From positions 130,237 to 194,236 of the forward strand of contig JABLTJ010000001.1 of NCBI GenBank assembly GCA_013166775.1: a stretch of DNA of 64,000 bases. The letters are read 5' to 3'. The stretch comes from Promethearchaeati archaeon. Its GTDB lineage: Archaea > Asgardarchaeota > Heimdallarchaeia > Heimdallarchaeales > Heimdallarchaeaceae. A model generated the notes under the pieces. The model saw only the letters and a program-made list of their open reading frames with translations, was not told the origin of the DNA and searched no databases. The position numbers and the translations under genes are program-made. How positions within the stretch are numbered: position 1 is the stretch's first letter; every line of letters begins with the position of its first letter. Shown piece by piece: positions 1-64,000 of the stretch.

Positions 1-360
1 AATGTTGTTAAATTATTTAATATTGAAATCATAGTTCGTCTCATAGATGTCCATTCTCAAGAATTAACCAGAAAAACTGTTGCTTTTAATAGTCTCTATC
101 TCAATTCTGAGCAGAGTAAAACTACTACTGTTCCTTATGATAGTAGTTGGGGAGATGTTGGTCTCCAGCTTAAAGTTCTCCTTATTGCAGATAGAAGCGG
201 TTCATTTTCTAGTTTACATCTTGAAACTCATTGGCTTGATTTCTTTATTCTCAAAACTGGCTCTTTTGTTGTTAACTACTTCTGGATCTTTATCATAATA
301 GGCTTAGTTGTAATCTTTGGAGGAGCCTTGACACTCAAATTTACAGTATTTAGGAAGTGA
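1..360 (+). CDS. 3' end of a gene starting upstream of the window; C-terminal TM anchor (surface/membrane protein tail)
   Basis: Frame 1 is open from base 1 to TGA at 358-360 (120 codons, no ATG, so absent from the ORF track). The translation ends ...FVVNYFWIFIIIGLVVIFGGALTLKFTVFRK, one TM helix plus a short basic tail. The listed 80..298 ORF is in another frame and looks like a shadow. Confidence 0.5.
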   Translation, partial: NVVKLFNIEIIVRLIDVHSQELTRKTVAFNSLYLNSEQSKTTTVPYDSSWGDVGLQLKVLLIADRSGSFSSLHLETHWLDFFILKTGSFVVNYFWIFIIIGLVVIFGGALTLKFTVFRK

Positions 361-411
361 AAAAAAGAAAAAATAAAGAAGAATAAGATAGAGTTAATTT
401 ACAAGTTTTCT

Positions 412-717
412 TTATTCTCCTTTGAATGATTTCCAGTTTTTCACCAGCCATTCATATATCTTCATATACTTTTCATCTGCTACACTTTTCACCAATGTAT
501 GTAGTAAATCCTCTTCTATTTTTTGCAAATACTTCATAAGTAGATTATTATTACTTGGTAGTAACCAAGCTAATGAAGGTTCTATGCTTTTCTCTTGTAG
601 GTTCTGAAATGAGCACACCCCTATTCTCAGTTGTTTTCCTCCATATTCCACCGTTCCCCCTTCTTTAAGGTCACCATATAGTTTTATGAGCGATTTTTTT
701 TGTCGTTGAAAAGGCAC
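412..717 (-). CDS. hypothetical protein (possibly a gene fragment; only a GTG start is available)
   Basis: 101-codon ORF bounded by an upstream stop. No recognisable motif. First in-frame ATG is far internal. Confidence 0.3.
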   Translation of the reverse strand: MPFQRQKKSLIKLYGDLKEGGTVEYGGKQLRIGVCSFQNLQEKSIEPSLAWLLPSNNNLLMKYLQKIEEDLLHTLVKSVADEKYMKIYEWLVKNWKSFKGE

Positions 718-869
718 GTCCTAGTTCTCTAATGAAAGTGAAAGAAGAGGATCAAGAGTAAAGATAGAAATGGTTTCCCAATATCGTACAAAGTAAATAG
801 AGGTGAGTTTACAATAGCGATTATAGGATTAAGAAAGATTTAATTAATAATCATAATAAAATCTTTTTT

Positions 870-1067
870 ATGATAGAAGAACAACTTGATGAAACTATTC
901 AAGGAAAGGTACTAAAACGAAATATTATTTCTGTTTTTCCGTTTTTATTATCAACTGGATTGATTTCTAGTTTCATAGTTATTTTGTTTAAAGAGCGAAT
1001 TGCAGATTTATGGCTTTTCGCTTTAATTGGTTCATTAAGTGTTCTTGTTTTGATAGTTTCTGCATAG
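870..1067 (+). CDS. small membrane protein (2 predicted TM helices)
   Basis: ATG start; hydrophobic stretches ISVFPFLLSTGLISSFIVILF and LWLFALIGSLSVLVLIV. Confidence 0.4.
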   Translation: MIEEQLDETIQGKVLKRNIISVFPFLLSTGLISSFIVILFKERIADLWLFALIGSLSVLVLIVSA

Positions 1068-1107
1068 GTCTCTCTTAACTGAAAAACAATTTATTAAACA
1101 ACCAAAG

Positions 1108-1221
1108 ATGCACATTTTGCACAAAATACTTGGAATTATTTACTCACTAGGAGCAGCATTTATCGCCACAATCCTAATTATTGTAATTATTCTAGATAGA
1201 ATAATGATAGGTTGTGATTGA
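1108..1221 (+). CDS. possible 37-aa single-TM peptide
   Basis: ATG at 1108, TGA at 1219-1221; MHILHKILGIIYSLGAAFIATILIIVIILDRIMIGCD. Below the ORF-track size cut-off. Sits just after the 870..1067 membrane ORF. Confidence 0.2.
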   Translation: MHILHKILGIIYSLGAAFIATILIIVIILDRIMIGCD

Positions 1222-1353
1222 GTATTTCTCTTCTCTTCTTTTTCTATTGCTTCAATTGCACTTTAATTATCTAAATTTCTGAAGCAATATCACTTTAATT
1301 TTCTAAATATTAACTGATAAAAGTGTTTATAGTACTTTGCATTTTGAAGAAAA

Positions 1354-1542
1354 ATGGTTAAAACAAAAAACGTCAAACTCCTTAAAAATCGTAAAAATGT
1401 AAAAGAAATTGCGATTAAGAAGAAACTAGAGCGAGAAATTGAAGAAATATTGAGTCAGCAAATAACTGCAAATAACGATAGTAAAGATGGTATTTACTCG
1501 GCAAATGGAAATTCTATTCTTCGAAAAGATAAAAGAAATTAA
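1354..1542 (+). CDS. small Lys-rich hypothetical protein
   Basis: 62-aa ORF with ATG start, followed by an oligo-T run (aaactttttt). No motif recognised. Confidence 0.3.
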   Translation: MVKTKNVKLLKNRKNVKEIAIKKKLEREIEEILSQQITANNDSKDGIYSANGNSILRKDKRN

Positions 1543-1829
1543 ACTTTTTTATGATGATTTATTTTCTCATCAATATTTTGGATAATCACAATATCGTGAT
1601 TGTTTTTTACCAAAGCTAATATTTTCAACCAGTAAAGCTAAAAGTATCTTAGCACAGGCTGGTTATCGTCCTCAAGCTCTACATTAAACTTTTATTTTTT
1701 CTTTTTTTTCTTGAAATATTCTTTACTCAAAATTTTATTTATTTTGGAATATTTCGCATTTATTAAAATAGAAATTATAAATTAGGCATATCAATAAATG
1801 AGAAAAAAGGAAATTGAAATTAATTTCTA

Positions 1830-2372
1830 TTATTCTGGTAAAACAAACACATCTATCCATGGAAGCTCGAATGAGAACCATATGAATATGATTAAAGAAA
1901 CTACAATCAAAATTCCTATTACAATTTTTATTGCAAGATTATATTCGATTCTTTCAGTATTTTCATCTATAAGTGACACAGATACTCCTGTTAGCAACAC
2001 TACTACTAATGCCCATGTTAATTCTCTTGCTAATGGTAGATGATCCCCAACAAATGCTGGAACTAGATACCATATAATAAATATTATCCAAGGAACTAAT
2101 AGACTTGAAATTAATCTCGAGAATACAAATGATTGCTTGTTTTCAATTCTTTTTCTTATGATCAAATAATCAATACCAATTAACAATAGATACCCAATAA
2201 ATCCCATCTTCAAATGTTGAAATACTGATTCATCAGTTCCTGATATTATTTGGAAGAAAGGATTAGGACTTAGAGTATAAAGGAAGTGCAGAATTGCAAA
2301 TAAAACCATGAAAATGAAGCTTTTCAAAGCTATATACCCTATTCTTTTTTTCAAAGTTATTTCGTTTTCCAC
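1830..2372 (-). CDS. integral membrane protein (about 5-6 TM helices), unknown function
   Basis: 180 aa with repeated long hydrophobic segments and typical coding appearance. The antisense 1798..2043 ORF is a shadow. Confidence 0.7.
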   Translation of the reverse strand: MENEITLKKRIGYIALKSFIFMVLFAILHFLYTLSPNPFFQIISGTDESVFQHLKMGFIGYLLLIGIDYLIIRKRIENKQSFVFSRLISSLLVPWIIFIIWYLVPAFVGDHLPLARELTWALVVVLLTGVSVSLIDENTERIEYNLAIKIVIGILIVVSLIIFIWFSFELPWIDVFVLPE

Positions 2373-2433
2373 TTTTAAATCAACTCTAAAAGTTTTTCAG
2401 AGATAACTAGAAAAGCTGGCTTCTTAAATATTT

Positions 2434-3162
2434 ATGAAATACAAAAAAACTCCTCCACTCAGTCTCTCTTCCTTCAAAAAATATAAAATGAGCTTTAAAC
2501 CTTCAATTTTAATGAGTAACAGACGGAATAAAAAGAATCAAAAGATTCTAACTCTTTTGGAAGATAACTATCCTAAATTTAAAGGAGGTTTGACTAATTA
2601 TTCTTCTCCTTTCCAGTTATTGGTCGCAGCAATTTTAAGTGCTCAAAGCACTGATAAACAAGTTAATTCAGTAACTGAAGATTTATTTTCCCGCTTTCCT
2701 ACTCCTCAGGATTTCGCATCTGCTCCATTAGAAGATATTGAAAAAGCAATCGCAAAAGTTGGTCTCTATAAAAATAAGGCTAAATTTATCAAAGAATTGT
2801 CAATAAAACTAATAGAAGAATGTGATTCTGTTATCCCTACCACTCTAAAAGAGTTAATAAAATTGCCTGGTATAGGTAGAAAAACAGCGAATGTACTTTT
2901 GAATGATTGGTTTGAAATTCATGAAGGCATAGCTGTTGATACCCATGTCACACGTATTTCATATCGTTTAGGCTGGACAAAAAACAAGAATCCAATTAAA
3001 ATTGAGCAAGATTTGATGCAAATAATTCCAACAGAAAAATGGGGACGAATTACTCATCTACTGATATCTCATGGAAGGGCAATCTGTAAAGCTCAAAAAC
3101 CTCAGTGTTTAAACTGCTTCCTTTCGGAGCATTGTCCTAAATTTGGGGTTTCAGAAGAATAA
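2434..3162 (+). CDS. nth: endonuclease III (HhH-GPD DNA glycosylase/AP lyase with Fe-S cluster)
   Basis: LVAAILSAQSTDKQVN; HhH motif LPGIGRKTANVLL; catalytic-region DTHV; C-terminal C-x6-C-x2-C-x5-C (CKAQKPQCLNCFLSEHC). The real start may be the internal ATG at 2488 or 2512. Confidence 0.9.
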   Translation: MKYKKTPPLSLSSFKKYKMSFKPSILMSNRRNKKNQKILTLLEDNYPKFKGGLTNYSSPFQLLVAAILSAQSTDKQVNSVTEDLFSRFPTPQDFASAPLEDIEKAIAKVGLYKNKAKFIKELSIKLIEECDSVIPTTLKELIKLPGIGRKTANVLLNDWFEIHEGIAVDTHVTRISYRLGWTKNKNPIKIEQDLMQIIPTEKWGRITHLLISHGRAICKAQKPQCLNCFLSEHCPKFGVSEE

Positions 3163-3283
3163 TTTTCGCGTTATTTTCATATTGCCTTTTGTATATGATT
3201 TTTAAGTAAATCAAATTAACTTAATAATGCAATAAAATTTATGTAGGAAACTATAAACTAGTAATATCGAATAGAATTATAGG

Positions 3284-5593
3284 ATGAATAAAATGTCAAA
3301 AATTGATATTCTTCCTCCATTATTAACTCGAATAGGATTCAATGAAACAGACATTAAAGTATATGCTGCTACATTGGGGCTTGGAAAAGTTACAATAGGG
3401 GAACTATTGGTCGTAACTGGATTAGATCCTCTTACACTCATTCAATCAGTTAAGAATTTAGAAGAATTAGGCTTCCTAAAGAAAACTGTTGGAAGAACTC
3501 CTGTTTATTTTGGAATACTTCCGTTTCTAAAAGAATACATTGTTGTTGAAAAGGATGCTTTATACTCTCTAGATGGAGTAATTAACTCTCTTAAGGCTTC
3601 AAAAGAGGAATACAAAGAGAAAAAGGAGAAATTTGGCGGGACACTAGAACTCACAGGTGAAGGAACTGTTTTCGATATCCACGTGGTTAGTGGTTTAATC
3701 AAGCAGGTAGTTGATTCTCTGTACCAAAATTATTCAGACTACACAGATACAACAGAGATATCGGCTTCTGAATTTGTTGAAGCAATCCGAGCAGAGGTTG
3801 AGGGATATTTAACAAGAATAATGGATCAGCCATTAGTATTTTCTGCACAATTAGAAACCTACATTCAAGAGCTCAATGCTTTCATCAAGCAGTTTCATCA
3901 TACAGCAAATCAACATAGTGAACAGTTGCTAAACTCAATAGATGAGAAGACAAAAGAAACATTCGACAGTCTGAAGAAAATCATTAGTAACGGTCTTGAT
4001 GCTCATACTGACAATCATCATGATTTCTTAGATAAGCTTGCACCAGAGATAGATGTGGAGCTTAAGGAATTAATAGGTAAAATTTCGGAAATCCAAGAAT
4101 CTTTTTCTGATAATTACAACAAGGTTTGGCAAGAAGCATATTCAGGTTGGATTAATGAATCAAAGAGGATTGTTGATGCATTATCACAAAATGTGAATAA
4201 TATTTTCTCTGAGCAAATAAAGCAAACCCAAGAATTACGTAGAAGTGTTGAACAGATAGACAGACAAACAAATTTCTTATCCTCAAAAATTGCTGAGGCT
4301 ATTAATAGCATAGACAGTTCAGCTGTTCTAAAACTAGGAAAGGCTAGAAAACAAATTGAATCACCGTTAATAGATGCAAGAGATACAGTTAGAAATTTAG
4401 CAAACGATCTTAATGAAAGTGGCTTGCAATTAATTGATCAACATGTTCTAGCACTGAATGAAGTCAGAGATGACGTTAGATCGAAACTAGATCATTTCCA
4501 ACTTGATGGTGAAACTACAATAAGAACAAAGAAGAATCAGTTAATAGATGCTACATTAGAAAAAATAGATTTGCTTCCAAACGATTTACTAGATTTACTT
4601 CAAAATCAAACAGAGGAATATGCTAGATCCGCATATGATTCATGCTCACAGGTAACTCAAGAATTGAAACAAACAACAGATGAGCAACTGACAACTATGA
4701 AAGAACAAGCAACAAAGGAAGTTAAGATTTATGCGAATGAGCAATTTCAAGTGATAGAAAAGTTACAATCAGATGTTATAAAAGAATTAAGCAAATCAAA
4801 ACAAGATTCTGAAAAAATGGCTTTGGATTTAAAAGAAAAGCTACAATCTTCTGTTACTAGCTTTAATGAGCAAGTGAATACGAAAAAAGAAGCCTTTGCA
4901 CAAGAATTAACAGATACGAAACAGAATTTGAAAGATTACAAGGAAGAGAATAAAGATCAAATTATCAAGCAAGTTACTGAAGGGGAAGAAATTCAGATTA
5001 ATACTCTAGTGTCACAAGTTGCTTCTGTAATAAAAGATGTAGATGAAATTTTAGTATCTCAACTCGATTCTCTAATGGAAAAAGCGATGACATTCTATCA
5101 AGTCATTAATACTAGAGAAGATGAGTTAAAACAAATAAATAAATCAGCTTCTACTTATTCCTTCGATGGTCAACATAACACATCAATAATTGTTGGAGAA
5201 GAGGCTATTAAAGCAAGTGTTACGGATATTGCAATGCGTTCGAAGTTTGAGTTGCTTTTAGTAACTCCTGATGTCGATGAAGAATTATTAAAAGAAATGA
5301 TGCAATATACAAAAGCTCAACGAATAACATTAGTATCATCTTTTGATAAAAGTAAACACCAAACACTACTTAGACCTTTGTCAGAAAGATTCACAGGTTT
5401 GAAGTTAAAACATTATGCAAAGAAAGATGTTTTCTGTGGAATACTTGATGGTAATCAAGAAGCAATTTTCGCATTTCTTTCCACTGATGAAGTTCCAATT
5501 GCAGTTAGAACAACGAATGATCTTTTATTACAATTATTCAAAGCTGCAATAAATAGAGATGTTCTATTTCATTCAAGTGATGTAGAAGTATAA
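3284..5593 (+). CDS. TrmB-type winged-helix N-terminus + ~600-aa alpha-helical/coiled-coil region + conserved C-terminal alpha/beta domain
   Basis: N-terminal IKVYAATLGLGKVTIGELLVVTGLDPLTLIQSVKNLEELGFLKK resembles a TrmB HTH. The long E/K/Q/S-rich helical middle has no Pro/Gly breaks. The C-terminal ELLLVTPDVDEELLKEMM...ITLVSSFD parallels the C-terminus of the 48081..50333 ORF. Confidence 0.85.
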   Translation: MNKMSKIDILPPLLTRIGFNETDIKVYAATLGLGKVTIGELLVVTGLDPLTLIQSVKNLEELGFLKKTVGRTPVYFGILPFLKEYIVVEKDALYSLDGVINSLKASKEEYKEKKEKFGGTLELTGEGTVFDIHVVSGLIKQVVDSLYQNYSDYTDTTEISASEFVEAIRAEVEGYLTRIMDQPLVFSAQLETYIQELNAFIKQFHHTANQHSEQLLNSIDEKTKETFDSLKKIISNGLDAHTDNHHDFLDKLAPEIDVELKELIGKISEIQESFSDNYNKVWQEAYSGWINESKRIVDALSQNVNNIFSEQIKQTQELRRSVEQIDRQTNFLSSKIAEAINSIDSSAVLKLGKARKQIESPLIDARDTVRNLANDLNESGLQLIDQHVLALNEVRDDVRSKLDHFQLDGETTIRTKKNQLIDATLEKIDLLPNDLLDLLQNQTEEYARSAYDSCSQVTQELKQTTDEQLTTMKEQATKEVKIYANEQFQVIEKLQSDVIKELSKSKQDSEKMALDLKEKLQSSVTSFNEQVNTKKEAFAQELTDTKQNLKDYKEENKDQIIKQVTEGEEIQINTLVSQVASVIKDVDEILVSQLDSLMEKAMTFYQVINTREDELKQINKSASTYSFDGQHNTSIIVGEEAIKASVTDIAMRSKFELLLVTPDVDEELLKEMMQYTKAQRITLVSSFDKSKHQTLLRPLSERFTGLKLKHYAKKDVFCGILDGNQEAIFAFLSTDEVPIAVRTTNDLLLQLFKAAINRDVLFHSSDVEV

Positions 5594-5665
5594 ATCTACT
5601 CACTTCTTTTACACATTTTTAAATAAAGGCAATAGAAACTAGCAAGAAAACGTTTTTTACATTGA

Positions 5666-5920
5666 TTAATCAACATAAAATTTACAGGATCTCATATCTA
5701 AAAGATGTGGAAGTTTTTGAATTAAACCAGCTCTTACTAAAAGTTTTAACCCATGACGAACTGTTCTTGGTGCTAAACTGCACATCTCGACAATTTCTCT
5801 GCTAGTGATTGGACCATTTCCAATAACTATTTTATAAATTGTAATTGCGCTTGGAGGTAAATCTGATAAAAGCTCTTGTTTTAATTTTGGATTTTCTAGT
5901 GCTACTGCCACATATATCAA
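5666..5920 (-). CDS. small winged-helix (ArsR/MarR-like) DNA-binding protein
   Basis: 84 aa; GPITSREIVEMCSLAPRTVRHGLKLLVRAGLIQK has the HTH + wing pattern. Only a TTG start is available. Confidence 0.55.
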   Translation of the reverse strand: MIYVAVALENPKLKQELLSDLPPSAITIYKIVIGNGPITSREIVEMCSLAPRTVRHGLKLLVRAGLIQKLPHLLDMRSCKFYVD

Positions 5921-6409
5921 TCCTTTAGGGGTTGTTTAAAAATCAGCACAATCTCTTTTTAAATCTATTTGAAATCTACTCAGAAAAAAACAAGTCAAAT
6001 ATTGTTTTATTGGTTATATCTATCACAATTTTAAATCACAAGCATAATATACAAAAAAAACATTTTCTCCTTTTTTACTTTTTAAAAAATTGCACATATC
6101 CCCTTAAATTGGGGAAAACATTAATTTTGGAGCTCATACTAATTACTTGATTTTGGCAAGTTTAGAAGATAAAAATACAATAAGAATTGATTTTGCCATT
6201 TTGATAAGCAGCTTCAAGGACTAAATATAACTGTGAAGATGTAATCTGTGCACCTAAAAGTGAGTAAGGATTCAAAATAAGAAAACTTCAAATCTAATAA
6301 AAAACTGAAATTTAGAGGAAATAAATAACTTTTATTTTATTGCGGTTATTATTCCTTACGGTAAAATTATGTATTAATAGAGCATAGTTTGTTAGGAAGC
6401 AAGCAGATT

Positions 6410-7072
6410 TCATAATAGGGATTTGGATTCTTTAGCTGATAAATGTGCTAAATGTAAAGGAATTGGTATTTTATATTTAGAAGACATTAATTGCTTTATT
6501 ATTCTGAAAGAAGACTGGATAGATATTTTGTTTCCTGGTGAGATATAGATTGGGTTCCATTTTTCATTTGATCTATATTGGATTCCAACATCCCTTTCCT
6601 TAATTCTGATGTATTTTGTATTTTTATTTTTCGATGGAAAGTAATTGAAATATCTTAATGGTTTCTTAGCTACTCCAATTGCTGGTTTATTGGAAAGAAC
6701 ACCAAAGATAGTAGCAGAACCAGCGAAGTATGGATGCGCTATTCCGTGACCATCTATCAAGAACAAGTCAGGCATATTACTAAACGCCGGTAGGATTTTA
6801 AGAAAGAATGGAACTTCTCTCAGAAACAAGAAAGTTGGAATGTATGGAGAAGTTACATCATCTTTTAATATTCTTTTTTCGATTATCTCTTTCTTTTCTA
6901 TATCAAAAATAATACCCGCGACATAACCTTGTTTTCCTTTATACGCAACATCCAATGCTCCAACTTTTGAGATTCTCTTCAAACTATCTTTAATTACTGC
7001 TTTTTCAGCTAATCTTTTCTGAAATTCTCTTGCTTCTGACAAATTTTCAGGAAAATTAACTTTCATATACAC
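6410..7072 (-). CDS. nfi: endonuclease V (deoxyinosine 3' endonuclease)
   Basis: GALDVAY..., LIDGHGIAHPYFAGSATIFGV...PAIGVAKK match the endonuclease V catalytic motifs. Confidence 0.9.
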   Translation of the reverse strand: MYMKVNFPENLSEAREFQKRLAEKAVIKDSLKRISKVGALDVAYKGKQGYVAGIIFDIEKKEIIEKRILKDDVTSPYIPTFLFLREVPFFLKILPAFSNMPDLFLIDGHGIAHPYFAGSATIFGVLSNKPAIGVAKKPLRYFNYFPSKNKNTKYIRIKERDVGIQYRSNEKWNPIYISPGNKISIQSSFRIIKQLMSSKYKIPIPLHLAHLSAKESKSLL

Positions 7073-7127
7073 TCTCTCTTCAAATAGAATATGAAGATGA
7101 AATCATAAAAGATTTTTTCTCCACTTT

Positions 7128-8747
7128 CTAGTCTTCTTGGCAATTTAAAACATCGCAGTATTTTTCATAGGACGTTATTAAAAATCTTTTATCCAGTTTA
7201 TGGATTATTTTATCCCATGGTAGATTGTCATCAATTTTATATCGCCAAGTAGCTTCATCAGCGAATGATTTATTTTCATTTTTTAGTGCTTTCTTCCAAT
7301 TTCCTATTGTATTGCCCATTTGTCCTATTTGATGTATGATGGAGAAATAAGTTTGATTGCGTAATGATAAAATACGTTGAACTATAGCCCAGTTGGGATC
7401 GTATAAAGACAATTCAACATTCTTTAGTTGAAAAATATTCTTTCTATACCACTTCTGTTTATCTTTTGATTCATTTAAACTGTTCATTCTCGAAAATTGT
7501 AAAGGAGTATGTGCTTTTGTAATAAACTGATTCATGGATAAAGATATCTTACCTGTAGGAAAGTGTTGTTCTCTCATTGTTTTTACAAAGCTGAATGTCT
7601 TCTGTTTAACTTCTTCCTTTTCACAAGGGAATCCATATATCATATACATTTTTAATTGTCTGAATCCTTTATCCCAAGCTAATTTTGCAGCAGAAAAAAT
7701 AGTTTCATCTGACATTCTTTTATTTAATGCGTAACGAAGGGTTTCATCGCCTGTTTCAGGAGCTAAAGCTATAGTTCTTTGTTTTCCTTTCTGAAGAGCT
7801 GTGATTAGATTCTCTGTTAAATAATCAGCACGAATGGAAGAGCAAGATACCTCGTAACCTTTGGAAACTATATATTCAATTAGTTCATCCAATCTACCTG
7901 ATTGAGCAACTGCACTCCCATAAATAACTACTTTCTCAAAATTATTAACTTCTTCAGATTGATCTATAATTTTAGTAAGCGATTCAAAACTTCTAGCAGC
8001 TCGTGGGAAACGACAATGACCAGTAAAACAAAATAAACATCTTTCTGAACATCCTCTGTCTGTTTCAAGATAAAATGCTTTACCAAAGATTGGTTCATTC
8101 TTGGTCCCTTTGACATTTTCTGGAATTATCTGTTTTATAGGGTAATATGCATCTGAAATGCTTTTGATTTTCACACTTCTGATTTTTTCACCAAACCATT
8201 CTCCCTCTTCGTTGTAATGTAGTCCTAATCCCATAATGCCATTTACTGATGCAATTGATTCACGTATCTTCTTTTTTGACTTGTTCTCAAAAGCCTGAGA
8301 TAATTCTACATAAATTGGTTCTATATCACCAAGAAAGAAAACATCAGGCAAGAATAAAACCGGAAAAGGATTTGCTGTAGGAGATGGTCCTCCCATTATA
8401 ATAAATGGATCTTTTTCAGTTCTCTTCCTGATATCTGCATTGATTCCTCCCCTATGAAGAAGTTCTATTGCTGATAGATAATCATGTTCAAATTGACAAG
8501 AGATTGCCAAAATATCAAAATCAGAAATCTTTCTTTGACTCTCTAATGAATAAGGAGGAATTCTATGATCTAGAGGTTTGAAAATGCGCTCACATAAAAA
8601 ATTGTCATGCCTATTAAACAAGAAATAAAGTAATTGAACACCTAAACTGGTCATAGCCACTCTGTATGTATTTGGATAGATTAATCCAATTTTGATTTTA
8701 CCTGGAGACCAGTCTTTCTTAATAGCATTCTGTTCCTTAATTAGCAT
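7128..8747 (-). CDS. radical SAM enzyme with N-terminal B12-binding-like domain
   Basis: CX3CX2C motif in RGCSERCLFCFTGHC. N-terminal Rossmann-like KIKIGLIYPNTY...DILAISCQFEHDY is typical of B12-binding radical SAM proteins. Overlaps the upstream gene by 11 nt. Confidence 0.85.
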   Translation of the reverse strand: MLIKEQNAIKKDWSPGKIKIGLIYPNTYRVAMTSLGVQLLYFLFNRHDNFLCERIFKPLDHRIPPYSLESQRKISDFDILAISCQFEHDYLSAIELLHRGGINADIRKRTEKDPFIIMGGPSPTANPFPVLFLPDVFFLGDIEPIYVELSQAFENKSKKKIRESIASVNGIMGLGLHYNEEGEWFGEKIRSVKIKSISDAYYPIKQIIPENVKGTKNEPIFGKAFYLETDRGCSERCLFCFTGHCRFPRAARSFESLTKIIDQSEEVNNFEKVVIYGSAVAQSGRLDELIEYIVSKGYEVSCSSIRADYLTENLITALQKGKQRTIALAPETGDETLRYALNKRMSDETIFSAAKLAWDKGFRQLKMYMIYGFPCEKEEVKQKTFSFVKTMREQHFPTGKISLSMNQFITKAHTPLQFSRMNSLNESKDKQKWYRKNIFQLKNVELSLYDPNWAIVQRILSLRNQTYFSIIHQIGQMGNTIGNWKKALKNENKSFADEATWRYKIDDNLPWDKIIHKLDKRFLITSYEKYCDVLNCQED

Positions 8748-10038
8748 TTTTTCTTTTCCTTCTTAGAGTATACTTCTGTGAACCAAAATAAATCGATTCC
8801 GATGGAATATCTTCATCAACTATTGTCCCTGCACCAATCCAAGAATCACTTCCAATTTTAATTCCTGGCATTAATAGTGCTCCAATTCCAGTTTCTACTC
8901 TTTCCCCTACAATAACTCCCAATTTTCTTCTATTGCTATCCTCTTTATTTCCCTTGATTTTTACGGGAATGGTCTTTTTATCCAATCGAAGATTAGCAGT
9001 AATCGTTCCTGCTCCAAAATTGCAACTGGGACCAATAATAGAGTCACCAATATAAGATAAATGAGCTGCATGGGTATTATCTTCAATAATGGAGTTCTTG
9101 ATTTCGCAACCATTTCCTATTCTTGATTTTTTACCTAAATATGAAAATTTACGAATATAACAATTAGGACCAATATCAGCACCTTCGTCTATAAAAACAG
9201 GACCTTCAATGTATACACCACTCCTAATTATAACATCTTTTTTAATTATTACTTTACCTTTCAGAGAGACACCGTCTTCTATCGTCCCCTCTCTTTCCTC
9301 ATTACAAAATGACAATAAGGTTTCATTTGCATCTAATAAATTCCATGGTCGTCCGATATCAAACCAGTAATCATTTTCTTGAAGTTGTACAAGTTGTGAA
9401 TTGAATTTCTTCGTCTCAAGAAGACTATTTACCGCATCTGGTATCTCGTATTCTCCTCTCGGTGATACGGAGTTGTTTTTTTCCATCAGTTCAATAATAC
9501 TGAAAATTTCATTATTTAGTGAGTAGATTCCTATATTAGCAAATCCTTCCCTAATTTCTTCTTTCGAAGGTTTTTCAATCATTTTTACGGGAACATTATT
9601 TTCATCTGTTAATATTGCACCGTATTTTGCAATTTCCTTTGTAAACTTACCACCAACCGAAACAATCCCTTTTTTTGCAGCATCAACAGTTCTCTGAATC
9701 AAAGATTCTGAATAGATGCAATCTCCATTTACTGCTATTAAGAACTCCTCTTCGATTTTGCTTCTAGCAAGTACTAGTGCATTTGCAGTCCCCTTTATTT
9801 CTGTTTGGTGAATAAATTCGATATTCAAATTTTGGAATATCTCTCCAATGTAGTCTTTTATTTGGTCTTCTAGGTAATTGGTTATAATAACAAAATCCTC
9901 AATACCGTACTTATTCAACACATCAATAGATCTTTTCAGTATAGGTTCTCCTAACACCTTAAGTAATGGTTTGGGAGTTGTTTCAGTTAATGGTCTTAAC
10001 CTTAATCCCTCACCAGCTGCAAGGAGAATCGCCTTCAC
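8737..10038 (-). CDS. bifunctional sugar-1-phosphate nucleotidylyltransferase / acyltransferase (archaeal GlmU-like)
   Basis: N-terminal MKAILLAAGEGLRLRPLTETTPKPLL (nucleotidyltransferase G-rich loop). The C-terminal half consists of hexapeptide left-handed beta-helix repeats (IGPNCYI, IGNGCEI, IGDSIIG, IGAGTIV). Confidence 0.85.
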   Translation of the reverse strand: MKAILLAAGEGLRLRPLTETTPKPLLKVLGEPILKRSIDVLNKYGIEDFVIITNYLEDQIKDYIGEIFQNLNIEFIHQTEIKGTANALVLARSKIEEEFLIAVNGDCIYSESLIQRTVDAAKKGIVSVGGKFTKEIAKYGAILTDENNVPVKMIEKPSKEEIREGFANIGIYSLNNEIFSIIELMEKNNSVSPRGEYEIPDAVNSLLETKKFNSQLVQLQENDYWFDIGRPWNLLDANETLLSFCNEEREGTIEDGVSLKGKVIIKKDVIIRSGVYIEGPVFIDEGADIGPNCYIRKFSYLGKKSRIGNGCEIKNSIIEDNTHAAHLSYIGDSIIGPSCNFGAGTITANLRLDKKTIPVKIKGNKEDSNRRKLGVIVGERVETGIGALLMPGIKIGSDSWIGAGTIVDEDIPSESIYFGSQKYTLRRKRKNAN

Positions 10039-10053
10039 TGTTTTTCACCCTTT

Positions 10054-10386
10054 TTAAATCTCAAAAACTTCTTCAGATTCTTCTGCGGGCTCAACTGCTC
10101 GTTCTTTCTTCAATTCGGATATGGTTGTTATGAGATCAAAAGCTTTAGAACTATTGAATAATTCCTTAAAAGCTTCCCACTGATCTGTGGATGTAATAAA
10201 TAGACCTTTCTTTTTAACTGGAATTCCATCTTCCTTTACAGGTAAAAGTTCAAGACCAAAATTTAGGTCTTCACTCTTCGAGGGTAGTTTAACAATAGAA
10301 ACACCAGTAACGCTTGTACGCATCCTTTCCCAATCACTCATGTCTTTGCCATATTTCTTTAGTCTTTCAACTAGGTTAGTACTCAT
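10054..10386 (-). CDS. small conserved-looking protein; possible PC4/Sub1-like ssDNA-binding fold (tentative)
   Basis: 110 aa; DGIPVKKKGLFITSTDQWEAFKELF resembles the PC4 C-terminal PGKKGISL..eQW..L motif; acidic tail. Pattern-level resemblance only. Confidence 0.55.
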   Translation of the reverse strand: MSTNLVERLKKYGKDMSDWERMRTSVTGVSIVKLPSKSEDLNFGLELLPVKEDGIPVKKKGLFITSTDQWEAFKELFNSSKAFDLITTISELKKERAVEPAEESEEVFEI

Positions 10387-10523
10387 AATTATTCACTGAA
10401 AGTTTACAGATAATTTGATTTTTAAACTCTACTCTTAAAGAGGATTAGTTGATTTACAGGAAATATTTTGATTACACATCCAAAGGAATCAGTTTAAAAA
10501 TTCCTTGTAGAAGCTAGATTAAG

Positions 10524-11747
10524 ATGAAATTCGCAATCGTAGGCGGTAAAATTTATACCGTAAATAAAGAAGAAAAAGTTATTGAAGAAGGGACTGTCCT
10601 GATTAATAACGGTAAAATTGAAGCTGTAAAGGAAGGGAAAGAAACTCCTGAAGGTTATGAAATAATAGATGCTAGCAATAATTCTGTTTTACCTGGTTTT
10701 ATTGACACTCATACTCATCAAGGGCTTTGGGATGGAACAGTTGGTTGGGCAGGTTTTGATGGAAATGAGATGACTGACCCAAATACTGCACAAGTGAGGA
10801 GTATAGATGCTATTAATCCTGAAACCCCTGCTCTTGAAGAAGCTAGGATTGGAGGTGTAACTACAATTCAGACAGGTCCTGGATCAGGGAATGTCATTGG
10901 TGGAACTAATGTTATTATCAAAACTTGGTGCAAAAGTAAAATCATAGATGATTTAATTGTCAAAGAACCTTCATCTCTTAAGTCTGCTCTTGGAGAAAAT
11001 CCAAAAAGGGTTTATGGCACGGATAAGAAAATGCCTTCCACTAGAATGGGTACTGGTGCTGTGTTCCGTCAAGCTTTCATTGATGCACAGAATTATGCTA
11101 AAAAATGGGCAGAGTATGAAAGGAAGAAGAAACAAGCTGAAGAAACAGGTGAAATGGATAAGATGCCAACAGAGCCCGATAGAGATTTAAACAAAGAAAT
11201 AATTCTGAAAGTTTTGAAAAATGAAATTCCCTTAAATATGCATTGCCACCAGGCTAACGATATAGTCACTGCTATTCGTTTTAAAGAGGAATTTGGTTAT
11301 GATCTTATGTTAGTACATGCTACTGAAGGCCATAAAATAGCTGATTACATTGCAAAGAAAGGTATTCCTTGTTCACTCGGACCATCTTTAGTTGGAATGG
11401 AAAAAGTTGAATTAAGAAACATAACTTTTGAAACTCCATTTAAACTCTGGAAAGCAGGAGTAAAAATCTCTATTCAAAGCGATTCTTTTACTCGATTACG
11501 TCATTTTCAAATACTCCCATGTATGGCTGTAAAAGACGGATTACCAGTTAATGAAGCTCTAAAAGCAATTACCATTAATGCAGCTGAGATGATTGGTGTA
11601 GGAGATAGATTAGGTAGTCTTGAAGTTGGAAAGGATGCAGATATTGTAATTTGGACAAAACATCCAATTGATAACTTCTATGCAGAAACCAAAATAGTGT
11701 TCATAAATGGTGAGATATCTTATAAGAAGGAAGCAAAAGATAGCTAA
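10524..11747 (+). CDS. metal-dependent amidohydrolase superfamily protein
   Basis: GFIDTHTHQG (HxH metal motif) after an N-terminal beta-sandwich; C-terminal GSLEVGKDADIVIW is typical of amidohydrolases. Confidence 0.85.
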   Translation: MKFAIVGGKIYTVNKEEKVIEEGTVLINNGKIEAVKEGKETPEGYEIIDASNNSVLPGFIDTHTHQGLWDGTVGWAGFDGNEMTDPNTAQVRSIDAINPETPALEEARIGGVTTIQTGPGSGNVIGGTNVIIKTWCKSKIIDDLIVKEPSSLKSALGENPKRVYGTDKKMPSTRMGTGAVFRQAFIDAQNYAKKWAEYERKKKQAEETGEMDKMPTEPDRDLNKEIILKVLKNEIPLNMHCHQANDIVTAIRFKEEFGYDLMLVHATEGHKIADYIAKKGIPCSLGPSLVGMEKVELRNITFETPFKLWKAGVKISIQSDSFTRLRHFQILPCMAVKDGLPVNEALKAITINAAEMIGVGDRLGSLEVGKDADIVIWTKHPIDNFYAETKIVFINGEISYKKEAKDS

Positions 11748-11774
11748 TTTGAAATTGTATAAAGCTAAAATAAA

Positions 11775-12131
11775 CTACATTTTTTCATAGTACCCTGGAG
11801 CTCTGTGCTCTCCAAAGAACTCCAGTCCTTTTTCTTTTAATTGATTTTTTAATATATTTGCATATTCTTCTGTTAAGTCTCCTTTCTTTAACATATACTC
11901 AATAATTTCCATTGCTTCTTCCTCAGTTTCACAACGGCAAATAAAATCTACTGCTCCAGGAATATAACCTTGAAATTTTCTATATTTTTTAGAACCGGTA
12001 ACTGTGCGCATTTCACTCTCTGAAATATTTTTTTTTCCTTCCCTCATCTCCCTAGAAAGAACTGGAAAATGTTCCTCGAATTCTTCCTCTTTAATTTCAG
12101 ATTCTCTCGATTCTTTCTTTTTTTCTTCCAT
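11775..12131 (-). CDS. small conserved archaeal protein (DUF2095-like, tentative)
   Basis: 118 aa; acidic N-terminus, then YIPGAVDFICRCETEEEAMEIIEYMLKKGDLTEEYA. Family name is from memory and unverified. Confidence 0.55.
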   Translation of the reverse strand: MEEKKKESRESEIKEEEFEEHFPVLSREMREGKKNISESEMRTVTGSKKYRKFQGYIPGAVDFICRCETEEEAMEIIEYMLKKGDLTEEYANILKNQLKEKGLEFFGEHRAPGYYEKM

Positions 12132-12237
12132 AATTTAACTGAAGACTAATAACTAAAAAGGATTGAGTTCTTGTGAATATTTGTTTTATAAAAACAGATT
12201 ATACAAAAAACCTATATTCCAGTAATCTAGGAAAAAA

Positions 12238-13440
12238 ATGATGCTAATTGGAATTGTAGGTAAACCTAGTTGCGGTAAAAGTACTTTTCTTAATGCTCTT
12301 ACAATGGTTAATGCGAAAGTAGGAGATTATCCTTTTACAACAGTTGAGCCAAATCGTGGTACAGCTTATGTTCGAAGTTCTTGTGTATGCAAGGAACTTG
12401 GTGTTACAGATAATCCCAAAAACTCATTGTGTGAAGATGGAATAAGATTCCTCCCGATTCAAATCCTAGATGTCGCTGGATTGGTTCCTGGAGCTTCTGA
12501 AGGAAGAGGATTGGGAAATAAATTCTTGGATGATCTTCGACAAGCTGATGTTCTTATACATGTAGTTGATGCGAGTGGATCATTAGACGCTGAAGGAAAT
12601 ATTGTTGATAAGGGTTCTTGGAATCCACTAGATGATGTAAAATTCTTAGAAGAGGAAATTGATGCTTGGATTTTAGCAATTATAAAGAGAGATTATGAAA
12701 CTATGAAAAAGAAAGCATCAGCTGAGAAGCTAAGGTTTTCAAATCTATTACATGAGAAACTAACAGGGCTGGCTATAAAAAAGTATCATATTGAAGAATC
12801 AATTAGAGAAGTAGGAATGATGGATGACGATGCTTCAACATGGGATGAAAAATTACCAGAGTTAGTTACGAGCATTAGGAAAAAATCCAAACCAATTATA
12901 ATTGTAGCAAATAAAATAGATCAACCAGATTCCCATAAGAATTATCTAAATATGAAAGAGAAGATATCCTCAGAAGTCTTTCCAATTTCTGCACTTGCTG
13001 AGGTTTTTCTAAGAAACGAACAAGAAAATAAAACCATTTCATATTCTTCAGGAGATTCGGATTTCGAGATACTAAATAAAGAGAAATTAGGAGATAAAAA
13101 GGAGTCCTTAATTCAAAAGATAAAGACAGATTTACTCTTGAAATACGGTTCTACTGGTGTTCAAGAGGTATTAACTCATGTGGTCTTCCATCTTCTAGAT
13201 ATGATTGTTGTTTATCCTGTTGAAGATATAACTAAATTCACTGATAAGTCTGAAAATGTTCTACCTGATGCATTTCTTGTTCCTAAAGGAACGACTGCTA
13301 TAGGGTTAGCTGCAAAGATTCACACAGATTTTGCAAAAAACTTCATTCATGGGCAACTTGCCCCTTCAGGGAGAAGAATTGGTGCAGACTACGAAGTACA
13401 AAACAATGATGTAATTAGAATTGTAGCTGCTGTAAAATAG
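12238..13440 (+). CDS. ychF: OBG-family GTPase/ATPase, YchF/OLA1-like with C-terminal TGS domain
   Basis: P-loop GIVGKPSCGKST, G2 FTTVEPN, G3 DVAGLV, NKID; C-terminal TGS-like GTTAIGLAAKIHTDFAKNF. Confidence 0.9.
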   Translation: MMLIGIVGKPSCGKSTFLNALTMVNAKVGDYPFTTVEPNRGTAYVRSSCVCKELGVTDNPKNSLCEDGIRFLPIQILDVAGLVPGASEGRGLGNKFLDDLRQADVLIHVVDASGSLDAEGNIVDKGSWNPLDDVKFLEEEIDAWILAIIKRDYETMKKKASAEKLRFSNLLHEKLTGLAIKKYHIEESIREVGMMDDDASTWDEKLPELVTSIRKKSKPIIIVANKIDQPDSHKNYLNMKEKISSEVFPISALAEVFLRNEQENKTISYSSGDSDFEILNKEKLGDKKESLIQKIKTDLLLKYGSTGVQEVLTHVVFHLLDMIVVYPVEDITKFTDKSENVLPDAFLVPKGTTAIGLAAKIHTDFAKNFIHGQLAPSGRRIGADYEVQNNDVIRIVAAVK

Positions 13441-13475
13441 CTTGTAAATCAAATAAAGTGGTTTTCTTAAAAAAA

Positions 13476-14105
13476 TTAGGAAACCGCAGTAAATCCCTTA
13501 GCATCAGGTAAGATTAATACTTTGCTTTTTCTAACATCTACTAAAACTACAGGATAAATTTTACTTACTGCTTTCTTAATTTCTGAAGAAATAGAACCAC
13601 CTATCATATTCTTAACGAAATCCACAAATTTTTGCTCTTTTGCGATTCCTCTTATGATATCAATTATAGTTTCTCTGACGATTTTTTGAGTGCTTGTACC
13701 ACATCTCATAGGGGTGACTACAATGGATGAAATCCTTAATCTTGCTTTATCTTTTGTAGTTACATTTTGAATTGCATCAATCTTTGATCTATTTCTTCTT
13801 ATTTGAGACCTGATCTGTTCTTTAGCTACTTCATGCCCAACAAATTCAGTTCTACAAACATTACCTTCAACTTTAGTAATTTTAAATCTGACTTTTAGAT
13901 TGATATCATAATACAAATCCTCTACTACGCCCATTTTAGCCATTTCAATAACTCTTCCGAACAATTTTTCTGGCTCGCTAGCAGGTGTTTCTCCAAGTGG
14001 TTTATCTGTAATGTAGCTTGGGGCAATTACTTCATACCATGATTTTTCTTTCCATTTGTCAACAACTTTTCCTTTTGCTTTTCGACTTGGTCTTCGAGAT
14101 GACAA
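13476..14105 (-). CDS. rps3ae: 30S ribosomal protein S3Ae (eS1)
   Basis: KGKVVDKWKEKSWYEVIAPS is the hallmark eS1 N-terminus. Apparent TTG start. Confidence 0.9.
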   Translation of the reverse strand: MSSRRPSRKAKGKVVDKWKEKSWYEVIAPSYITDKPLGETPASEPEKLFGRVIEMAKMGVVEDLYYDINLKVRFKITKVEGNVCRTEFVGHEVAKEQIRSQIRRNRSKIDAIQNVTTKDKARLRISSIVVTPMRCGTSTQKIVRETIIDIIRGIAKEQKFVDFVKNMIGGSISSEIKKAVSKIYPVVLVDVRKSKVLILPDAKGFTAVS

Positions 14106-14177
14106 TAATATAACCTCTATGATGTTGTTCTCTTCTCATTTCTTTTGATTTTAAACATTATGATTAATATGTTAATT

Positions 14178-14435
14178 TTAATTATTAACTGATTTATATA
14201 CTCCTTCGATTGTAGCTACTGTATGTACAATATCATCAATTGTGTGTCTGAGAGAAGATATGCTTGCTGATGATTGAATTTCGATTATGAGACTATTGCT
14301 ATCAGTGATTGTTTTTATTTCTGTTTTTTCCCCTAATAATTTATTTTCAGGTTCGAGAGTTTCTTTAATAATTCTAGCTAGCTCATTATCAAGGCACTCA
14401 ATTACAAGTTTGATTTTTTTAGATAGAAATGTCAT
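14178..14435 (-). CDS. Pcc1-like protein (second KEOPS Pcc1 paralog, possibly Pcc2)
   Basis: 85 aa with the Pcc1 pattern: beta strand KIKLVIEC, helix ARIIKETLEPEN, strands ..SLIIEIQSSASISSLRHTIDDIV. Same layout as the clearer Pcc1 at 40449..40715. Confidence 0.55.
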   Translation of the reverse strand: MTFLSKKIKLVIECLDNELARIIKETLEPENKLLGEKTEIKTITDSNSLIIEIQSSASISSLRHTIDDIVHTVATIEGVYKSVNN

Positions 14436-14441
14436 AATATT

Positions 14442-15950
14442 CTACTTCGCTTTCTCTTTTTCTTTACTCTTTTCATCTTCTTCTTCTGTGTCCTTTGCTT
14501 CTCCTTTCTCATAATACTCAAGAGATTTTACAATACTCTCGAATACTGGGCTTAGTTTATCTTCATTCAAAACAACTTCGAAAGTTTCTAATTCTCCTCT
14601 ATGATCTAACAAAACATTTTCTTCTTTTAACTTCTCAAATGCATGATAAATAAGATGACCTTTTTGGATGTTAATAGGTGATTCCCTAACATGTAGATGA
14701 ATCTTCTCCCCCACTTTCAAGTGAACAATTATTGGTTTATCTATTTGTATTATTCCACTTTCAACCAAGGCATCTATAATCTGTTTTGCTGTTGTATTTT
14801 CGAAAACATTGGTTCCATCAAGAAACCGATAATTCTTTCTTTCTTCTATTTTTTCTGGTTCTTTCGCTATTATCTCAATTGCTTTAGTAGCTTTGCCATG
14901 GTAATCGCTTAGTTTGCGAATCAATTTATCATATAATTTAGTTCGATCCCCTAAAACAACTCCCAACGCTAAACCATATGATTTGAGATTACAGGCACCT
15001 TCTAAGAGCCATAAGAATTCTTCTGCATTTCTTGTTTGATTCTTTTTTATTTCTTGAGTTAATGTATAGATTGGTCCAATGAGTTTGTGAATATCCGAAA
15101 GAGGGTGATTATTATTTTCCATGAGTAAAGATATCAAACCATCGTTGAGTTTCTTTGTTTCCTTTGAGGAAAGAGAAGCTATTGTCCTCCAATTATCCTC
15201 TTGATCTCTCATGGGGATTCCTAATCGTGAGACAAAGGATGTACAAGCACTTTCATTTCCAGTGAGTCCTGGGAAATAAGGATTTATTGAGTATTTAAGT
15301 GCTAAATGGAGTGGTTGACTCTCTCTTCCAGCGATTCTAGTTCCTTTAGATATGTCCAAGTATTGTTTCTCCCTTCCTTCTTCTAGGATTATCTTATTCA
15401 AACCTATTAATTCCTGATTTTTTGGGTTTACTTGCTTCTTAGATAATCCACCAATTATTGCTAATTCTGCATATTTTGGATAATCATCATCTATGTTTGC
15501 TGAAACAAAATAAACAAGTCCTGCGTTTGAAACCGATCCTAACGGTATTTCCGAATCTTCCAAATTTAAATAAGTTACATCTTCTTTTCTTCTTTCCATT
15601 TCTTTTGAAAAAATAAGTTCTTGATTTACAACAACAATGATGTTTTTTTCTTCTTTAAAAACTAAATCTGGAATATCCTCAATATTATATCCAATGAAGA
15701 AGTAAGCTGAATAATCAAAATTCTTAATCTTTTTTTCTAGATCAGTTACCTCATTCATAAATAAAGAATGAGCTCCAACATCCAAATTGCGTAAACACTT
15801 TAACAAAATACCTGTTGCACATAAATCATCTGGAGTTCCTCTTGCAATAACAACAATATTTCTATTTAGATTTTTTATAATATCTGCGATTTCTTTCGCT
15901 TTATCTTTTAATGATTGATATTTCTCAAAAGGGATGTCTATAGGTGGCAT
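14442..15950 (-). CDS. RecJ/GAN/Cdc45-like DHH-family protein with degenerate catalytic motifs
   Basis: SNAGLVYFVS, AELAIIGGL and LALKYSINPYFPGLTGNESACTSFVSRLGIP match archaeal RecJ/GAN. Motif I reads ARGTPDDL and the DHH position reads VVVNQE. Lies in the conserved uS15-RecJ neighbourhood. Confidence 0.7.
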   Translation of the reverse strand: MPPIDIPFEKYQSLKDKAKEIADIIKNLNRNIVVIARGTPDDLCATGILLKCLRNLDVGAHSLFMNEVTDLEKKIKNFDYSAYFFIGYNIEDIPDLVFKEEKNIIVVVNQELIFSKEMERRKEDVTYLNLEDSEIPLGSVSNAGLVYFVSANIDDDYPKYAELAIIGGLSKKQVNPKNQELIGLNKIILEEGREKQYLDISKGTRIAGRESQPLHLALKYSINPYFPGLTGNESACTSFVSRLGIPMRDQEDNWRTIASLSSKETKKLNDGLISLLMENNNHPLSDIHKLIGPIYTLTQEIKKNQTRNAEEFLWLLEGACNLKSYGLALGVVLGDRTKLYDKLIRKLSDYHGKATKAIEIIAKEPEKIEERKNYRFLDGTNVFENTTAKQIIDALVESGIIQIDKPIIVHLKVGEKIHLHVRESPINIQKGHLIYHAFEKLKEENVLLDHRGELETFEVVLNEDKLSPVFESIVKSLEYYEKGEAKDTEEEDEKSKEKEKAK

Positions 15951-16006
15951 TGGTTTTCACAATTTCCAATAAAAATAAGATATGAAGGATAAAAAAATAT
16001 CGCTTC

Positions 16007-16459
16007 TTAGAATAGTAATCCAGCTTTTTGTGGGTCATACTTCCAATCAGGTGCAAAAATGCCTTTCTTCTTGTAATATTTGACCAACCTTCGTATTTTT
16101 GATTCAATGAGTTGTAATCCTCTTTTACCGTGTAAATCCTTCTTATTCTCTTCAAGATGTTTTCTAAGATTACTAGCTTGTTTTACAAGATTCACTAAAT
16201 CTTCAGGATATTTTGGTTTTAAATTAAGATCATCAACTATTGTAGCCATTTTAGTTCCTAAGGCTTCTTTCACGTTAGGTACTCCATATTGGTCTCGGAG
16301 AATTACTCCAATCATGGCAGTTGATTGTCCTTGCCTTCGTAATTCTTCTACCTTCTTACTGATGAACTTCTTATCATGGGTTAACCATTCTGGTGCTTGG
16401 TTTCTATAAGGTCTTGTTGAACTAGCTTTTCCTTTTTTTCTTGCGTGCATCCTTGCCAT
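16007..16459 (-). CDS. rps15: 30S ribosomal protein S15 (uS15/S13e)
   Basis: MARMHARKKGKASSTRPY... and a C-terminal LIESKIRRLVKYYKK helix are typical of archaeal uS15. Confidence 0.9.
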   Translation of the reverse strand: MARMHARKKGKASSTRPYRNQAPEWLTHDKKFISKKVEELRRQGQSTAMIGVILRDQYGVPNVKEALGTKMATIVDDLNLKPKYPEDLVNLVKQASNLRKHLEENKKDLHGKRGLQLIESKIRRLVKYYKKKGIFAPDWKYDPQKAGLLF

Positions 16460-17045
16460 CTATTTCACCATGTTTATTTTTAAGCGAAGGCAGTTTTTGA
16501 GATAATAACTCTCGAAGTGACTTTTGGCGATGGGAATATAAATTCTTGGTTTTGAGAGACATCTCCGCAAAGGTTAGATCGCTTGAAATTGGTCGGAAAA
16601 TAGGATCAAATCCAAATCCTTCTTCCCCCTTCGCCTCATATACTATTTCTCCTTCAGTAACTCCATAATGGAGTGTAATCTCTCCTTCATAAAATAATGC
16701 AGCAACAGATTTGAATCTAGCTTTTCTATTTTCTTTATTCTTCATCAAGGTTAATATTCCTTCATTACTGATTTTTTGGAAAGCATAGGAAGAATAAGGG
16801 CCTGGAAATCCATTTAACGCATCTATAAACAGTCCTGCATCCTCTAGAAAGAAGTTCTTTGTTTTAATTTCAGGATTTTCTTTTATTAAAGTATTGCAAC
16901 TATATAATGCTATTTTTTCAATTTCGTCCTCCTGATTTTCTTCATATTCTAGATTAATCCAATTTATATCTATATTGTACTCCAAGCCAATTTGCTTTGC
17001 TTCTTTGTATTTTGCTTTGTTATGCGTTACGAAAAATAATTTCAT
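16422..17045 (-). CDS. non-canonical purine NTP pyrophosphatase (HAM1/RdgB/ITPase family)
   Basis: MKLFFVTHNKAKYKEA, EDAGLFIDALNGFPGPYSS, GFGFDPIF, SHR. The 3' end overlaps the rps15 start by 38 nt. Confidence 0.9.
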   Translation of the reverse strand: MKLFFVTHNKAKYKEAKQIGLEYNIDINWINLEYEENQEDEIEKIALYSCNTLIKENPEIKTKNFFLEDAGLFIDALNGFPGPYSSYAFQKISNEGILTLMKNKENRKARFKSVAALFYEGEITLHYGVTEGEIVYEAKGEEGFGFDPIFRPISSDLTFAEMSLKTKNLYSHRQKSLRELLSQKLPSLKNKHGEIDGKDARKKKRKS

Positions 17046-17198
17046 TCTATTGTTGTTTATACCTCACATTATTAGTCTCTTTTGCTTTCTCTGTTGTTTT
17101 CAATTGAGGAAAAAGTTAAAAGTTAATATAATATTGTCTAATGCAAGTAATTATAAGCAACATTATTCAATTGTTTAATCTAATTAGGTGAATATACT

Positions 17199-17609
17199 AT
17201 GGAAGAACTGACCCATTCTTCAATATACAAATCTGCAAATGAAGTTAAAATTTCTGATAATATCATTGTTGCACTCTCTGAAATAACTAAATCAAATAAC
17301 ATACTAAGTATATATTCAATGAATGCTCGAGCCGTATACTTCTTTCCTGTAATTTCAGATGTTTACAAACTTAGTATTCAAATCTATCCTTTAACTCCTG
17401 AAATTGTTGCAAGAATTATGACGAAAATTTCTGAATTCGCTGCCAAGATTATATATAGTACAGGTTTATGTTTGGTAGAGAATAGGTGTTTTTGGGAAGG
17501 CTTTCTACAAGAAAAGGATTTGACTAGAGAAATAGATAATATAAAGGATATTTTAGAATCTATAGCTGAAGTAAAAGATATAACTATAATAAAAATTCTC
17601 AATCATTGA
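17199..17609 (+). CDS. hypothetical protein, possible ACT-like C-terminal domain
   Basis: 136 aa with ATG start. The C-terminal half has a beta-alpha-beta-beta-alpha-beta-like pattern (YKLSIQIYPLTPEIVARIMTKISEF...IAEVKDITIIKI). Weak. Confidence 0.45.
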   Translation: MEELTHSSIYKSANEVKISDNIIVALSEITKSNNILSIYSMNARAVYFFPVISDVYKLSIQIYPLTPEIVARIMTKISEFAAKIIYSTGLCLVENRCFWEGFLQEKDLTREIDNIKDILESIAEVKDITIIKILNH

Positions 17610-18557
17610 TTACAAAATATTTACTTTTAGTTTTAGAACTCTTATGAATTCTTTGTATCTATTTCGTAGAGTGACTTCAGTGATTTGACAAGTTTTAGCT
17701 ATTTCATTTTGTGGGCATTTAATTTTGTTTTGTAAGGCTGAAATATACAAAGCAGCTGCTGCAAGTGAATTAGGATTCTTTCCTACTGTTATTTTTGCTG
17801 CTTTAGCTTGAGCTAAAATATTCTGAGCGTCTGATAGAACTTTTGGTGAAAAATTCAATGCTGAAGCAAATTTAGCAATACTGCTTTCTGGACTTGCCAA
17901 TGGCATTTTCAAATCCAAGTGTTTTAAGAGCAACCTGAAATTCTTTGCTAACTTCTTTTTTGTTAAACGAGTTTTATCAGCAACATCTTCAAGACTTGCT
18001 GGATGTTTATGTAATCTGCATGATAAATAAAGAGCTGCAGAAACCAATGCTTCTGTTGATCTCCCCCTAACTAATCCAGTTTTCAAAATCTTACGATAAA
18101 TCATTGCAGCTGTTTCTCTAACCTTCACTGTTAAATTTAATTGGCTACTAATTCTCTTTATCTCATTCAAAGCTCTTAACAGATTTCTTTCGGTTCCGTA
18201 TTGAAGAACCGCTCTTCTTTGCAGTGTTCGTAATCGAAACATCTGGCTAGCTTTCTCTGGTGAGAGCGAGTTACCATAGATATCTTTGTTTGAATAATCG
18301 ATAAGGGTACCATAATGATCGTAACTTAGAAGATTTTTCGGTGTTCCTGTTCTTGCTCTTTTGATATGTTGATCCTTTGAATATGCTCTCCATTCAGCAG
18401 TTTGATCAATATAAGAATCCTCTACAACTAATCCGCAGTTTCCACAACTTATTTCTCCTCTAGAAGAATCAAAAGTTAGTTTTGTAGAATTGCAATCGGG
18501 GCATCGAGGAAGTGATGGTTCTAAACTGCTAGTAACATTAATTGGCTCAGGAGTCAT
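17610..18557 (-). CDS. tfb: transcription initiation factor IIB (TFB)
   Basis: N-terminal zinc ribbon CPDCNS...CGNCGLV, B-reader/linker, then two cyclin-fold repeats (RGRSTEALVSAALYLSCR and NPNSLAAAALYISA). Confidence 0.95.
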   Translation of the reverse strand: MTPEPINVTSSLEPSLPRCPDCNSTKLTFDSSRGEISCGNCGLVVEDSYIDQTAEWRAYSKDQHIKRARTGTPKNLLSYDHYGTLIDYSNKDIYGNSLSPEKASQMFRLRTLQRRAVLQYGTERNLLRALNEIKRISSQLNLTVKVRETAAMIYRKILKTGLVRGRSTEALVSAALYLSCRLHKHPASLEDVADKTRLTKKKLAKNFRLLLKHLDLKMPLASPESSIAKFASALNFSPKVLSDAQNILAQAKAAKITVGKNPNSLAAAALYISALQNKIKCPQNEIAKTCQITEVTLRNRYKEFIRVLKLKVNIL

Positions 18558-18797
18558 ACATACACCGAATCAGTCTGGACTATATTTTAACTATCACATA
18601 TTTAAACTTGGCTGAATATTCTAAATGCAAAATTCAGACTAAATTTTCTCTAAGAAATGATTTTTTTTACATAATTATGCCAGTTTCTCTTGAAAATAAT
18701 TTGTTAAAGATAAAAACCGTTAAAAACATGATACTTGGCTAATAATTATTCAATACTATAATTTGTAGTATCAAGAAAGTTATAGAGGAACATCAAA

Positions 18798-19205
18798 ATG
18801 TCAAGGGATTCAAGACAACTAGAATTTAAACTTAATATTGGAGACAAAAAAGGAAAGTGTTACACAAAAATAGTTAGAGAAGCTCAAGCAAATGCTTTAA
18901 TTGGGTTACAAATCGGAGCAAAGGTTGATGGAAATCTTATAGGCTTACCAAATTTTGAGCTAATCATTACTGGTGGAAGTGATACAGACGGTTTTCCCCA
19001 TAGAGCAAGCATTGAAGGTTCAGGTAGAAGAAAATACCTCCTTAAGGGTGGAACTGGTTATCGCGTCCCACGTAAGGGAAGACGAGTTAAGAAATCAGTT
19101 AGAGGAAATATAATCTCAGAAGCATCCTATCAAATTAATATGAAAGTTGCAAAAGAAGGAAGCAAATCTCTTGAAGAATTAATAACTGTGATTACTCCTT
19201 CTTAG
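18798..19205 (+). CDS. rps6e: 30S ribosomal protein S6e (eS6)
   Basis: ITGGSDTDGFPHR and GRRVKKSVRGN match eS6. Confidence 0.9.
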   Translation: MSRDSRQLEFKLNIGDKKGKCYTKIVREAQANALIGLQIGAKVDGNLIGLPNFELIITGGSDTDGFPHRASIEGSGRRKYLLKGGTGYRVPRKGRRVKKSVRGNIISEASYQINMKVAKEGSKSLEELITVITPS

Positions 19206-19230
19206 CTATTTTTAAAAAAACAATTTTACT

Positions 19231-19716
19231 CTAATTACTTTTTTCTTCATCTGGTGATTCAGTAAAGAAGATATACACTACTGAAAGAACAATCATAGCA
19301 AATAATACACCAAATACAGTCCATTGCATTCCTGAAGTAAAATTTGTGGGTAAAGCCGGACCTGCAGGATGTATTGAAGTTATGAACCATGTTATTAACA
19401 AGGAAATAATTGCACTGATCACTATTGTTCCCCAAGAAGGAAGTTTAGCTCTGATTTCACCATAAGTTGCTATGGCAATAAGAAAGAAGAAATAAAAACC
19501 AGATATTAGAAGAAACTCAATAATTGTCAATCCTGCTTTATAAGGTAAAACTTCACTATTTAAGTTAGGATAAAAACCTTTAATCCATTCTGGAGCACTT
19601 GCTTGGTCAATGCTTGCAAATAAAATAGCAAAAATCAAACAAGTTATTGATATAACTGCTGTGATTAGAAGCGTTCGATTCCTTTCATCTTTCCAAATTG
19701 TTTCATACAAGCTCAT
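19231..19716 (-). CDS. integral membrane protein (4-5 TM helices)
   Basis: 161 aa, strongly hydrophobic segments, ATG start. Confidence 0.65.
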   Translation of the reverse strand: MSLYETIWKDERNRTLLITAVISITCLIFAILFASIDQASAPEWIKGFYPNLNSEVLPYKAGLTIIEFLLISGFYFFFLIAIATYGEIRAKLPSWGTIVISAIISLLITWFITSIHPAGPALPTNFTSGMQWTVFGVLFAMIVLSVVYIFFTESPDEEKSN

Positions 19717-19941
19717 TATTTTTCTTCTCCGAGTTAATTTTTCTTCTTTCCACGTTTACACAGTCACGAAGGAGTGTTATGTCAAACAGTTTATTAATTT
19801 TTGGCTTTTAGATTTTTTACACTGTAAGAAATAAAATATTTAATGTTTTTGATAAAATATGATTCTAATGTGAAAGACTACAAAGAGAGAAAGTTTTTGA
19901 AGAGTGAAATAAACAATTTTGTTGTTTAAAGAGGAGAAAAG

Positions 19942-20790
19942 ATGCAGAAGGACAAGGATTTTTCTTTTAATACTTCTTCTTCTAGTGAGAATTTTATCTC
20001 CTTAGATCAGACAAATTCAATCGAAACCTTCTGTGAAATAGCTAATCAACTGTCAGTATCAGTTTTGTTCTTCGAAGATATTACAATTAGTGAAAGAAAT
20101 ACAATGATACTGAATATAGAAAGTCGTCCATACAATGTTTTTTCTCCAAGTTTTGTATATGAACAACTCAAGAATGAACACACTAGCAATGAAAGAATAA
20201 AAGATGGCTTCAACAAATTTCTGATAGCAAAAGAAAATAATTCAATAATTGTAGCTACTAGAAAAACATTATTTGAATCAACAAAAGATGAATTAATGCG
20301 CGCTCTTTCTAAGAATAGAAGACAATATGAGATTATTTCAGTAAATACTAACAATAAGGATTTATTGAAATGGGTTGCTCACGATAGAAGACTAGATTAC
20401 ATAAGTATAGATTTACGAAGTAAACCTTCTATCATAGATAATGCTCTATGCTCTCTGGTAAAACAAAATAGTAAATGTTTTGAAATTATCTTATCTCCCC
20501 TACTTCTATCTGATAATAATAAGGATTTTAGTAGTATAATTAGAACTGGTAAGAAAATTATGAAATTAATATTATCTTACAACGCACCATTCATCTTTAC
20601 TATGTGTCCACAGACACCCATGCAAATGCGATCAGGTAAACTTCTCCGATATATTGGTGAATTGTTAGGGGTGCCTTTTAACAAATCTAAATTAGCTGTG
20701 TTTGATTATCAACTGTCTACTTTAGTAGATAATACAGTAAAGCTACATGAAAATTACGTCTTTAAAGGAGTTAAGGAGGTTATTGGATAA
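19942..20790 (+). CDS. rnp3: probable RNase P protein component 3 (Rpp30) with N-terminal extension
   Basis: Its stop overlaps the start of the Pop5 gene (TAATG), the conserved archaeal Rpp30-Pop5 pair. TIM-barrel-like alternating pattern (DYISIDL, FEIILSPLL, APFIFTMCPQTPMQMRS). The call rests mainly on context. Confidence 0.55.
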   Translation: MQKDKDFSFNTSSSSENFISLDQTNSIETFCEIANQLSVSVLFFEDITISERNTMILNIESRPYNVFSPSFVYEQLKNEHTSNERIKDGFNKFLIAKENNSIIVATRKTLFESTKDELMRALSKNRRQYEIISVNTNNKDLLKWVAHDRRLDYISIDLRSKPSIIDNALCSLVKQNSKCFEIILSPLLLSDNNKDFSSIIRTGKKIMKLILSYNAPFIFTMCPQTPMQMRSGKLLRYIGELLGVPFNKSKLAVFDYQLSTLVDNTVKLHENYVFKGVKEVIG

Positions 20791-21140
20791 TGGTTACGAT
20801 TGAAAGAGATAGATATGTGGTTTTTAAAATCCTCCTTGATGATACAAAAACTGAAATCGAAGATTTGAAGAGAAATGTATGGTCTATGTATCAAAGATTA
20901 TATGGTCTAGATGGAACAACTGAAGCAGGATTATTCTTTGAAGAATATGATAATGAGAAAAGAATAGGATTAGTTCGTTGTAATAGTAAATCTCTGTCTT
21001 ATCTTATGACATCCTTTGCAATGATTAGAGAAATAGATGGTGCGGAGCTTTTGATACTTCCTTTATTTGTAACCGGTTTAATTAATAAAGCAAAAAAATA
21101 TGTTTCAGCATTAAGTAGTCCTAACCATAATATTGATTAA
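20790..21140 (+). CDS. rnp2: RNase P protein component 2 (Pop5)
   Basis: N-terminal RDRYVVFKILLDD and GLVRCNSKSL resemble archaeal Pop5. Size 116 aa. Translationally coupled to the upstream gene. Confidence 0.7.
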   Translation: MVTIERDRYVVFKILLDDTKTEIEDLKRNVWSMYQRLYGLDGTTEAGLFFEEYDNEKRIGLVRCNSKSLSYLMTSFAMIREIDGAELLILPLFVTGLINKAKKYVSALSSPNHNID

Positions 21141-21164
21141 ATAATAACCGTGATTTTTCTTAGA

Positions 21165-21653
21165 ATGATAAATAACGAAGACTCTAAAGATATTACTGAT
21201 ATACAAAGACCTTCTTGGGATAACTACTTCATTCAAATTGCAGAGATTGTAAAAACAAGATCAACTTGTATAAGAAGGCAAGTTGGAGCGGTTTTAGTTA
21301 ATGATAAGCGACAGATTGTTTCAACAGGTTATAATGGAGTTCCAAGAGGAATAAAACATTGTACAAAAGCAAACTGTACAAAACTCTATGAAGAATCAGG
21401 TGAAAAAAATGAGTTGTGTCCTGCAGTACATGCTGAATTAAATGCAATTTTACAGGCAGCTACAGCTAGTTTTAGTCCTGAAGGAACTACTCTTTATACA
21501 ACAACAAGACCATGCAGTAATTGTACAATGGCTATCATAAATGTCGGAATAAAAAGAGTTGTTTTTGTTGAAGACTATACAGATCCAATTCTACGTTCAG
21601 GTTGGTTGGATACTCCTGATGTGAAATTTGACAAATATGTAGAGGATAAATAA
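21165..21653 (+). CDS. dCMP deaminase (CMP/dCMP zinc-binding deaminase)
   Basis: HAELNAI (H-A-E zinc/catalytic motif) and PCSNCTMAI (PCxxC). The ORF track opens at a GTG (21150); the ATG at 21165 is more likely. Confidence 0.9.
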   Translation: MINNEDSKDITDIQRPSWDNYFIQIAEIVKTRSTCIRRQVGAVLVNDKRQIVSTGYNGVPRGIKHCTKANCTKLYEESGEKNELCPAVHAELNAILQAATASFSPEGTTLYTTTRPCSNCTMAIINVGIKRVVFVEDYTDPILRSGWLDTPDVKFDKYVEDK

Positions 21654-21659
21654 TAATTA

Positions 21660-21685
21660 AAATCAAAACAAGATTTTTTTGATTT
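21660..21685. terminator. AT-rich 9-bp hairpin with T7 run between convergent genes
   Basis: aaatcaaaa (21660-21668) pairs with ttttgattt (21677-21685), 8-nt loop. Oligo-T on both strands. Lies between the stops at 21653 (+) and 21698 (-). Confidence 0.3.
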
Positions 21686-21697
21686 AAAAGACTTCTC

Positions 21698-23263
21698 TCA
21701 GTTTTTTGAACGTAAAACTGTTAGATTTGTTGTTTTACTATATTTCGTATTACTGCTTGATTCAACTAATTTTCTTAAAGACTCCAAGACTTCTTTATCA
21801 TAAAATTCCAATAGTTTATTATTTTCTGTTTCATTCAAACTTCGTTTATTAACTAAAATTGAAAGATCACCGTTTTGATATCTATGTTTAGGAAAATCTT
21901 CATCTTCTAATTCTTTCTTCGTTTCCTTCGATATCTCTCCCTTTATTATCTCATCTTTGTTCAAATCTAGAACATGATTTGAATTTATAGTTATATACTG
22001 CTTTGCTTGCTTTGGTTGAACAGGATTAACTGATAACTGAATTGTTTTTATTACATTTAGATTTTTATCTAGAAAATAGATCTGTTTATCCTCACCTACA
22101 GTTATCAAGCGATTCTTATAGTAACTTATAGAAAGAGGTGTTTTATTGTGAATTTTCTTTTTAATCACACTCTCTAGATTAATATTATCAAATAATTGAA
22201 TTTCTCCATTATTGAAAGCTATTGCTAGAAAATCAGGTGTAACACAAGAACCTGAGATTGGAATTATTTTTGGTATTGTACTCTTAATTTCTAGTTGATG
22301 ATTAAGCGTTACAATCTCCCCTGATTCCAAGCCAACAATAATTAGTCCATCAGATGATTTTTTTAAAGACAAAGGACGTGATGGGAGTTTTATTGATTCA
22401 GTAGGGGTAGTAGTTTCTAAATCTAAAATAACTACAGTAGAATCTAGGGAAGTTGTAATTAGTTTGTTTTCTAGAAATTCAATGCCTGTTATGTGTTTGC
22501 TATGCGGAAAAAGAGTTTCAAACAATTTTCCATTATCCCTTCTCCAAAGGGATACTAAACCAAATTGATGCCCTAAGATGAAGAAATCACCAGTTATAGT
22601 ACAAACAGTTGAAGGAATTCCATATCTTCTAGCCATGCTAAAGAGAATAGTATGGGGATCTTGGTTCTCAAAATCCTTTATGTATCTACTAGCCTTTTTT
22701 ATAGCTCTAATCAATTTCTTCTTACCTATAGCATTGTTTCTGAATTTGGAAAAATCTTCTGCTTTACGAATAGAAATTAATCCGTATTGATCTGTAATTA
22801 TAATTAGATCACCACAAAGAAAGAATCTCTCCATACCTGGAATTTTTATTCTTTTCTCTTCTACCAATTCACTGTCCTTGAATTTCCATTTTTTAAGCAT
22901 GTGATCTCTACTTGCACTGATTACATAATTTCGCCAAGGTTTTCCTCCAATTATTGCTGAAGCATGAGCTTTTTTAGAACCAATCAACGAGAAATCTTTT
23001 AGAGACCAGAGTTTTAATTCTAAATCATTTGAAGTAGTGATTAGAATCTCTTCATCATTTATTTTCTGAACATCATTAATTGAGAATTTATGAGCATATA
23101 AACATCCTATTTCCTCATTGAGATTAGAATCCCAAATGCAAACTCTCCCATCCTCCCCACCAGTAAAAATGTAATCTTCTACCTCTTCTATTTTAGTAAC
23201 ACCTTTAAGATGTCCAGGTTGATGAAATAGGATTTCAATGTGTTCAGTTTCTCTATTACTCAC
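21698..23263 (-). CDS. WD40 beta-propeller repeat protein with helical C-terminal tail
   Basis: Repeats ending GGEDGRVCIWD, ELKLWSL, DHMLKKWKF, GLVSLWRR, DSTVVILDL, plus further blade-like units. Confidence 0.85.
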   Translation of the reverse strand: MSNRETEHIEILFHQPGHLKGVTKIEEVEDYIFTGGEDGRVCIWDSNLNEEIGCLYAHKFSINDVQKINDEEILITTSNDLELKLWSLKDFSLIGSKKAHASAIIGGKPWRNYVISASRDHMLKKWKFKDSELVEEKRIKIPGMERFFLCGDLIIITDQYGLISIRKAEDFSKFRNNAIGKKKLIRAIKKASRYIKDFENQDPHTILFSMARRYGIPSTVCTITGDFFILGHQFGLVSLWRRDNGKLFETLFPHSKHITGIEFLENKLITTSLDSTVVILDLETTTPTESIKLPSRPLSLKKSSDGLIIVGLESGEIVTLNHQLEIKSTIPKIIPISGSCVTPDFLAIAFNNGEIQLFDNINLESVIKKKIHNKTPLSISYYKNRLITVGEDKQIYFLDKNLNVIKTIQLSVNPVQPKQAKQYITINSNHVLDLNKDEIIKGEISKETKKELEDEDFPKHRYQNGDLSILVNKRSLNETENNKLLEFYDKEVLESLRKLVESSSNTKYSKTTNLTVLRSKN

Positions 23264-23359
23264 AAAATTAACTGAACTAGTTAGTAATTAAGATTTTACA
23301 TCAAAGTGTGTAAAAAGGAAAATCAGGCTAAATGATTTACATAGTATTTGTAGAAATTT

Positions 23360-23418
23360 TGGCTCATTTCGTCGTGAGAACATCACAATGTCAGTCTGGG
23401 ACGGTTAAATCATCGCCA
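23360..23418 (-). ncRNA. candidate C/D-box sRNA (2'-O-methylation guide)
   Basis: Minus strand reads UGGC-GAUGA(C box, GCGAUGA)-UUUAACCGUCCCAGA-CUGA(D')-CAUU-GUGAUGU(C')-UCUCACGACGAA-AUGA(D-like)-GCCA. Terminal UGGC/GCCA can pair; length 59 nt; intergenic between ileS and the WD40 gene. Both guides complement conserved LSU rRNA sequences as I remember them. Confidence 0.5.
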
Positions 23419-23500
23419 TTTAATATTTAATGTTTTCAGTTTTTATCTGTTACCGTTTGAGAGTTGTGGATTATAGATATTCGTTTCTAAAAGAAAAAAG

Positions 23501-26500
23501 CTATATGGGCACAATGCCTATTGCAACCTTATATCCATCAAATTCCCATTCTTTAACATGTCCATCTGTTGGTTGTTCTTCTCTAAGCTCAGTACTTAAT
23601 GTTTCACTCATTATGAAATCCTTGAATTTTTCAATTGCAATAGTTCCAAATTCATCAGCTTTGACTGTTAATTGTATGTTTTGTGTATATTCGAGATCCA
23701 ACTCTTTTCTCATTGTTTGAATGCGTCGAATTATATCTCTAACATAACCTTCTCGTTTTAGTTCTTCAGTAATCGTTGTATTAAATAAAAGGAGATATCC
23801 TTCTGATTCTTCTCCGGTAAATCCTTCAAGAACCTCTATTTTATAATTTACATCTTCTGGTGTTAAAGTATATTTCTTGTCATCAATATTCAAAGAGAAA
23901 TTTTTACCTTCTGATAACAGATTAACATAATCGCTTGCAGTTTGCGTGTCTAGCTGACTTAACTGCGTTCTGATTTTGTTTATTTCTGATTTTACTTTTG
24001 GTGCTAGAGCTTTGAAATTTGGTGATATTTGATATTTAACAAGTTCATCTGAAGTTTCTTGCAAAGCAACTTTCTTTACATTAAGTTCTTCTCGTAGCAC
24101 ATCGTTATATTTTTCTATCAATTTCTCCTTACCAATTGGTGCTATTATAACTAATTCAGACAGAGGTTGTCTAAGTTTTATGTTCGCAGACGATCTGATA
24201 CTTCTTCCAGTAGTTACTAGTGAAAGTACAGCATTCATGTCTTGGGATAATTCTGAATCAGTGTGTTTTTTGGTAAAGGTTGGATACATACACAAATGGA
24301 CACTTTCAAGTTCATCTGGATTCAATCTTCTTACGAGATTCTGGAATAGTTGTTCCGATATGAATGGTAAAAATGGTGCAAGTATTTTAGACATTGTTAC
24401 CAAAATCTCATAGGTTGTTATGAAAGCAGATTTCTTTTCCAAATCAAGTCCATCTTTCCAAAATCGACGTCGAGATTGACGTAGATACCAATTACTGAAT
24501 TTATCTAGGACAAACTTTTCAAATGCTTCAACTGCTATATGAATTGTCATATTTTCAAGTGCTTCATTTACTGCTACTATTAGATAGTTGACTTCACTTA
24601 TCAGCCATTTATCAAGCTCTGGCCTCTCTTTTAGAGGAACAAAGAATGCTTCTTTATCGAACTGATCCACATTTGAGTTTGAAACAAAGAAACTATAACT
24701 ATTCCAAAGTGTCAGTATGAATTTCTTCATCGTTTCATATATTTGATTTGCATCAACTCGTATACTATTCCATGTAGGATAAGAAAATAAAAACCATCTT
24801 ACTGCATCCGCACCATATTTTGGGATTACATCATTAGCAAAGATAACATTTCCTTTGCTTTTACTCATTTTTTTACCTTTCTCATCGAGTGTATGTCCCA
24901 TCGTTAAGCAGCTCTTGAAAGCTGGTTTATCAAATAGAGTTGTACTTATAGCAAGTAAAGTATAGAACCATCCTCGTGTTTGATCGATAGCTTCGGTGAT
25001 GAAATCATAGGGAAAGTGCTCATCGAATAATTCCTTATTTTCAAATGGATAATGATATTGAGCAAAAGGAGCACTTCCTGAATCATACCATGTGTCAACC
25101 ACATAGGGAACTCGCTCACAGATATCTTCACATTCTTGGCACTTGAAAGTTATTTCATCTACCCAAGGTCTATGTAAGCTGAAATCCTCTGGTAATAGTT
25201 TTCCATATAAGGTTTTGAGCTCCTCTAAACTTCCTATCACTGTTCTATGGCCATTACCACATATCCAGATAGGTAGAGGTGTTCCCCAGTATCTGTTTCT
25301 TGAAAGAGCCCAATCTCTTGCTTCTTTTATGAAATTCCCAAATCTTCCTTCCTTAAGATAAACAGGTTGCCAGCGTATCTTGTCATTATTCGCTACCAAT
25401 TGCTCTCTTAATTTAGACATTTCAATGAACCAAGACTCTGTTGAATAATAAAGCAAAGGCCCGTCACATCGGTAGCAGAAGGGATATGTGTGTTTATATG
25501 TACCTTTCTTGAATAACAATCCTCGATTTTCAAGATTTTTCATAATTTTAGAATCTGCTTTCTTTACAAATAATCCTGAAAAATCTCTTATTTCTTCTGA
25601 GAAGGTACCGTCTTCTAGAACTGGATTCATTAGAGGTAATCCATATTTTTTCCCTATTTCTGCATCATCCTCTCCAAATGCAGGAGCAGAGTGAACAACT
25701 CCTGTACCCTCTTCGGTGGTCACATAATTTGCTAGTGTCACATAAAACGCTTCTTCTTTAGGAACAATAAAGGGAAAGAGTTGCTCGTATTTGTTAAATT
25801 CGAGATCTTTTCCTTTGAATCTCTGAATTACAATGTAATCCACTAGTAGCTTCTCAGCTATGGCTTCAGCCAAAATTAGTTTCTCTCCATTATATTCAAC
25901 TTGAACATAATCTACTTCTGGGTGCAATGTTAGACACACATTAGATATTAAAGTCCAGGGAGTAGTTGTCCAGGCTAAATAGTATGTGTTCTCAAAATCT
26001 AAGGATTTAAATTTCACATGTATTGAAGGATCTGTTGTTTCCATCATTCCTTGTCCAACTTCTGCTTGTGATAATGGTGTTCCGCATCTTGGACAATATG
26101 GAACGACTTTATATCCCAAATACATTAATCCTTTATTATATATCTCTTTCAAAGACCACCATACGCTTTCAACGTAATTCTCGTCCATAGTAACATATGG
26201 ATTGTCAAGATCAAGCCAGAAACCTATCCTCTTAGACATATCATGCCATTCTTTTACATACTTGAATACAGACTTTCTGCAAGCTTCATTAAAATTGCTT
26301 AAACCATATTCATCAATTTGTGATTTACTACTAAATCCTAGTTCCTTTTCAACTTCAAGTTCAACAGGAAGTCCATGACAATCCCATCCTGCTATCCAGG
26401 GGACAATATTATATCCATGCATTGATTTATGTCTTAGATATACGTCTTTGATAGCTCTTGTTAAAGCATGTCCAATGTGAGGAAGACCATTAGCTGTTGG

Positions 26501-26674
26501 AGGACCTTCTAACCATCTAAAAAGAGGTCCTTCATTTCGTAATTTACGAACCTTGTCAAATATCTTCTTCTTCTCCCAGAATTCCAATACCTTTTCTTCT
26601 TCTTCTGCAAAAACAGGCAATGCTTTAACGGTTTCAAATACGTGTTTCTTCTTTTCCAAAATAAACAACTCCAA
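23501..26674 (-). CDS. ileS: isoleucine--tRNA ligase
   Basis: HIGH motif (PHIGHAL), KMSKS motif (KMSKSKGN), CP1 editing-domain size, zinc-binding Cys pairs (CPRCGT, CYRCDG). 1057 aa; apparent TTG start. Confidence 0.95.
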   Translation of the reverse strand: MELFILEKKKHVFETVKALPVFAEEEEKVLEFWEKKKIFDKVRKLRNEGPLFRWLEGPPTANGLPHIGHALTRAIKDVYLRHKSMHGYNIVPWIAGWDCHGLPVELEVEKELGFSSKSQIDEYGLSNFNEACRKSVFKYVKEWHDMSKRIGFWLDLDNPYVTMDENYVESVWWSLKEIYNKGLMYLGYKVVPYCPRCGTPLSQAEVGQGMMETTDPSIHVKFKSLDFENTYYLAWTTTPWTLISNVCLTLHPEVDYVQVEYNGEKLILAEAIAEKLLVDYIVIQRFKGKDLEFNKYEQLFPFIVPKEEAFYVTLANYVTTEEGTGVVHSAPAFGEDDAEIGKKYGLPLMNPVLEDGTFSEEIRDFSGLFVKKADSKIMKNLENRGLLFKKGTYKHTYPFCYRCDGPLLYYSTESWFIEMSKLREQLVANNDKIRWQPVYLKEGRFGNFIKEARDWALSRNRYWGTPLPIWICGNGHRTVIGSLEELKTLYGKLLPEDFSLHRPWVDEITFKCQECEDICERVPYVVDTWYDSGSAPFAQYHYPFENKELFDEHFPYDFITEAIDQTRGWFYTLLAISTTLFDKPAFKSCLTMGHTLDEKGKKMSKSKGNVIFANDVIPKYGADAVRWFLFSYPTWNSIRVDANQIYETMKKFILTLWNSYSFFVSNSNVDQFDKEAFFVPLKERPELDKWLISEVNYLIVAVNEALENMTIHIAVEAFEKFVLDKFSNWYLRQSRRRFWKDGLDLEKKSAFITTYEILVTMSKILAPFLPFISEQLFQNLVRRLNPDELESVHLCMYPTFTKKHTDSELSQDMNAVLSLVTTGRSIRSSANIKLRQPLSELVIIAPIGKEKLIEKYNDVLREELNVKKVALQETSDELVKYQISPNFKALAPKVKSEINKIRTQLSQLDTQTASDYVNLLSEGKNFSLNIDDKKYTLTPEDVNYKIEVLEGFTGEESEGYLLLFNTTITEELKREGYVRDIIRRIQTMRKELDLEYTQNIQLTVKADEFGTIAIEKFKDFIMSETLSTELREEQPTDGHVKEWEFDGYKVAIGIVPI

Positions 26675-26836
26675 AATCTTTGTTACTAACTTGATGAGGC
26701 ACGCTATGATGGTATTTTAAAAGAGTCACTTTAGTAGCGAATTTCGCGATCCATCCTGATTCCTCTTGTAACTACTTTTTTCTTACCATTTTCCACTTAA
26801 AAACTTTCTGTCTAACGATAGTGGATGCATTATCCT

Positions 26837-27289
26837 CTAATTTAGTATATTTTTACTTATTAGGAATTCCCGGAAATTGACATCCTTTGTAAAAGCTCTC
26901 AACTTCATTGCTAATTTTATAATATTTGCTGACGATGTTATTGAAACCTTACCATGAAAGAGCTCTTCTTTATCTAACCTAATGTAGAACATGTTATTCT
27001 TCTGATCAAATCTTTCATCAAATTCAATCCCTAGCTTTGTTTTTTCTTCACTGGGAGTGATAGATGAGAAATATCTAAGGATTTTTTCAATAATGCTAGC
27101 TCTTGTAAAAGCGATATTAACAAAATCAATTGGATTCTGATACCCTCCTTCAAGCTCATCAATATTAATTTCCATTTGTTCTAAGATTCCATCTGGAATA
27201 ATGTTACTTAATGATTCCATGTTTTTTTCAAGATCTTCAGTAGCATGTACGGAAAAAGTAATCACAAGTTTGGTAATTGTGATATCCAT
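26837..27289 (-). CDS. predicted RNA-binding protein of the COG1931 family (exosome-associated, DUF54-like)
   Basis: N-terminal ITFSVHATEDLEKNMESL is the family hallmark. Lies immediately downstream of rpl15e, its usual archaeal neighbour. Confidence 0.6.
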   Translation of the reverse strand: MDITITKLVITFSVHATEDLEKNMESLSNIIPDGILEQMEINIDELEGGYQNPIDFVNIAFTRASIIEKILRYFSSITPSEEKTKLGIEFDERFDQKNNMFYIRLDKEELFHGKVSITSSANIIKLAMKLRAFTKDVNFREFLISKNILN

Positions 27290-27325
27290 CCTACAACCTC
27301 TTGAGAATAGAAAAAAGAAGAAAAA

Positions 27326-27955
27326 CTAATTTCCTCTGCGTTTGTGTCTTCTTAATGAAGGTCTGTTTTTCTCTGTTCCAAATCCTCTTTTATGGAGACC
27401 TCTTCCTTTTCTGCCTGAACTTGTTAAACCTCTATGTACTCTACCTCTATGAATAGGGTTTTTCATATAGAAAACATCGTCTCCTCTATACTCTTTAATG
27501 GAAACCCAGCTTGTTCTAGGATCTTTTGCGATAACAGGGTGCTGAGGATCTATTAGTATAATTTCGAAGAATTTACTTCTTCCATCTTGACCAACCCAAT
27601 AGGAGTTCAAAACTTCCATATTACTATACTTACGAGCAACTCTTTCCTCTGCAATCAACTTGATGCTTTTCTTAGGAGTTATTTTTCTCACACCAAGATT
27701 TCTAGATTTTCTTCCTCTTACTGGTCTTTGTTTTCTCCTTCCACCTCTTCGGACACGTGCACGAACAATTACATAACCTTGTTTTGCTCTATATCCAAGG
27801 GCTCGAGCTCTATCAAGTCGTGTGGGTTTCTCAACTCGTTCAATAGCTCCCTCTCTTCTCCACTGAATGACTCTCTCTCTCATCAAAGCTTTAAACTCAG
27901 GAGAATTGCGATTCCTCCAAAACTCTCCAATATATCTATACATACTTTTTGTCAT
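27326..27955 (-). CDS. rpl15e: 50S ribosomal protein L15e (eL15)
   Basis: [15 protein letters not shown]..., very basic, [22 protein letters not shown] at 27955 is preferred over the upstream GTG at 27964. Confidence 0.9.
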
Positions 27956-28125
27956 CTTAATCACCGAACGATTCCTTTCGACATCTCGTTGGTTAATCTC
28001 CCAAACAAAGTATTAGTTTTAAAATTTCCTATTTTGTTGTTTTTCTAGGAAGAAGTCATTTGAAATCCATCCGGGAGTTTTTTGATTGGTTTTTATATCA
28101 AGAACACTACTATTATTGAGTTTAA

Positions 28126-29298
28126 GTGCCTAGTATCCTAGAAAAACTTCGAATATTAGGAGAAGCAGCTAAATACGACTTATGCGCATCGACGGCTTCT
28201 CCAAGGGCTCATACTCCTGGTTCAATAGGTAGAGCTGTTGCTTCTGGTGTCTGCCACTCATTTCTTCCAGACGGACGATGCATTAGTCTACTCAAGGTGT
28301 TAATTACAAATCAATGTATACACGATTGTGTTTACTGTGTAAATTCAACTTCAAACATGAAGGGAAAGAAGAGAGTCTCTACTTCTTTCAATCCAGAGGA
28401 ATTGGCACAGTTAACTATTGGATTTTATTTAAGAAATTATATAGAAGGACTGTTTATTAGTTCTGGAGTAGGAAAAAGTGCTGAATGTCAAGCAGAAATT
28501 ATGCATGAAACACTAGAACTTCTCCGATTAAAATATAGATTTGATGGCTATATACATGCAAAAGTTTTACCTGGAATAAACTTAGATAATCTCAAACGCA
28601 TAACAGAGCTAGCTGACAGAGTGAGTATAAATGTTGAACTTCCAAATAAAACCCGTTTTGCAGAAACATGTTCAACCAAAGATTTTCAAAATGATATAAT
28701 CAGAGTAACAAAATGGCTACCTGATCTACAATCTCGAGGACATATTCCCGCAGGATATACTACTCAATATGTAATAGGAGCTGCATCTGAAACTGACAAA
28801 GAGATACTTGAACGTATCTTTGAATTTTATACAACAAACTGGGATTTCAAAAGACAATACTACTCTACTTGCCTTCCAATAGATAGTAAGCAAAAATCTT
28901 TTCCTCGTTCATTCTTTCAAAGAGAACATAGACTTTACCAGATAGATTGGTTACGAAGAATCTATAAATTTACTTCAAAGGAACTTATTTCAATTGTTAA
29001 TGACGAAGGATTCATTCCACTAAAGGAAGATCCAAAAATAACTTTAGCGAGGAGAAATCGCGATTTATTTCCAATTGATATCAATGATTGCGAATATATG
29101 GATTTAATGAAAGTTCCAGGAATTGGTCACCTCTCGGCAACTAGAATTGTTAAATTACAGAATCAAGGAGTAAAAATTACAAAGACACAGCAATTAAAAT
29201 CAATTGGGATTGTTCTCAAGAGAGCTCTTCCATTTTTGACAATAGGAGAAAAAACTCAGTTAACACTAGATAATTTTACAAGAACAATAAGGAAGTGA
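28126..29298 (+). CDS. putative DNA modification/repair radical SAM protein
   Basis: CX3CX2C (CIHDCVYC); C-terminal helix-hairpin-helix VPGIGHLSATRIV; paired with the following DUF4130-like gene as in the bacterial two-gene cassette. GTG start. Confidence 0.8.
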   Translation: MPSILEKLRILGEAAKYDLCASTASPRAHTPGSIGRAVASGVCHSFLPDGRCISLLKVLITNQCIHDCVYCVNSTSNMKGKKRVSTSFNPEELAQLTIGFYLRNYIEGLFISSGVGKSAECQAEIMHETLELLRLKYRFDGYIHAKVLPGINLDNLKRITELADRVSINVELPNKTRFAETCSTKDFQNDIIRVTKWLPDLQSRGHIPAGYTTQYVIGAASETDKEILERIFEFYTTNWDFKRQYYSTCLPIDSKQKSFPRSFFQREHRLYQIDWLRRIYKFTSKELISIVNDEGFIPLKEDPKITLARRNRDLFPIDINDCEYMDLMKVPGIGHLSATRIVKLQNQGVKITKTQQLKSIGIVLKRALPFLTIGEKTQLTLDNFTRTIRK

Positions 29299-29996
29299 AG
29301 AAAACGTCATTTATATGTGATCACTCAGCTAAAGAATATTTTCAAGCAGCATGCTTGCACACAAAAACAACTGAGGATTTTATAATCAAAGCTAATGAAT
29401 TATACCGATCAAATCCTCATGAGATAACAACAGGATGCACCATATTTGGTAAACTAATCAAAAGAAGAGCAAACTCTGTTCTACGTGAAATTCATCATTT
29501 ATCAGCTTATATAAGATTAAAACCATTCCCAGAAATGCTTCTTGTAGGAAAATGCCGTCCTGATCATAAAACAGGACATTTAATAGCTAAATCTCTAGCA
29601 AGAAGATTTGGTAATTTCATTATTGTAGTTATCACTCCAAGTAATAATTATCTTGCTACTGAGAGATTAGATATCGCTAACATTCCTGAATTTAAAGAAC
29701 ATAATAAAAAGAATCTAATTGATCAGGTACGTGAATTTGCAGATAAAACTCTTACTGAACGAATACCTGAAGAATTTTTACTTGATGATGGTGATTTTCT
29801 CTGGGAACAATACTATGAAACACAGTTCTTGGAACAGAGACTGAATACACGATTGTTTCATCGATTCATTCCAAAGTATGTAATGAAAAAAGCCAATATG
29901 GATATTGAGAAGAAATTCTCTGAAGAAGTTTTGGAAAAACCTGAAGAGACAAAAACACTTGATAGTTTTTTCAAAAAGAATGCAATAGTAAAATGA
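29295..29996 (+). CDS. DUF4130-domain partner of the radical SAM DNA repair protein
   Basis: SVLREIHHLSAYIRLKPFPEMLLVGKCRPDHKTGHLIAKSLARRFGNF resembles the DUF4130/TIGR03915 core. Its GTG overlaps the upstream TGA (GTGA). Confidence 0.7.
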   Translation: MKKTSFICDHSAKEYFQAACLHTKTTEDFIIKANELYRSNPHEITTGCTIFGKLIKRRANSVLREIHHLSAYIRLKPFPEMLLVGKCRPDHKTGHLIAKSLARRFGNFIIVVITPSNNYLATERLDIANIPEFKEHNKKNLIDQVREFADKTLTERIPEEFLLDDGDFLWEQYYETQFLEQRLNTRLFHRFIPKYVMKKANMDIEKKFSEEVLEKPEETKTLDSFFKKNAIVK

Positions 29997-30052
29997 TTAT
30001 AAGTCAGAAAGAAAACTTCAAAAGCCATAGTACGGACTGATTTTTGGTTACT

Positions 30053-30478
30053 ATGTCATCTTTTGGTATATATCAAATTGGAACTGTAAAAATTGAACAA
30101 GAAGCGTGCTATATAGAGATTCATCAATCTTATCTTTCCGGGTTAAGACATATTGAGAATTTTAGTCATATCTTTGTTTTATGGTGGATTTCTATGAGAG
30201 ACAATCCTCAAGATAGATTACAATTATTAGCATATCCTCCAAAATTAGAGAAAGAAATAGAAACAGGGGTATTTTCATGTAGGAGTCCCTCTAGGCCAAA
30301 TCCTATCGGATTGACAAAAGTTAAACTGATTAAAGTAGAAAATGACCGACTTTACATTGATAGAATTGATGCAATTGATGGAACTCCTGTAGTTGATATT
30401 AAACCATATTTGCCAGGAGACACAACTAAAGTTGCAGAATTAAGACTTCCCGAATGGTTTAATCATCTAAAAGAATAA
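30053..30478 (+). CDS. trmO: tRNA (t6A37-N6)-methyltransferase TrmO (TsaA/YaeB family)
   Basis: RSPSRPNPIGLTKVKL...IDAIDGTPVVDIKPY is the TsaA-like signature. Confidence 0.85.
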   Translation: MSSFGIYQIGTVKIEQEACYIEIHQSYLSGLRHIENFSHIFVLWWISMRDNPQDRLQLLAYPPKLEKEIETGVFSCRSPSRPNPIGLTKVKLIKVENDRLYIDRIDAIDGTPVVDIKPYLPGDTTKVAELRLPEWFNHLKE

Positions 30479-30576
30479 ATGTGATAAACCTAATTTTTCA
30501 CTTCTTTTATTTTTTTATATTTTATTTTTCCTTTATTGAAGAAAATTTTGTACTACAAAAATCAAACTAGAGTATT

Positions 30577-32439
30577 TTAAGCAGGAACAAAGTACTTTCC
30601 TTCTGCTTTTTGCTTTTTGTCTAATTGGGAATCCTTTTTGTTAACTCTGGGTCTAAGTGTTCTTGGATCTTGTCTGAAAGTTATATCCATTTTTCTAAGA
30701 AAAGCATTCATTCCATATTGCATCGACCCTATTGAACTGCTACGACCCTTTACACTAGGATGTCCATCAAAAATAATTAATCTGTCTGAAGTGAAATTAA
30801 GCATCATAACATCATGCTCTACAACCAAAGCAGGCATCTCATAGTGAGAGACAACTCTCTTAATTACTTTCGCAACATTCACTCTATCTTCAGATGAGAT
30901 ATATGCTGAAGGTTCATCAAGAAGATAAAGGTGAGCTTTTCTACCCAAACAAGCTGCTATAGATACTTTCTGAAGTTCTCCTCCTGAAAGATCCCTTAAT
31001 TGTGAATCCAATAGTTTGGAAAATTTAAGTGGTTCAATTATCTCTGTTTTATGCCAACCACTAGATAGTATTACGGGATTTATCTTTCTTAGATATTCCT
31101 CTACTGTCTGTTCTGATTCAGTGTAAAGATATTGAGGTTTGTGACTAACCCTGAAGGAACCAATTTTCTCTTCTTCCTCTCTTCTTTCAGAGTCTTCTTC
31201 CCTCTTTGTAGCGATATCTACTAAAAGTTCTACAGGTTCCGAAATTGTTGTTGGCTCAAGAACGCCAGCGAGCATCTTTACAAAAGTTGTTTTTCCTATT
31301 CCATTTGGTCCAATTATACCTACTACTTCTCCTTTATAGAGCTCCCCTCCTTTGGTAGATAATTCGAAACCATTGAATTTTTTTGTCATTTCACCATATC
31401 GTAGAGCTAATCTATGTGATATAGCTTTATCTTCCATGCTAGTTTTTTTGAAAATAATTGGTTGTGGTCTAAATCGCATATTTTCTGATGGAATATAGCC
31501 ATCAAGAAAAACATTTATTCCTTCTCTTACAGCATGTGGATGGCTAACGATTCCATAAACTCCTGCTGCTCCATAGTAGATGAATATTTGATCACTCAGA
31601 TAATCAAGCATTGCAAGATCGTGTTCGACCACAATTAATGTGTGATTAGGTGATTTCATATCGTTAAGATATTGTGAAATTTTCACTCTTTCTTGAACAT
31701 CTAAGTAAGATGTAGGCTCATCAAATAAATATACCTCTGCATCACGAACAATAGTTGCTGCTATTGCAAACCTTTGCAACTCTCCTCCACTTAGTTTCGA
31801 GATATCTCTGTCCCATACTTTTTCCAAAGAAAAAATATCCTTTACCTCATTCTTTAAACCTTTTTCATCCACTTTATTAATAAGATCAGAAACATTCCCT
31901 TTGACAATTTTAGGCAATTTATCAACATTTTGTGGTTTTAGGATAGTCCTTAATTCTTTATGTGCTAATCTCTCAAAGTAGTTTTGAATTTCCTTTCCTC
32001 TGAAATGTTCTAATATTTCATCCCATTCGGGGGGTGAATCATATTTTCCCAAATTAGGTGAGAAATTCCCTTGTAAGATGTTTAAGGTGGTTGTTTTTCC
32101 TGAACCATTTTGTCCAACCAATCCCGTAACCTGTCCTAATTTTGGCATTGGTAATCTATGAAGTTTAAAACCATTAACGCTATACCTATGAGTTACTTCT
32201 TTATCTAGCTCTTCAGGTAAGTTGACTACAGTTATGCAATGAAAAGGGCATTTCTTAACACAAATTCCAACACCTTCGCAGAGAGGTTCATGGATAACAG
32301 CTTTATTGCTAGGGGGTTCGAATGAGATTGTTTCTCTCCCTGCTCTGACAGTAGGACATACTTTGTAGCATAATTTTCCACATTTGTCAGGTCTGCATTT
32401 CTCTTGATTTATCACTGCAACTCTAGTCATTAAATCCAT
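30577..32439 (-). CDS. abce1: ABCE1 / RNase L inhibitor-type ribosome recycling ATPase
   Basis: N-terminal 2x[4Fe-4S] domain (CRPDKCGKLCYKVCP, CEGVGICVKKCP) followed by two ABC cassettes (GQNGSGKTT/LSGGELQR, GPNGIGKTT/LSGGELQK). Contains a ~20-aa acidic insertion (KREEDSERREEEEK). Confidence 0.95.
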   Translation of the reverse strand: MDLMTRVAVINQEKCRPDKCGKLCYKVCPTVRAGRETISFEPPSNKAVIHEPLCEGVGICVKKCPFHCITVVNLPEELDKEVTHRYSVNGFKLHRLPMPKLGQVTGLVGQNGSGKTTTLNILQGNFSPNLGKYDSPPEWDEILEHFRGKEIQNYFERLAHKELRTILKPQNVDKLPKIVKGNVSDLINKVDEKGLKNEVKDIFSLEKVWDRDISKLSGGELQRFAIAATIVRDAEVYLFDEPTSYLDVQERVKISQYLNDMKSPNHTLIVVEHDLAMLDYLSDQIFIYYGAAGVYGIVSHPHAVREGINVFLDGYIPSENMRFRPQPIIFKKTSMEDKAISHRLALRYGEMTKKFNGFELSTKGGELYKGEVVGIIGPNGIGKTTFVKMLAGVLEPTTISEPVELLVDIATKREEDSERREEEEKIGSFRVSHKPQYLYTESEQTVEEYLRKINPVILSSGWHKTEIIEPLKFSKLLDSQLRDLSGGELQKVSIAACLGRKAHLYLLDEPSAYISSEDRVNVAKVIKRVVSHYEMPALVVEHDVMMLNFTSDRLIIFDGHPSVKGRSSSIGSMQYGMNAFLRKMDITFRQDPRTLRPRVNKKDSQLDKKQKAEGKYFVPA

Positions 32440-32547
32440 GAACAAATGTTAATATAAAAATCTAGAGTTGTTGAATTTAGTTATACTAGAAAAGGAATCT
32501 ATAAATAGAACGCTGTGAAATACTTACAAGAAAGGTGTTAGGATATC

Positions 32548-33204
32548 ATGATAGTTCCAGATAGCGTCTTAGCAAAAGAATATAGTCTTGTGATGGAAAG
32601 AGCTTATGCATTTGAACCTATCGCAGGGGATTTAACTAAATGGAGAGGTTTTGTTCCCGCAATTTCAGATGAAGGTGAAATTTTAGTAGAAATTGAAATC
32701 TATCTAACAGATTCATTTCCAGAAACTCCACCACAAGTGAAAATTATTACCCCTATCACACATCCAAATTTAACACATGATAATTTTTTAGAAATGAGAA
32801 TGCTTGCTAGATGGAGATCAAGTTATCACCTTTTTCAAGTGATTGTGGAAACAATTAGGCTATTTTCGAAAGTTCCTGCAAAAATGATTAAGACAGACGC
32901 AGAAACGATTGATCCTCAGAATCAACTTACACCCTTGACAAAACAAAAGGAACAATTGACAATTATTCTCGAAGAAAGGAAGAGAGAATTAAACGAAATA
33001 TCATCAAAAAAACCAAGCCAAGTAAGCAACAAAATATTACAACAAGAGAAACTAAAACATATTGACGATGAAATACTGAATGTAGAAAGTGAAATCTTTG
33101 CAATAGAACAACAATTTGAAGATTATGAAATTTCTAGTATAGAATTCGCTAAGAAATTCTATACTCTTAAGAAAAGATTATTTCTTTTAGAAGCTAAATC
33201 ATAG
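32548..33204 (+). CDS. UEV (inactive E2 variant) + coiled coil + steadiness-box-like C-terminus; Vps23/TSG101-like ESCRT-I candidate
   Basis: UBC-fold signature LTKWRGFV...FPETPPQVKIITPITHPNL (HPN at 32761-32769), with Glu82 at the position of the catalytic Cys. Residues ~115-190 are heptad-rich. The C-terminal EISSIEFAKKFYTLKKRLFLLEA resembles TSG101 VIDLDVFLKHVRLLSRKQFQLRA. Confidence 0.7.
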   Translation: MIVPDSVLAKEYSLVMERAYAFEPIAGDLTKWRGFVPAISDEGEILVEIEIYLTDSFPETPPQVKIITPITHPNLTHDNFLEMRMLARWRSSYHLFQVIVETIRLFSKVPAKMIKTDAETIDPQNQLTPLTKQKEQLTIILEERKRELNEISSKKPSQVSNKILQQEKLKHIDDEILNVESEIFAIEQQFEDYEISSIEFAKKFYTLKKRLFLLEAKS

Positions 33205-33210
33205 TTCGAT

Positions 33211-33504
33211 TCATGCAGCACTACTTTTTTCGCTTTTGGTTTTCTTTTCCGTTTTCATTAGTCTCTTAGTAATGATATACCAAACAAATAACCAAATCCC
33301 TACAAACAACAAACCCAATCCTACTTTAATAGCAGCAAGTAAGAAATTTATACCTGGTTTGGTGGGAACTTCAGGAATAATAACAATAAACGCATTAATA
33401 ATAAAACAGATTCCTATAAATGAAGCAAATACAAATGCTTCAAGTCCAATGACTTTTGATATTCTACTTACGATTTTATTATATCTCATTATATCACCAA
33501 CCAT
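33211..33504 (-). CDS. small membrane protein (2-3 TM helices)
   Basis: 97 aa, hydrophobic core, Lys-rich tail. Overlaps the 3' end of the upstream glycosyltransferase gene. Confidence 0.5.
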   Translation of the reverse strand: MVGDIMRYNKIVSRISKVIGLEAFVFASFIGICFIINAFIVIIPEVPTKPGINFLLAAIKVGLGLLFVGIWLFVWYIITKRLMKTEKKTKSEKSSAA

Positions 33505-34517
33505 ATCAGAACCGCTGTTATTAAAGCGAATATCCCACTAATAAAGGTGAGAATACTGAAGCTTTTAACAACATCTTTCTCATGTAGAGGTTCTTTTTGA
33601 ATAACCAATCCAACAAGTGTGATAGGAGCTTTCGAATCTCCTGTGGATTGTATTTTCCAATCATCAGTCATTTTTGTAGGCCTTGCCATGTCTCTTCTTT
33701 CCATCAACCCTCTAACACTACTAATTATACCGAAAGAATTCATAATAAAAGGTATCATAGCAATAATCACAACTACTTCAAGCTGTCCAAGTACTGCTAT
33801 AACTCCTAGTGATGCACCAACTGCTAAACTCCCTGTATCGCCAGCAAAAACTTTGGCTGGATAACGGTTGAAAAACCAGAACGCAATTAAAGTTGCTATC
33901 ATCATTAAGATGAAAACATAAGTCAAATCAAGATTTTGGATTCCCCCTCTAAAAATTATCATATTGGCAAAGAATACTGCTACTAGTACTAAAATAGTAG
34001 CTAATGCCATTGAGCCATTGAATACATCTAACATATTAACTGCATTTGAAGGAACAGCTATGATGAAAGGTAATAGTACATAGTATACTATTGTCAATCT
34101 TGTTTTTCCTACAAATGGTAAGATGGGTTCTGGTGAAAACATTCCTGATGCAATAATTGGTATAGCTGCTAATAGAAGCAATAACGGTTTTAGTATTGCA
34201 CTAAGTTTAATTATATCATCAATGATTCCTATGATTCCTGCTATCATTACTGTTATACAGAATATTCCTATTTTGAGTCTATCTGCGTTATTATCAACCA
34301 ACAGGATTCCTACTATGGATGTAAGAATTATGGATAAGAGAATTATTATTCCACCCATTTCTGCTACTTTCGGTTTACTCTTTTTATGAATATCAATTCC
34401 AAAAATCCCTTTCTTTAGCATAAACCTTATGTGAAAAGGTAATCCAATGAATGTGAGAATTAAAGGCATAAAAAATGTTACAACATAGATTGCAATAGGA
34501 GGAATTGAAATTGCCAT
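33489..34517 (-). CDS. aglH: UDP-HexNAc:polyprenol-phosphate HexNAc-1-phosphate transferase (GT4/MraY-WecA-Alg7 family, AglH-like)
   Basis: About 10 TM helices; NAVNMLDVFNG and GDTGSLAVG motifs of the polyprenyl-phosphate GlcNAc-1-P transferase family. Confidence 0.85.
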   Translation of the reverse strand: MAISIPPIAIYVVTFFMPLILTFIGLPFHIRFMLKKGIFGIDIHKKSKPKVAEMGGIIILLSIILTSIVGILLVDNNADRLKIGIFCITVMIAGIIGIIDDIIKLSAILKPLLLLLAAIPIIASGMFSPEPILPFVGKTRLTIVYYVLLPFIIAVPSNAVNMLDVFNGSMALATILVLVAVFFANMIIFRGGIQNLDLTYVFILMMIATLIAFWFFNRYPAKVFAGDTGSLAVGASLGVIAVLGQLEVVVIIAMIPFIMNSFGIISSVRGLMERRDMARPTKMTDDWKIQSTGDSKAPITLVGLVIQKEPLHEKDVVKSFSILTFISGIFALITAVLIWLVI

Positions 34518-34565
34518 TAAGCGAATCTTTGAGAACTATATTTGAAATTTCCGATTGTTGGAACT

Positions 34566-35423
34566 TTAAAGATCTTCTAGTTTCTTCAAAGCTTTAAGAA
34601 GTTCTGCTTTATCACCGCTAACCGCTTCACCAAAAATCTCCGCTGATTTTCCTTCTTCTGGTACTGTGGGTTCTTCTTCAGTCTTAAGAACGGAAGGTTG
34701 AATTTCTGCAGCATCTGTGGTTACTTCTTTCTTTGGAGGCATAGGTATGCTTCCACTTACCTGTTTAGAAATGGGGCTTACGTCTCTTTCAACCGCTTCT
34801 GTGACTTGTGTTGCAGGTTTAGGCGCAGGTGGTGGTGGTGCTGGGACTTCAGTAGGGGTGACAGTAGGTGCAACCTTAGGAAGTTCTACTTCCTCAATTT
34901 TCTGTGTTGGAGGTGCTGAAGGAATTTCTGCGCTTGGAACTGGAATAGATTCAGGTATAGGTGGTACGGGAATTGATGTTATTTCCTTCTCAGGAGCTTC
35001 TGTAGGAATTTCAAATTCAGCAACTGCTTCTGCTTCTTCGATTGCTGGAACAGGTTCCGGTGCTACCGACGGAGCTTCTGCAGCTATATCCTTTATTGCT
35101 TGAACATCTGTAGGTTCCACTACAGTTTCATCCTGAACACTTTTTGTTGCTTCTATTAGCAGTATTCGTTCATTTAAGCTATCCATTCTTTTTGTTAATT
35201 GTTCTATTTTGTTAACTAAACCTGTTGCATCTGCTGGTACAGCTTGAGTAGATGTACTTTGTCCAGCTTGAGCTTCTAGTATGTCCAATCTTTCCTTTAA
35301 TGATACTACGACATTATCGTAATCTTTGAAACGATCTTGAACTGCTGAAACAATGCTTTCAACCATGTTCTTTACCATGTTAATGGATCCAACAAGTGAT
35401 TTGAATTCATCTTTCTTTGACAT
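34566..35423 (-). CDS. coiled-coil N-terminus + long Pro/Glu/Ala/Val-rich low-complexity region; contains a PSAP motif
   Basis: ATG at 35423 (MSKKDEF...). Helical N-terminal 110 aa. The low-complexity segment is encoded by ~34659-35078. PSAP is encoded at 34911-34922. The C-terminal amphipathic helix reads DKAELLKALKKLEDL. Confidence 0.7.
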   Translation of the reverse strand: MSKKDEFKSLVGSINMVKNMVESIVSAVQDRFKDYDNVVVSLKERLDILEAQAGQSTSTQAVPADATGLVNKIEQLTKRMDSLNERILLIEATKSVQDETVVEPTDVQAIKDIAAEAPSVAPEPVPAIEEAEAVAEFEIPTEAPEKEITSIPVPPIPESIPVPSAEIPSAPPTQKIEEVELPKVAPTVTPTEVPAPPPPAPKPATQVTEAVERDVSPISKQVSGSIPMPPKKEVTTDAAEIQPSVLKTEEEPTVPEEGKSAEIFGEAVSGDKAELLKALKKLEDL

Positions 35424-35492
35424 CTTGAATCTACACCTTACTATTATAATATGAGAATATAAAATCATTGCTAAAGGCTAGAAAGCGATTTC

Positions 35493-36020
35493 TCATGATC
35501 TCAGATTGTCCTTAATCTGTTTCGAGATTATTTGTTGTATCCAATCGCGATTTGTTCTATCAATGTTGTAAAGTTTTACATCTGATCTGGTTTTGATTTC
35601 CTTTGTAAAAGAATTATCTCTCATCATAATTGTTCCAAACACTTTTTGTTCTTCTAAGCTATTTAACAAGAATTTTTTAAAATTCAGTGAGAACAATTCC
35701 ATTTTACCAATTTCATCTATAACAATCATACTATAAGATTTCTTTCTGCCTTCTTCTTCCAAAATCTCAACAATAAAATCAACATTCTCCACAAAAACAC
35801 AATATTTTCCTACTTTATGTTTGCAAATTTTTTCTTCTTTTGATGCTAATAACTTACTTACTCCAGTTAAAGTTTCAATAGTAAATCCGTGTCGACTACT
35901 CCCTTCTCGTAACTCTTTTGTCACAAATCCAATTGCACTTATTTTAAGTGCTTTCAAGATTTGAGTTATGAGAGTAGTTTTTCCGATCCCTGGTAAACCA
36001 GTAATTAGAATATTGTTCAT
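35493..36020 (-). CDS. nucleoside-triphosphatase, THEP1 family (COG1618)
   Basis: MNNILITGLPGIGKTTLI (P-loop), VIDEIGKMEL (Walker B); 175 aa. Confidence 0.85.
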   Translation of the reverse strand: MNNILITGLPGIGKTTLITQILKALKISAIGFVTKELREGSSRHGFTIETLTGVSKLLASKEEKICKHKVGKYCVFVENVDFIVEILEEEGRKKSYSMIVIDEIGKMELFSLNFKKFLLNSLEEQKVFGTIMMRDNSFTKEIKTRSDVKLYNIDRTNRDWIQQIISKQIKDNLRS

Positions 36021-36151
36021 AAGTTATCCACGCCAGTATTGTGATTCTTTAAGAATTTCTTTATCTCAAACTTAAAAAGTCTTATAAATCTGGCACTTTA
36101 ACTATCAATAAAACTGAACAATATTTACTAAATTACAAAAGTGTGATTGCT

Positions 36152-36898
36152 ATGGTACGAGATCATGGCGCTATGACCGGAGACAAAAGAATTGATTTAA
36201 AAGGTAAGTCTCTTGTCCGATACCAAGCGCATGGAAGAAGATTTGAATTGCTGGTTAATCCAGAATCAGCTTGGTTATTTTTGCAGGGAGAAGAAGTGAA
36301 TCCCGATGATATTTTTGATACATTTCAAGTTTATGAAAATGTTTCTCGTGGTCACAGAGCTTCTGAAGATGATGTTATAGCTGTATTCGGGGAAGAAGCA
36401 AGTGAAAGAGATATTGCTTTACGCATCTTAAAAGATGGTCAGCTTCAATTAACTGCTGAGCAAAGAAATGAAATACTGAAGGAAAAACGAGCAGAGATTG
36501 TTAATTTTATTCATATTCACTGTATTAATCCCAGAGAAAATACTCCTATACCTAAAGATAGGATTGATAATGCAATAATGGATTTGGGAGTTAATATTGA
36601 TTATAAAGAAGAAATTAAAATACAGGCTTTAGAAATTATTGATTTACTTAAACCAATTATGCCTATCAGGCTTGAATCAGTAAAATTAGCTGTGAAAATT
36701 CCTCCAAGTTTTACGGGATCATTATATGGTTTCGTTCTTTCATCCGGAAATCTAGTTCAAGAAGAATGGTTATCTGATGGTAGTTTGGCTGTTTTGGTTC
36801 AAATACCTTCTGGAACACAAGCAGATTTTTTGGAACAAATAACTTCTCGTACAAAAGGTAAAGCACAGATTAAAGTGTTAGAAAGATTGTCAGAATAA
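36152..36898 (+). CDS. sdo1: ribosome maturation protein SBDS/Sdo1
   Basis: VRYQAHGRRFELLVNPESAW (FYSH domain). First gene of the exosome superoperon. ATG at 36152 is preferred over GTG at 36143. Confidence 0.9.
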   Translation: MVRDHGAMTGDKRIDLKGKSLVRYQAHGRRFELLVNPESAWLFLQGEEVNPDDIFDTFQVYENVSRGHRASEDDVIAVFGEEASERDIALRILKDGQLQLTAEQRNEILKEKRAEIVNFIHIHCINPRENTPIPKDRIDNAIMDLGVNIDYKEEIKIQALEIIDLLKPIMPIRLESVKLAVKIPPSFTGSLYGFVLSSGNLVQEEWLSDGSLAVLVQIPSGTQADFLEQITSRTKGKAQIKVLERLSE

Positions 36899-36917
36899 AT
36901 TTTAAAGGTCGAGAAAA

Positions 36918-37619
36918 ATGTCCAAAATAGCATTAGAAAACCATGCAATTGTTATCCCTGGTGATATATTAGCTGAGGGAAATGTACGATATGGAGAGGG
37001 AATCATAAAGAGGGGAGACTACTACTATTCAACTGTTGTCGGTCTTTTTCAAGATAAAGGAGATTTTATTCAAGTAAAATCCTTGAAAGGAAAATATGTT
37101 CCCAGATCTGGAGATTTGGTAATTGGAAAAATAATTGAAGTTGGATTAACAAATTGGATAATTGATATAGGTTCTCCTTATTTTGCTGTTTTACTAGCAA
37201 ACAACGCAACTGAAAAGAAATTTGATCCAGTAAAAGATGATGCAAGAAGAATCTTCAATGTCGGTGATATAATTCTTACCAAAATAGTTAGTTTCGATAG
37301 AACCAGAGATCCGCAAGTTATTACAAACGAAAGAGGACTCGGAAAATTGAGAGGTGGCAGAATTATTGAAATTGAAGCAGCACACATTCCTCGAGTAATA
37401 GGAAAGAAAGGTACAATGATAAACATGGTAAAAAGATTAACTAGAACACAGATTATAACTGGTCAAAATGGAAGAATCTGGATTCAAGGTAAGAAAAAAG
37501 AAGACGAACTGAAAGCAATAGAATCAATAAAGAAAATAGAATTAGAAGCCCATACTCAAGGGTTAACCGATAGAATTCGAGACATGTTATCGGAAAATAA
37601 TAACAATGAAATTAGGTGA
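36918..37619 (+). CDS. rrp4: exosome complex RNA-binding protein Rrp4 (S1 + KH)
   Basis: N-terminal domain, S1 domain (PRSGDLVIGKIIEV), KH motif (VIGKKGTMINMV). Immediately precedes rrp41. Confidence 0.9.
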   Translation: MSKIALENHAIVIPGDILAEGNVRYGEGIIKRGDYYYSTVVGLFQDKGDFIQVKSLKGKYVPRSGDLVIGKIIEVGLTNWIIDIGSPYFAVLLANNATEKKFDPVKDDARRIFNVGDIILTKIVSFDRTRDPQVITNERGLGKLRGGRIIEIEAAHIPRVIGKKGTMINMVKRLTRTQIITGQNGRIWIQGKKKEDELKAIESIKKIELEAHTQGLTDRIRDMLSENNNNEIR

Positions 37620-37624
37620 AATTT

Positions 37625-38677
37625 ATGGCAGGAGACGGAACAGTTCAACTAATAGATGAAAAAGGAAAGAGACTTGATGGTCGAAATTTCGATGAACTCA
37701 GACCAATAAGTATCAAAATAGGCGTATTAGAAAATGCGGATGGTTCTGCAGAAATCCGCATGGGAAATAATATTATTATCGCTGCAGTTTATGGACCAAG
37801 GGAACTTCATCCAAAACACCGCGCTCTTCCTGATAGAGCATTAATTCAGTGTTTTTATAGGATGTCAACTTTCTCTGTTAATGATAGAAAAAGCCCTGCT
37901 CCATCTAGAAGAGAAAAAGAAATATCAATGATTATCAGTAACGCACTCACTTCCGTAGTGTTTACAGAAAAATATCCCAGAACAACAATTGATGTCTACC
38001 TACAAGTGTTACAGGCAGATGGAGGCACCAGGTGTGCAAGTTTAACTGCTGCATCTGTGGCACTTGCTGATGCAGGGATCCCAATGAGGGGATTGATTGC
38101 ATCCGTAGCTGGTGGTTTAATTAATGATAAGGTTGTACTTGATCTTTATGATATAGAAGATCAAAAGGGTTCTGGGGATGTACCACTTGGTTATTGCCCA
38201 GTTTTAGATGAGATATCACTAGTCCAATTGGATGGTGTATTTACTTTAGAACAATTTGAAGAATGTTTAAAACTTTCAATCAAAGGTGCTACTGAAATTT
38301 ACGATATTCAAAAGAAAGCACTACAAGACAAATACGCGGCAATACGAGCTGATGTATCTGTAGATGCAAAGGAGACAAAAAAAGAAGTTAAACCCAAAGA
38401 GGAACCTAAAGCTGAAATCAAGGAAGAATCCCAAGCGGTTAAAGAAGAACCCAAGGAAGCAATTAAAGTGGCTCCTAAACCTGAAATCAAAGCTAAACCC
38501 AAAGAGGAACCTAAAACTGAAGTCAAAGAAGAACCCCAAGCGGTTAAAGAAGAACCCAAGGAAGCAGTTAAAGTAGCTCCTAAACCTGAAATCAAAGCTA
38601 AACCCAAAGAAGAACCTAAAGCTGAAGTCAAGGAAGAACCCCAACCTGAGATTAAAGACGAAAAGGAGGCTAAATAG
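37625..38677 (+). CDS. rrp41: exosome complex exonuclease Rrp41 (RNase PH fold) with ~110-aa K/E/P-rich repeat tail
   Basis: RLDGRNFDELRP, GSAEIRMGNNIIIAAVYGP, ADGGTRCASLTAASVALADAGIP. The C-terminal tail is made of tandem 35-aa units. Confidence 0.9.
   Translation: MAGDGTVQLIDEKGKRLDGRNFDELRPISIKIGVLENADGSAEIRMGNNIIIAAVYGPRELHPKHRALPDRALIQCFYRMSTFSVNDRKSPAPSRREKEISMIISNALTSVVFTEKYPRTTIDVYLQVLQADGGTRCASLTAASVALADAGIPMRGLIASVAGGLINDKVVLDLYDIEDQKGSGDVPLGYCPVLDEISLVQLDGVFTLEQFEECLKLSIKGATEIYDIQKKALQDKYAAIRADVSVDAKETKKEVKPKEEPKAEIKEESQAVKEEPKEAIKVAPKPEIKAKPKEEPKTEVKEEPQAVKEEPKEAVKVAPKPEIKAKPKEEPKAEVKEEPQPEIKDEKEAK
38390..38644 (+). repeat. 2.4 copies of a near-perfect 105-bp tandem repeat inside the rrp41 3' region
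   Basis: Units start at 38390, 38495 and 38600 (aaacccaaagaggaacctaaa...) with only a few substitutions. Each encodes KPKEEPKAEIKEE(S/P)QAVKEEPKEA(I/V)KVAPKPEIKA. Confidence 0.9.
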
Positions 38678-39487
38678 ATGGGCGACGATTTTGTAATAAG
38701 TGAAATTGAAAAAGATTATATTAAATCCTTACTGGAACAAAAGAAAAGAATAGATGGCAGAGAATTCAATCAAGCTAGAAATGTTGAATTCGAACTTAAC
38801 CTTGTTAAAAAGGCAGAAGGTTCTGCAATTGTAACATTAGGAGGTTCTAAATTAATAGTGGGTGTAAAAGCACAATTAGGTTCTCCATTCCCCGATACAC
38901 CAGATACTGGAGTTATCACAACAAGCGCGGAATTATCACCGATAGCTTCTCCCTATTTTGAGAGTGGTCCTCCAAGTAATGATGCAATTGAACTAGCACG
39001 TGTAACAGATAGAGCTATTAGAGAATCCCATTGTGTGGATTTATCTAAATTATGTGTTATACCAAAAAAATCAGTGTGGATTCTATTCATAGATTTCTAC
39101 ATTCTTAATCATGATGGTAATTTATTCGATGCTGCAGTAATTGGTGCTGTAGCTGCTCTTGCAACCACAAAGATTCCCAAAGTAAAAATGCTTGAAGATG
39201 ATGAAGTGGAAATCCTTGAAGAAGTTGAACCTTTGAAAATTGAACATTATCCTATTTCTGTAACTTCATACAAAATTGGAGAATACAATATAATTGATGC
39301 CAATTTCAAAGAAGAAAGAGTTAGTGAAGCAAGAGTAACTGTAGGGTTTGATGAAAAAGACCGAATTGTATCTTTACAAAAAGGTGCTACAGGAGTCTAT
39401 AAACCCGATGAACTCTTAGCTGTCATTAAAGAATCTTTGAACGTATCGAAAACTTTAAGGAAAGAGCTGATGAAAGCGCTTTCGTAA
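38678..39487 (+). CDS. rrp42: exosome complex component Rrp42 (inactive RNase PH fold)
   Basis: RIDGREFNQARNVEF, GSAIVTLGGSKLIVGVKAQ. The ATG directly follows the rrp41 stop. Confidence 0.9.
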   Translation: MGDDFVISEIEKDYIKSLLEQKKRIDGREFNQARNVEFELNLVKKAEGSAIVTLGGSKLIVGVKAQLGSPFPDTPDTGVITTSAELSPIASPYFESGPPSNDAIELARVTDRAIRESHCVDLSKLCVIPKKSVWILFIDFYILNHDGNLFDAAVIGAVAALATTKIPKVKMLEDDEVEILEEVEPLKIEHYPISVTSYKIGEYNIIDANFKEERVSEARVTVGFDEKDRIVSLQKGATGVYKPDELLAVIKESLNVSKTLRKELMKALS

Positions 39488-39504
39488 GAAAAAGGGTGAG
39501 AATA

Positions 39505-39786
39505 ATGCCTAAAACAAAGAAAGTTGGTTCAACCGGTCGATTTGGTGCTCGTTATGGTAGTACAATAAGAAAAAGAGTCAGAGAAATAGAGGACAAAAGT
39601 AAAGCAATTTACAAATGCCCAGTTTGTTACATGCGAACCTTGAAACGATCTGGTCTTGGTATTTGGGAGTGCACAAAATGTGGAGAAAAACTTACAGGGG
39701 GAGCTTGGGAGCCCAATACTAGTGCTGGTAGAAGTATAATACGTAGAGTTACACGTATAGCTGAAGGTTTAAAGGAGGAAGATTAA
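39505..39786 (+). CDS. rpl37ae: 50S ribosomal protein L37Ae (eL43)
   Basis: MPKTKKVGSTGRFGARYG..., C4 zinc ribbon CPVC...CTKCG. Confidence 0.9.
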   Translation: MPKTKKVGSTGRFGARYGSTIRKRVREIEDKSKAIYKCPVCYMRTLKRSGLGIWECTKCGEKLTGGAWEPNTSAGRSIIRRVTRIAEGLKEED

Positions 39787-39790
39787 CTCT

Positions 39791-39809
39791 CCTTTTCTTT
39801 TATTATTTT
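39791..39809 (+). terminator. oligo-T tract after rpl37ae
   Basis: ccttttcttttattatttt begins 5 nt after the stop. Archaeal termination typically uses such T runs. Confidence 0.3.
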
Positions 39810-39863
39810 AAAAAGAGTTTACAATCCCTACATTTTAATTATGGTTAATTTCTGTTTGATTAT

Positions 39864-40424
39864 ATGAGTAGAATTGGATTTACTACTTCACGTTCACCAG
39901 CTAATAAAACTCGTTCTTTCGTACATGATATTATTGGGGTTGTTCCCAAGTCAGAAAGGATTGTAAGAGGATCTTCTAAACTCCTCATGTGTGTCACTGG
40001 GATGAAAAATAGAGGATTCGAAACAGCAGTAATTATTCATTCTGTTAAAGGAAATCCAAACTTTATGAGAATATTTGATTTGAAAACCGCACCCCAAGAA
40101 ATCCCTTACGCTGTTAAAATTAGGGGAATCACTCTATCAAGAGAATATCAACAAAAACATAGAAATAAGAAACCAGCTTTCGCAGTTCTTATCTCTTCTT
40201 TGAAAAATATAGAAGAGGAAAACATAATTAAAAGGATATTTGGGATTACTGAGGACAATATTGAGAGTATTAAGAGAAAAGAATATGTTACTGTGTATGC
40301 AGATTATATAGATGAAGAAGAAAAAATCATATTTATTGAATTTCTCAATGGTCTCAATAAGCAAGTAGGTCCAAGATTGAAAATGAAAGTGATACCAAGA
40401 GAACCTGAGGATTTACTTAACTGA
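39864..40424 (+). CDS. Brix-domain ribosome biogenesis protein (Imp4/Mil family)
   Basis: N-terminal IGFTTSRSPANKTRSFVHDI is the Brix hallmark. Conserved position in the exosome superoperon. Confidence 0.8.
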   Translation: MSRIGFTTSRSPANKTRSFVHDIIGVVPKSERIVRGSSKLLMCVTGMKNRGFETAVIIHSVKGNPNFMRIFDLKTAPQEIPYAVKIRGITLSREYQQKHRNKKPAFAVLISSLKNIEEENIIKRIFGITEDNIESIKRKEYVTVYADYIDEEEKIIFIEFLNGLNKQVGPRLKMKVIPREPEDLLN

Positions 40425-40448
40425 TAATAAAAATTGAGGAATAAGACG

Positions 40449-40715
40449 ATGGGTTCTACAATAAAGAGACTTGAGATTGATCTTGAATTCGAGATGGAAA
40501 ATGAAAAAATGAGTAATTTACTATATGAAACTTTGATTTTAGAATCTGGTTATAATCCAAATGATAGAGCAAAAGCTAGCTTAGAAGTTCATAATAATTT
40601 TCTAAAATTAAAAATTGATGCAATAGATTCAATTTCAGCAAGAGCAGCAATAAATTCATTTCTAAAATGGATTAACCTTTCAATTCAACTCATTAATCAA
40701 ATTGAAGCAGAATAG
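40449..40715 (+). CDS. pcc1: KEOPS complex subunit Pcc1
   Basis: LKLKIDAIDSISARAAINSFLKWINLSIQL matches the Pcc1 A-x-D-x3-LRA-x-NS-x-L-x-W motif. GAGGA lies upstream of the ATG at 40449. Confidence 0.8.
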   Translation: MGSTIKRLEIDLEFEMENEKMSNLLYETLILESGYNPNDRAKASLEVHNNFLKLKIDAIDSISARAAINSFLKWINLSIQLINQIEAE

Positions 40716-40740
40716 AATTTCGAAGTTCTGCTTCCACAAT

Positions 40741-41568
40741 TTAAACTATATTAGCTTTCTTTAATCGTCCCTGTACAACTGGTTTAAAGAACAGTTTTCT
40801 AATTGAAACTTTCACATAAAGAGGTTTCTTGAAATATTTAGCGACCCTTCGATATGAATCAATCGCACTCCATACACTAGGATAAGCATCAATCTCATTC
40901 ACTATTATCTTATTGAATTTTCTTCGTTTCATTTCTTCTAGGATATTTTCAATTGGCATAATACCTGCTCCAAAGGAGTAATGGGAATCCTCGTTTATTG
41001 TACAATCAGATAGATGTATTTCTTCAAGTTCATCAAAAGGCATCTTATCTAGTAGGTTCATATAGTTCTTAGGTCCGTTCCTTAAATATGAGTGGGCAAC
41101 ATCAAAAAGCCATCCTTGTAGTTGATCTCCTAGTTTATCCTTAAATTTCACATAAAGATCTTTAAACTCTTCATCTGAATAATTCTGAATGTTCTCAACA
41201 ACTAATTTAATATTCAATTGCTTTAGATTCTCCACCAAGGTTTCAAAATTTCCTTTTTCTTCCATAGGGTGAAAAACTCCCAAAATTAACTGAAGATCAT
41301 CTGAATGTTTGTTAATCAATTTGATAATGTCTCCAATCTCCTTCTCTTTGTCTGGATGGGCAAAATCATATCCCTCAATACCTTCTACAGGTAAGTGATA
41401 GGTTGTTTTCATCTTCCCAAGTGAATTGATTATTTCATTAATATTCTTGAAACTAGTTCCTTTTGGATTTATTTCACATGCTTCCATACCTAAAAGATTA
41501 GCAAAACGAACTAAATGTTCACATCCCAAACCCTCATAAGCTTGTATTGTTTGGCCAATCAGCACCAT
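40741..41568 (-). CDS. sugar phosphate isomerase/epimerase-like TIM barrel (xylose isomerase-like / AP endonuclease 2 fold)
   Basis: Alternating beta-alpha pattern; VFHP, VVENI, FDVAHS, IHLSD metal-ligand-like motifs. The start at ATG 41568 avoids overlap with the divergent gene. Confidence 0.7.
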   Translation of the reverse strand: MVLIGQTIQAYEGLGCEHLVRFANLLGMEACEINPKGTSFKNINEIINSLGKMKTTYHLPVEGIEGYDFAHPDKEKEIGDIIKLINKHSDDLQLILGVFHPMEEKGNFETLVENLKQLNIKLVVENIQNYSDEEFKDLYVKFKDKLGDQLQGWLFDVAHSYLRNGPKNYMNLLDKMPFDELEEIHLSDCTINEDSHYSFGAGIMPIENILEEMKRRKFNKIIVNEIDAYPSVWSAIDSYRRVAKYFKKPLYVKVSIRKLFFKPVVQGRLKKANIV

Positions 41569-41627
41569 GTTTTTTGTTGATAAAGAGAAATATATAAACC
41601 AATCTCTTAGATTTACAATGATTATTA

Positions 41628-42386
41628 ATGAAACATCCATCCAAAGCTTTAGTAAGAAAACCTAGTGACACTTACAAAAAATGCGTTTCTTCTCACCCTT
41701 TACATCACACAGTCGATGTACATAAAGCTAGAGAACAACATGAAAAATATTGTAAAACATTATCTGAATTAGGTCTTGAGATAATAGAACTTCCAATAAA
41801 AAATGATTTTCCAGATTCATGTTTTGTCGAAGATAATGCTGTTGTCCATCAGAATAGAGCATTAATTACTCGAATGGGAGAAGAAAGTAGAAGGGGGGAA
41901 GAAGTCGATGTAGAAGAAGAATTACAACAATATCTTGCTGTGAAAAGAGCTGTTGCCCCTGCTACAATTGAAGGAGGAGATGTAATTCATTTACCTGATA
42001 GATTAATTTGTGGAATTACTCAACGAACAAATAATCATGGCGCTAACCAGATGATGGAGTGGTTGAATGTCAAAGTTAATACAGTTACGAATCCTGATAT
42101 AGTTCATTTGAAAAGTTATATGAAATATCTTGGTAAAGAAACAATGATTACTACAGAAAAGTATAGCGAACATCCCCTACTTAAGAATTTGAGATTGCTT
42201 ATTGTACCAAAAGAAGAAGGTTATTCAGTTAATTGTTTGGCAATTGGAGATTCTGTAGTTATGTCCAATAGATTCTCTAACGCAAATGAAATAGTGAGAT
42301 CTGCAGGCTATGAAGTTATTACTCTTAATATGAGTGAGTTCGAGAAATGTCAAGCATCATTAACCTGTCTATCTATTATTTTCTAG
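41628..42386 (+). CDS. N(G),N(G)-dimethylarginine dimethylaminohydrolase-like amidinotransferase (DDAH family)
   Basis: ALVRKPS..., FPDSCFVEDNAVV, ESRRGEE, IEGGDV, VHLKS and C-terminal SLTCLSIIF (catalytic Cys). Collinear with Pseudomonas DDAH as I recall it. Confidence 0.8.
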   Translation: MKHPSKALVRKPSDTYKKCVSSHPLHHTVDVHKAREQHEKYCKTLSELGLEIIELPIKNDFPDSCFVEDNAVVHQNRALITRMGEESRRGEEVDVEEELQQYLAVKRAVAPATIEGGDVIHLPDRLICGITQRTNNHGANQMMEWLNVKVNTVTNPDIVHLKSYMKYLGKETMITTEKYSEHPLLKNLRLLIVPKEEGYSVNCLAIGDSVVMSNRFSNANEIVRSAGYEVITLNMSEFEKCQASLTCLSIIF

Positions 42387-42453
42387 GATAATTAAGACTT
42401 AAAACGTTAAAATGTGAATGCAAAAATCTAAATAGTTTAATTGACAAAATTAC

Positions 42454-43062
42454 ATGATTTACATGTTCCTAAAGAGATTCTTCAAATCGATTATTGGTTT
42501 TATTACATGTACTGTTGTTGTTGTTCTGTTGCTTTACATTATTTGGCCAACTATAGATATGGTAGAATTAATTGGTCTAAACAATAATATGAAAGCAGAT
42601 AATGGAACTGGTGGTCATTTCTGGGTTATTTTGCTAATGCTGTTAGTTGTAAACATGTTTTTGAAAATTGGTATTCCTTTGCCAGATATTTTATCTTCAT
42701 ACAGTATTGATAATCAATTCGGAAATCCAAGAATGTATATTTTAATAATCTTCATCTGGTTGATTGGCTCTTTTGCAGGAGGATTAGCATCCAGAGGAGG
42801 TCTCAGATCAGGAGCATGGTCTGCAATTTTGTCATTCCTATTTCTTGATTTTATATTCGCAACAATGACAGCATCAATGGGTTTGACGTTTGTAGGTTTG
42901 AATGGTTTTTCCCTATTTATTGTGATATTTCTAGCAACTTTGGTTCTAGGATCATTTATCTTTATACCAATAATTGGGTTAATAGGAGGAATTGCCGGTG
43001 GAATCCTTGGTAAAATGCTTTTTAGAAAGGAAAAGCGATTGAAAGATCAAGACGAGGAGTAA
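42454..43062 (+). CDS. integral membrane protein (Gly-rich TM helices)
   Basis: 202 aa, 5-6 hydrophobic segments, basic/acidic C-terminal tail. Confidence 0.65.
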   Translation: MIYMFLKRFFKSIIGFITCTVVVVLLLYIIWPTIDMVELIGLNNNMKADNGTGGHFWVILLMLLVVNMFLKIGIPLPDILSSYSIDNQFGNPRMYILIIFIWLIGSFAGGLASRGGLRSGAWSAILSFLFLDFIFATMTASMGLTFVGLNGFSLFIVIFLATLVLGSFIFIPIIGLIGGIAGGILGKMLFRKEKRLKDQDEE

Positions 43063-43621
43063 CAACAAAATTTCTCCATGATTATCTCTCTCAGTTAGTT
43101 TCCGGGAAATAAAAACCTTAATATAATTACGAGTTCTGATTCTTTATCTTCTTACTTAGTTTTTTAAGAAATCTTAATACAGAATTTTTTAAACAAAATA
43201 GTAAAGTGTTTATTCTATTAAACAGATAAGAAATTTCTTCGAGTTTATAAATCAAACTATAGATTATTTTATGAGACTTAGGTCTCTTACTGAGTTAAGC
43301 CATTGACTTAAGTAAAAGGAAACTTGCTGAAAGATCTAGAAGACAGAAAGAATTGGATAAACGGAAATCAATGGTTCAGAATAAGGTTCAGTTTTAGATC
43401 TTCGCTAAACCTCAGAAATTGTTTGAATTATTCTTAGGATTCTGATTAGCTTCAGCAAGCTTTTCTTTCTTTTTCTTTTTCTTCTTTTCTAATTAACAAG
43501 AACAATATCCATTTCAAGACACAAGAAAAAGATATAATATACGTCTATGAATAGAAATAACAGAGAGGTGATTTGACTGAAGAGTGGTGTATGTAAACAT
43601 TACGTTGGGATTAGTGCAATA

Positions 43622-44995
43622 TTGGTAATCCTAATAGGGTTGACTACAACAATAATTGGATGGGAGAATGTATCTGAACTCACCTTTCCTATAGGTGCAA
43701 TTCAACCTTCAAGCAAAACCTCTTCCACTCATGTGCCTATTAATATCCTCTCTGACCAAAATTTTACTGATTATGGCTTTCCAGGAACAGGAACGAGAAC
43801 AAATCCTTACAGAATAGAAAATTATTCTATTAACACAACAGAAGAGAAAGCAATCAATATCCAGAATGTGAGTAAATCGTTCATTATCCAACATTGTTTT
43901 GTAACTGCAGAGAGATATGGGATATATGTGGAAAATGCTGTAGGAGATACAACCATTATTAGGGACAATGAATGCACAAAATGTTGGGATGGGATCTCTA
44001 TTACCCTAGGGGGAAGTGTAGCTATTATTAATAACACCTGCTATCAGAATGAAAATTATGGTATTAGAGCTTATGACATCTATGATTATGTTCTCGTAGT
44101 AGAGAATAACTGCTCTTATAATGGGAGGGGATTAGTAGCACATAAAATTAGAGATGCAAAAGTATACGATAATCTATGTACATTTAATATTTTTGAAGGA
44201 GTAATTATATGGGAAACAGTTGCTATTGTTTATCAGAATGTTTGTGACTTTAATAATGATGGGATAACTACAAGGATAACACCTCCTGCACTTATTTACA
44301 ACAACACATGCAAGAACAATACGGAAAGTGGAATAAGATTATTTGGAGCATCGGATTCTATTGTTACTAACAATACTTGTGTAAATAATAGGAATGGGAT
44401 TTATAACATAAATTCTTTCCATACTAAAATCATTAACAATGCCTGTTTTAAAAATGAATATGGCCTTTTCTTTGATATTGGCTCATGGTATTGCACCGTT
44501 TCAGAGAATGATTGTTTTAATAACACCCAAGCAGGTATTGCTCTAGCTCCTTCAAGATTTAGCAAAATATCAAATAACACTATTCACTATAATCAAGGCT
44601 TTGGGATTTATTCAGAAAGAAGTTTAGAGTGTATTATAACTTACAATTTGATTGAAAATAATGATGATTATGGAGTGTATTTGGAAAATACAACCAATAA
44701 AACACAAATTGCTTACAATTACTTGCTTAACAACAATCCCTCAGGAACTTCTCAAGGCTATGATGCAGGGAAGAATAATAACTGGTTTGATGAAGAGAAC
44801 AAAGCAGGAAATTTTTGGTCTGACTGGAAGGGAAGGGGAAAATATAAAATTGCTGGTCCAGCAGAATCTGTGGATAAATATCCTTTGAATGAGCAATTGG
44901 AGAGGGTGTCTAGTCTTTCCTTTTTATGGCTTAGCCTCTCATTCTTTCTGCTTACTCTCCCAATTTTTAGCAAAAAATTGATCAAGAATAATTAA
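43622..44995 (+). CDS. secreted/surface right-handed parallel beta-helix (PbH1/NosD-like) repeat protein with C-terminal TM anchor
   Basis: N-terminal signal-anchor. About 12 repeats of ~22 aa with N-x-C/I-x-N-N-x-x-G-I periodicity (IINNTCYQNENYGI, VENNCSYNGRGL, NNTCKNNTESGI, NNACFKNEYGL). C-terminal LSFLWLSLSFFLLTLPIF. TTG start. Confidence 0.8.
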   Translation: MVILIGLTTTIIGWENVSELTFPIGAIQPSSKTSSTHVPINILSDQNFTDYGFPGTGTRTNPYRIENYSINTTEEKAINIQNVSKSFIIQHCFVTAERYGIYVENAVGDTTIIRDNECTKCWDGISITLGGSVAIINNTCYQNENYGIRAYDIYDYVLVVENNCSYNGRGLVAHKIRDAKVYDNLCTFNIFEGVIIWETVAIVYQNVCDFNNDGITTRITPPALIYNNTCKNNTESGIRLFGASDSIVTNNTCVNNRNGIYNINSFHTKIINNACFKNEYGLFFDIGSWYCTVSENDCFNNTQAGIALAPSRFSKISNNTIHYNQGFGIYSERSLECIITYNLIENNDDYGVYLENTTNKTQIAYNYLLNNNPSGTSQGYDAGKNNNWFDEENKAGNFWSDWKGRGKYKIAGPAESVDKYPLNEQLERVSSLSFLWLSLSFFLLTLPIFSKKLIKNN

Positions 44996-45035
44996 ATCCT
45001 ATAACTATCTAACTTCTTTCTTCTGTTTTAACCAC

Positions 45036-45308
45036 TTGAGGTGTTTTTCTAAACACATTACTCGCTCTAGTCAAGGACGGTTCGTTTGCCACCAGTGCAA
45101 GTATGGACTCAATGCTGATTTGAACAGTGCAAGGAACATAGCTAAAAGGTTAATTACCTATGTCTTAAATCCAAGTGGAGCGTTCAAAACAAAGAACATA
45201 CTTCGTGACTATCTTTCTGGAGATTTTCATGATTTGGAGGAGTATGGAAGCTTTAATCCCTTAGGCCAGTGGCTTAAGTATTCCTCAGGGGATACATCGT
45301 TTCTGTAG
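45036..45308 (+). pseudogene. tnpB: 3' remnant of an IS200/IS605-family tnpB (OrfB) gene
   Basis: GRFVCHQCKYGLNADLNSARNIAKR matches the TnpB/Cas12f C-terminal zinc-finger/RuvC-III end (f-C-x2-CG-x3-dRD-x-NAA-x-NI). Everything N-terminal to it is missing (in-frame stop at 44979). Confidence 0.55.
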
Positions 45309-45508
45309 ATTCGATGGGACAGGTGATATGAGTTACCTCTTGTAACAGGAGATGATTCCCAAGGACAGGTTTTCTGTTTTTCAACAGCTGATACCGGTCT
45401 AGGATGAGTCCTGAAACGTTCTTTACAATTTCTAGTAAGAAGTTGTCGGAGAAAGTAACTCATACACACATTTTTTATATTGAAATGTAAGAATTGTATT
45501 TGATCGCA

Positions 45509-47029
45509 ATGGCGATGCAGAGTAAAAGCCAAACTATTCCATGGGTAGAGAAGTACCGTCCTGAAACTTACAAGGATTTTGTTGGCAATAAGGAAGAAGT
45601 AAGGAAATTGGAAAATTGGCTAAAGACATGGAATCAGCAAAGAAAAAAAGCTGCATTGCTAGCTGGTCCTGCAGGTGTTGGTAAAACAAGCGTAGTCTAC
45701 TACCTAATAAAGAAATACAACTATGAATTTGTAGAAGTTAATGCGAGTGATAAGCGAAATAAAAAAGCAGTAGAAATGCTTGTTGGTAAATCATCTACTG
45801 AAGGGACTGTTCTACAAGGTGCAAGAGTTCGTAAACTGATTCTTGTAGATGAAGCTGATGGATTATTTGGAAACGCGGATAGGGGTGGAGGTCAAGCACT
45901 TGACAGAGCTATAAAAGCTACAAGAACTCCAATTATATGTACTGCAAACGACCCTTCAGCATCGGTTTTAAAAGCTGCTAAACGAAATATGCTTGTAGTT
46001 GATTTTAAAAGTTTAAAGGATGAAGAAATTCTTACTCTTCTCAAATCAATAGAAGAGAAAGAGAATTTGAATGTTGGTGATGATATACTTTTAGCAATTA
46101 CAAAAAATAGCGGAGGAGATGCTCGTGCAGCTATCAACGATTTAGAGGGTGTATCTGTTGAGGGCATAAAAGGAGTAACATTTTTTTCTCGAAATCAAGA
46201 AAAGAGTTTAGATACTGCTTTAATTAATATATTTCAGGCAGATAGTTATCAATCTGCAAAGAGTGCTGTAGATGATCTTGATGTTGATTACAGAGAATTA
46301 CTGATGTATGTTTTCGAACATGCTTACAAACAAGCAAGTACAAATACAGAATTATTCAATATGTATGAGTTAATTGCTGAAGCAGATATATACCTCTCTC
46401 ACTGTTATAAGAAACAAGATTGGAAATTTCTCAAATATTTCTTTACGTTTATATCCTCTGTAGGTCTAGTTAAAAGTTCACCCTTCAAACATACTAAATT
46501 TGGCTTTCCTGGATATTGGGCACTAATGGGGAGACTTAGGGGTAAAAATGCAAAAATTAATTCAATAGCACAAAAAAGTATAAAATATTTACATTGTTCT
46601 CAGAGAATTTTTGTAAAGGAAATTTACCCCTATCTTAAAATTATTTTCAATTCAGATCCCAAGATGGCTGGAGGGATTGCAGCATTTCTTCAATTCGATG
46701 AAGAGAACATAAGTTTTCTTACAAATGATTCAAGCAAACTCATTAAGGAAATAATGAAACACAAAGAGAGTGCATATGTTCAGATGGCTGAACAATGGAT
46801 GACCAAAGCTAAAGAAGCAGACGTAACAGTTTTTGATTTCATTAAACAGAACAAAACAAAGAAATTAGAAGTAAAAGATAAAAAGCCATCAGTGAAAGAA
46901 AAGAAAAATGAGAAAACTGTTGTTTCAGAAAAAAAAGAAACAGAAGTGAAGAGTGCTCAAATCCCAAAGAGCAAGAGTAAGAAGAAAAAAAGTTCACAGA
47001 TATCTTTAGAGAAATTCATGGAAAAATAA
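45509..47029 (+). CDS. rfcL: replication factor C large subunit
   Basis: PWVEKYRPETYKDFVGN, GPAGVGKTS (P-loop), LVDEADG, arginine finger region, Lys-rich tail ending in a PIP box QISLEKFM (46997-47020). ATG at 45509. Confidence 0.9.
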   Translation: MAMQSKSQTIPWVEKYRPETYKDFVGNKEEVRKLENWLKTWNQQRKKAALLAGPAGVGKTSVVYYLIKKYNYEFVEVNASDKRNKKAVEMLVGKSSTEGTVLQGARVRKLILVDEADGLFGNADRGGGQALDRAIKATRTPIICTANDPSASVLKAAKRNMLVVDFKSLKDEEILTLLKSIEEKENLNVGDDILLAITKNSGGDARAAINDLEGVSVEGIKGVTFFSRNQEKSLDTALINIFQADSYQSAKSAVDDLDVDYRELLMYVFEHAYKQASTNTELFNMYELIAEADIYLSHCYKKQDWKFLKYFFTFISSVGLVKSSPFKHTKFGFPGYWALMGRLRGKNAKINSIAQKSIKYLHCSQRIFVKEIYPYLKIIFNSDPKMAGGIAAFLQFDEENISFLTNDSSKLIKEIMKHKESAYVQMAEQWMTKAKEADVTVFDFIKQNKTKKLEVKDKKPSVKEKKNEKTVVSEKKETEVKSAQIPKSKSKKKKSSQISLEKFMEK

Positions 47030-47033
47030 AACA

Positions 47034-47381
47034 TTATTTATCTTCTTTAGATTTTGTAAACTGCTCTCCAAGAGGGAAAATCATTCCAGATGATAAAAGA
47101 AATTGAAGCATTTTTTTAAAGTTGGAAACATGATATGATTCCTGATTCAATTTCTTTCGAACCATGCGGTTGTTCATTAAATAATCAAGACTTTTTCTAA
47201 CGTCTGATTCTCTGATTCCAGTAACTTCAATAAGCTCTTCTAAACTCATACCTTCTTCGTATAAGCTTAATGAAACTGCAACAACTCCTACATTTACTCT
47301 ATCTATAACATCATCTGTCAATTCAGCATTAGTATCTGGTTCTTCCTTGTTCACTGAAAATCTCCTCTTAGTTATTTTCAT
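47034..47381 (-). CDS. small winged-helix protein
   Basis: MSLEELIEVTGIRESDVRKSLDYLMNNRMVRKK has an HTH + wing pattern. Overlaps the upstream PRTase gene end by 14 nt. Confidence 0.5.
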   Translation of the reverse strand: MKITKRRFSVNKEEPDTNAELTDDVIDRVNVGVVAVSLSLYEEGMSLEELIEVTGIRESDVRKSLDYLMNNRMVRKKLNQESYHVSNFKKMLQFLLSSGMIFPLGEQFTKSKEDK

Positions 47382-47961
47382 GTTTTAATATTAAAGTGAA
47401 ATATGCATCTACAAGAGATGGAGGGATTCCTATATCTTTTAGTTTCTTACTTATTTCTTTCACATTCATAGTATCTCGCATTTGATTATACAAGAAAGCA
47501 ACAAATTCACCATATTCCCATGGGTAAACTACCCAAGATTGAGTTTCTCTTATGTAATAATCAGGTTTGAGAATACTATGTTTTTTATAATACAACGTTG
47601 CAGTTCTAATCTCTTTAGGATTCATACTTTTGATATGCTCCACTGCAGCAATTAGACTTTTTCCTGAATCAGCTACATCATCTACTACAAGTACTATTTT
47701 ACCCTCAACATTCTCCGAAATTTCTTGTGTGATTATCGGCTCGTCAGAAGCTCTGGTAGTATTATCATAGAATTCAATTTTGATGTTTGCTGTTCTCCTG
47801 TTTCCATAGAAATCGGCCAACAGTCTTGCTGGTATCCATCCCCCCCTAGCAATTCCAACAATTATATCTGGAAAAAATTCATCATCAGTGATTTTTTCAA
47901 ATAAGTAAAATGTCATTTGGTAACTCTGATCCCATGAAACGATTTCATAGTCTACCATCAA
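47368..47961 (-). CDS. purine phosphoribosyltransferase (hypoxanthine/xanthine-guanine PRT type)
   Basis: PRPP-binding motif VLVVDDVADSGKSL; IVGIARGGWIPARLLAD. Confidence 0.85.
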   Translation of the reverse strand: MMVDYEIVSWDQSYQMTFYLFEKITDDEFFPDIIVGIARGGWIPARLLADFYGNRRTANIKIEFYDNTTRASDEPIITQEISENVEGKIVLVVDDVADSGKSLIAAVEHIKSMNPKEIRTATLYYKKHSILKPDYYIRETQSWVVYPWEYGEFVAFLYNQMRDTMNVKEISKKLKDIGIPPSLVDAYFTLILKHENN

Positions 47962-48080
47962 TAACCACGACTTGAAATTATGTGTCGTTTGTTAAAAAGA
48001 TTCTTAAAGATGCTAAAGAGCTGTTATTTACAAAAGGTTAATAATTTGAAATCACCCTAGAATTTTGAACTACTAAATAG

Positions 48081-50333
48081 GTGAAAAAAATGTCTTTTAT
48101 TGAAAGATTACAATTAAATCCTGAAGAAAAACAAGTTTACCAACTTCTTTTAGGTGGAGGACAATTAACTACTTTTGAAATAACGCAGTTTAGCAAGTTA
48201 CATTTTTCAAAGGTAAAGGTTGCATTAGATTCTCTTCTGAATAAAGGTGCAGTTGGTGCTTCAGAAGGATATGTGAAAAAATACTACGTGAAAATCCCAT
48301 TGGACTACTTGGGAGCAACAAGCGATCAACTAAGTGAGAATGTTAAAAGCACTCTTGGAAAGACAACATCTTTTCTACAAGAAAAGAAAGGAACATTTAA
48401 TCAATTGAAAGATAATCTATCTGTTAGCTTAAATGAATCAGTATCGAGAAAAGAAGCAGAATTAGATCAGAAACTAACACACACATCTTCTTCAATTAAA
48501 ACCTTAAACCAGCAACAAAAAGAAGATATTAGTCAGAAAACAGGAGATTTTTCAACCAAAATACTCTCTGATCAAGATAATCATCGAAGAAACGTTCAAA
48601 CAACATTGCAGAGTGTATTTGCAGACAGCCTAAATAGCTTGAATGAATCTAAAGCTTCTATCGATTCTTCTGTTTCTAATATTAAAGCAAAAAACGAGGA
48701 GAATCTTACTACATTCACTACAGAGATAGAGGAAAATTCTCAAGCATCCATTAACAAAATATCAGCAACTGCACAGGTAGTAAAACCGAAATTTGATGAA
48801 ATGAATCAACAGTATCTAAATGACATAGATTCAACAATCGCACAAATTAAACAAAACATAGATACTACAAAAATGGATGTAAGAGCATTCAACAGAAGTC
48901 AAACTGAGAAGTATGTTGGATATTCCACTGAAATAACTAGGGATACTGAACAAACAATAGAAGGAATTTCAGAAACAGTTTCAAGTTCTCTTACTGAATT
49001 AAACAATTCCCTTGATATGGTTTTGAACAACAAAGTAGAAGATATTTCTCTTCAAATTAAGGAATCTCTCTCCGCTTTAAACGAGAAAGTATCACAAATT
49101 AAAATTAGTTTATTAGAAGAGCTAATGCAGCAAAAAAACCAAGCAATTTCAAGTTCAGTTTCTCAAATCAGAGAAAGTATGAACTTAAAATTCACTGATT
49201 TAGGAAACAAAGAACAAAATCAGAGGAACAATATAGTTAGTGAAAGAGATATATTCATTCAAAAACTAGATGCAAAATATACTACTGCAATTAATGAATA
49301 CAATGAAAAAATAAATGAAGTCAAAGAGACAGCAATTACTCGATTCAGTGGATTTGAGGAGAATTTAATAGCACAAATTACTGCATCAACAGAAGAGATT
49401 GTAAACAGTATACGAGCTCAATTAGTCAAATTCAAAGAATTATCGACTCAACTAAATACAACACTTATTCAAGATCTTGATGCAGAATCGTCATCTTTGA
49501 AAGAGAATTGGGGAGAAATATCACAAAGATTAGATTTTCTCTCTCAAGAAACTGAAACAAAGCTTAATGAAAAATATAATGAATCTAAAAGTCTACTTCA
49601 ATCAACCATTTCTGAGGTTGTTTCTGGATTAAACAATCATCTTCAAAAAACAATAGAATCTGCGATAAACATTTCGAGAGATGCAATTGATAGTTCAAAA
49701 AGCGGAATACGAGAGAGTAAGGAGCTTGTCTCTGGTAAGTTGACTGAGGAAGTTGACTCTTCTGTTAAGTTTATTGAAGCTTCAGAAAGAAAATTAACAG
49801 ATACAGCTAACTATCTAATAAGTGCTACAATGAAACTAAAAAACGATTTTAGAACCTTAGAAGCCACATCAAGTGAAACGCAAATTCCTCCCGTTCAAAC
49901 AACTTCAATTGTAGGATTAGAAGCTGTTTTGGATCACTTGTCTAGAATTGTAAAAGATACAAAGAGAGGAGTAACTATTATGGTACCTAAAATTGAATAT
50001 ATTCCAACAGAATCTATAAAGCAGCTTCCAGCTACAGCTAAAGTCACTATAATAACTAGTTTAGATGAAGAAATGGATAGAGATTGGATAAATACTATAA
50101 CAGATGTTCAAGCTAATGTGGAATTAAGAAAACTAAGGGATACAGGAACAGGTGCTGAAATGCCTCGTTTCATTGGTGTCGAACGAGAAAATGAAGAAGT
50201 TCTGATTGCTGCTCAAGATGAAGCAACGAATGAAGTTGTTGGTATTCTTAGTAGATCAACATATTTCGCAAAATTAGTATCATACATTGTGATTTCTGAT
50301 TTCGGAAGAGGAAGATCTGTCCAAATAAAATAG
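48081..50333 (+). CDS. second TrmB-type wHTH + giant coiled-coil + C-terminal alpha/beta domain protein (paralog of 3284..5593)
   Basis: N-terminal EEKQVYQLLLGGGQLTTFEITQFSKLHFSKVKVALDSLLNKG; ~550 aa S/T/Q/E/K/N-rich helical region. C-terminal TTSIVGLEAVLDHLSRIVKDTKRGVTIMVP...VTIITS aligns with TSIIVGEEAIKASVTDIAMRSKFELLLVTP...ITLVSS of the other copy. Confidence 0.85.
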   Translation: MKKMSFIERLQLNPEEKQVYQLLLGGGQLTTFEITQFSKLHFSKVKVALDSLLNKGAVGASEGYVKKYYVKIPLDYLGATSDQLSENVKSTLGKTTSFLQEKKGTFNQLKDNLSVSLNESVSRKEAELDQKLTHTSSSIKTLNQQQKEDISQKTGDFSTKILSDQDNHRRNVQTTLQSVFADSLNSLNESKASIDSSVSNIKAKNEENLTTFTTEIEENSQASINKISATAQVVKPKFDEMNQQYLNDIDSTIAQIKQNIDTTKMDVRAFNRSQTEKYVGYSTEITRDTEQTIEGISETVSSSLTELNNSLDMVLNNKVEDISLQIKESLSALNEKVSQIKISLLEELMQQKNQAISSSVSQIRESMNLKFTDLGNKEQNQRNNIVSERDIFIQKLDAKYTTAINEYNEKINEVKETAITRFSGFEENLIAQITASTEEIVNSIRAQLVKFKELSTQLNTTLIQDLDAESSSLKENWGEISQRLDFLSQETETKLNEKYNESKSLLQSTISEVVSGLNNHLQKTIESAINISRDAIDSSKSGIRESKELVSGKLTEEVDSSVKFIEASERKLTDTANYLISATMKLKNDFRTLEATSSETQIPPVQTTSIVGLEAVLDHLSRIVKDTKRGVTIMVPKIEYIPTESIKQLPATAKVTIITSLDEEMDRDWINTITDVQANVELRKLRDTGTGAEMPRFIGVERENEEVLIAAQDEATNEVVGILSRSTYFAKLVSYIVISDFGRGRSVQIK

Positions 50334-50335
50334 TA

Positions 50336-50359
50336 TCTTTTCTTTTTTCATTTTTTTCT
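50336..50359 (+). terminator. oligo-T tract after the 48081..50333 gene
   Basis: atcttttcttttttcatttttttc begins 3 nt after the TAG stop. Confidence 0.35.
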
Positions 50360-50445
50360 GTTAAATCTAAAATGCATGCTGATGTAGAAGAATTTAAAAA
50401 GGGATGATAAGAGAAGCAAATTAATTAATTTAGGAGTTAGAAAAA

Positions 50446-50622
50446 ATGCCAACAGTTGTAAATGCTGAATGTTGTACTGCTTGTGAGGCTTGTATAGATA
50501 TCTGTCCTGAAAATGTTTATGAACTAGTCAAAGATATTTCCGTACCAGTTAGAAAAGAAGAATGTACTGATTGTGGTCTTTGCATTGACGAATGTCCAAG
50601 TGAATGTATAGACTTTGAGTAA
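50446..50622 (+). CDS. fdx: small 2x[4Fe-4S] ferredoxin (58 aa; not in the ORF track)
   Basis: MPTVVNAECCTACEACIDICPENVYELVKDISVPVRKEECTDCGLCIDECPSECIDFE carries two CxxCxxCxxxCP motifs. GGAG lies 9 nt upstream of the ATG. Confidence 0.75.
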   Translation: MPTVVNAECCTACEACIDICPENVYELVKDISVPVRKEECTDCGLCIDECPSECIDFE

Positions 50623-50745
50623 AACATTTTCCTTTTTCTCTTATTTATATTTTTAACTAGTATTATTTATGTTTGTATCTTCTAAAGATTCTCTTTCAAC
50701 CACATATACTACAACATCTTTATTTACTAAACTCTCATTTGTAAA

Positions 50746-53721
50746 ATGACAATGGCAAACTTAGCAGGTGTATATATTAAAACTCTTTCAAGTTCTAATA
50801 GTGACAATCCTCGCTCAACAATTCTAGCTACAATCAAGAAAGAAAATGTTGTGATAAATCTATGGTCGCCTTGGCATGATATAGGTGAATATATACAACC
50901 TTTCACATCTTTTAGAGTTTTTAACGCAGAAAAAAAAGAGAAGGATGATGCTATTTTTTATTCAGTTGGTTCGAAATCAATTTTCATAGTAGATTCTGAT
51001 ATCTTGATTAATGCAACTGCTATAAATAGTGTGTCTTTTTGTCCTCGAAGTTACTATTTAAATGAAATTGTGGGTGAATTACCCTCTCCTTACGTAGCTA
51101 TAAGGGGATCAATTGTTCATGATTGTTTGAATTCTGCTATAGTAAGTAAATCCAGACCATCAGAGGAGCTTTCGGCTGTACTAGATGCGTTTTCACTACA
51201 ATATGAAAATATTGGATATACAAAAGAAGCTGTTTATCAAGATGTTCGAGAAATGGCTGAATGTCTTGATCCTTTTGTTGAGAATTTGAAAGGTCAAACT
51301 ATACCTGAAATATTGTTTCTATCCCCCTTTTATGGAATTAGGGGAAGAATAGATATACTACATAATGACCATATTTTTGAATTAAAAACAGCAAAACTAA
51401 CAGAAGATAAGGAAATACGTTTTTCAGATCTACTCCAAGTAACAGCGTATCGTTATGGTTTGGAAAATTTTACTGAGCAAACTAAACCAAATGAGGGGAC
51501 AGTAATCTATGTGGGTACAAAAAAAGTTGTAGAAAAGAGTGCTGCACCAAATTGGGGTTTGTTAAGATATGCAATGATTCAAAGAAACACCGCATACAGA
51601 GTTTCTTATTTAGGCTATGAACCTAATATTCTCCCACCCAAAGATAAGAATAAATGCAGAAATTGCTTTGTGAAACACTATTGTGCAATTGTGTGTGCAG
51701 GTTTAAACCAAGAACGCAATTGTTCTACATGTCATCATGAATCATATTGCACAAAAAAAACATTGCCGAAGTCTCATCAGGACTATTTCAACAAATATAC
51801 ACGTTGGGTAAGAGAGGAGAAAAATGAATCTCGTAGGAATTTCTCTGATTTGTGGAAACTCAAAGTTGAACAAAGAGTTGCTAAAGGTAAATCAATTGAT
51901 AATTTAGTTTTGGAAAATGAAACTCAAGAAATAGGACATTCTCGTTTACTATTTTCATGCAATAATCAGTCAGAATTGCGTGAGGGAGATATTGTTGTTC
52001 TTAGTCAAGGTGATATTCTCAAGGGATACATAGTGACAGGAGTGGTGTCTTCCATAAGCGGTTCTTCTATTGAAATTATTCTTCGTTCAATGTCAGAAAA
52101 GATTACAGTTGTGGATCAGTATTCAATTGACGTTGGTTTCAGAAGACAACAAAGAGGTCTTTTCAATCTAGTATTTCGGAAAAACAAGTACAAGGAATAT
52201 GTAATTGAAGAAAAACCTCCTGATATAAAACATGCGAAAGGGAATTACATCTCCAATAACCAAATTCAGAATCAAGCAATTGAAAGAATATTGGGGACTC
52301 AAAATTATTGTCTTATTCAAGGACCAGCGGGAACAGGGAAAACCTATGTAATTGCAAAAGCAGCTATTACTCTTGCAAACAAAGGTGAAAAAGTATTACT
52401 TGCTGCTTTTACAAATAGAGCGGTTGATAATATTTGCAAATATTTGCTGGAAAATGGATATAATGGATTTGTAAGGCTTGGTGAAACTCACTCTATTCAA
52501 TCAGAAATCCGCAACTTTACTCTGAAGGCATATAAAGAAAAGAACGTGGATAGATCCATAACAAAGATTCTTGAGGATATTCCAATTATAGTATCGACAA
52601 CTTCCACAATTTCAAATCCTATTTTTGAGAAGATGGGTATTCAAACTGTAATTATCGATGAAGCCAGTCAAATGACTGAAACAACAGTTCTATCTGCACT
52701 GATTGAAGGAGATAGATTTGTTCTTGTTGGTGATCATAAACAACTCCCACCCGTTATTCAAAATCCAAAGGTATTACAAGAAGGATTGGGGATTTCAATA
52801 TTTGAAAGATTAGCAAACGCGTATTCTGGAGATATACATCTTCTGACGAGACAATTCAGAATGAATGAAAAATTAATTGAATTTTCAAACAACGAATTTT
52901 ATGATGGAAAATTGGAATCCTTTGATGAAGGGATTAGTTCACAATCTCTATCAAATTTAACTAATTTCAAAGAGAAATTTGAAACTCTCAAAAATGCTGA
53001 AATCTACAATCCAGAAAATCCTTTAGTTTTCCTTCCAACTAAAGGTGTTTTTGTACATGATAAAAAACTCAACAAGGAAGAAGCAAGAATAATAAGTGAA
53101 GTTGTTCCAAATCTTCAGAAATTAGGATTGGAGAAAGAACAACTTGGTATAATATGTCCATACAGAGGTCAAGTTAGTGAGATTAGAAGAAATCTACCAA
53201 CTGCTATTACAGTGGACACTGTAGATCGATTCCAAGGAAGTGACCGTGAAATTATAATTATCTCATTAACAGAATCCGAATTTCATGGTAACAAAGGTTT
53301 TGCTGATAATCGTAGGTTAAATGTTGCCATTACTCGAGCAAAGAAGAAACTAATAGTTGTTGGAGATCCAGACATCAGCAAAGGAACTCTAGGTAATTAC
53401 ATGAATTATCTTCAAAATAATGCTAAAATAATTGGAACAATTAAACAAAAAGTTGAGTCAAAGAAACCAATTATGCAGGAAACAATAATAATTGCAGACA
53501 GAATTCTCAAAAAAGCGGAAGAAGTTGACATAGCAAAGTTGAAAGATAAAGAAACCTCAAATAAATGTATCATCTGTCTAGAACCTGTTTATGAGAATGG
53601 GATAGAATGTCCTCTCTGTGAGCACATCTTTCATTTCAACCATCTGACAACCTGGATTAAAGAAAAAGAACGATGTCCTTTTTGTAAAACGAAATTAACT
53701 CTACTTTCTCCTTCTTCTTGA
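50746..53721 (+). CDS. dna2: Dna2-type nuclease-helicase (RecB/Cas4-like Fe-S nuclease + SF1B helicase) with C-terminal RING-H2-like zinc finger
   Basis: Nuclease: Cys99, RID203, ELK212-214, QxxxY231-235, C304x2C307x5C313. Helicase: GPAGTGKT, IIDEASQ, VGDHKQLPP, RQFRMN, DRFQGSDRE, NVAITRAKK. C-terminus (53566-53688): CIICLEPVYENGIECPLCEHIFHFNHLTTWIKEKERCPFC. Confidence 0.9.
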   Translation: MTMANLAGVYIKTLSSSNSDNPRSTILATIKKENVVINLWSPWHDIGEYIQPFTSFRVFNAEKKEKDDAIFYSVGSKSIFIVDSDILINATAINSVSFCPRSYYLNEIVGELPSPYVAIRGSIVHDCLNSAIVSKSRPSEELSAVLDAFSLQYENIGYTKEAVYQDVREMAECLDPFVENLKGQTIPEILFLSPFYGIRGRIDILHNDHIFELKTAKLTEDKEIRFSDLLQVTAYRYGLENFTEQTKPNEGTVIYVGTKKVVEKSAAPNWGLLRYAMIQRNTAYRVSYLGYEPNILPPKDKNKCRNCFVKHYCAIVCAGLNQERNCSTCHHESYCTKKTLPKSHQDYFNKYTRWVREEKNESRRNFSDLWKLKVEQRVAKGKSIDNLVLENETQEIGHSRLLFSCNNQSELREGDIVVLSQGDILKGYIVTGVVSSISGSSIEIILRSMSEKITVVDQYSIDVGFRRQQRGLFNLVFRKNKYKEYVIEEKPPDIKHAKGNYISNNQIQNQAIERILGTQNYCLIQGPAGTGKTYVIAKAAITLANKGEKVLLAAFTNRAVDNICKYLLENGYNGFVRLGETHSIQSEIRNFTLKAYKEKNVDRSITKILEDIPIIVSTTSTISNPIFEKMGIQTVIIDEASQMTETTVLSALIEGDRFVLVGDHKQLPPVIQNPKVLQEGLGISIFERLANAYSGDIHLLTRQFRMNEKLIEFSNNEFYDGKLESFDEGISSQSLSNLTNFKEKFETLKNAEIYNPENPLVFLPTKGVFVHDKKLNKEEARIISEVVPNLQKLGLEKEQLGIICPYRGQVSEIRRNLPTAITVDTVDRFQGSDREIIIISLTESEFHGNKGFADNRRLNVAITRAKKKLIVVGDPDISKGTLGNYMNYLQNNAKIIGTIKQKVESKKPIMQETIIIADRILKKAEEVDIAKLKDKETSNKCIICLEPVYENGIECPLCEHIFHFNHLTTWIKEKERCPFCKTKLTLLSPSS

Positions 53722-53774
53722 AAGATAGATATTCTAATTCAAATTAATGATAACTGCGATTTTTTTTTCTGAAA

Positions 53775-54224
53775 CTAACTATATATTAGTGTCAAAATTC
53801 TCCACATGATTGTAGTATAAAGTAATAGCAATACTCCTGCGAAATAGTAAGTAAAAGCATTGAAAGTGGCTTCACGTATACTATCTTTACTAATTGGATC
53901 AGAACCCACTATTTTTTCCTTCAAATTTGAAACTACAACTGATTGACCAAAATTCCCTATGCATGCCCCTAGAAAAATTACTAAACCTGCCTCTCCAAAA
54001 GTAAAATACTGCATAAAATAGAGAATATAAAGCATATCCTGGCTAAAACCGAAATAAAGAATTAATCCAATTATCACATCAATTATTACAAATGCTAGAG
54101 ATGTAATAAAACCTAGAAAAGCAATTCTTGGCCAATTTACTCGAATTTCTTTTTCTTCCTTCTCCTCTTCTAATTCAATATTGTCTACTTCTTTGTTTTT
54201 CCATTTTTTTTCCAGTTCATCCAT
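53775..54224 (-). CDS. membrane protein (4 TM helices), translationally coupled to the upstream ABC ATPase
   Basis: Acidic N-terminus then four hydrophobic helices. Its ATG overlaps the ABC gene stop (TAATG). Confidence 0.65.
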   Translation of the reverse strand: MDELEKKWKNKEVDNIELEEEKEEKEIRVNWPRIAFLGFITSLAFVIIDVIIGLILYFGFSQDMLYILYFMQYFTFGEAGLVIFLGACIGNFGQSVVVSNLKEKIVGSDPISKDSIREATFNAFTYYFAGVLLLLYTTIMWRILTLIYS

Positions 54225-55255
54225 TAGTTTTCACTGTCTTGTGTGATTACTGCACCACAATTAGAGCAGAAATTTGATTTAGTTTTCTCCAAATTTCCGC
54301 AAATCCTACATGTTCTAGCTGGTGTATTCTTGTTGAAGAGATTTGTGTATGTTATAGGTTTCAGTACAATATTTTTGTTTTCTATAGAAATTGAGAAATT
54401 TTTTGGATTATCTATCTCTTGTAATATTGATTTTGGAATAGCTAACCTATTTTGTCTGTCCACAGATAATATTCTGCTTTTGTCTAATTTTCTTAGTTGT
54501 ATTTTGCTACTATGTTGACCTTGAACAATACCATCCTTCAATTCCAATATTCTATCAGCACGTGTAGCAACTTGTTGGGAGTGGGTAACTATACATATGG
54601 CAATTCCAAGTTCCTCATTAATTTTGTCAAACAAATCTAGAATATTCTCTGCTGTTACTACATCAAGATCTCCTGTGGGTTCGTCCCCGATCATTATTGT
54701 TGGATTAGTGATTAATGTTGTAGCAATAGCTGCTCGTTTTCTTTCTCCACCAGACAGTGTGTTTTGTTTCTTATTCCTTTTATCCCATATCCCTAAGAAT
54801 TGCAAAAGGAATTCAGTCCTTTCTTCTATTATGTGGGATTGAACCTTTGCATAGTGTCCCGCTAATACAATATTCTCCTCTACTGTAAGGTGTGGTAAAA
54901 GTCTGCTATCTTGAAAAATTACACCTGCAAAATTCCGTCTTGCTTTAATAATTTCTTCAAGTGATGATCTTGTAATGTCCTTTGCTAAGTCTTTCCAGAA
55001 CACTTTTCCAGAAGAAGGTTTCACCATCCCAGCAATTATAGAAACTAAAGTGGTTTTTCCAGAACCACTTGGACCTATTAGAAATAGTTTTTCTCTCGGT
55101 AATACTTTGAAGGATACCCCTCTCAATGCTTGGGTTTCTATTTTTCCTGTCTTATAAATTTTAATGATGTCTTCAACTTCTAGAATAGGTATTGATTCAA
55201 TATCGATACTTAATGTTTCATCTCCTGATTGTATATTGATATCTGAAGGCATCAA
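54224..55255 (-). CDS. ABC transporter ATP-binding protein (MacB/LolD/FtsE-like) fused to a C-terminal AbrB/SpoVT-like domain and a zinc ribbon
   Basis: GPSGSGKTT, LSGGERKR, MIGDEPTGDLD, THS. Then VDRQNRLAIPKSILQEIDNPKNFSISIENKNIVLKP (swapped-hairpin AbrB pattern) and CRICGN...CSNCG. Confidence 0.85.
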   Translation of the reverse strand: MMPSDINIQSGDETLSIDIESIPILEVEDIIKIYKTGKIETQALRGVSFKVLPREKLFLIGPSGSGKTTLVSIIAGMVKPSSGKVFWKDLAKDITRSSLEEIIKARRNFAGVIFQDSRLLPHLTVEENIVLAGHYAKVQSHIIEERTEFLLQFLGIWDKRNKKQNTLSGGERKRAAIATTLITNPTIMIGDEPTGDLDVVTAENILDLFDKINEELGIAICIVTHSQQVATRADRILELKDGIVQGQHSSKIQLRKLDKSRILSVDRQNRLAIPKSILQEIDNPKNFSISIENKNIVLKPITYTNLFNKNTPARTCRICGNLEKTKSNFCSNCGAVITQDSEN

Positions 55256-55365
55256 AAAAATCTCCTTTTAAGCACTAATAAGATTGTTTATCTTGTTAAA
55301 ACTTTGCTATTTACATGATTTACTAACCGCACCAATACTGAATAATCCCAAATAGAAAGAAATTA

Positions 55366-55391
55366 GATAATTTGTCAATTGACAAATTATC
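55366..55391. repeat. 26-bp perfect palindrome
   Basis: gataatttgtcaattgacaaattatc. It begins 5 nt downstream of the stop of the 55396..56403 gene and lies ~110-135 nt upstream of the ABC-AbrB gene start. Confidence 0.9.
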
Positions 55392-55395
55392 CTTT

Positions 55396-56403
55396 TTAAT
55401 TTTCAGTGCTTCCTTCAAATATTAACTCTGGAGTTTGTCTTGCTTGGATAAATTCTTTGATCTTTCGAACTGGAAAATCTATGTTCTTCCACAAATTATC
55501 AATATTTCCTATTATTATTAAGAAACCATAAACAATCAAGAATGGAACCAAATTGATTAACCACATAGTGAAAGTAACTCCAATAGGGTGATATTGACCT
55601 CGCAACCCATACTCAAACCCATATTCTAGAAAATTATTTGTAACTCTTTCAATGAACAGAGAATAGAATATATCTTGAAAATTTAATCTAATATCACCAG
55701 TCATCAGAGCTAAAGCTGTTCCTACTATTAAGCTACCCACAAAGATAGCAACCAAGAAAGTACTTGCTTTTGGTAGATATTTTGTTTTCTTTATTTTCTT
55801 GAATACTATGAAATTGTAAACAGCTGTAATAAAAGCACCCAATAAGATGGGTATCCAAACAATCCAGAAGTAAGTTTGCGTGCCTTTTGGACTAGGATCG
55901 TTTAATATAATTGAAGAACCATTTATGTGAACATTTGAGCCCCAAATATTAGGTGCATTGAAGAATCTATGTTTTTGATTAAAAGCAATCTCTGAAATGG
56001 GATCTGCTCCGTTTCTGAAGAATCCACTATCAGTGAGCATGAAAAGTGTAAACCCAAATAATAGTGTTACAATTGGTGCAAAAAACCAAATTACAAAAGG
56101 CTTTGCGATAAATCTTAAGTTAGGATTTTGATTAGAATTAAGTCCATAAGTAAGAAAAATATCCATCCAGTATCTTGGACCTTCAAAGAAACTTTCGCCT
56201 CTTAAAGTATTAGTTATACATATAGACAAGATACTTACTAACCATGTGGCGATAAGATATATTCCAAATGGTGAATGAATTTTCTTCCCAATGAATTTTA
56301 ATGAAGCTAAAGACCAATCTTTCCATACTTCCCCAAACGAACGAGGACGCATATCTGTGGAATGAGCTGCTTGCTCTTGTGATTCAGTACTTTGCGAAAC
56401 CAT
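55396..56403 (-). CDS. polytopic membrane protein, unknown function
   Basis: 335 aa, about 7 hydrophobic helices with one larger extracytoplasmic loop (NAPNIWGSNVHINGSSIILNDPSPKG). Confidence 0.7.
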   Translation of the reverse strand: MVSQSTESQEQAAHSTDMRPRSFGEVWKDWSLASLKFIGKKIHSPFGIYLIATWLVSILSICITNTLRGESFFEGPRYWMDIFLTYGLNSNQNPNLRFIAKPFVIWFFAPIVTLLFGFTLFMLTDSGFFRNGADPISEIAFNQKHRFFNAPNIWGSNVHINGSSIILNDPSPKGTQTYFWIVWIPILLGAFITAVYNFIVFKKIKKTKYLPKASTFLVAIFVGSLIVGTALALMTGDIRLNFQDIFYSLFIERVTNNFLEYGFEYGLRGQYHPIGVTFTMWLINLVPFLIVYGFLIIIGNIDNLWKNIDFPVRKIKEFIQARQTPELIFEGSTEN

Positions 56404-56540
56404 AATTATACACGTGCCTATAAAACAATAAACATTTTAAATCTTTTCTCTTAATATTCATTTTCGTTTAAGAAAATGCTTCAACCAAAATGCTTTAAGA
56501 TGTTTTTATTGTGGAAAATTTAATCCCTTGAGGAAAGCTC

Positions 56541-57974
56541 ATGACTGATGAACATGTTATAAGCTTAGTAAGCGCTGGAATTGATGTAGGAACTACAACT
56601 TCTCATTTAATTTTCTCGAAGCTTAAACTAGAGAAGGTTTTTACTCCCAGAGGTGTGAAATTCGAAGTAACAGAACGAGAAATTCTCTATAAAGGAAATA
56701 TTATCTTGACTCCTCTGCTTGATGGACAAGTTATAAATTATTTAAAATTGGTTGAATTTCTGAAACAAGAATACGAAGCAGCAAACATTTCAATAGAAGA
56801 TATCGATACTGGAGCTGTTATTATAACAGGAGAAAGTGCAAAAAAGGAGAATGCAGAAGAATTAGTTAAAGCTTTAGCACATAAAGCAGGGAAGTTTGTG
56901 TGTGCAGCTGCTGGTCCTAATTTTGAGTCTGTTATCGCAGCTATGGGATCTGGGGCAGTAAATTATTCAAAAAACGAAAAGAAAACAGTTGTGAACATAG
57001 ATGTGGGTGGAGGAACTAGTAACATAGCTATTGTAAGGGACGGGGATATAGTTGATGCTGCTTGCGTTAATGTTGGCGGAAGATTATTAGCTTTTGATCG
57101 GGAAAACAAGATAATAAGAATAGAATCCCCTATAAGAATATTCGAAGATGATATAGGAGTTAAGTTTGATTATGGATTAAAACTCTCGGAAAATCAAAAA
57201 AGAATCCTAGCTAGAAAACTCGCAGAGTGCTTGTTTGAAGTGTTGAATCAGAAAATTCATTCTAATTCTGCAAAAAAGCTTCTAATGACAAATCCATTAG
57301 ATTATGAGGGGAAGATAGATGAATTTATGTTTTCAGGAGGAGTAGCAGAATATATTTACAAAAAAACTGATCATGATTACAAGGATTTAGGTAATTATCT
57401 TAGTGATGAAATTCAGCGAATAATTAGAGAAACCGGAATAGTGATTCATGAACCAACAGAATTGATCCGAGCAACAGTCATTGGAGCTGGGCAGTATACA
57501 CTACAAGTATCTGGTGTTACTACTCATATTTCAGATCCAGATGTTTTACCTTTGCATAATTTGCCAGTAATAGAACCCAAAATTAACACCAAGAATATTA
57601 CTGAAAATAATATTACAAATTCTATTCTAAAGAGTCTTGATCTATTTGATATTGAAGAAGGAGATGAAATTGTTGCTCTCTTATTCAAAGGTGCTATTGG
57701 TGGTTCTTACGCAGGATTAACTACTTTTACTAAAGGAGTAGCCAATGCTTTGCAAAATACAATAAGAAAAGAAAAACCTGTTATCATGGTTTTTGATAGA
57801 GATGTGGGAAATTCTGTTGGAAATGTTATGATGAGAGAAACGACTGCAACAAAGAATATAATTTCAATAGATGAAATTTTAGTTGAAGAGGGAGATTTCA
57901 TTGATATTGATATACCAAAAGCTGAAGGACAAGTAGTTCCTGTTGTTATAAAATCCCTGATTTTTTCAAACTAG
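56541..57974 (+). CDS. eutA: EutA-like ASKHA (actin-fold) ATPase; reactivase-type protein without adjacent EutBC
   Basis: SAGIDVGTTTSHLIFSKL, GAVIITGESAKKENA, AAAGPNFESVIAAMGSGA, VNIDVGGGTSNIAI and ACVNVGGRLL are collinear with E. coli EutA as I recall it. Confidence 0.8.
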   Translation: MTDEHVISLVSAGIDVGTTTSHLIFSKLKLEKVFTPRGVKFEVTEREILYKGNIILTPLLDGQVINYLKLVEFLKQEYEAANISIEDIDTGAVIITGESAKKENAEELVKALAHKAGKFVCAAAGPNFESVIAAMGSGAVNYSKNEKKTVVNIDVGGGTSNIAIVRDGDIVDAACVNVGGRLLAFDRENKIIRIESPIRIFEDDIGVKFDYGLKLSENQKRILARKLAECLFEVLNQKIHSNSAKKLLMTNPLDYEGKIDEFMFSGGVAEYIYKKTDHDYKDLGNYLSDEIQRIIRETGIVIHEPTELIRATVIGAGQYTLQVSGVTTHISDPDVLPLHNLPVIEPKINTKNITENNITNSILKSLDLFDIEEGDEIVALLFKGAIGGSYAGLTTFTKGVANALQNTIRKEKPVIMVFDRDVGNSVGNVMMRETTATKNIISIDEILVEEGDFIDIDIPKAEGQVVPVVIKSLIFSN

Positions 57975-57979
57975 ATGGT

Positions 57980-59611
57980 TTACCAACCAATAGCTAATCC
58001 GTCTGCACGGGGACTAGAACCACCACAGAGGACACCATTTTTTGGGTTACGAGTTATAATCTGTCCTCTCCCAAAAATCATACGAGATACACCTGAGGTA
58101 GGAATGATTTCATGACCCATATTGCTTAATGTGCTCATTGTAGCAGTGCTAATCCCTTCTTCAAGAGCCACTCTTCCACCACTTGTTCCATCTCGAATAG
58201 TAAATCTTGGGGCATTAAGGGCTTCTTGTGGATTCATTTCAAAATCAACCATATTACATATGACCTGAGCATGACCTTGAGGTTGATTGAAACCTCCCAT
58301 TACACCAAAACTCGCATAAAGTTCATCATTCTTTGTTGCCATTCCAGGAATAATTGTGTGATATGGTCGCTTTTTTGGTCCTAGAGCATTTGGATGATTT
58401 TCATCAAGAGAAAAGTTTGCTCCTCGATTCTGTAGTGTAAATCCACATCCTTTAGGTATCAAACCAGTACCAAATCCCATATAGTTTGAGTTTATAAAAC
58501 TACAAGCATTTCCTTCTCCATCCGCTACAGAAAAGTAAACAGTATCTGAACTAGTAGTTGGGGATCCTCGTTGAACATCAATCGTTGCTTTCTTTAAATC
58601 AATCAATTCTCTTCTTTTAGCCGCGTATTGTTTTGAAATTAATTCCTTTATTGGGATATTCACGATTGCAGGATCTGCAACATACCAGCGAGTATCTGCA
58701 AATGCTATTCTCATAGCTTCGATCATCACATGTAGATGTTCGATTGAAGAGTGTTCCATTTTGCCTATGTCAAACTCTTCTAGAATATTAAGAGCAATAA
58801 GAGCAGTAATTCCTTGACCATTTGGAGGGATTTCATAAACCTCTACTCCTCGATAATTAGTTGATATAGGTTCATCAAATGTACTGTGATGATTCTTTAA
58901 ATCTTCGAGAGACATTGTACCTTCTTTGGATTGGATTAATTCAATAATTGCTTCTGCGATTCTTCCTTCATAAAATCCAGCTTTTCCATGCTCAGCAAGT
59001 TCTTTGAAAGTTTGTGCGAGGGTTGGATTCTTCATGAGTTCTCCCTCTTTTGGTGCTTCGCCATTTAGTAACATTTCTTCAGCGAAAGGACCCATTTTCA
59101 ATATTCTTGTACTACGATTCCAAGCTCTAGCAGTAAATGGAGCAACTGGGAACCCTTCTTCAGCTAACTCAATAGCTGGAGCTAAAATTGTTTTAAGCTC
59201 CAAAGTACCGAATTTTTCTATTGTATCAGTCCACCCAGCAGCTGCACCTGGAACAGTTATTGTATGAACACTCAGGGATGGTAAAGACTCTGTTATTCCT
59301 TGTTCTGAAAGAAATTCTAGATTAAGATCTGCGGGTGATCGACCACTTGCATTGAGTCCAGACACAGTTTTAGTTTTATTATCAAAGAATAAACAAAAGC
59401 AATCCCCACCGATTCCTGTTGAACATGGTTCTGTGACGTTCAATGCTGCAGCTGTGGCAACAGCTGCATCTGCCGCATTTCCTCCTTGTTGAAGAATTCT
59501 CATTCCTGCTTCTGAAGCTAATGGTTGACTAGAAGCTACTATCCCTCTTTTACCATAAACAGGAGCGCGATAAGAATCAAAACGCAAACTCATGATGTTA
59601 AGATAATTCAT
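57980..59611 (-). CDS. ggt: gamma-glutamyltransferase (Ntn hydrolase)
   Basis: GGNAADAAVA, TGIGGDCF, autoprocessing/nucleophile region SDTVYFSVADGEGN, GFGTG, MGG. Confidence 0.9.
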   Translation of the reverse strand: MNYLNIMSLRFDSYRAPVYGKRGIVASSQPLASEAGMRILQQGGNAADAAVATAAALNVTEPCSTGIGGDCFCLFFDNKTKTVSGLNASGRSPADLNLEFLSEQGITESLPSLSVHTITVPGAAAGWTDTIEKFGTLELKTILAPAIELAEEGFPVAPFTARAWNRSTRILKMGPFAEEMLLNGEAPKEGELMKNPTLAQTFKELAEHGKAGFYEGRIAEAIIELIQSKEGTMSLEDLKNHHSTFDEPISTNYRGVEVYEIPPNGQGITALIALNILEEFDIGKMEHSSIEHLHVMIEAMRIAFADTRWYVADPAIVNIPIKELISKQYAAKRRELIDLKKATIDVQRGSPTTSSDTVYFSVADGEGNACSFINSNYMGFGTGLIPKGCGFTLQNRGANFSLDENHPNALGPKKRPYHTIIPGMATKNDELYASFGVMGGFNQPQGHAQVICNMVDFEMNPQEALNAPRFTIRDGTSGGRVALEEGISTATMSTLSNMGHEIIPTSGVSRMIFGRGQIITRNPKNGVLCGGSSPRADGLAIGW

Positions 59612-59645
59612 GTAAAAATAAATCTAATGGTATAGTTGCATCTTC

Positions 59646-60449
59646 TTATGATAGTTGAAAGAATTCGTTTAGCATTTGAAAGAATTTCATTCTATTCCAA
59701 TCAATTTCCTCTAGACCATAGTCCTCAAAAAAGTATTTGACCCACTCTCCCCCTAAATTATACCCAATGCTCCATGCAACAGCTGCAAAATCAAAGTATC
59801 TATCATTTATCCCCCCAAACGACCAATCAATAAAGCCACTTAATTCTTTGTTCTTAACAATTACATTGGGTAAACAGTAATCTCCATGTGAAAAAACATA
59901 ATCGTACTTTCTAGGTTTATTCTTTAGTATCTCCTGAAATAATTCTTCAGGTGTTTTATCACTCCATCTTTCATCAAATTTACTATTATCAATTTTTTTA
60001 TTCTCCAGTTTATCTTTTGCAATTTGTAGAAGGTTATCTGGGGAATTATTTATTGGACAATCAGAATAATCCATGGAATGAATCTTTTTTAGTCCTTCAG
60101 CTAGTATCTTAACGTTTTGTCTTTTTATTTCATCTGAATTTGCCTTAAAAGAAACTTCACCTTCTATTTCTGACATAAGCAAATACTCCTTGCCCTTGTA
60201 TTTACAAAAAAAGAGTACTTGTGGAACAAGCAATTTACTTTCTAGCCATTTTAAAATTGTTTTTTCCCTTTCCAAATTAAAAACTGATTCTGGTTTGTTT
60301 ATTTTTAAATACAATGTCTGGTGTCTATTATCTAGTTTGAAAACTTCGGTTCTTGAACAACCAATTGTGTTTACTACCCAGTCATACTCTTCTAAGATTA
60401 TTTTAAGCTCTGGAGGGAGTTTGTGTTCTAAGATAGTATTCTTGTCCAT
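59646..60449 (-). CDS. aph: aminoglycoside 3'-phosphotransferase-like kinase (APH(3') family)
   Basis: VFSHGDYCLPNVIVKNKELSGFIDWSFGGINDRYFDFA (HGD catalytic loop + D-x-x-R/D), LYLK ATP-lysine region, C-terminal KFFQMLNEFF. Collinear with APH(3') enzymes as recalled. Confidence 0.8.
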   Translation of the reverse strand: MDKNTILEHKLPPELKIILEEYDWVVNTIGCSRTEVFKLDNRHQTLYLKINKPESVFNLEREKTILKWLESKLLVPQVLFFCKYKGKEYLLMSEIEGEVSFKANSDEIKRQNVKILAEGLKKIHSMDYSDCPINNSPDNLLQIAKDKLENKKIDNSKFDERWSDKTPEELFQEILKNKPRKYDYVFSHGDYCLPNVIVKNKELSGFIDWSFGGINDRYFDFAAVAWSIGYNLGGEWVKYFFEDYGLEEIDWNRMKFFQMLNEFFQLS

Positions 60450-60631
60450 TAAATCAATACAGAATACTCACTATCTTTTATATTACTTTAGACTTTTACA
60501 AAAAGACAAAAATGAAGGTATTTACCTAGATTTATTTCCAAAATTTGGGCACGCTTTTATATGTATTCCAACTTCATAATAGCATTTAGTACAGGATTTG
60601 GTTGATCCTGGGGGAGATTAAGAGGAGTGAA

Positions 60632-61210
60632 TTATTGTTGCTTGTTCATTTTCATAGGACTCTGTTTTTTCCTTTTTGACACTCGAATAGCTATGAATGT
60701 TAGAGGTGCAAGCAATATGGTGAATAAAATATAGAAGCGATTCGACAACTCATTTTCTCTAACAAATATTTCTCCTCCATAAAATCCATATGTGCTAAGC
60801 GTAATAGTTATTTTTGAATCGAAAAAACTTTTTGAATTATCAATTACAAGATAATATCTGCTCTTTTCATTTAGATGTAGATAGTAATCACCATCTGGGT
60901 TATATGTTGAATTAATGAATTTATACGAAAAATCCTCTTCCCAATTTTTAAAATTCTCTTTATCAAAGATGTATATAGTAACTGGATTATATCCGTATAT
61001 GGATTCAGTTGTAAGTTTTACATTGAATGTTTGATCTCCTGTACTTGCTATTATGTATTCATAATCATAAGCATCAATTGCAAAGGTTTTAACATAATAA
61101 GAGTATGCTCTGGAATTAGTGGATAATAAAACGAGAAGAATAATTGTAATGACAATGATTAGTATGCTTCTTGTTATTACATTTTTCATCCTTCTGCTTA
61201 TATGATTCAT
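60632..61210 (-). CDS. membrane-anchored extracytoplasmic protein (N-terminal signal anchor + C-terminal TM)
   Basis: N-terminal ILIIVITIILLVLL, beta-rich Y/N-rich middle, C-terminal FYILFTILLAPLTFIAI + basic tail. Confidence 0.55.
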   Translation of the reverse strand: MNHISRRMKNVITRSILIIVITIILLVLLSTNSRAYSYYVKTFAIDAYDYEYIIASTGDQTFNVKLTTESIYGYNPVTIYIFDKENFKNWEEDFSYKFINSTYNPDGDYYLHLNEKSRYYLVIDNSKSFFDSKITITLSTYGFYGGEIFVRENELSNRFYILFTILLAPLTFIAIRVSKRKKQSPMKMNKQQ

Positions 61211-61413
61211 CCTAAGAACTTTCGTTTTCTTTTATAAAAACATTTTCGTTAAATGCCCCTCTAATATGAGAATCGTTAATTTTATCTGTTCTCTGCTTTT
61301 TTTTAAATGATATCAGAATTATTTATTTAACATGAGAAAAGTATCTTTAATCACTCTTCTAACAAAGAGATATATTTAATATGATACCTTTTTAGAACCC
61401 AGTATGAACTATC

Positions 61414-61814
61414 TGTAGAGTATACTACAGTTTCGGAGAACTAGTTCAAATAGTTGTAATATTACATCGTTGGTTTCTTCCCACTTGATGATAGATATTC
61501 CCTCATCTAATAATCTAGCAAGAGTTGCAATCTTCTCGTCTATATCTATAGAACAATGTAGTTTCATCTCTCCTCCAAAAACCATTGAAACATTAGTAAA
61601 AATGTTACGAAAATCAGTTGAAATCGGAACCTTAAAAGATGTAAATGTAGAAAAACTGGTATTGTATTTGTGGTCTGTAGTTCACGGTGCTACTTATGTT
61701 TCACATTCTGTTGTTTTTTATCCGAGTGCAGAAATGTCTTATTTTGGTGCAGCAGACGATTTCCAAAGATTTGTTATAGCACTGTTAAAAGAACAATTAG
61801 AAGCTTTCATTTAG
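61414..61814 (+). pseudogene. decayed TetR-family regulator (HTH lost, frameshifted)
   Basis: One frame (61414-61488) reads VYYSFGELVQIVVILHRWF, like the end of a TetR HTH (lYYyFksKeeL). A second frame (61470-61814) carries a TetR-C-like LVLYLWSVVHGATYV. Stops lie upstream and no intact N-terminus exists. Confidence 0.4.
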
Positions 61815-61998
61815 GGTTAAATTCGAGCACTGGAATCACTTTATTTTTTGCATTCCAATAATTAAAATGACATACTATATAAGTGTCTGAACAAGCGCAA
61901 GCTTGAGAGGTACAGCGAGGAAAATTAAAATTAGTCCGTCCATTAATTTCAGTTCTTTTAACGATCTGCTCCCTCCTGTACCTCCTTTCACCTTGCAA
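61807..61998 (-). pseudogene. possible second tnpB-like C-terminal fragment (weak)
   Basis: INGRTNFNFPRCTSQACACSD resembles the TnpB G-x2-v-x2-v-x3-TSQ-x-C-x2-CG segment. No start or N-terminal part. Confidence 0.2.
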
Positions 61999-62051
61999 GC
62001 TTTATCGTATATTTTGTACTTTTTAATTAGGAAATTTTCTGTATTCCATTA

Positions 62052-62315
62052 ATGTTACAAAGAATTAATAAAGGAGTTTCATTAGTTTCCATAGATAAAA
62101 CAATTGAATCCATACAGAAGAAACAAGGCGATTGTATGAGCGAAATAGAAAAGGAAGAGTTACTGAAAAACCTAAAACGACCTACAGATCAAACATCTAC
62201 AATCGATATGGATGCAGTTGATTTTGTTCTTTTAAAATTAAATGAAATTAGACATGAAGTGAGTCTTAAACTAAAAGATCATGAAAATAAAACAAAGAAA
62301 AAAAGCGTATCTTAA
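62052..62315 (+). CDS. hypothetical small protein
   Basis: 87-aa ORF, charged/helical, no motif. Confidence 0.3.
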   Translation: MLQRINKGVSLVSIDKTIESIQKKQGDCMSEIEKEELLKNLKRPTDQTSTIDMDAVDFVLLKLNEIRHEVSLKLKDHENKTKKKSVS

Positions 62316-62361
62316 TTTCATCTGTTAACACTAAAATAAAACTGCTTTTGCTTTCAGAGAA

Positions 62362-63573
62362 ATGAAATCTATGTTAGATTCGATAAAATATATATCTGAT
62401 AATTTTGGACCTCGAATAGCGGGTTCAGAAGCTGATCATAAAGCTATTGAATACATTGAACAGCAATTTAGATCATTCTCCTCTGATGTTGAACTAGAAT
62501 CTTTCCCTGTTGTAGGTAGATCTCTACAATATTTGATACAATTTCTAGTTTGGGGATATTTCATCTCTACAGTCTTTTACTTTATCTTACCACCATTAGC
62601 AATTTTTATATCGATTTTAATGTTGTTAATTTATTATCTAGCTAGATTTCGAGATAAGAACTTAGTTAATATGCTTGTGAAGAAGTCACAAAGTAAAAAT
62701 GTAATAGCTAAATTTTCTCCAACTGATAAAAAGAAAAAATTGCTTATTTTTTCAGGGCATCATGATTCAGCATTTCATATGCCTCTTTTTGAAAAGAATG
62801 TTGCGAAAGTTGATTTAATCCAAAATGGTGCAATCTTGGGTATTGTATTTCTACTTGTATCAGGAATATGGAAATCAATCGCATTCTTTCTACCTTCCGC
62901 GGGGATAGTTGAACTCTTTAGTTATAATGTTGGAGTGATTTCTATATCCTGGTGGATTTTGCCTGATATTCTTTTCATACCTGCGCTTTTTGGATTAATA
63001 TTGGCATTTTATTTCTTATCGAATATGGTTACAAAAACACCTTTGATAGGTGCAAATGATAATTTGACTTCAGTTTCAATGCTGATAGCAATAGGGAATT
63101 ATCTAAAAGAGAATCCTCCAAAAAACTTGGAGGTAAGATTAATATCGTTCGGTGGAGAAGAACCGGGATTGGTCGGAAGTACTCATTATGTCAATAAACG
63201 ATTAAATGAACTAAATGATGTGATCAATATTAATTACGAGGTTTTAGGACGCGGAACCCTAGGTATTATTTCCAAGGAGAGAGATAATAATGTGATACAT
63301 GATGAAGAATTGGTTGTTTTCATCCAAGAAGTAGGAAAGAAATTAGAAATGGAATTGCGAGCAATTCAAATACATTATGGCAATACAGATGCAGGAAGCT
63401 TCTCCAAGAGAGGATTCAAAGGAGCAACTATTGCTTGTTATGGGAAAAATAATGTTTTTGATCTGTGGCATTCAACAGAAGATACAGATGAAAATGTGGA
63501 TGAAAAGCTTCTGCAAGAAGCCTATAAACTAACTATTGCAATTATCAAAGAAATGGAAACAGGTGCGTTTTAG
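62362..63573 (+). CDS. M28-family metallopeptidase with membrane-spanning insertions
   Basis: Zinc-ligand motifs GHHDSA, GANDNLTSVS, FGGEEPGLVGS and H near the C-terminus (WHSTEDT). Hydrophobic helices are inserted after residue ~55 and between the HHD and NDN motifs. Confidence 0.8.
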   Translation: MKSMLDSIKYISDNFGPRIAGSEADHKAIEYIEQQFRSFSSDVELESFPVVGRSLQYLIQFLVWGYFISTVFYFILPPLAIFISILMLLIYYLARFRDKNLVNMLVKKSQSKNVIAKFSPTDKKKKLLIFSGHHDSAFHMPLFEKNVAKVDLIQNGAILGIVFLLVSGIWKSIAFFLPSAGIVELFSYNVGVISISWWILPDILFIPALFGLILAFYFLSNMVTKTPLIGANDNLTSVSMLIAIGNYLKENPPKNLEVRLISFGGEEPGLVGSTHYVNKRLNELNDVININYEVLGRGTLGIISKERDNNVIHDEELVVFIQEVGKKLEMELRAIQIHYGNTDAGSFSKRGFKGATIACYGKNNVFDLWHSTEDTDENVDEKLLQEAYKLTIAIIKEMETGAF

Positions 63574-63980
63574 CAATAACATGGTTCTTGAACATATATT
63601 GTGATTGTTTTATCGTTGCAATGAACAGTCCAATTTCCTGGGAGAGGAAAAATTATTTGAAATAAATAATTCATATGATAGAAAATTCCAGGACAGATGA
63701 CTCTTCTCAGTAATTTAGATTTTATAGTAATAAGAACCGTGTATTCCTGCTTTTCAGAAATCTCCACAACAGGTGTTTTCATGCGATAACATCCACTAGT
63801 TCTAGCAGAAACATTTAGCGTCCATTCTTCTCCTGCTGTAGGATTGAGCTCATATGAGATTATTGTAACAGGAGGATAGTAGATGTTACTATAGTGAAAA
63901 TATAGAGGAAGACCTACAGAAAACGAGACTATGATTGCAGCTGTAACAGCTGTAGTAATAATGAGATTTTTACGATTCAC
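63570..63980 (-). CDS. N-terminally anchored small extracytoplasmic protein
   Basis: N-terminal LIITTAVTAAIIVSFSVGL, beta-rich remainder with four Cys. Its end overlaps the M28 gene stop region. Confidence 0.5.
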   Translation of the reverse strand: MNRKNLIITTAVTAAIIVSFSVGLPLYFHYSNIYYPPVTIISYELNPTAGEEWTLNVSARTSGCYRMKTPVVEISEKQEYTVLITIKSKLLRRVICPGIFYHMNYLFQIIFPLPGNWTVHCNDKTITIYVQEPCYC

Positions 63981-64000
63981 TTTTGTTTAATTAGTGTAGA

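Follow-up and report, generated by a model that had tools for sequence, protein, structure and literature searches.

Does the 237-nt gap between ileS and a WD40 gene in this Heimdall-group archaeon (genome assembly of 3.85 Mb in 115 contigs) hold a gene for a guide RNA, and if so, which rRNA nucleotides would that RNA address? The first-pass annotation of the window (the whole stretch of DNA analysed here, 64,000 nt) had proposed a box C/D sRNA in this gap. Its minus-strand sequence reads as quoted, and the gene coordinates confirm both the size of the gap and the shared minus strand of the two genes and the candidate. The locus is laid out as follows, in window positions.

23501..26674, minus strand: ileS (isoleucyl-tRNA synthetase; Pfam tRNA-synt_1, E 3.6e-121), the upstream neighbour
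23440..23454, minus strand: A/T-rich box GGUAACAGAUAAAAA, conserved, its centre about 26 nt upstream of the 5′ end of the sRNA
23360..23418, minus strand: the whole predicted box C/D sRNA, 59 nt; the block conserved in relatives is exactly these bases
21698..23263, minus strand: WD40 propeller gene (Pfam WD40-type propeller hits), the downstream neighbour, outside the sRNA

Between UGGC and GCCA ends, the 59 nt at 23360-23418 contain a D′ box CUGA, a C′ box GUGAUGU and a 12-nt spacer that leads to a D box AUGA, all of them as annotated. The parts are listed in the 5′ to 3′ order of the RNA.

23415..23418, minus strand: 5′ strand of the terminal stem, UGGC; the stem has 5 bp (GUGGC/GCCAC) in most relatives
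23407..23413, minus strand: box C, AUGAUUU, in the k-turn register; the variable loop nucleotide G (23414) directly precedes it
23395..23406, minus strand: D′ guide AACCGUCCCAGA, 12 nt, which pairs with the P-loop of the organism's own 23S rRNA
23391..23394, minus strand: box D′, CUGA; some relatives have CAGA or CGGA, and position 5 of C′ changes to match
23387-23390, minus strand: linker CAUU, 4 nt between D′ and C′
23380..23386, minus strand: box C′, GUGAUGU; AUGAUGU, AUGAUGA or AUGAAGA in relatives
23368..23379, minus strand: D guide UCUCACGACGAA, 12 nt, with two sites in the organism's own LSU rRNA
23364..23367, minus strand: box D, AUGA, invariant in the archaeon's own taxonomic family
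23360..23363, minus strand: 3′ strand of the terminal stem, GCCA, which pairs with UGGC

One box had to be moved. The first-pass annotation had read box C as GCGAUGA, followed by a 15-nt spacer; we rejected this placement because the alignment of relatives puts box C at AUGAUUU, in the k-turn register, which makes the C-to-D′ spacer 12 nt and not 15. The weak points that the annotation had listed against its own candidate (the odd C box, the AUGA D box and the long spacer) vanish in this register. The two spacers are then 12 nt each, and the total of 59 nt lies in the range of about 50-70 nt sought for the class. Internal D′ and C′ boxes are present with a short linker, which has 3-4 nt in family members and reaches about 10 nt elsewhere in the phylum. 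Pyrococcus sR38 has the same AUGAUUU/AUGA ends and so provides a precedent for the box variant.

The C/D ends can form a k-turn, with a stem, a 3-nt loop and tandem sheared G.A pairs. Throughout the alignments the closing stem is followed by three loop nucleotides (the first variable, the second a purine, the third U) and then by an invariant GA. All 20 family members aligned have UGA in both box C and box D, together with a stem of 4-5 bp and an N-R-U loop; position 1 of box C is A or G (GUGAUUU in some relatives), and the loop nucleotide before it is G, U or C. Positions 6 and 7 of box C and position 1 of box D depart from the consensus (RUGAUGA/CUGA). Position 6 of the C box and position 1 of the D box form a pair in the non-canonical stem of the established k-turn structure, and across the phylum these two positions covary, as U-A, A-U, G-C and C-G. 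The pair is U-A here and G-C in most other families of the phylum, as it is in the consensus; box D in other families is CUGA, UUGA or GAGA, each time matched to position 6 of box C. In the predicted k-turn, then, the two departures from consensus at C position 6 and D position 1 compensate each other. The closing stem behaves likewise: in distant homologues, four of its five pairs have double compensatory changes. For five covariation measures, none of 500 column shuffles reached the observed value, a control that overstates significance for related sequences. The RNA by itself does not fold significantly (z = -0.35); box C/D sRNAs typically fold weakly on their own.

We scanned both strands of the 3.85-Mb genome for the box layout (a C-like box, 12 nt, D′, 2-8 nt, C′, 12 nt, a D-like box and a 4-bp closing stem). 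The single match was the element itself, and the reversed-sequence control gave 0. When the surrounding 181-nt stretch was compared by BLAST with 40 relatives, matches were found in 22 of 24 same-genus genomes; in most of these the alignments start and stop exactly at the 59 nt, and the flanks diverge. Chance occurrence of the motif was rejected on these three grounds, the uniqueness of the layout, the empty control and the conserved 59-nt block. A covariance model built from 20 homologues has one match in the organism's own genome (84.5 bits). Within the family it also matches 28 of 30 other genomes. Beyond the family, it gives weaker matches in two other families of the order and matches 21 genomes from ten more families of the phylum. 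The homologues in other families have retained the boxes as well as the two guides.

The genome encodes the proteins that such an RNA would need. Contig C94 carries a fibrillarin gene (E 1.4e-94) next to a Nop5 gene (E 2.5e-66), and the genome has two L7Ae-family genes.

Rfam did not place the RNA in a described family. With gathering thresholds the whole window gave no match, and in E-value mode it gave sub-threshold C/D snoRNA matches only: SNORD31, sR38, sR7 and DdR13 scored 16, 12, 11.5 and 12.3 bits against gathering scores of 40, 50, 37 and 65. The Rfam scan that the first-pass annotation had put forward as a check thus returned no family at gathering score, the best being SNORD31. Its call of a C/D-box sRNA is nevertheless supported by architecture, conservation, covariation and guide pairing. 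Taken together, this comparative evidence says that the 59-nt element is a real box C/D sRNA of a Heimdall-group archaeon.

A loose box scan also brought up a second candidate double-guide C/D sRNA, on the plus strand of contig C56 from 10801. Its layout is AUGAUGU, 12 nt, CUGA, AUU, UUGAUGA, 11 nt and CUGA, with a GCC/GGC closing stem.

For the targets we used the organism's own 23S rRNA gene (contig C52, 4985-8366). Its P-loop, at 23S positions 2340-2351, reads ACUGGGGCGGUA. Positions 2-11 of the D′ guide pair with LSU 2341-2350 over 10 bp, nine Watson-Crick and one G-U, with a duplex energy of -20.2 kcal/mol. By the N+5 rule the C in the guide is paired with G2344, which in alignment to E. 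coli rrlH is E. coli G2251, the second G of the P-loop GGGG. The D′ target proposed in the first-pass annotation, a pairing to the P-loop with one G-U and with the G2251 equivalent at N+5, therefore holds in this organism. Wherever a family member has an assembled 23S, the P-loop is invariant; the single wobble of the guide shifts between positions 6 and 7 in relatives, and the N+5 C:G pair stays constant.

Methylation of this site occurs in each of the three domains. RlmB makes Gm2251 in E. coli, and aFib with an sRNA does so in Haloarcula; the counterparts of Gm2251 are Gm2619 in yeast (snR67) and Gm4196 in human 28S rRNA. Guides for G2251 have been predicted in three archaea (Dennis et al. 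2015, PMC4644070).

The D guide has two sites. One is at LSU 2901-2910, UUGUCGUGGG, on the 5′ strand of helix 89, where guide positions 2-11 form 10 bp including two G-U, and N+5 falls on U2904, which is E. coli U2460. The other is in helix 93, which reads CCGUUGUGAGA here; guide positions 3-12 pair with LSU 3035-3044 over 10 bp including one G-U, and N+5 falls on U3037, which is E. coli U2593. Helix 93 was the target named in the first-pass annotation. The 10-bp duplex does exist, but helix 89 is equally good and is the site conserved by covariation; moreover, the annotation had assumed CGUCGUGAGA for helix 93 where this genome has CGUUGUGAGA, so that this duplex too contains one G-U. With energies of -15.4 kcal/mol for helix 93 and -14.5 kcal/mol for helix 89, the two duplexes are so nearly equal in stability that sequence alone cannot assign the D target within this genome.

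Aligned to the organism's own 23S rRNA, as had been proposed, each guide thus gives 10 bp in the correct register, above a floor of at least 9 bp, with N+5 pairs C:G for D′ and A:U for D. About 3% of shuffled guides reach such in-register pairing, per guide, and genome-wide there are about 0.02 in-register sites of such quality per LSU length. In the 16S gene (located by a universal motif) and the 32 predicted tRNAs, sites for the two guides do not exceed 8 bp.

Relatives separate the two D-guide sites. We checked the helix-89 and helix-93 sequences in 16 family genomes and in five genomes from other families. Both rRNA sites are invariant within the family, so it is the guide's own variation that discriminates between them. 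Over all 12 distinct family guide variants the helix-89 duplex stays at 8-12 bp, and guide positions 9-11 are pyrimidines in every variant, opposite the GGG of helix 89; six of the 12 leave helix 93 with a duplex of just 6-8 bp. Beyond the family, guide position 8 changes together with rRNA nucleotide 2463: the pair is A:U in the archaeon's own family, G:C in G027, G067 and G052, and U:A in G080 and G114. The last two guides would have a U.U mismatch with helix 93 at this position, which together with the helix-89 covariation identifies helix 89 (U2460) as the conserved predicted target of the D guide. In the families of G080 and G027 the spacers have 13 nt, and N+5 slips to the neighbouring G2459. 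Since the helix-89 pairing alone survives the guide variation of relatives and covaries, helix 93 is at best secondary, although it may be a second target of the D guide in the archaeon's own genus.

The reading that we consider likely is that of an independently transcribed, double-guide archaeal box C/D sRNA that targets G2251 and U2460, and possibly helix 93 too. L7Ae would bind the terminal C/D k-turn and the internal C′/D′ k-loop, and Nop5 and fibrillarin would assemble there. Each 12-nt spacer would pair by its positions 2-11 with 23S rRNA, and fibrillarin would then add a methyl group to the 2′-OH of one rRNA nucleotide, the one opposite the fifth guide position upstream of D′ or D. For the D′ guide this nucleotide would be G2251 of the P-loop; for the D guide it would be U2460, on the 5′ strand of helix 89, and in the archaeon's own genus U2593 in helix 93 could be reached as well. 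Transcription, RNP assembly and both methylations are steps that we infer from sequence. Counting against this reading are the off-consensus C/D boxes and the G-U pairs in the helix-89 and P-loop duplexes.

Next in standing, as a tentative possibility, is a D guide that serves helix 89 (U2460) and helix 93 (U2593) alike, by means of G or U residues able to wobble at differing positions. At the core guide positions that tell the two sites apart (3, 6 and 10), the guide carries G, G and U, and each of these can pair with either site; the two duplexes have almost the same energy; and position 10 stays U in most lineages, though C would pair better with helix 89. These points hint, weakly, at selection on the wobble-capable positions. 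The choice was free at just two of the three positions, however, where chance fits too, several lineages have lost the helix-93 complementarity and kept the RNA, and the literature consulted offers no experimental precedent for such a guide. Its extended form, with one guide for U2460 and U2593 through wobbles at differing positions, and the RNA perhaps acting also as a chaperone of pre-rRNA folding or splicing beside the introns described below, we regard as doubtful.

It is quite unlikely that helix 93 (U2593) is the real D target of this same sRNA and the helix-89 match incidental. The helix-93 duplex in this genome has its 10 bp with only one G-U and marginally better energy, and the guides of G052 and G067 also fit helix 93 well. 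Such a target would nevertheless have shrunk to 6-8 bp in half of the family guide variants despite an invariant rRNA site, would tolerate the U.U mismatch at guide position 8 in G080 and G114 just where helix 89 covaries, and would in every case within the archaeon's own family have a G-U beside the target nucleotide. It also requires guide position 12. With a 12-nt spacer, position 12 is unavailable and only positions 2-11 pair, according to the published structures of archaeal C/D RNPs.

That there is no RNA gene of its own here, and that we are looking at a cis element of the ileS 3′ UTR or the WD40 5′ leader or at a chance motif, is highly improbable: the strict same-strand synteny with ileS and the lack of a significant stand-alone fold speak for it, but boxes and guides alike are retained by homologues in other families of the phylum, a conserved TATA-like box stands at the right distance, weak self-folding is usual for C/D sRNAs, processing from ileS read-through would alter biogenesis and not function, and the cis-regulatory version was rejected because it gives no account of the guide-rRNA covariation.

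Synteny and the upstream flank fit the preferred reading, an sRNA gene in its own right. Of the Heimdallarchaeota loci, 18 take in the 3′ flank of ileS, and all 18 have the element there, 53-115 nt downstream of the gene and on its strand; the closest relatives of the ileS gene have all been deposited as Candidatus Heimdallarchaeota MAGs, AB_125 among them. Among the 20 homologues the A/T-rich box at 23440-23454 is the sole conserved block of an otherwise divergent upstream flank, and we infer that it is an archaeal BRE/TATA promoter. An ORF of 96 aa at 23430-23720 on the plus strand, antisense to the 3′ end of ileS and to the sRNA promoter region, is most likely spurious.

The 23S gene that holds the targets is itself interrupted. 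An insertion of about 348 nt at 23S 2549-2896 (contig C52:7533-7880) splits a universally conserved sequence of the peptidyl-transferase ring between GGGGUAAC and AGAG, at a site corresponding to about E. coli 2449-2452. Each of the 16 family members checked has it, with an interior that varies. Its 8-bp closing helix covaries (CUGCGCUU/AAGCGCAG, CUACACUU/..GUGUAG and CUGUGCUU/AAGCACAG), and manual inspection, with the covariation of the closing helix, gives a core of two 3-nt bulges around a 4-bp helix; minimum-free-energy folding of the insertion returned no canonical bulge-helix-bulge. The insertion is probably an intron of the bulge-helix-bulge type, as removed by the archaeal splicing endonuclease. 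The helix-89 guide site starts 5 nt past the 3′ junction of this putative intron. G027 (family f4) has no insertion at the 2449-2452 site of its 23S but an apparent one inside helix 89, after ...GAGCUCACA (about 1160-1500 of its 23S locus, in reverse-complement orientation); the positions of introns therefore differ between families of the order.

A further insertion occurs in same-genus relatives right after the A2600 equivalent in helix 93, between ...GUUGUGAGA and UGGAUUUAAG... Its carriers are G001, G005, G008, G009, G012, G013, G016 and G020; the genome studied here does not have it. The insertion point is exactly where the guide's complementarity to helix 93 ends. The 23S of these relatives probably has a second intron here, at a site of its own. 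On contig C52 we also noted the universal 16S '515' motif at about 100-1700 on the minus strand, opposite to the 23S gene at 4985-8366 on the plus strand, so the rRNA genes seem to be divergent and not one operon.

The closest known likeness is Sac-sR110 of Sulfolobus acidocaldarius, an RNA detected by RNA-seq with 5636 reads, for which the authors gave the targets as 'not predicted' (Dennis et al. 2015, PMC4644070, Additional file 1). It is a double-guide C/D sRNA of similar size, with D′ guide CGCCGCUCCAGU, D guide CAACGCGACGAG and C′ box AUGAUGU, and its two guides, in the order that ours have, share with them the cores CCG(Y)(Y)CCAG and CGCGAC/CACGAC. It differs in its boxes (C AUGAUGA, D CUGA, D′ CUGC) and comes from a different phylum. 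Our RNA has the order of a P-loop guide at D′ and a helix-89 guide at D by pairings with its own rRNA; the pairings of Sac-sR110 were made by hand against the archaeal consensus, not Sulfolobus rRNA itself. The likeness could reflect common descent or convergence on the same two targets. That a P-loop and helix-89 double guide occurs in Sulfolobus also suggests that the guide predates the split of the lineages.

Other RNAs share the P-loop guide. The guide core CCGUCCCAG occurs in Thermoproteus tenax sR107, Ignicoccus hospitalis sR410 and the haloarchaeal sRNA for 23S Gm1950. As in our RNA, a box (D or D′) comes next, in a register that predicts Gm at the G2251 equivalent; in T. tenax sR107, unlike here, the P-loop guide is at D, not D′, and the partner guide is another. 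The model consensus of SNORD31 (U31) has a guide, ACCGCCCCAGUCUGA, in the same register as our D′ guide, and it is this shared P-loop guide, not family membership, that accounts for the weak Rfam match. Human U31 guides the G2251-equivalent site. Yeast snR67 methylates the same nucleotide (Gm2619) and has a different second target, Um2724. Both eukaryotic RNAs differ from ours in being longer, in their other second guide and in assembling with Nop56/Nop58. Pyrococcus sR38 (RF01121) resembles our RNA at its ends, with the consensus GGCGAUGAUUU ... AAUGAGC, that is, C AUGAUUU and D AUGA; its guides are others, and at the score given above our RNA is not a member of that family. By its guides, our RNA is a new member of a known guide family, probably an ancient one.

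Among archaea, rRNA guides of the box C/D class are commonplace; the Asgard group is the one most closely related to eukaryotes. Our full-text literature search found no catalogue of rRNA box C/D guides for Asgard archaea. The sRNA described here most likely directs the sugar methylation of two nucleotides near the catalytic centre of the ribosome. Its ends offer a clean natural example of a compensated non-consensus k-turn, in which the pair of position 6 and position 1 occurs as G-C, U-A, A-U and C-G. The D guide illustrates that three-state covariation between guide and target can settle an ambiguous target without experiments. In the Heimdall-group archaea, the universally conserved Gm2251 of the P-loop is probably RNA-guided, as it is in eukaryotes (snR67, U31), where bacteria use a stand-alone enzyme.

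Follow-up and report, generated by a model that had tools for sequence, protein, structure and literature searches.

A short Vps23-family paralog with UEV, stalk, and hairpin in Heimdallarchaeaceae, a candidate accessory ESCRT-I-type subunit

The gene described here, from a 64,000-nucleotide stretch of a Promethearchaeati archaeon contig (JABLTJ010000001.1, assembly GCA_013166775.1; hereafter, the window), encodes a real relative of the ESCRT-I protein Vps23/TSG101, a second copy that belongs to a clade of short paralogs. ESCRT-I is a eukaryotic signature system that has been traced to Asgard archaea and whose three-hairpin headpiece is built from Vps23, Vps28, and Vps37. Heimdallarchaeaceae hold a conserved second UEV-stalk-hairpin protein alongside a Vps23-Vps28 fusion, and its C terminus, read as a steadiness-box-type assembly module, makes it a concrete candidate for the missing third ESCRT-I subunit. 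The best explanation as a whole, to which we give about as much credence as doubt, is that this short UEV_X-type paralog acts as a ubiquitin-binding, hairpin-assembling accessory subunit of ESCRT-I type.

The gene is complete, running from 32548 to 33204 on the plus strand with its stop codon included, and specifies a UEV-stalk-hairpin protein of 218 amino acids, as indicated by the open reading frame, its translation, and 35 homologues. The translation is identical to the residues quoted in a first-pass annotation of this DNA, and the opposite strand is stop-rich. Conservation of the N terminus among homologues confirms the start codon. A putative archaeal TATA box, TATAAATA (32500..32507, plus strand), picked out by eye, lies ~40 nt 5' of the ATG within the 102-bp spacer that separates the gene from the divergent ABCE1 gene. 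Nearly all of the 35 close homologues are 218 to 223 amino acids long, and those that are named come from Heimdallarchaeaceae or Heimdallarchaeota; the short paralog clade that includes the window protein spans 205 to 227 residues. The taxonomic breadth of this clade is poorly sampled here, as our metagenome scan for it returned three loci.

Residues 1 to 110 (32548..32877, plus strand) fold as a UBC domain that lacks the catalytic Cys and counts as a UEV in the wider sense; Pfam, PDB profile search, AlphaFold2 (AF2), and Foldseek all recognize it. Pfam UQ_con (PF00179) matches the protein at 40.9 bits (E = 2e-10; curated cutoff, 27), Rad6, Mms2, and Ubc13 match the domain at ~1e-8 in the PDB profile search, and Foldseek of the whole model finds E2 enzymes at ~1e-5 over ~110 residues. 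The UBC core of the AF2 model comprises helix 1, four strands, and a crossover helix at residues 95 to 108; the two C-terminal E2 helices are absent, and the linker and stalk come after the crossover helix. The landmarks noticed originally lie at residues 29 to 36 (LTKWRGFV) and 57 to 75 (FPETPPQVKIITPITHPNL). The HPN motif, His72-Pro73-Asn74 (32761..32769, plus strand), is invariant in the alignment of close homologues and degraded in distant members of the clade. Ten residues after its His comes Glu82 (32791..32793, plus strand), which HMMER alignments pair with the catalytic position of Rad6 and of Ubc13, the latter in a PDB entry that is itself a C87E mutant. There is no Cys in the entire protein, and among 27 aligned homologues the catalytic column holds E, D, A, or S, with no C in any of them. 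Since Glu replaces the catalytic residue in a protein devoid of Cys, thioester formation is impossible. Judged by sequence, Glu82 and the absence of Cys from both the protein and the family column therefore make this a UEV, a catalytically dead E2 variant, in agreement with the first-pass annotation. The names "ubiquitin-conjugating enzyme E2" and "ubiquitin-protein ligase" are wrong for such a Cys-less protein.

In its affinities, the domain stands closer to ordinary E2s and to Mms2 than to the UEV of TSG101. Against the TSG101-type Pfam UEV family (PF05743), the window protein scores 15.3 bits (E = 0.019) and the close-family consensus 21.6 bits, both below the gathering score of 27, and TSG101 chains are found neither among the best 60 matches of the PDB search nor among the best 50 of Foldseek. 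By these searches the domain is not of the TSG101 type that an assignment to Vps23/TSG101 had implied. The family also carries an invariant LEMRMLARW block, and this block and the retained HPN motif could serve roles other than TSG101-like ubiquitin binding.

Beyond the UBC fold, a linker delimited by AF2 confidence and conservation (residues 111 to 122; 32878..32913, plus strand; pLDDT <50 at 117 to 121) runs into a conserved stretch, D122/P123..P129, and the AF2 models (pLDDT 82) place helices at residues 123 to 153, 161 to 191, and 197 to 217. The first of these (32914..33006, plus strand) is a stalk helix, which hhalign also pairs with the stalk in canonical Asgard UEV-Vps23. The second long helix (33028..33120, plus strand; pLDDT 90 to 95) is in hhalign register with the hairpin of canonical group B and aligns with the Vps23_core-matching segment, residues 206 to 247, of the UEV-Vps23-Vps28 fusion. 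The C-terminal half of this helix, DDEILNVESEIFAIEQQFED, is acidic and provides the first arm of a steadiness-box-like hairpin. The basic second arm, IEFAKKFYTLKKRLFLLEAK (residues 197 to 217; 33136..33198, plus strand), is supported by AF2, by Foldseek, and by the invariant residues E199, F200, K209, R210, and L214, and the two helices pack together as a hairpin at pLDDT ~90 to 95. Because the whole-model Foldseek search was swamped by E2s and hence uninformative on the C terminus, the C-terminal 107 residues were remodeled alone and compared with 350,542 PDB chains. The two top-ranked matches are steadiness-box hairpins of yeast Vps23 (2f6m_C and 2f66_A), on which the modeled hairpin superposes at an rmsd of 0.6 to 0.9 Å over 52 columns, although the E value for the hairpin, 0.85, is not significant and short helical hairpins are common as a fold. 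The best 31 matches also contain the ESCRT-I entries 6vme, 2p22, and 2f66. The predicted helices and the ranking of the yeast hairpins support the earlier description of a stalk with a steadiness-box-type end.

Homology to the Vps23-family proteins of Asgard archaea extends over the full length. In hhalign, the last 100 residues of the clade align with the C termini of canonical Asgard UEV-Vps23 proteins over 94 columns (Prob 98.5%, E = 2.5e-15) with the hairpins in register. BLASTP aligns residues 2 to 208 of the window protein with residues 4 to 245 of the Heimdall fusion at locus L010 (9e-32, 31% identity), tblastn between the two gives 3.7e-27, and the canonical-group HMM scores the window protein at 144.5 bits. 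The canonical proteins (asCOG005829/007313; group B, e.g., P0050 and P0055) have the same domain order and the same acidic first and basic second hairpin arm, an alternation that Lu et al. described for Asgard UEV-Vps23 (bioRxiv 10.1101/2023.07.25.550441). They differ in being longer, at 236 to 307 amino acids, in having a second hairpin helix that is ~10 residues longer, and in scoring above or close to the Pfam thresholds for Vps23_core and UEV. Scores of canonical members against Vps23_core are 31.8, 28.6, and 27.5 bits (consensus, 31.5), above the gathering score, whereas this family (PF09454) draws no match from the window protein, the close-family consensus, or 10 clade members. Clustering likewise sets the short paralog clade apart from the canonical group. 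Of the original identification as a Vps23/TSG101 homolog, full-length homology to the Asgard Vps23 family therefore stands, but the protein falls in a separate clade and lacks a Vps23_core match.

Direct comparison with the eukaryotic protein is far less telling. The overall order of UEV, stalk, and steadiness box is common to TSG101/Vps23 and the window protein, which is without the proline-rich region and without the PTAP motif. The first-pass annotation had lined up the last residues with the C terminus of human TSG101; with the TSG101 sequence checked against PDB 1kpp and 6vme_B, 7 of 23 positions in that alignment are identical (BLOSUM62 score, 18), which on its own does not exceed chance: shuffles over all offsets do as well as the observed optimum in 28% of trials. 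With hhalign, the family hairpin compared with a 48-sequence TSG101 profile gives E values of 0.14 to 0.31 and the C terminus compared with TSG101 alone 0.19, while HMMER searches of all PDB sequences with the clade C-terminal profile and consensus return generic coiled coils only. A direct C-terminal sequence link to eukaryotic ESCRT-I as independent evidence was accordingly rejected, with HMMER, hhalign, and shuffles all null. The proposed register is nevertheless recovered transitively, from the window family through canonical Asgard UEV-Vps23 to TSG101, so that the alignment holds by way of intermediates but not as direct similarity.

Genomes were also scanned with the fusion family. In contig JAUVXV010000001.1, an ortholog of the window protein (65% identity) lies at ~211 kb beside ABCE1, and a cluster at ~329 kb, 118 kb away, encodes ubiquitin, a ThiF-type E1, a UEV-Vps23-Vps28 (UEV-SB-Vps28) fusion, EAP30/Vps22, Vps25, Vps4, and two Snf7 proteins in this related genome. 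MAG YT1_002 also contains both a window-type protein and the fusion, on two contigs, so the two co-occur in both of these related genomes. Like the window protein, the Heimdall fusion (HeimAB125_14070/OLS31938.1; L010 9980-11383, P0060) has a Cys-less UBC fold with HPN, a stalk, and a steadiness-box hairpin. Its linker and stalk are longer, and it runs on as a complete Vps28 domain (Pfam VPS28), whereas the window protein ends 2 to 3 residues past the hairpin.

The two genes also differ in setting, with the fusion in a ubiquitin-E1-ESCRT-II-Vps4-ESCRT-III cluster and the window gene in a housekeeping region. The window gene is the sole match in the window both to the ESCRT and ubiquitin proteins of a related genome (tblastn) and to UEV/E2-type family HMMs run on its six-frame translation, and Pfam assigns ~30 neighboring ORFs to housekeeping genes only, confirming that the gene stands outside any ESCRT cluster. 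Likewise, none of eight contexts examined has an ESCRT or ubiquitin gene adjoining a window-type gene. Every close ortholog examined, to identities as low as 52%, has the order ABCE1(-), UEV(+), small membrane protein(-), and GT4(-); a locus with 47% identity (L038) retains ABCE1, UEV, and GT4, with no small membrane-protein gene called. In distant clade members the neighbors are RNA polymerase A'' and ribosomal protein S12, so the adjacency to ABCE1 is family-level synteny, and for the same reason we rejected the idea that conserved neighbors tie the protein functionally to ABCE1 or GT4.

As an accessory ESCRT-I-type subunit, the protein would be expressed from its housekeeping locus, outside the ESCRT operon. 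The UEV domain would bind ubiquitin or ubiquitylated cargo noncovalently, by analogy with the paralogous Heimdall fusion, which binds ubiquitin and ESCRT-II experimentally (PMC9192718). A flexible linker and a helical stalk of ~30 + 30 residues follow the UBC fold; stalk and hairpin would mediate assembly with further steadiness-box proteins, most economically with the UEV-Vps23-Vps28 fusion encoded in the cluster. Two of the hairpins, those of Vps23 and Vps28, could then come from a single fusion chain and the third from one window-type chain, yielding a three-hairpin headpiece with two UEVs, comparable to the 2:1 complex of Vps23 and Vps28 in Odinarchaeota (PMC9192718) and to Vps23:Vps37:Vps28 in eukaryotes. 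Such a third subunit is not required, since the fusion dimerises by itself (Hatano et al., PMC9192718).

Several other roles can be weighed against an accessory subunit. The three-part architecture, the homology to the Asgard Vps23 family, and the yeast Vps23 hairpins as best fold match could be taken to mean that the window protein is the true Vps23/TSG101 ortholog of its lineage and the main ubiquitin-recognizing subunit of ESCRT-I. We consider this very unlikely, as related genomes also carry the cluster-borne fusion, the experimentally proven binder of ubiquitin and ESCRT-II (PMC9192718), while the window protein lies in the other clade, lacks a Vps23_core match, and is unlinked to ESCRT genes; the expectation that it would be the lineage's main ortholog is not supported. 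Somewhat less improbable, though still distinctly unlikely, is a self-associating receptor for ubiquitin or a ubiquitin-like protein that works independently of ESCRT, perhaps with ABCE1 in ribosome recycling or with the GT4 glycosyltransferase. The conserved ABCE1/UEV/GT4 arrangement in close orthologs and the absence of the gene from any ESCRT cluster speak for it; the rpoA'' and S12 neighbors of distant members and a stalk and hairpin that are specifically ESCRT-I-like speak against it. Were the protein to act alone, archaea would have in it a ubiquitin receptor that operates without ESCRT.

The UBC fold itself invites two enzymatic readings. A cofactor of the Mms2/Uev1 kind, which would pair with an active Ubc13-like E2 in ubiquitin chain synthesis, would fit the retained HPN motif and the presence of Mms2 and UEV1/UEV2 among the best PDB sequence matches at ~1e-8. 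Canonical E2s score equally well, and the matched Mms2 and UEV1/UEV2 chains are single domains of ~140 to 170 residues without stalk or hairpin, leaving 108 residues of stalk and hairpin as an extra in a protein that aligns as a whole with ESCRT-I-type proteins; we regard such a cofactor role as highly improbable. That the protein is an active E2 ubiquitin-conjugating enzyme, as the UQ_con match and the database names would have it, is refuted by its sequence, there being no Cys anywhere in the protein and never one in the catalytic column of the family, and we give it virtually no weight.

A different question is which ESCRT-I subunit the short paralog most resembles. Published work has Vps37 absent from Asgards, and the split between Vps23 and Vps37 is currently held to be a eukaryotic innovation (PMC9192718). 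Eukaryotic Vps37 (Mod(r); VPS37B in 6VME) shares with the window protein a stalk helix and a steadiness-box-like hairpin. In human VPS37A, a UEV-like domain precedes the Mod(r) domain. The consensus of distant clade members matches the Pfam Vps37 domain Mod_r (PF07200) at 1.5e-6 (28.7 bits; profile positions 32 to 141 of 146) and a hairpin-only consensus matches positions 98 to 141 at 0.0025, with neither consensus matching Vps23_core; among individual clade members, 5 of 10 give weak Mod_r matches and 0 of 10 a Vps23_core match. By hhalign, the clade aligns, in register at the hairpin, with a VPS37B profile (E = 4.5e-5, Prob 69%), while its hairpin is at noise level with TSG101 and reversed-target controls all have E values of at least 0.06. 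These matches are weak but above controls; the Mod_r scores all fall below the Pfam gathering score of 30.1, and no Mod_r match comes from the window protein or its close family. The VPS37B profile is also of very low diversity (Neff 1.8), the canonical-group hairpin matches it better (9.4e-6) than the hairpin of the window clade does (0.005), and the top Foldseek matches are Vps23 and, by chain length, Vps28 chains, with no Vps37 chain recognized among them. Assignment of the hairpin to Vps23, Vps28, or Vps37 is fragile because all three hairpins are homologous. Within these bounds, the weak eukaryotic affinity leans, in profile comparisons, to Vps37/Mod(r) and not to Vps23_core.

This affinity raises the possibility of an archaeal counterpart of Vps37, in which a Vps23/Vps37-type duplication had already occurred in Heimdallarchaeia and the window copy would occupy the Vps37 position in headpiece and stalk. 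The inferred stoichiometry, with the fusion providing two hairpins and the window-type protein the third, would suit such an arrangement, which we think unlikely but worth entertaining. The fuller proposal that Heimdallarchaeia have two differentiated UEV-stalk-hairpin subunits, a Vps28-fused one in the role of Vps23 and a short, unlinked one in the role of Vps37, strikes us as decidedly unlikely. If it were true, the Vps23/Vps37 split would predate eukaryotes or have been paralleled in their closest archaeal relatives.

The clade also connects with proteins already in the literature. Lu et al. described UEV_X (e.g., OLS29001.1) as a UEV with a short helical segment at residues 170 to 210 and weak similarity to GvpG (PF05120), occurring in Heimdall-, Gerd-, and Kariarchaeia apart from ubiquitin clusters (bioRxiv 10.1101/2023.07.25.550441). 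Compared by description, the window protein fits, being 218 residues long, with a UEV and a helical segment, weakly GvpG-like, from Heimdallarchaeaceae, and unlinked. The published fragment of HeimAB125_11700, residues 67 to 92, matches the window family almost exactly. The clade thus appears to match both UEV_X and the protein that Hatano et al. listed in 2022 as HeimAB125_11700, and the family had already been noticed under these names. Its C terminus is where our reading departs from the earlier ones: in the HeimAB125_11700 model of Hatano et al. it was trimmed away, and in UEV_X Lu et al. labeled it GvpG-like, whereas we read it as a stalk and steadiness-box-type hairpin. The weak GvpG matches are reproduced in our searches, at 0.14 for the hairpin consensus and 0.18 to 0.8 for clade members.

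The gene at 32548-33204 (forward strand) encodes 218 residues, exactly as the first-pass annotation described it, with no reading frame on the opposite strand, in a window of ~31-35% G+C. Nearly all of its close homologues (n = 35) are 218-223 residues long, and the named ones carry Heimdallarchaeaceae or Heimdallarchaeota labels, which places the source in this Asgard family. Pfam UQ_con matches residues 47-108 (2e-10; 40.9 bits, cut-off 27), and the TSG101-type UEV model reaches only 15.3 bits. HMMER alignments to Rad6 and to Ubc13, the latter from a PDB entry of the C87E mutant, place Glu82 where the catalytic Cys would be. There is no cysteine anywhere in the protein, and across 27 aligned homologues this column holds E, D, A or S, never C, with H72-P73-N74 invariant. 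The earlier proposal of a dead E2 variant is thereby borne out, and naming the gene as an E2 or ligase, as some databases do, is wrong on the evidence of its sequence.

When 1.84 billion representatives were searched with a profile, 514 relatives came up, of which 74 reached E <= 1e-10; full-length relatives form three groups. Group A, to which the window protein belongs, has 205-227 residues and ends directly after the C-terminal hairpin; group B, the canonical Asgard UEV-Vps23 proteins, has 236-307; and members of the third (388-473) run on into Vps28. Pfam Vps23_core matches group B (three members above the gathering score; consensus, 31.5 bits) and two of the three fusions scanned, P0060 and one at 9980-11383 of L010, a related genome's locus with a ubiquitin-ESCRT cluster; the fusions also match VPS28. 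No group A member scanned, the window protein and the consensus included, matches Vps23_core. However, hhalign of the last 100 residues of group A against group B gives a probability of 98.5% (E 2.5e-15, 94 columns), with stalk and hairpin both in register; against the group B HMM the window protein reaches 144.5 bits, and it aligns to residues 4-245 of the UEV-Vps23-Vps28 fusion at E 9e-32, a stretch within which lies most of the fusion's Vps23_core-matching segment (206-247). These results identify the stalk plus hairpin as a diverged Vps23-type domain, which makes the window protein a paralog of Asgard ESCRT-I Vps23, built of UEV, stalk and steadiness-box-like hairpin. In distant group A members the HPN motif is gone (for example HPIAD, STPITD or SHLGAD in the alignment, as at L040 4393-5016 and L041 1230-1859, two loci of this short clade), so that the E2-like active-site remnant is kept only in the Heimdallarchaeaceae subfamily.

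An AlphaFold2 model of the whole protein, with the family alignment as input (pLDDT 82), has a truncated UBC core, with helix 5-18, four strands and crossover helix 95-108, and lacks both C-terminal E2 helices; a low-confidence linker follows, then helices 123-153, 161-191 and 197-217. Foldseek with this model against the PDB finds only E2s and Mms2, at ~1e-5 over ~110 residues, and no TSG101 chain among the top 50 matches. Residues 112-218, modelled separately (pLDDT 82; hairpin, 94-95) and searched against 350,542 PDB chains, rank 2f6m_C and 2f66_A first and second (target-normalised TM 0.80 and 0.76; rmsd 0.6 and 0.9 A over 52 columns), with other chains of the ESCRT-I entries 6vme, 2p22 and 2f66 within the top 31. 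The 65-residue sequence common to 2f66 and 2f6m was checked to be the C-terminus of yeast Vps23 (STP22). As the Foldseek E for the hairpin is 0.85, not significant at such short length, the Vps23 ranking is supportive rather than proof.

The first-pass annotation had also aligned the C-terminus directly with human TSG101. In that ungapped alignment 7 of 23 positions are identical, for a BLOSUM62 score of 18; a different offset gives the highest observed score, 20, which shuffles over all offsets attain in 28% of trials, so the direct comparison is at chance level. Eukaryotic profiles were then built from database homologues of TSG101 and VPS37B sequences verified against PDB chains. The group B C-terminus aligns to the TSG101 profile at E 2.3e-6 with the hairpin in register, and the group A hairpin gives only noise (E 0.14-0.31); reversed-target controls gave E >= 0.06 for all queries. 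Chaining group A to group B and group B to TSG101 recovers exactly the register first proposed. As far as sequence comparison goes, the resemblance to TSG101 is real, and demonstrable through intermediates only.

The broader reading of the gene as a Vps23/TSG101 homolog holds for the stalk and steadiness-box-like hairpin but not for the role of main ESCRT-I subunit, which in related genomes is a separate, cluster-encoded fusion. The fusion family occurs in 32 scanned genomes, including Heimdallarchaeota AB_125 and closed Ca. Heimdallarchaeum genomes, and MAG YT1_002 has both families. In JAUVXV010000001.1 (701 kb), an ortholog of the window protein (65% identical) adjoins ABCE1 at ~211 kb, and ubiquitin, a ThiF-type E1, UEV-SB-Vps28, a 101-residue ORF, EAP30/Vps22, Vps25, Vps4 and two Snf7 genes lie at ~329 kb. 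The AB_125 fusion binds both ubiquitin and ESCRT-II (Hatano et al., PMC9192718). The same study describes a second Cys-less E2-like protein, HeimAB125_11700, whose C-terminus was trimmed before modelling; its published fragment 67-92 matches the window-protein family. A "UEV_X" group with a UEV and a GvpG-like segment (residues 170-210) has been reported from Heimdall-, Gerd- and Kariarchaeia (Lu et al., bioRxiv 10.1101/2023.07.25.550441), and we reproduced weak GvpG matches in group A. It follows that the window protein belongs to a paralog group already noticed; what is new is the recognition of its C-terminus as a stalk and steadiness-box-type hairpin like those of Vps23.

Full-length UEV-steadiness-box-Vps28 fusions (34-41% identity, query residues 4-472) were also found at four scanned loci, L030, L031, L033 and L034, in MAGs labelled Borrarchaeum, Borrarchaeota, Sifarchaeum and 'Promethearchaeota', a broader distribution than the preprint's 'certain Heimdallarchaeia only'. 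In L010, a 101-residue ORF without a Pfam match (11451-11756, forward strand) lies between the fusion and Vps22 and could encode a small ESCRT-I/II accessory that stands alone.

In the window protein, a UBC fold that lacks cysteine is followed by a helical stalk and by a conserved hairpin, one arm acidic and the other basic, with homology to the assembly modules of ESCRT-I. Its UEV domain may bind ubiquitin non-covalently, with stalk and hairpin serving assembly, for which the fusion would be the most economical partner. One fusion chain would supply the Vps23 and Vps28 hairpins and the window protein the third, mimicking the published Odin trimer, Vps23(2):Vps28(1), and the Vps23:Vps37:Vps28 headpiece of eukaryotes (PMC9192718). 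We give about even chances to such an accessory role beside the fusion; the finding would carry more weight if the protein were indeed a third headpiece subunit.

The C-terminus also leans weakly towards Vps37, whose archaeal counterpart the protein might be. Pfam Mod_r (Vps37) matches the distant group A consensus at 1.5e-6 (28.7 bits, below the gathering score of 30.1) and a hairpin-only consensus at 0.0025; neither matches Vps23_core, and for the group B consensus the pattern is the opposite. Group A also aligns to VPS37B at E 4.5e-5, its TSG101 hairpin comparison being noise. Yet Mod_r has no match in the window protein's close family, the VPS37B profile is shallow and is matched better by the group B hairpin than by that of group A, and the fold search prefers Vps23. 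An archaeal Vps37 counterpart, the most novel of the readings, is on these grounds unlikely.

The gene had been placed outside any ESCRT cluster, and indeed the 64-kb window holds no other ESCRT or ubiquitin-like gene: the related genome's ESCRT and ubiquitin proteins find no likeness there except the UEV gene, and the other genes are housekeeping (ribosomal proteins, TFB, IleRS, ABCE1, TrmO, SBDS, exosome subunits, RFC and others). The order ABCE1(-), UEV(+), small membrane protein(-), GT4(-) is kept in orthologs down to 52% identity; L038, the locus of a 47%-identity ortholog, retains ABCE1, the UEV gene and GT4, with no small membrane-protein gene called. We rejected ABCE1 adjacency as a functional clue, since two distant group A genes have RNA polymerase A'' and ribosomal protein S12 as neighbours in its place, which marks it as lineage synteny.

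The 102-bp spacer between the divergent ABCE1 and UEV genes (32446-32547) contains TATAAATA at 32500-32507 and GGTG 12 nt before the ATG, plausibly a promoter and a ribosome-binding site. Convergent with the UEV gene and 6 nt past its stop, 33211-33504 (reverse strand) encodes a hydrophobic, probably membrane, protein of 97 residues; it overlaps the GT4 gene start by 16 nt, and related loci keep an 84-111-residue gene without a Pfam match at its position. Beyond GT4, 34566-35468 (reverse strand) encodes 300 residues without a Pfam match, which begin as a coiled coil and continue in a long low-complexity region rich in Pro, Glu, Ala and Val; orthologous loci covering this position have an unannotated 278-320-residue gene there, and L038 has ribosomal-protein genes in its place. 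L038 also encodes, ~6.3 kb downstream of its UEV gene (14980-15447, forward strand), a 155-residue UQ_con protein, possibly an active E2, without counterpart in the window. Among the window's ribosomal and RNase P genes sits a gene for a 521-residue WD40 beta-propeller protein (21698-23263, reverse strand) with many matches to eukaryote-type propeller families.

Follow-up and report, generated by a model that had tools for sequence, protein, structure and literature searches.

The gene described here occupies nt 50746-53721 on the + strand of the window, that is, of the whole 64,000-nt stretch of archaeal DNA that was analysed, and it consists of a single uninterrupted ORF of 991 aa followed by a stop codon. 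Its product is a Dna2-like nuclease-helicase that ends in a small RING-H2-like domain. The full-length AlphaFold (AF2) model has a pLDDT of 85.7 and a pTM of 0.86. Two further genes on the same strand are relevant as surroundings. A 58-aa ferredoxin gene with two CxxCxxCxxxCP motifs, predicted to be of the 2x[4Fe-4S] type, lies just upstream (50446-50622) and is found in the equivalent position at the ortholog loci L001/L002 and L003, which is an association only. A gene resembling the RFC large subunit of the clamp loader (45494-47029; matches to the Rad17 P-loop, AAA and RCF1-5-like lid) is considered only as context. A search of the window with Rfam gave no RNA families.

The assignment of the main part of the protein to Dna2 comes from several kinds of search. 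Pfam matches Dna2 (PF08696, 49.5 bits, residues 33-181), PDDEXK_1, AAA_11 and AAA_12, and a phmmer search of the PDB with the whole protein finds mouse DNA2 at 8.7e-64, with 23-24% identity. The three best Foldseek matches to the full-length model are all mouse Dna2 (5eax, 5ean and 5eaw), with TM 0.72-0.74, E ~1e-55 and ~1,017-1,040 aligned columns; the matches ranking after these cover the helicase part alone. The Dna2 domain order that a sequence-only reading of this DNA had proposed is therefore borne out, and the continuous ORF and the nuclease and helicase motifs were likewise found at the positions claimed for them. Sequence and model together support the view that the protein is a Dna2-family nuclease-helicase of a Heimdallarchaeaceae archaeon, in which the nuclease, Fe-S and SF1B motifs all appear intact.

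The N-terminal domain (residues ~1-82; 50746-50991, + strand) is a predicted β-barrel, OB-like as in Dna2, which AF2 builds entirely from β-strands between residues 2 and 82 with pLDDT 81-93, and which forms part of the PF08696 match. It is followed by the PD-(D/E)xK nuclease domain (residues ~85-335; 50998-51750, + strand), matched by PDDEXK_1 over residues 89-313 and by the Cas4 model TIGR00372 over 172-314. Here are found C99, RID at 201-203, E212-L-K214, Q231...Y235 and C304-x2-C307-x5-C313. The four cysteines C99, C304, C307 and C313 are of the Dna2/Cas4 type and align with mouse CkyCsqignC, and are predicted to hold an Fe-S cluster. Together with H125, D203, E212, K214, Q231 and Y235 they are invariant in 19 sequences with identities down to 25%. 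A further set of cysteines in the nuclease region, C317, C326, C329 and C335, is also conserved.

A helical stalk and a second β-barrel (residues ~342-458; 51769-52119, + strand) come next, modelled as a long helix (342-379) followed by strands (388-458), and aligning with the stalk and barrel region of mouse Dna2. The helicase is of the SF1B (Upf1-like) type, with two RecA lobes (residues ~500-892; 52243-53421, + strand). It matches AAA_11 at 3.7e-36 and AAA_12 at 6.8e-45, and residues 475-890 align to mouse DNA2 597-1036. Its motifs, GPAGTGKT (526), DEASQ (638), GDHKQLPP (662), QFRMN (703), VDRFQG (826) and RLNVAITRA (857), are invariant throughout the clade in the same 19 sequences, again down to 25% identity. 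The helicase is joined to the C-terminal domain by a linker (residues ~893-940; 53422-53565, + strand), of which residues 900-911 are a predicted disordered hinge with pLDDT below 50, and residues ~913-927 form a short conserved motif in which A917 and A924 are near-invariant in the family.

The protein thus has much in common with eukaryotic Dna2, as represented by the mouse structures, including the order of OB-like barrel, Fe-S PD-(D/E)xK nuclease, stalk, β-barrel and helicase domains 1A and 2A, the C...CxxCx5C pattern, and the D/E/K and Q..Y catalytic residues. It differs in having the extra cysteine cluster and the C-terminal RING, whereas eukaryotic Dna2 has N-terminal regulatory and RPA-binding extensions. 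The Dna2-like proteins of bacteria and of other archaea, such as Geobacillus Bad (PMC7430649) and Bathyarchaeota P0043, share the nuclease-helicase core and the Fe-S motif, and some of them outscore eukaryotic Dna2 against the query. Those tail-less relatives that were examined carry no RING and fall outside the RING-bearing clade.

The C-terminal domain (residues 941-988; 53566-53709, + strand) was identified as RING-H2-like from Pfam, AF2, Foldseek and conservation. The sequence-only reading had described a RING-H2 pattern at nt 53566-53688, and the pattern is indeed present, as C941-x2-C944-x10-C955-x2-C958-x-H960-x2-H963-x2-H966-x3-W970-x6-C977-x2-C980. That reading took H960 as the fourth ligand ('C-x-H'), and in this respect it has to be amended, as position 960 is a histidine in only 20 of the 47 homologous tails. 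C955 is invariant, and the conserved ligands are therefore C941, C944, C955, C958, H963, H966, C977 and C980. All eight are present in 47/47 tails, as C-x2-C-x9-12-C-x2-C-x4-H-x2-H-x10-C-x2-C. To judge from the alignment, this is a C4H2C2 set, which is non-canonical compared to the usual C3H2C3, and C955 would compensate for H960. When the window is translated in all six frames (127,996 residues), the eight-ligand pattern turns up a single time, and shuffling the last 60 residues 200,000 times did not produce it at all.

The identification as a RING does not depend on the ligand pattern only. The zf-RING_2 model (PF13639, residues 941-980) reaches 28.2 bits when the whole protein is scanned and 33.8 bits with the tail on its own, against a gathering cut-off of 27.3 bits. 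Sequence and profile matches in the PDB are to the RINGs of Arkadia, HRD1, gp78, RNF165, RNF24 and RNF13, and the family profile matches HRD1 at 2.4e-7 in the canonical register, with C958 as C3, H963 as H5, H966 as C6, W970 as the tryptophan and K981 as the linchpin arginine. I943, W970, P978 and K981 align to the equivalent positions in HRD1 and Arkadia and are of the type that contacts E2~Ub. These positions are well conserved in the 47 tails: I, V or L precedes the second cysteine in all 47, W970 is kept in 44, P978 in 45, and K or R at 981 in 44, and F or Y precedes H963 in every one. The tail thus resembles eukaryotic RING-H2 ligases (HRD1/synoviolin, Arkadia, RNF165/Ark2C, RNF38 and gp78) in its hydrophobic residue before C2, F-H, tryptophan, C-P-x-C and basic linchpin, but differs in that ligand 6 is histidine rather than cysteine, and that the canonical His4 is dispensable, an upstream cysteine being present instead.

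In the AF2 model of the tail, the RING part is a ββα domain with pLDDT 83-89. Every one of the best 50 PDB matches found by Foldseek is a RING or U-box domain, with HRD1, RNF165/Ark2C, RNF38 and gp78 among them. The match to HRD1 has TMt 0.75 and an rmsd of 1.8 Å over 51 columns, with Foldseek E-values that are modest (0.014 at best), and RNF165, including its E2~Ub complexes, fits with an rmsd of 1.3-1.4 Å. A zinc ribbon or treble clef, the alternative looked for using Pfam, AlphaFold and Foldseek, is not among these 50 matches. AF2 models carry no zinc, and the two-zinc cross-brace is consequently a prediction from the fold match. Sequence profiles and fold matches thus both uphold the RING-H2-like identity of the tail. 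A PHD finger (C4HC3) was also considered, given that the ligand spacing is PHD-like, and was rejected: PHD-type Pfam models match weakly and off-register (zf-HC5HC2H_2, E 0.0013, tail residues 22-64), ligand 6 is a histidine, and no PHD domain is described among the 50 fold matches listed.

The fusion is real and is kept throughout a clade of Asgard archaea. It was found in 47 relatives (31 close and 16 distant) from independent NCBI, JGI, ENA and Logan assemblies, with identities down to 25%. No full-length ortholog from these sources lacks the tail, and the continuous ORF with its tail also occurs on a closed 3.08-Mb chromosome. The concern that an assembly, frameshift or gene-calling error has joined a Dna2 gene to a small RING gene can therefore be set aside, nothing having turned up in its favour and its probability being negligible. 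In a tree calculated without the tail columns, the 22 tail-bearing sequences form one clade, which takes in Heimdallarchaeaceae, Kariarchaeaceae and other 'Heimdallarchaeota'; for the distant members, cluster look-ups supplied the names Kariarchaeaceae and, twice, 'Heimdallarchaeota archaeon'. Averaged over columns, identity is 68% for the tail (18 tails) compared to 61-64% for the whole protein (larger close-family alignments).

Among the top 150 representatives, the RING tail is absent from bacterial-type relatives, from other archaeal ones, and from longer relatives of about 1,050-1,700 aa. We take the last group to include eukaryotic Dna2, since mouse DNA2, at 219 bits, has a score like theirs. 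A word-indexed search with a diverse alignment (A3) found nothing beyond the known close family, and a scan of a genome collection with a diverse alignment, based on generic Walker-A and DEAxQ motifs, gave only alphaproteobacterial helicases among the matches listed. The word-indexed search with the tail profile gave one insignificant match and two entries of 46-47 aa labelled 'RING finger, partial', whose length and label suggest that they are contig-end fragments of the same gene; it traced no source for the RING, such as srfp genes. No published description of a Dna2-RING fusion was found in the literature searched, where coverage of subscription journals was lean and a prior mention is possible.

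The gene neighbourhood in Heimdallarchaeaceae is of a housekeeping, replication-linked kind, and is not a defence island. A block containing RFC-large, exosome and ribosomal genes is kept at three Heimdallarchaeaceae loci, with RFC-large, exosome, L37ae, Pcc1 and SBDS beside the gene and orthologs that are 49-53% identical. RFC-large adjoins or lies near the ortholog in H. aukensis and in JBMXSF010000038, and this linkage was not seen in the distant tail-bearing lineages examined. At one distant locus (L010), an MmeI-type methyltransferase gene begins in overlap with the stop codon of the gene, and further N6/N4 methyltransferases come after it.

Neither the 64-kb window nor the immediate surroundings of the gene at five loci contain genes for E1, a cysteine-bearing E2, ubiquitin or JAMM, so that an operonic connection with a ubiquitin system is lacking. 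The sequence-only reading had pointed to a UEV/E2-variant in the window (32548-33204). This ORF does match UQ_con (40.9 bits), and carries a coiled-coil tail like that of ESCRT-I Vps23, but it lacks a cysteine at the catalytic position (HPNLTHDNFLEMRML), so that it is not a chargeable E2. It also lies outside any ubiquitin or ESCRT cluster, and was rejected as a partner E2. The ubiquitin-like conjugation genes on which a ligase function would depend are nevertheless documented for Heimdallarchaeota, where AB_125 encodes ubiquitin and two cysteine-bearing E2s (PMC9192718). An archaeal small RING protein (srfp) has been shown to be an active E3 (PMC5654768).

The srfp of Caldiarchaeum and Asgard ubiquitin operons offers a parallel to the ligand arrangement seen here. 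It is of the RING-H2 type, and has C3/H4 out of register, an extra cysteine (C3B) that probably takes over zinc binding, and a conserved tryptophan (PMC5654768). Going by the description in that paper, the C3B/C3/H4 quirk matches C955/C958/H960. The difference is that srfp is a small stand-alone protein, in an operon with ubiquitin, E1 and E2, whereas the RING described here forms the end of a DNA enzyme of 900 aa and has no such operon beside it. The principle of a nucleic-acid motor carrying its own RING or RING-like module is familiar from Rad5/HLTF/SHPRH, from ZNFX1/NFX1-type proteins and from the CH domain of Upf1. Rad5, HLTF and SHPRH are SF2 Snf2 motors whose ATPase is interrupted by the RING, while the CH domain of Upf1 stands at the N-terminus and has a mainly regulatory role. 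Like the protein described here, ZNFX1 and Upf1 belong to the SF1B helicases. To our knowledge, none of these proteins contains a Dna2 nuclease.

The reading that we consider probable is that this is a Dna2 nuclease-helicase with a hinge-tethered RING, which would recruit ubiquitin-charged Asgard E2 at DNA structures. The main competitor keeps the RING fold and dispenses with the ligase: the tail would be a zinc-stabilised module for protein-protein or intramolecular regulatory contacts, docking PCNA, RPA or RFC, or gating the helicase in cis. Some RING folds are indeed protein-protein interfaces only. The RING of TFIIH p44 binds p34, and p44/p34 (5nus_B) is among the fold matches of the tail; the RING-like CH domain of Upf1, an SF1B helicase, binds Upf2, and Upf1 is the closest helicase family after Dna2. 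The non-canonical ligands and the lack of genomic linkage to E1, E2 or ubiquitin genes are in keeping with such a role, and the motif conserved in the linker (913-927) might then serve for docking. Against it, between 44 and 47 of the 47 tails keep each of the four E2~Ub-holding positions, including tails of proteins with only 25% overall identity, and the RING-H2 E3s that match best by sequence and by fold are catalytically active, several of them solved with E2~Ub. In addition, the RING is parted from the body by a low-confidence hinge, which suits a recruiter on a tether better than a regulatory domain fixed in place. On balance, we regard a purely structural or regulatory RING as unlikely, though a serious competitor.

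Much less probable is a defence effector, in which the nuclease-helicase would degrade foreign DNA and the RING would couple it to ubiquitin-like conjugation, as in bacterial ubiquitin-like defence systems. PADLOC and NCBIfam give partial matches to MkoA (229 bits), PLuB, ProA, Hhe and Cas4, and the methyltransferases at L010 would also suit this role. However, these matches are to the generic SF1B core or the Cas4-like nuclease only: the PLuB score of 278.9 bits is far below the family cut-off of 999, and MkoA is matched over residues 606-901 alone, while the fold over the whole length is that of Dna2. Membership of the defence helicase-nuclease families (Mokosh MkoA, PLuB, ProA, Hhe or Cas4-containing) was rejected on the grounds that there is no full-length match, and no defence-island context in Heimdallarchaeaceae. 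The conserved housekeeping synteny there, with its 49-53% identical orthologs, disfavours the 'defence-type' alternative that had been offered from the sequence. Moreover, divergence goes with taxonomic distance and the tail-bearing sequences form a single clade, which suggests vertical inheritance rather than a patchy island gene.

For the hinge-tethered ligase, the following mechanism can be proposed. The Fe-S-containing PD-(D/E)xK nuclease would be threaded by 5' single-stranded DNA and driven by the 5'-3' SF1B helicase, the motifs being those expected for a putative 5' flap/ssDNA endonuclease and 5'-3' helicase. This body would engage flaps, resected ends or the ssDNA of stalled forks. Beyond a flexible hinge of about 45 residues, the RING-H2-type domain, predicted to bind zinc in a two-zinc cross-brace, would bind an Asgard E2 charged with ubiquitin, and activate ubiquitin transfer onto proteins at the DNA structure. 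As candidates for modification one may think of the enzyme itself, the ssDNA-binding protein, and the clamp or clamp loader.

Knowledge of archaeal ubiquitylation comes chiefly from small RING proteins encoded in operons and from its ESCRT link, with little on substrate targeting in Asgard archaea. A RING joined permanently to a Dna2 enzyme points to the processing of DNA flaps, ends and forks as the place where an Asgard E3 would act, and a single protein offers clear residues to mutate: I943, W970, K981 and the cysteines among the ligands. Should the tail turn out not to be an E3, the fusion would still represent a conserved, lineage-specific regulatory module on an otherwise universal-looking replication enzyme. 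In eukaryotes, ubiquitin signalling at such DNA structures is the work of separate E3s such as Rad18, Rad5/HLTF and RFWD3, and Heimdallarchaeia are the class of archaea that is most commonly taken to be nearest to eukaryotes. It is conceivable, and we put it forward tentatively as somewhat short of an even chance, that a substantial part of Heimdallarchaeia hard-wires ubiquitin-ligase activity to a core replication and repair nuclease-helicase. Ubiquitin signalling at flaps, ends and forks would then predate eukaryotes, and would be carried out in cis by Dna2, with archaeal RPA, PCNA, the clamp loader, or Dna2 itself (for turnover) as targets. The fusion has a bearing on the timing, during eukaryogenesis, of the link between ubiquitin and genome maintenance.

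The reading frame at 50746-53721 (+) is unbroken and encodes a protein of 991 aa, designated Dna2-RING. All the motifs listed for it in the sequence-only reading are present at the positions claimed. The nuclease motifs are C99, R-I-D203, E212-L-K214, Q231...Y235 and C304-x2-C307-x5-C313, and the helicase motifs are GPAGTGKT (526), DEASQ (638), GDHKQLPP (662), QFRMN (703), VDRFQG (826) and RLNVAITRA (857). Pfam matches are to Dna2 (PF08696), PDDEXK_1, AAA_11 and AAA_12, with partial NCBIfam matches to Cas4-like and IGHMBP2/RecD2-like families, and the top sequence match among solved structures is mouse DNA2 (8.7e-64). A full-length AlphaFold2 model, made with 29 orthologs as input, was confident (mean pLDDT 85.7, pTM 0.86). 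Its top three fold matches in the PDB are all mouse Dna2 crystal structures (E 8e-56 to 1e-54, TM 0.72-0.74, 1,017-1,037 aligned columns), while the matches that rank after these (Ighmbp2, Upf1 and Sen1) cover only the helicase part. The earlier assignment as Dna2 is thus borne out by both sequence and fold. The Fe-S cysteines, the PD-(D/E)xK residues and all the helicase motifs are invariant in an alignment of 19 sequences with identity down to 25%, and the protein is therefore predicted to be competent in both catalytic activities.

Directly after the Dna2 Fe-S motif is a second set of cysteines, C317...C326-x2-C329-(H331)-x5-C335 (51694-51750, residues 317-335), which repeats its CxxCx5C spacing. 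The set is kept throughout the RING-bearing clade and in two tail-less relatives (P0043, from Bathyarchaeota, and P0046); mouse DNA2 lacks it. It may form a second metal site; the model has a pLDDT of only 64-72 in this region.

The C-terminal tail carries the pattern C941-x2-C944-x10-C955-x2-C958-x-H960-x2-H963-x2-H966-x3-W970-x6-C977-x2-C980, which occurs once in a six-frame translation of the whole window and did not arise in 200,000 shufflings of the C-terminal 60 residues. The zf-RING_2 gathering score of 27.3 is exceeded both within the whole protein (28.2 bits) and by the isolated tail (33.8 bits); zf-rbx1, zf-RING_16, zf-C3HC4 and zf-ANAPC11 come next. A single-sequence search of the PDB matched the RINGs of Arkadia, HRD1, RNF165, RNF24 and RNF13, and a profile built from 18 tails matched HRD1 (2.4e-7), then RNF126, Arkadia and gp78. 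AlphaFold2 gives the RING part of the tail a beta-beta-alpha layout at a pLDDT of 83-89. The best 50 Foldseek matches in the PDB are all RING or U-box domains; zinc ribbons and simple treble clefs are absent. They include HRD1 (TM 0.75, rmsd 1.8 Å, 51 columns) and RNF165/Ark2C (1.3-1.4 Å), and several of the RNF165/Ark2C entries are E2~Ub complexes. The small size of the domain keeps the Foldseek E-values modest (0.014 at best). By sequence and by predicted fold the tail is a RING, in agreement with its first description as RING-H2-like.

The register of the predicted ligands was taken from an HMM alignment of the tail to HRD1, which places C958, H960, H963 and H966 at the canonical RING-H2 positions C3, H4, H5 and C6, W970 at the conserved Trp, and K981 at the linchpin Arg. 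The ligand pattern proposed from the sequence is present where it was described, except that H960 does not hold as a ligand. Across 47 tails, position 960 is His in only 20 and is otherwise S, N, Y, Q, T, R or K, whereas C955, three residues before C958, is invariant. The family signature is therefore C-x2-C-x9-12-C-x2-C-x4-H-x2-H-x10-C-x2-C, that is, C4H2C2. The irregularity in the region of C955, C958 and H960 is shared with the small RING-finger protein of Caldiarchaeum, in which C3 and H4 are out of register and an extra Cys, 'C3B', probably binds the second zinc; that protein has been shown to be active as an E3 (Hennell James et al., PMC5654768).

The tail is present in all 31 close relatives that retain their C-terminus (49-82% identity), which were drawn from NCBI, JGI, ENA and Logan. 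One of these comes from Ca. Heimdallarchaeum aukensis, whose chromosome is closed (3.08 Mb). An exhaustive HMMER search was made of 1.84 billion cluster representatives, and the best 150 matches were examined. Eighteen have the tail, 17 of them new and distant representatives (30-36% identity, and about 970-1,010 aa where full length), with named members that include Kariarchaeaceae and 'Heimdallarchaeota archaeon'. A stricter tail pattern is present in 16 of the 17, which with the 31 close relatives make up the 47 tails. None of the remaining representatives among the 150 has the tail; they include one Bathyarchaeota protein, one haloarchaeal-looking protein, many of bacterial type, and longer proteins, which we take to include eukaryotic Dna2. 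An assembly or frameshift artefact, or a tail missing from orthologs, is ruled out by the 31 close and 16 distant tail-bearing relatives, and the independent assemblies, including the closed chromosome, exclude an artefactual origin of the fusion. In a neighbour-joining tree calculated from residues 1-900 only and without support values, the 22 tail-bearing sequences together make up a single clade, divided into two deep branches; this suggests that the RING was gained once, at the base of the clade.

The sequence-only reading left open whether the protein acts in replication and repair or in defence. The window is core housekeeping DNA, with genes for ribosomal proteins, TFB, IleRS, RNase P p30, exosome, SBDS and ABCE1. 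Upstream of Dna2-RING are an RFC large-subunit-like clamp loader (45494-47029, +; Rad17 P-loop and RCF1-5 lid), a phosphoribosyltransferase, a 750-aa protein that combines a TrmB-type HTH at its N-terminus with a very long coiled coil (48081-50333, +) and, immediately upstream, a 2x[4Fe-4S] ferredoxin of 58 aa (50446-50622, +). This set is also found around the orthologs in H. aukensis (53% identity), where RFC-large adjoins Dna2-RING, and in JBMXSF010000038 (49% identity). The shared neighbours at three Heimdallarchaeaceae loci argue for a housekeeping role in replication or repair and against a defence island, and the PADLOC and NCBIfam defence matches are partial and far under the cut-offs. 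The ferredoxin gene holds the same position in H. aukensis and at another Heimdallarchaeaceae ortholog locus (L003), and its product may serve the Fe-S nuclease specifically, as a redox or cluster partner. A defence role seems unlikely, if conceivable in some lineages. In the P0041 lineage (locus L010, 10916-17119; GCA_016839295.1), a distant tail-bearing relative, the stop of Dna2-RING overlaps the start of an MmeI-type MTase/Eco57I gene, and several N6/N4 methyltransferases follow; this neighbourhood resembles restriction-modification, in contrast to the housekeeping context in Heimdallarchaeaceae. MGMT and DinB-like genes adjoin P0054, another distant relative. Since the neighbours differ in these lineages, the RFC linkage is family-specific.

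The TrmB-HTH/coiled-coil protein is a conserved upstream neighbour at the three Heimdallarchaeaceae loci, and has a paralog at 3284-5593 (+); both are about 750-770 aa. Besides RFC-large, the window has a second replication gene, for a Cdc45/RecJ/GAN-like DHH-CID protein (14442-15950, -), and dispersed genes for DNA repair or nucleotide sanitation: an HhH-GPD glycosylase (2434-3162), endonuclease V (6410-7072), a Ham1 ITPase (16422-17045) and an AP_endonuc_2 TIM-barrel protein (40741-41640). A 521-aa WD40 beta-propeller protein (21698-23263, -) has eukaryotic propeller families (WDR3, Prp19 and CDC20-like models) as its top partial matches, all below cut-offs.

The E2 variant noted earlier at 32548-33204 (+) does have an E2 fold (UQ_con, 40.9 bits), followed by a C-terminal coiled coil, and lacks the catalytic Cys (HPNLTHDNFLEMRML), which excludes it as a chargeable E2 for the RING. 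It resembles the UEV-Vps23 proteins of Asgard ESCRT-I (PMC9192718). The gene is flanked by ABCE1/RLI and a GT4 glycosyltransferase and lies outside any ESCRT or ubiquitin cluster, and its presence indicates that this genome has ubiquitin-recognition genes.

Certain RING positions hold E2~Ub in active RINGs, and in the tail these are under strong constraint: the hydrophobic residue before C2 (I943) is I, V or L and the aromatic before H5 (F962) is F or Y in all 47 tails, the helix Trp (W970) is kept in 44, the Pro after C7 (P978) in 45, and the basic linchpin after C8 (K981) is K or R in 44. Judged by mean column identity, conservation of the tail equals or exceeds that of the enzyme (68% for 18 tails, against 61-64% for 28-29 close-family sequences). 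The junction consists of a low-confidence hinge (900-911) and then a short conserved motif, an arrangement that in the model fits a tethered recruiting module. The motif, at about 913-927 (53482-53526), reads IIVAD..SKTA in consensus, and its A917 and A924 are near-invariant; short strands are predicted here with moderate confidence, and the motif might serve for docking. Some RINGs have a purely structural role, and a non-catalytic RING would be consistent with the presence of p44 among the Foldseek matches, and with the finding of no E1, Cys-bearing E2, ubiquitin or JAMM gene in the 64-kb window or beside the gene at the five loci examined. We regard such a RING as rather unlikely. Heimdallarchaeota AB_125 is presumably a member of the Heimdallarchaeaceae. 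Its genome has genes for ubiquitin, for two E2s that possess the catalytic Cys and for two UEVs that lack it (PMC9192718), so the lineage does contain partner enzymes. Overall, an E3 function for the tail is somewhat favoured.

The separate parts, namely Dna2, the RING-H2 domain and the Asgard ubiquitin systems, are known. Motor-RING fusions are also made by eukaryotes. Database entries label the tail-bearing proteins 'AAA domain-containing protein' or 'Dna2', and a RING is named only on a 46-aa fragment. Like the sequence-only reading, which knew of no Dna2-RING fusion, we found no description of a Dna2 with a C-terminal C4H2C2 RING in the literature searched, whose coverage is incomplete. 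The ligase activity and its substrate are putative. What is specific here, on the sequences compared, is the architecture: a full Dna2 followed by a C4H2C2 RING at the C-terminus, retained throughout one clade of Heimdallarchaeia.
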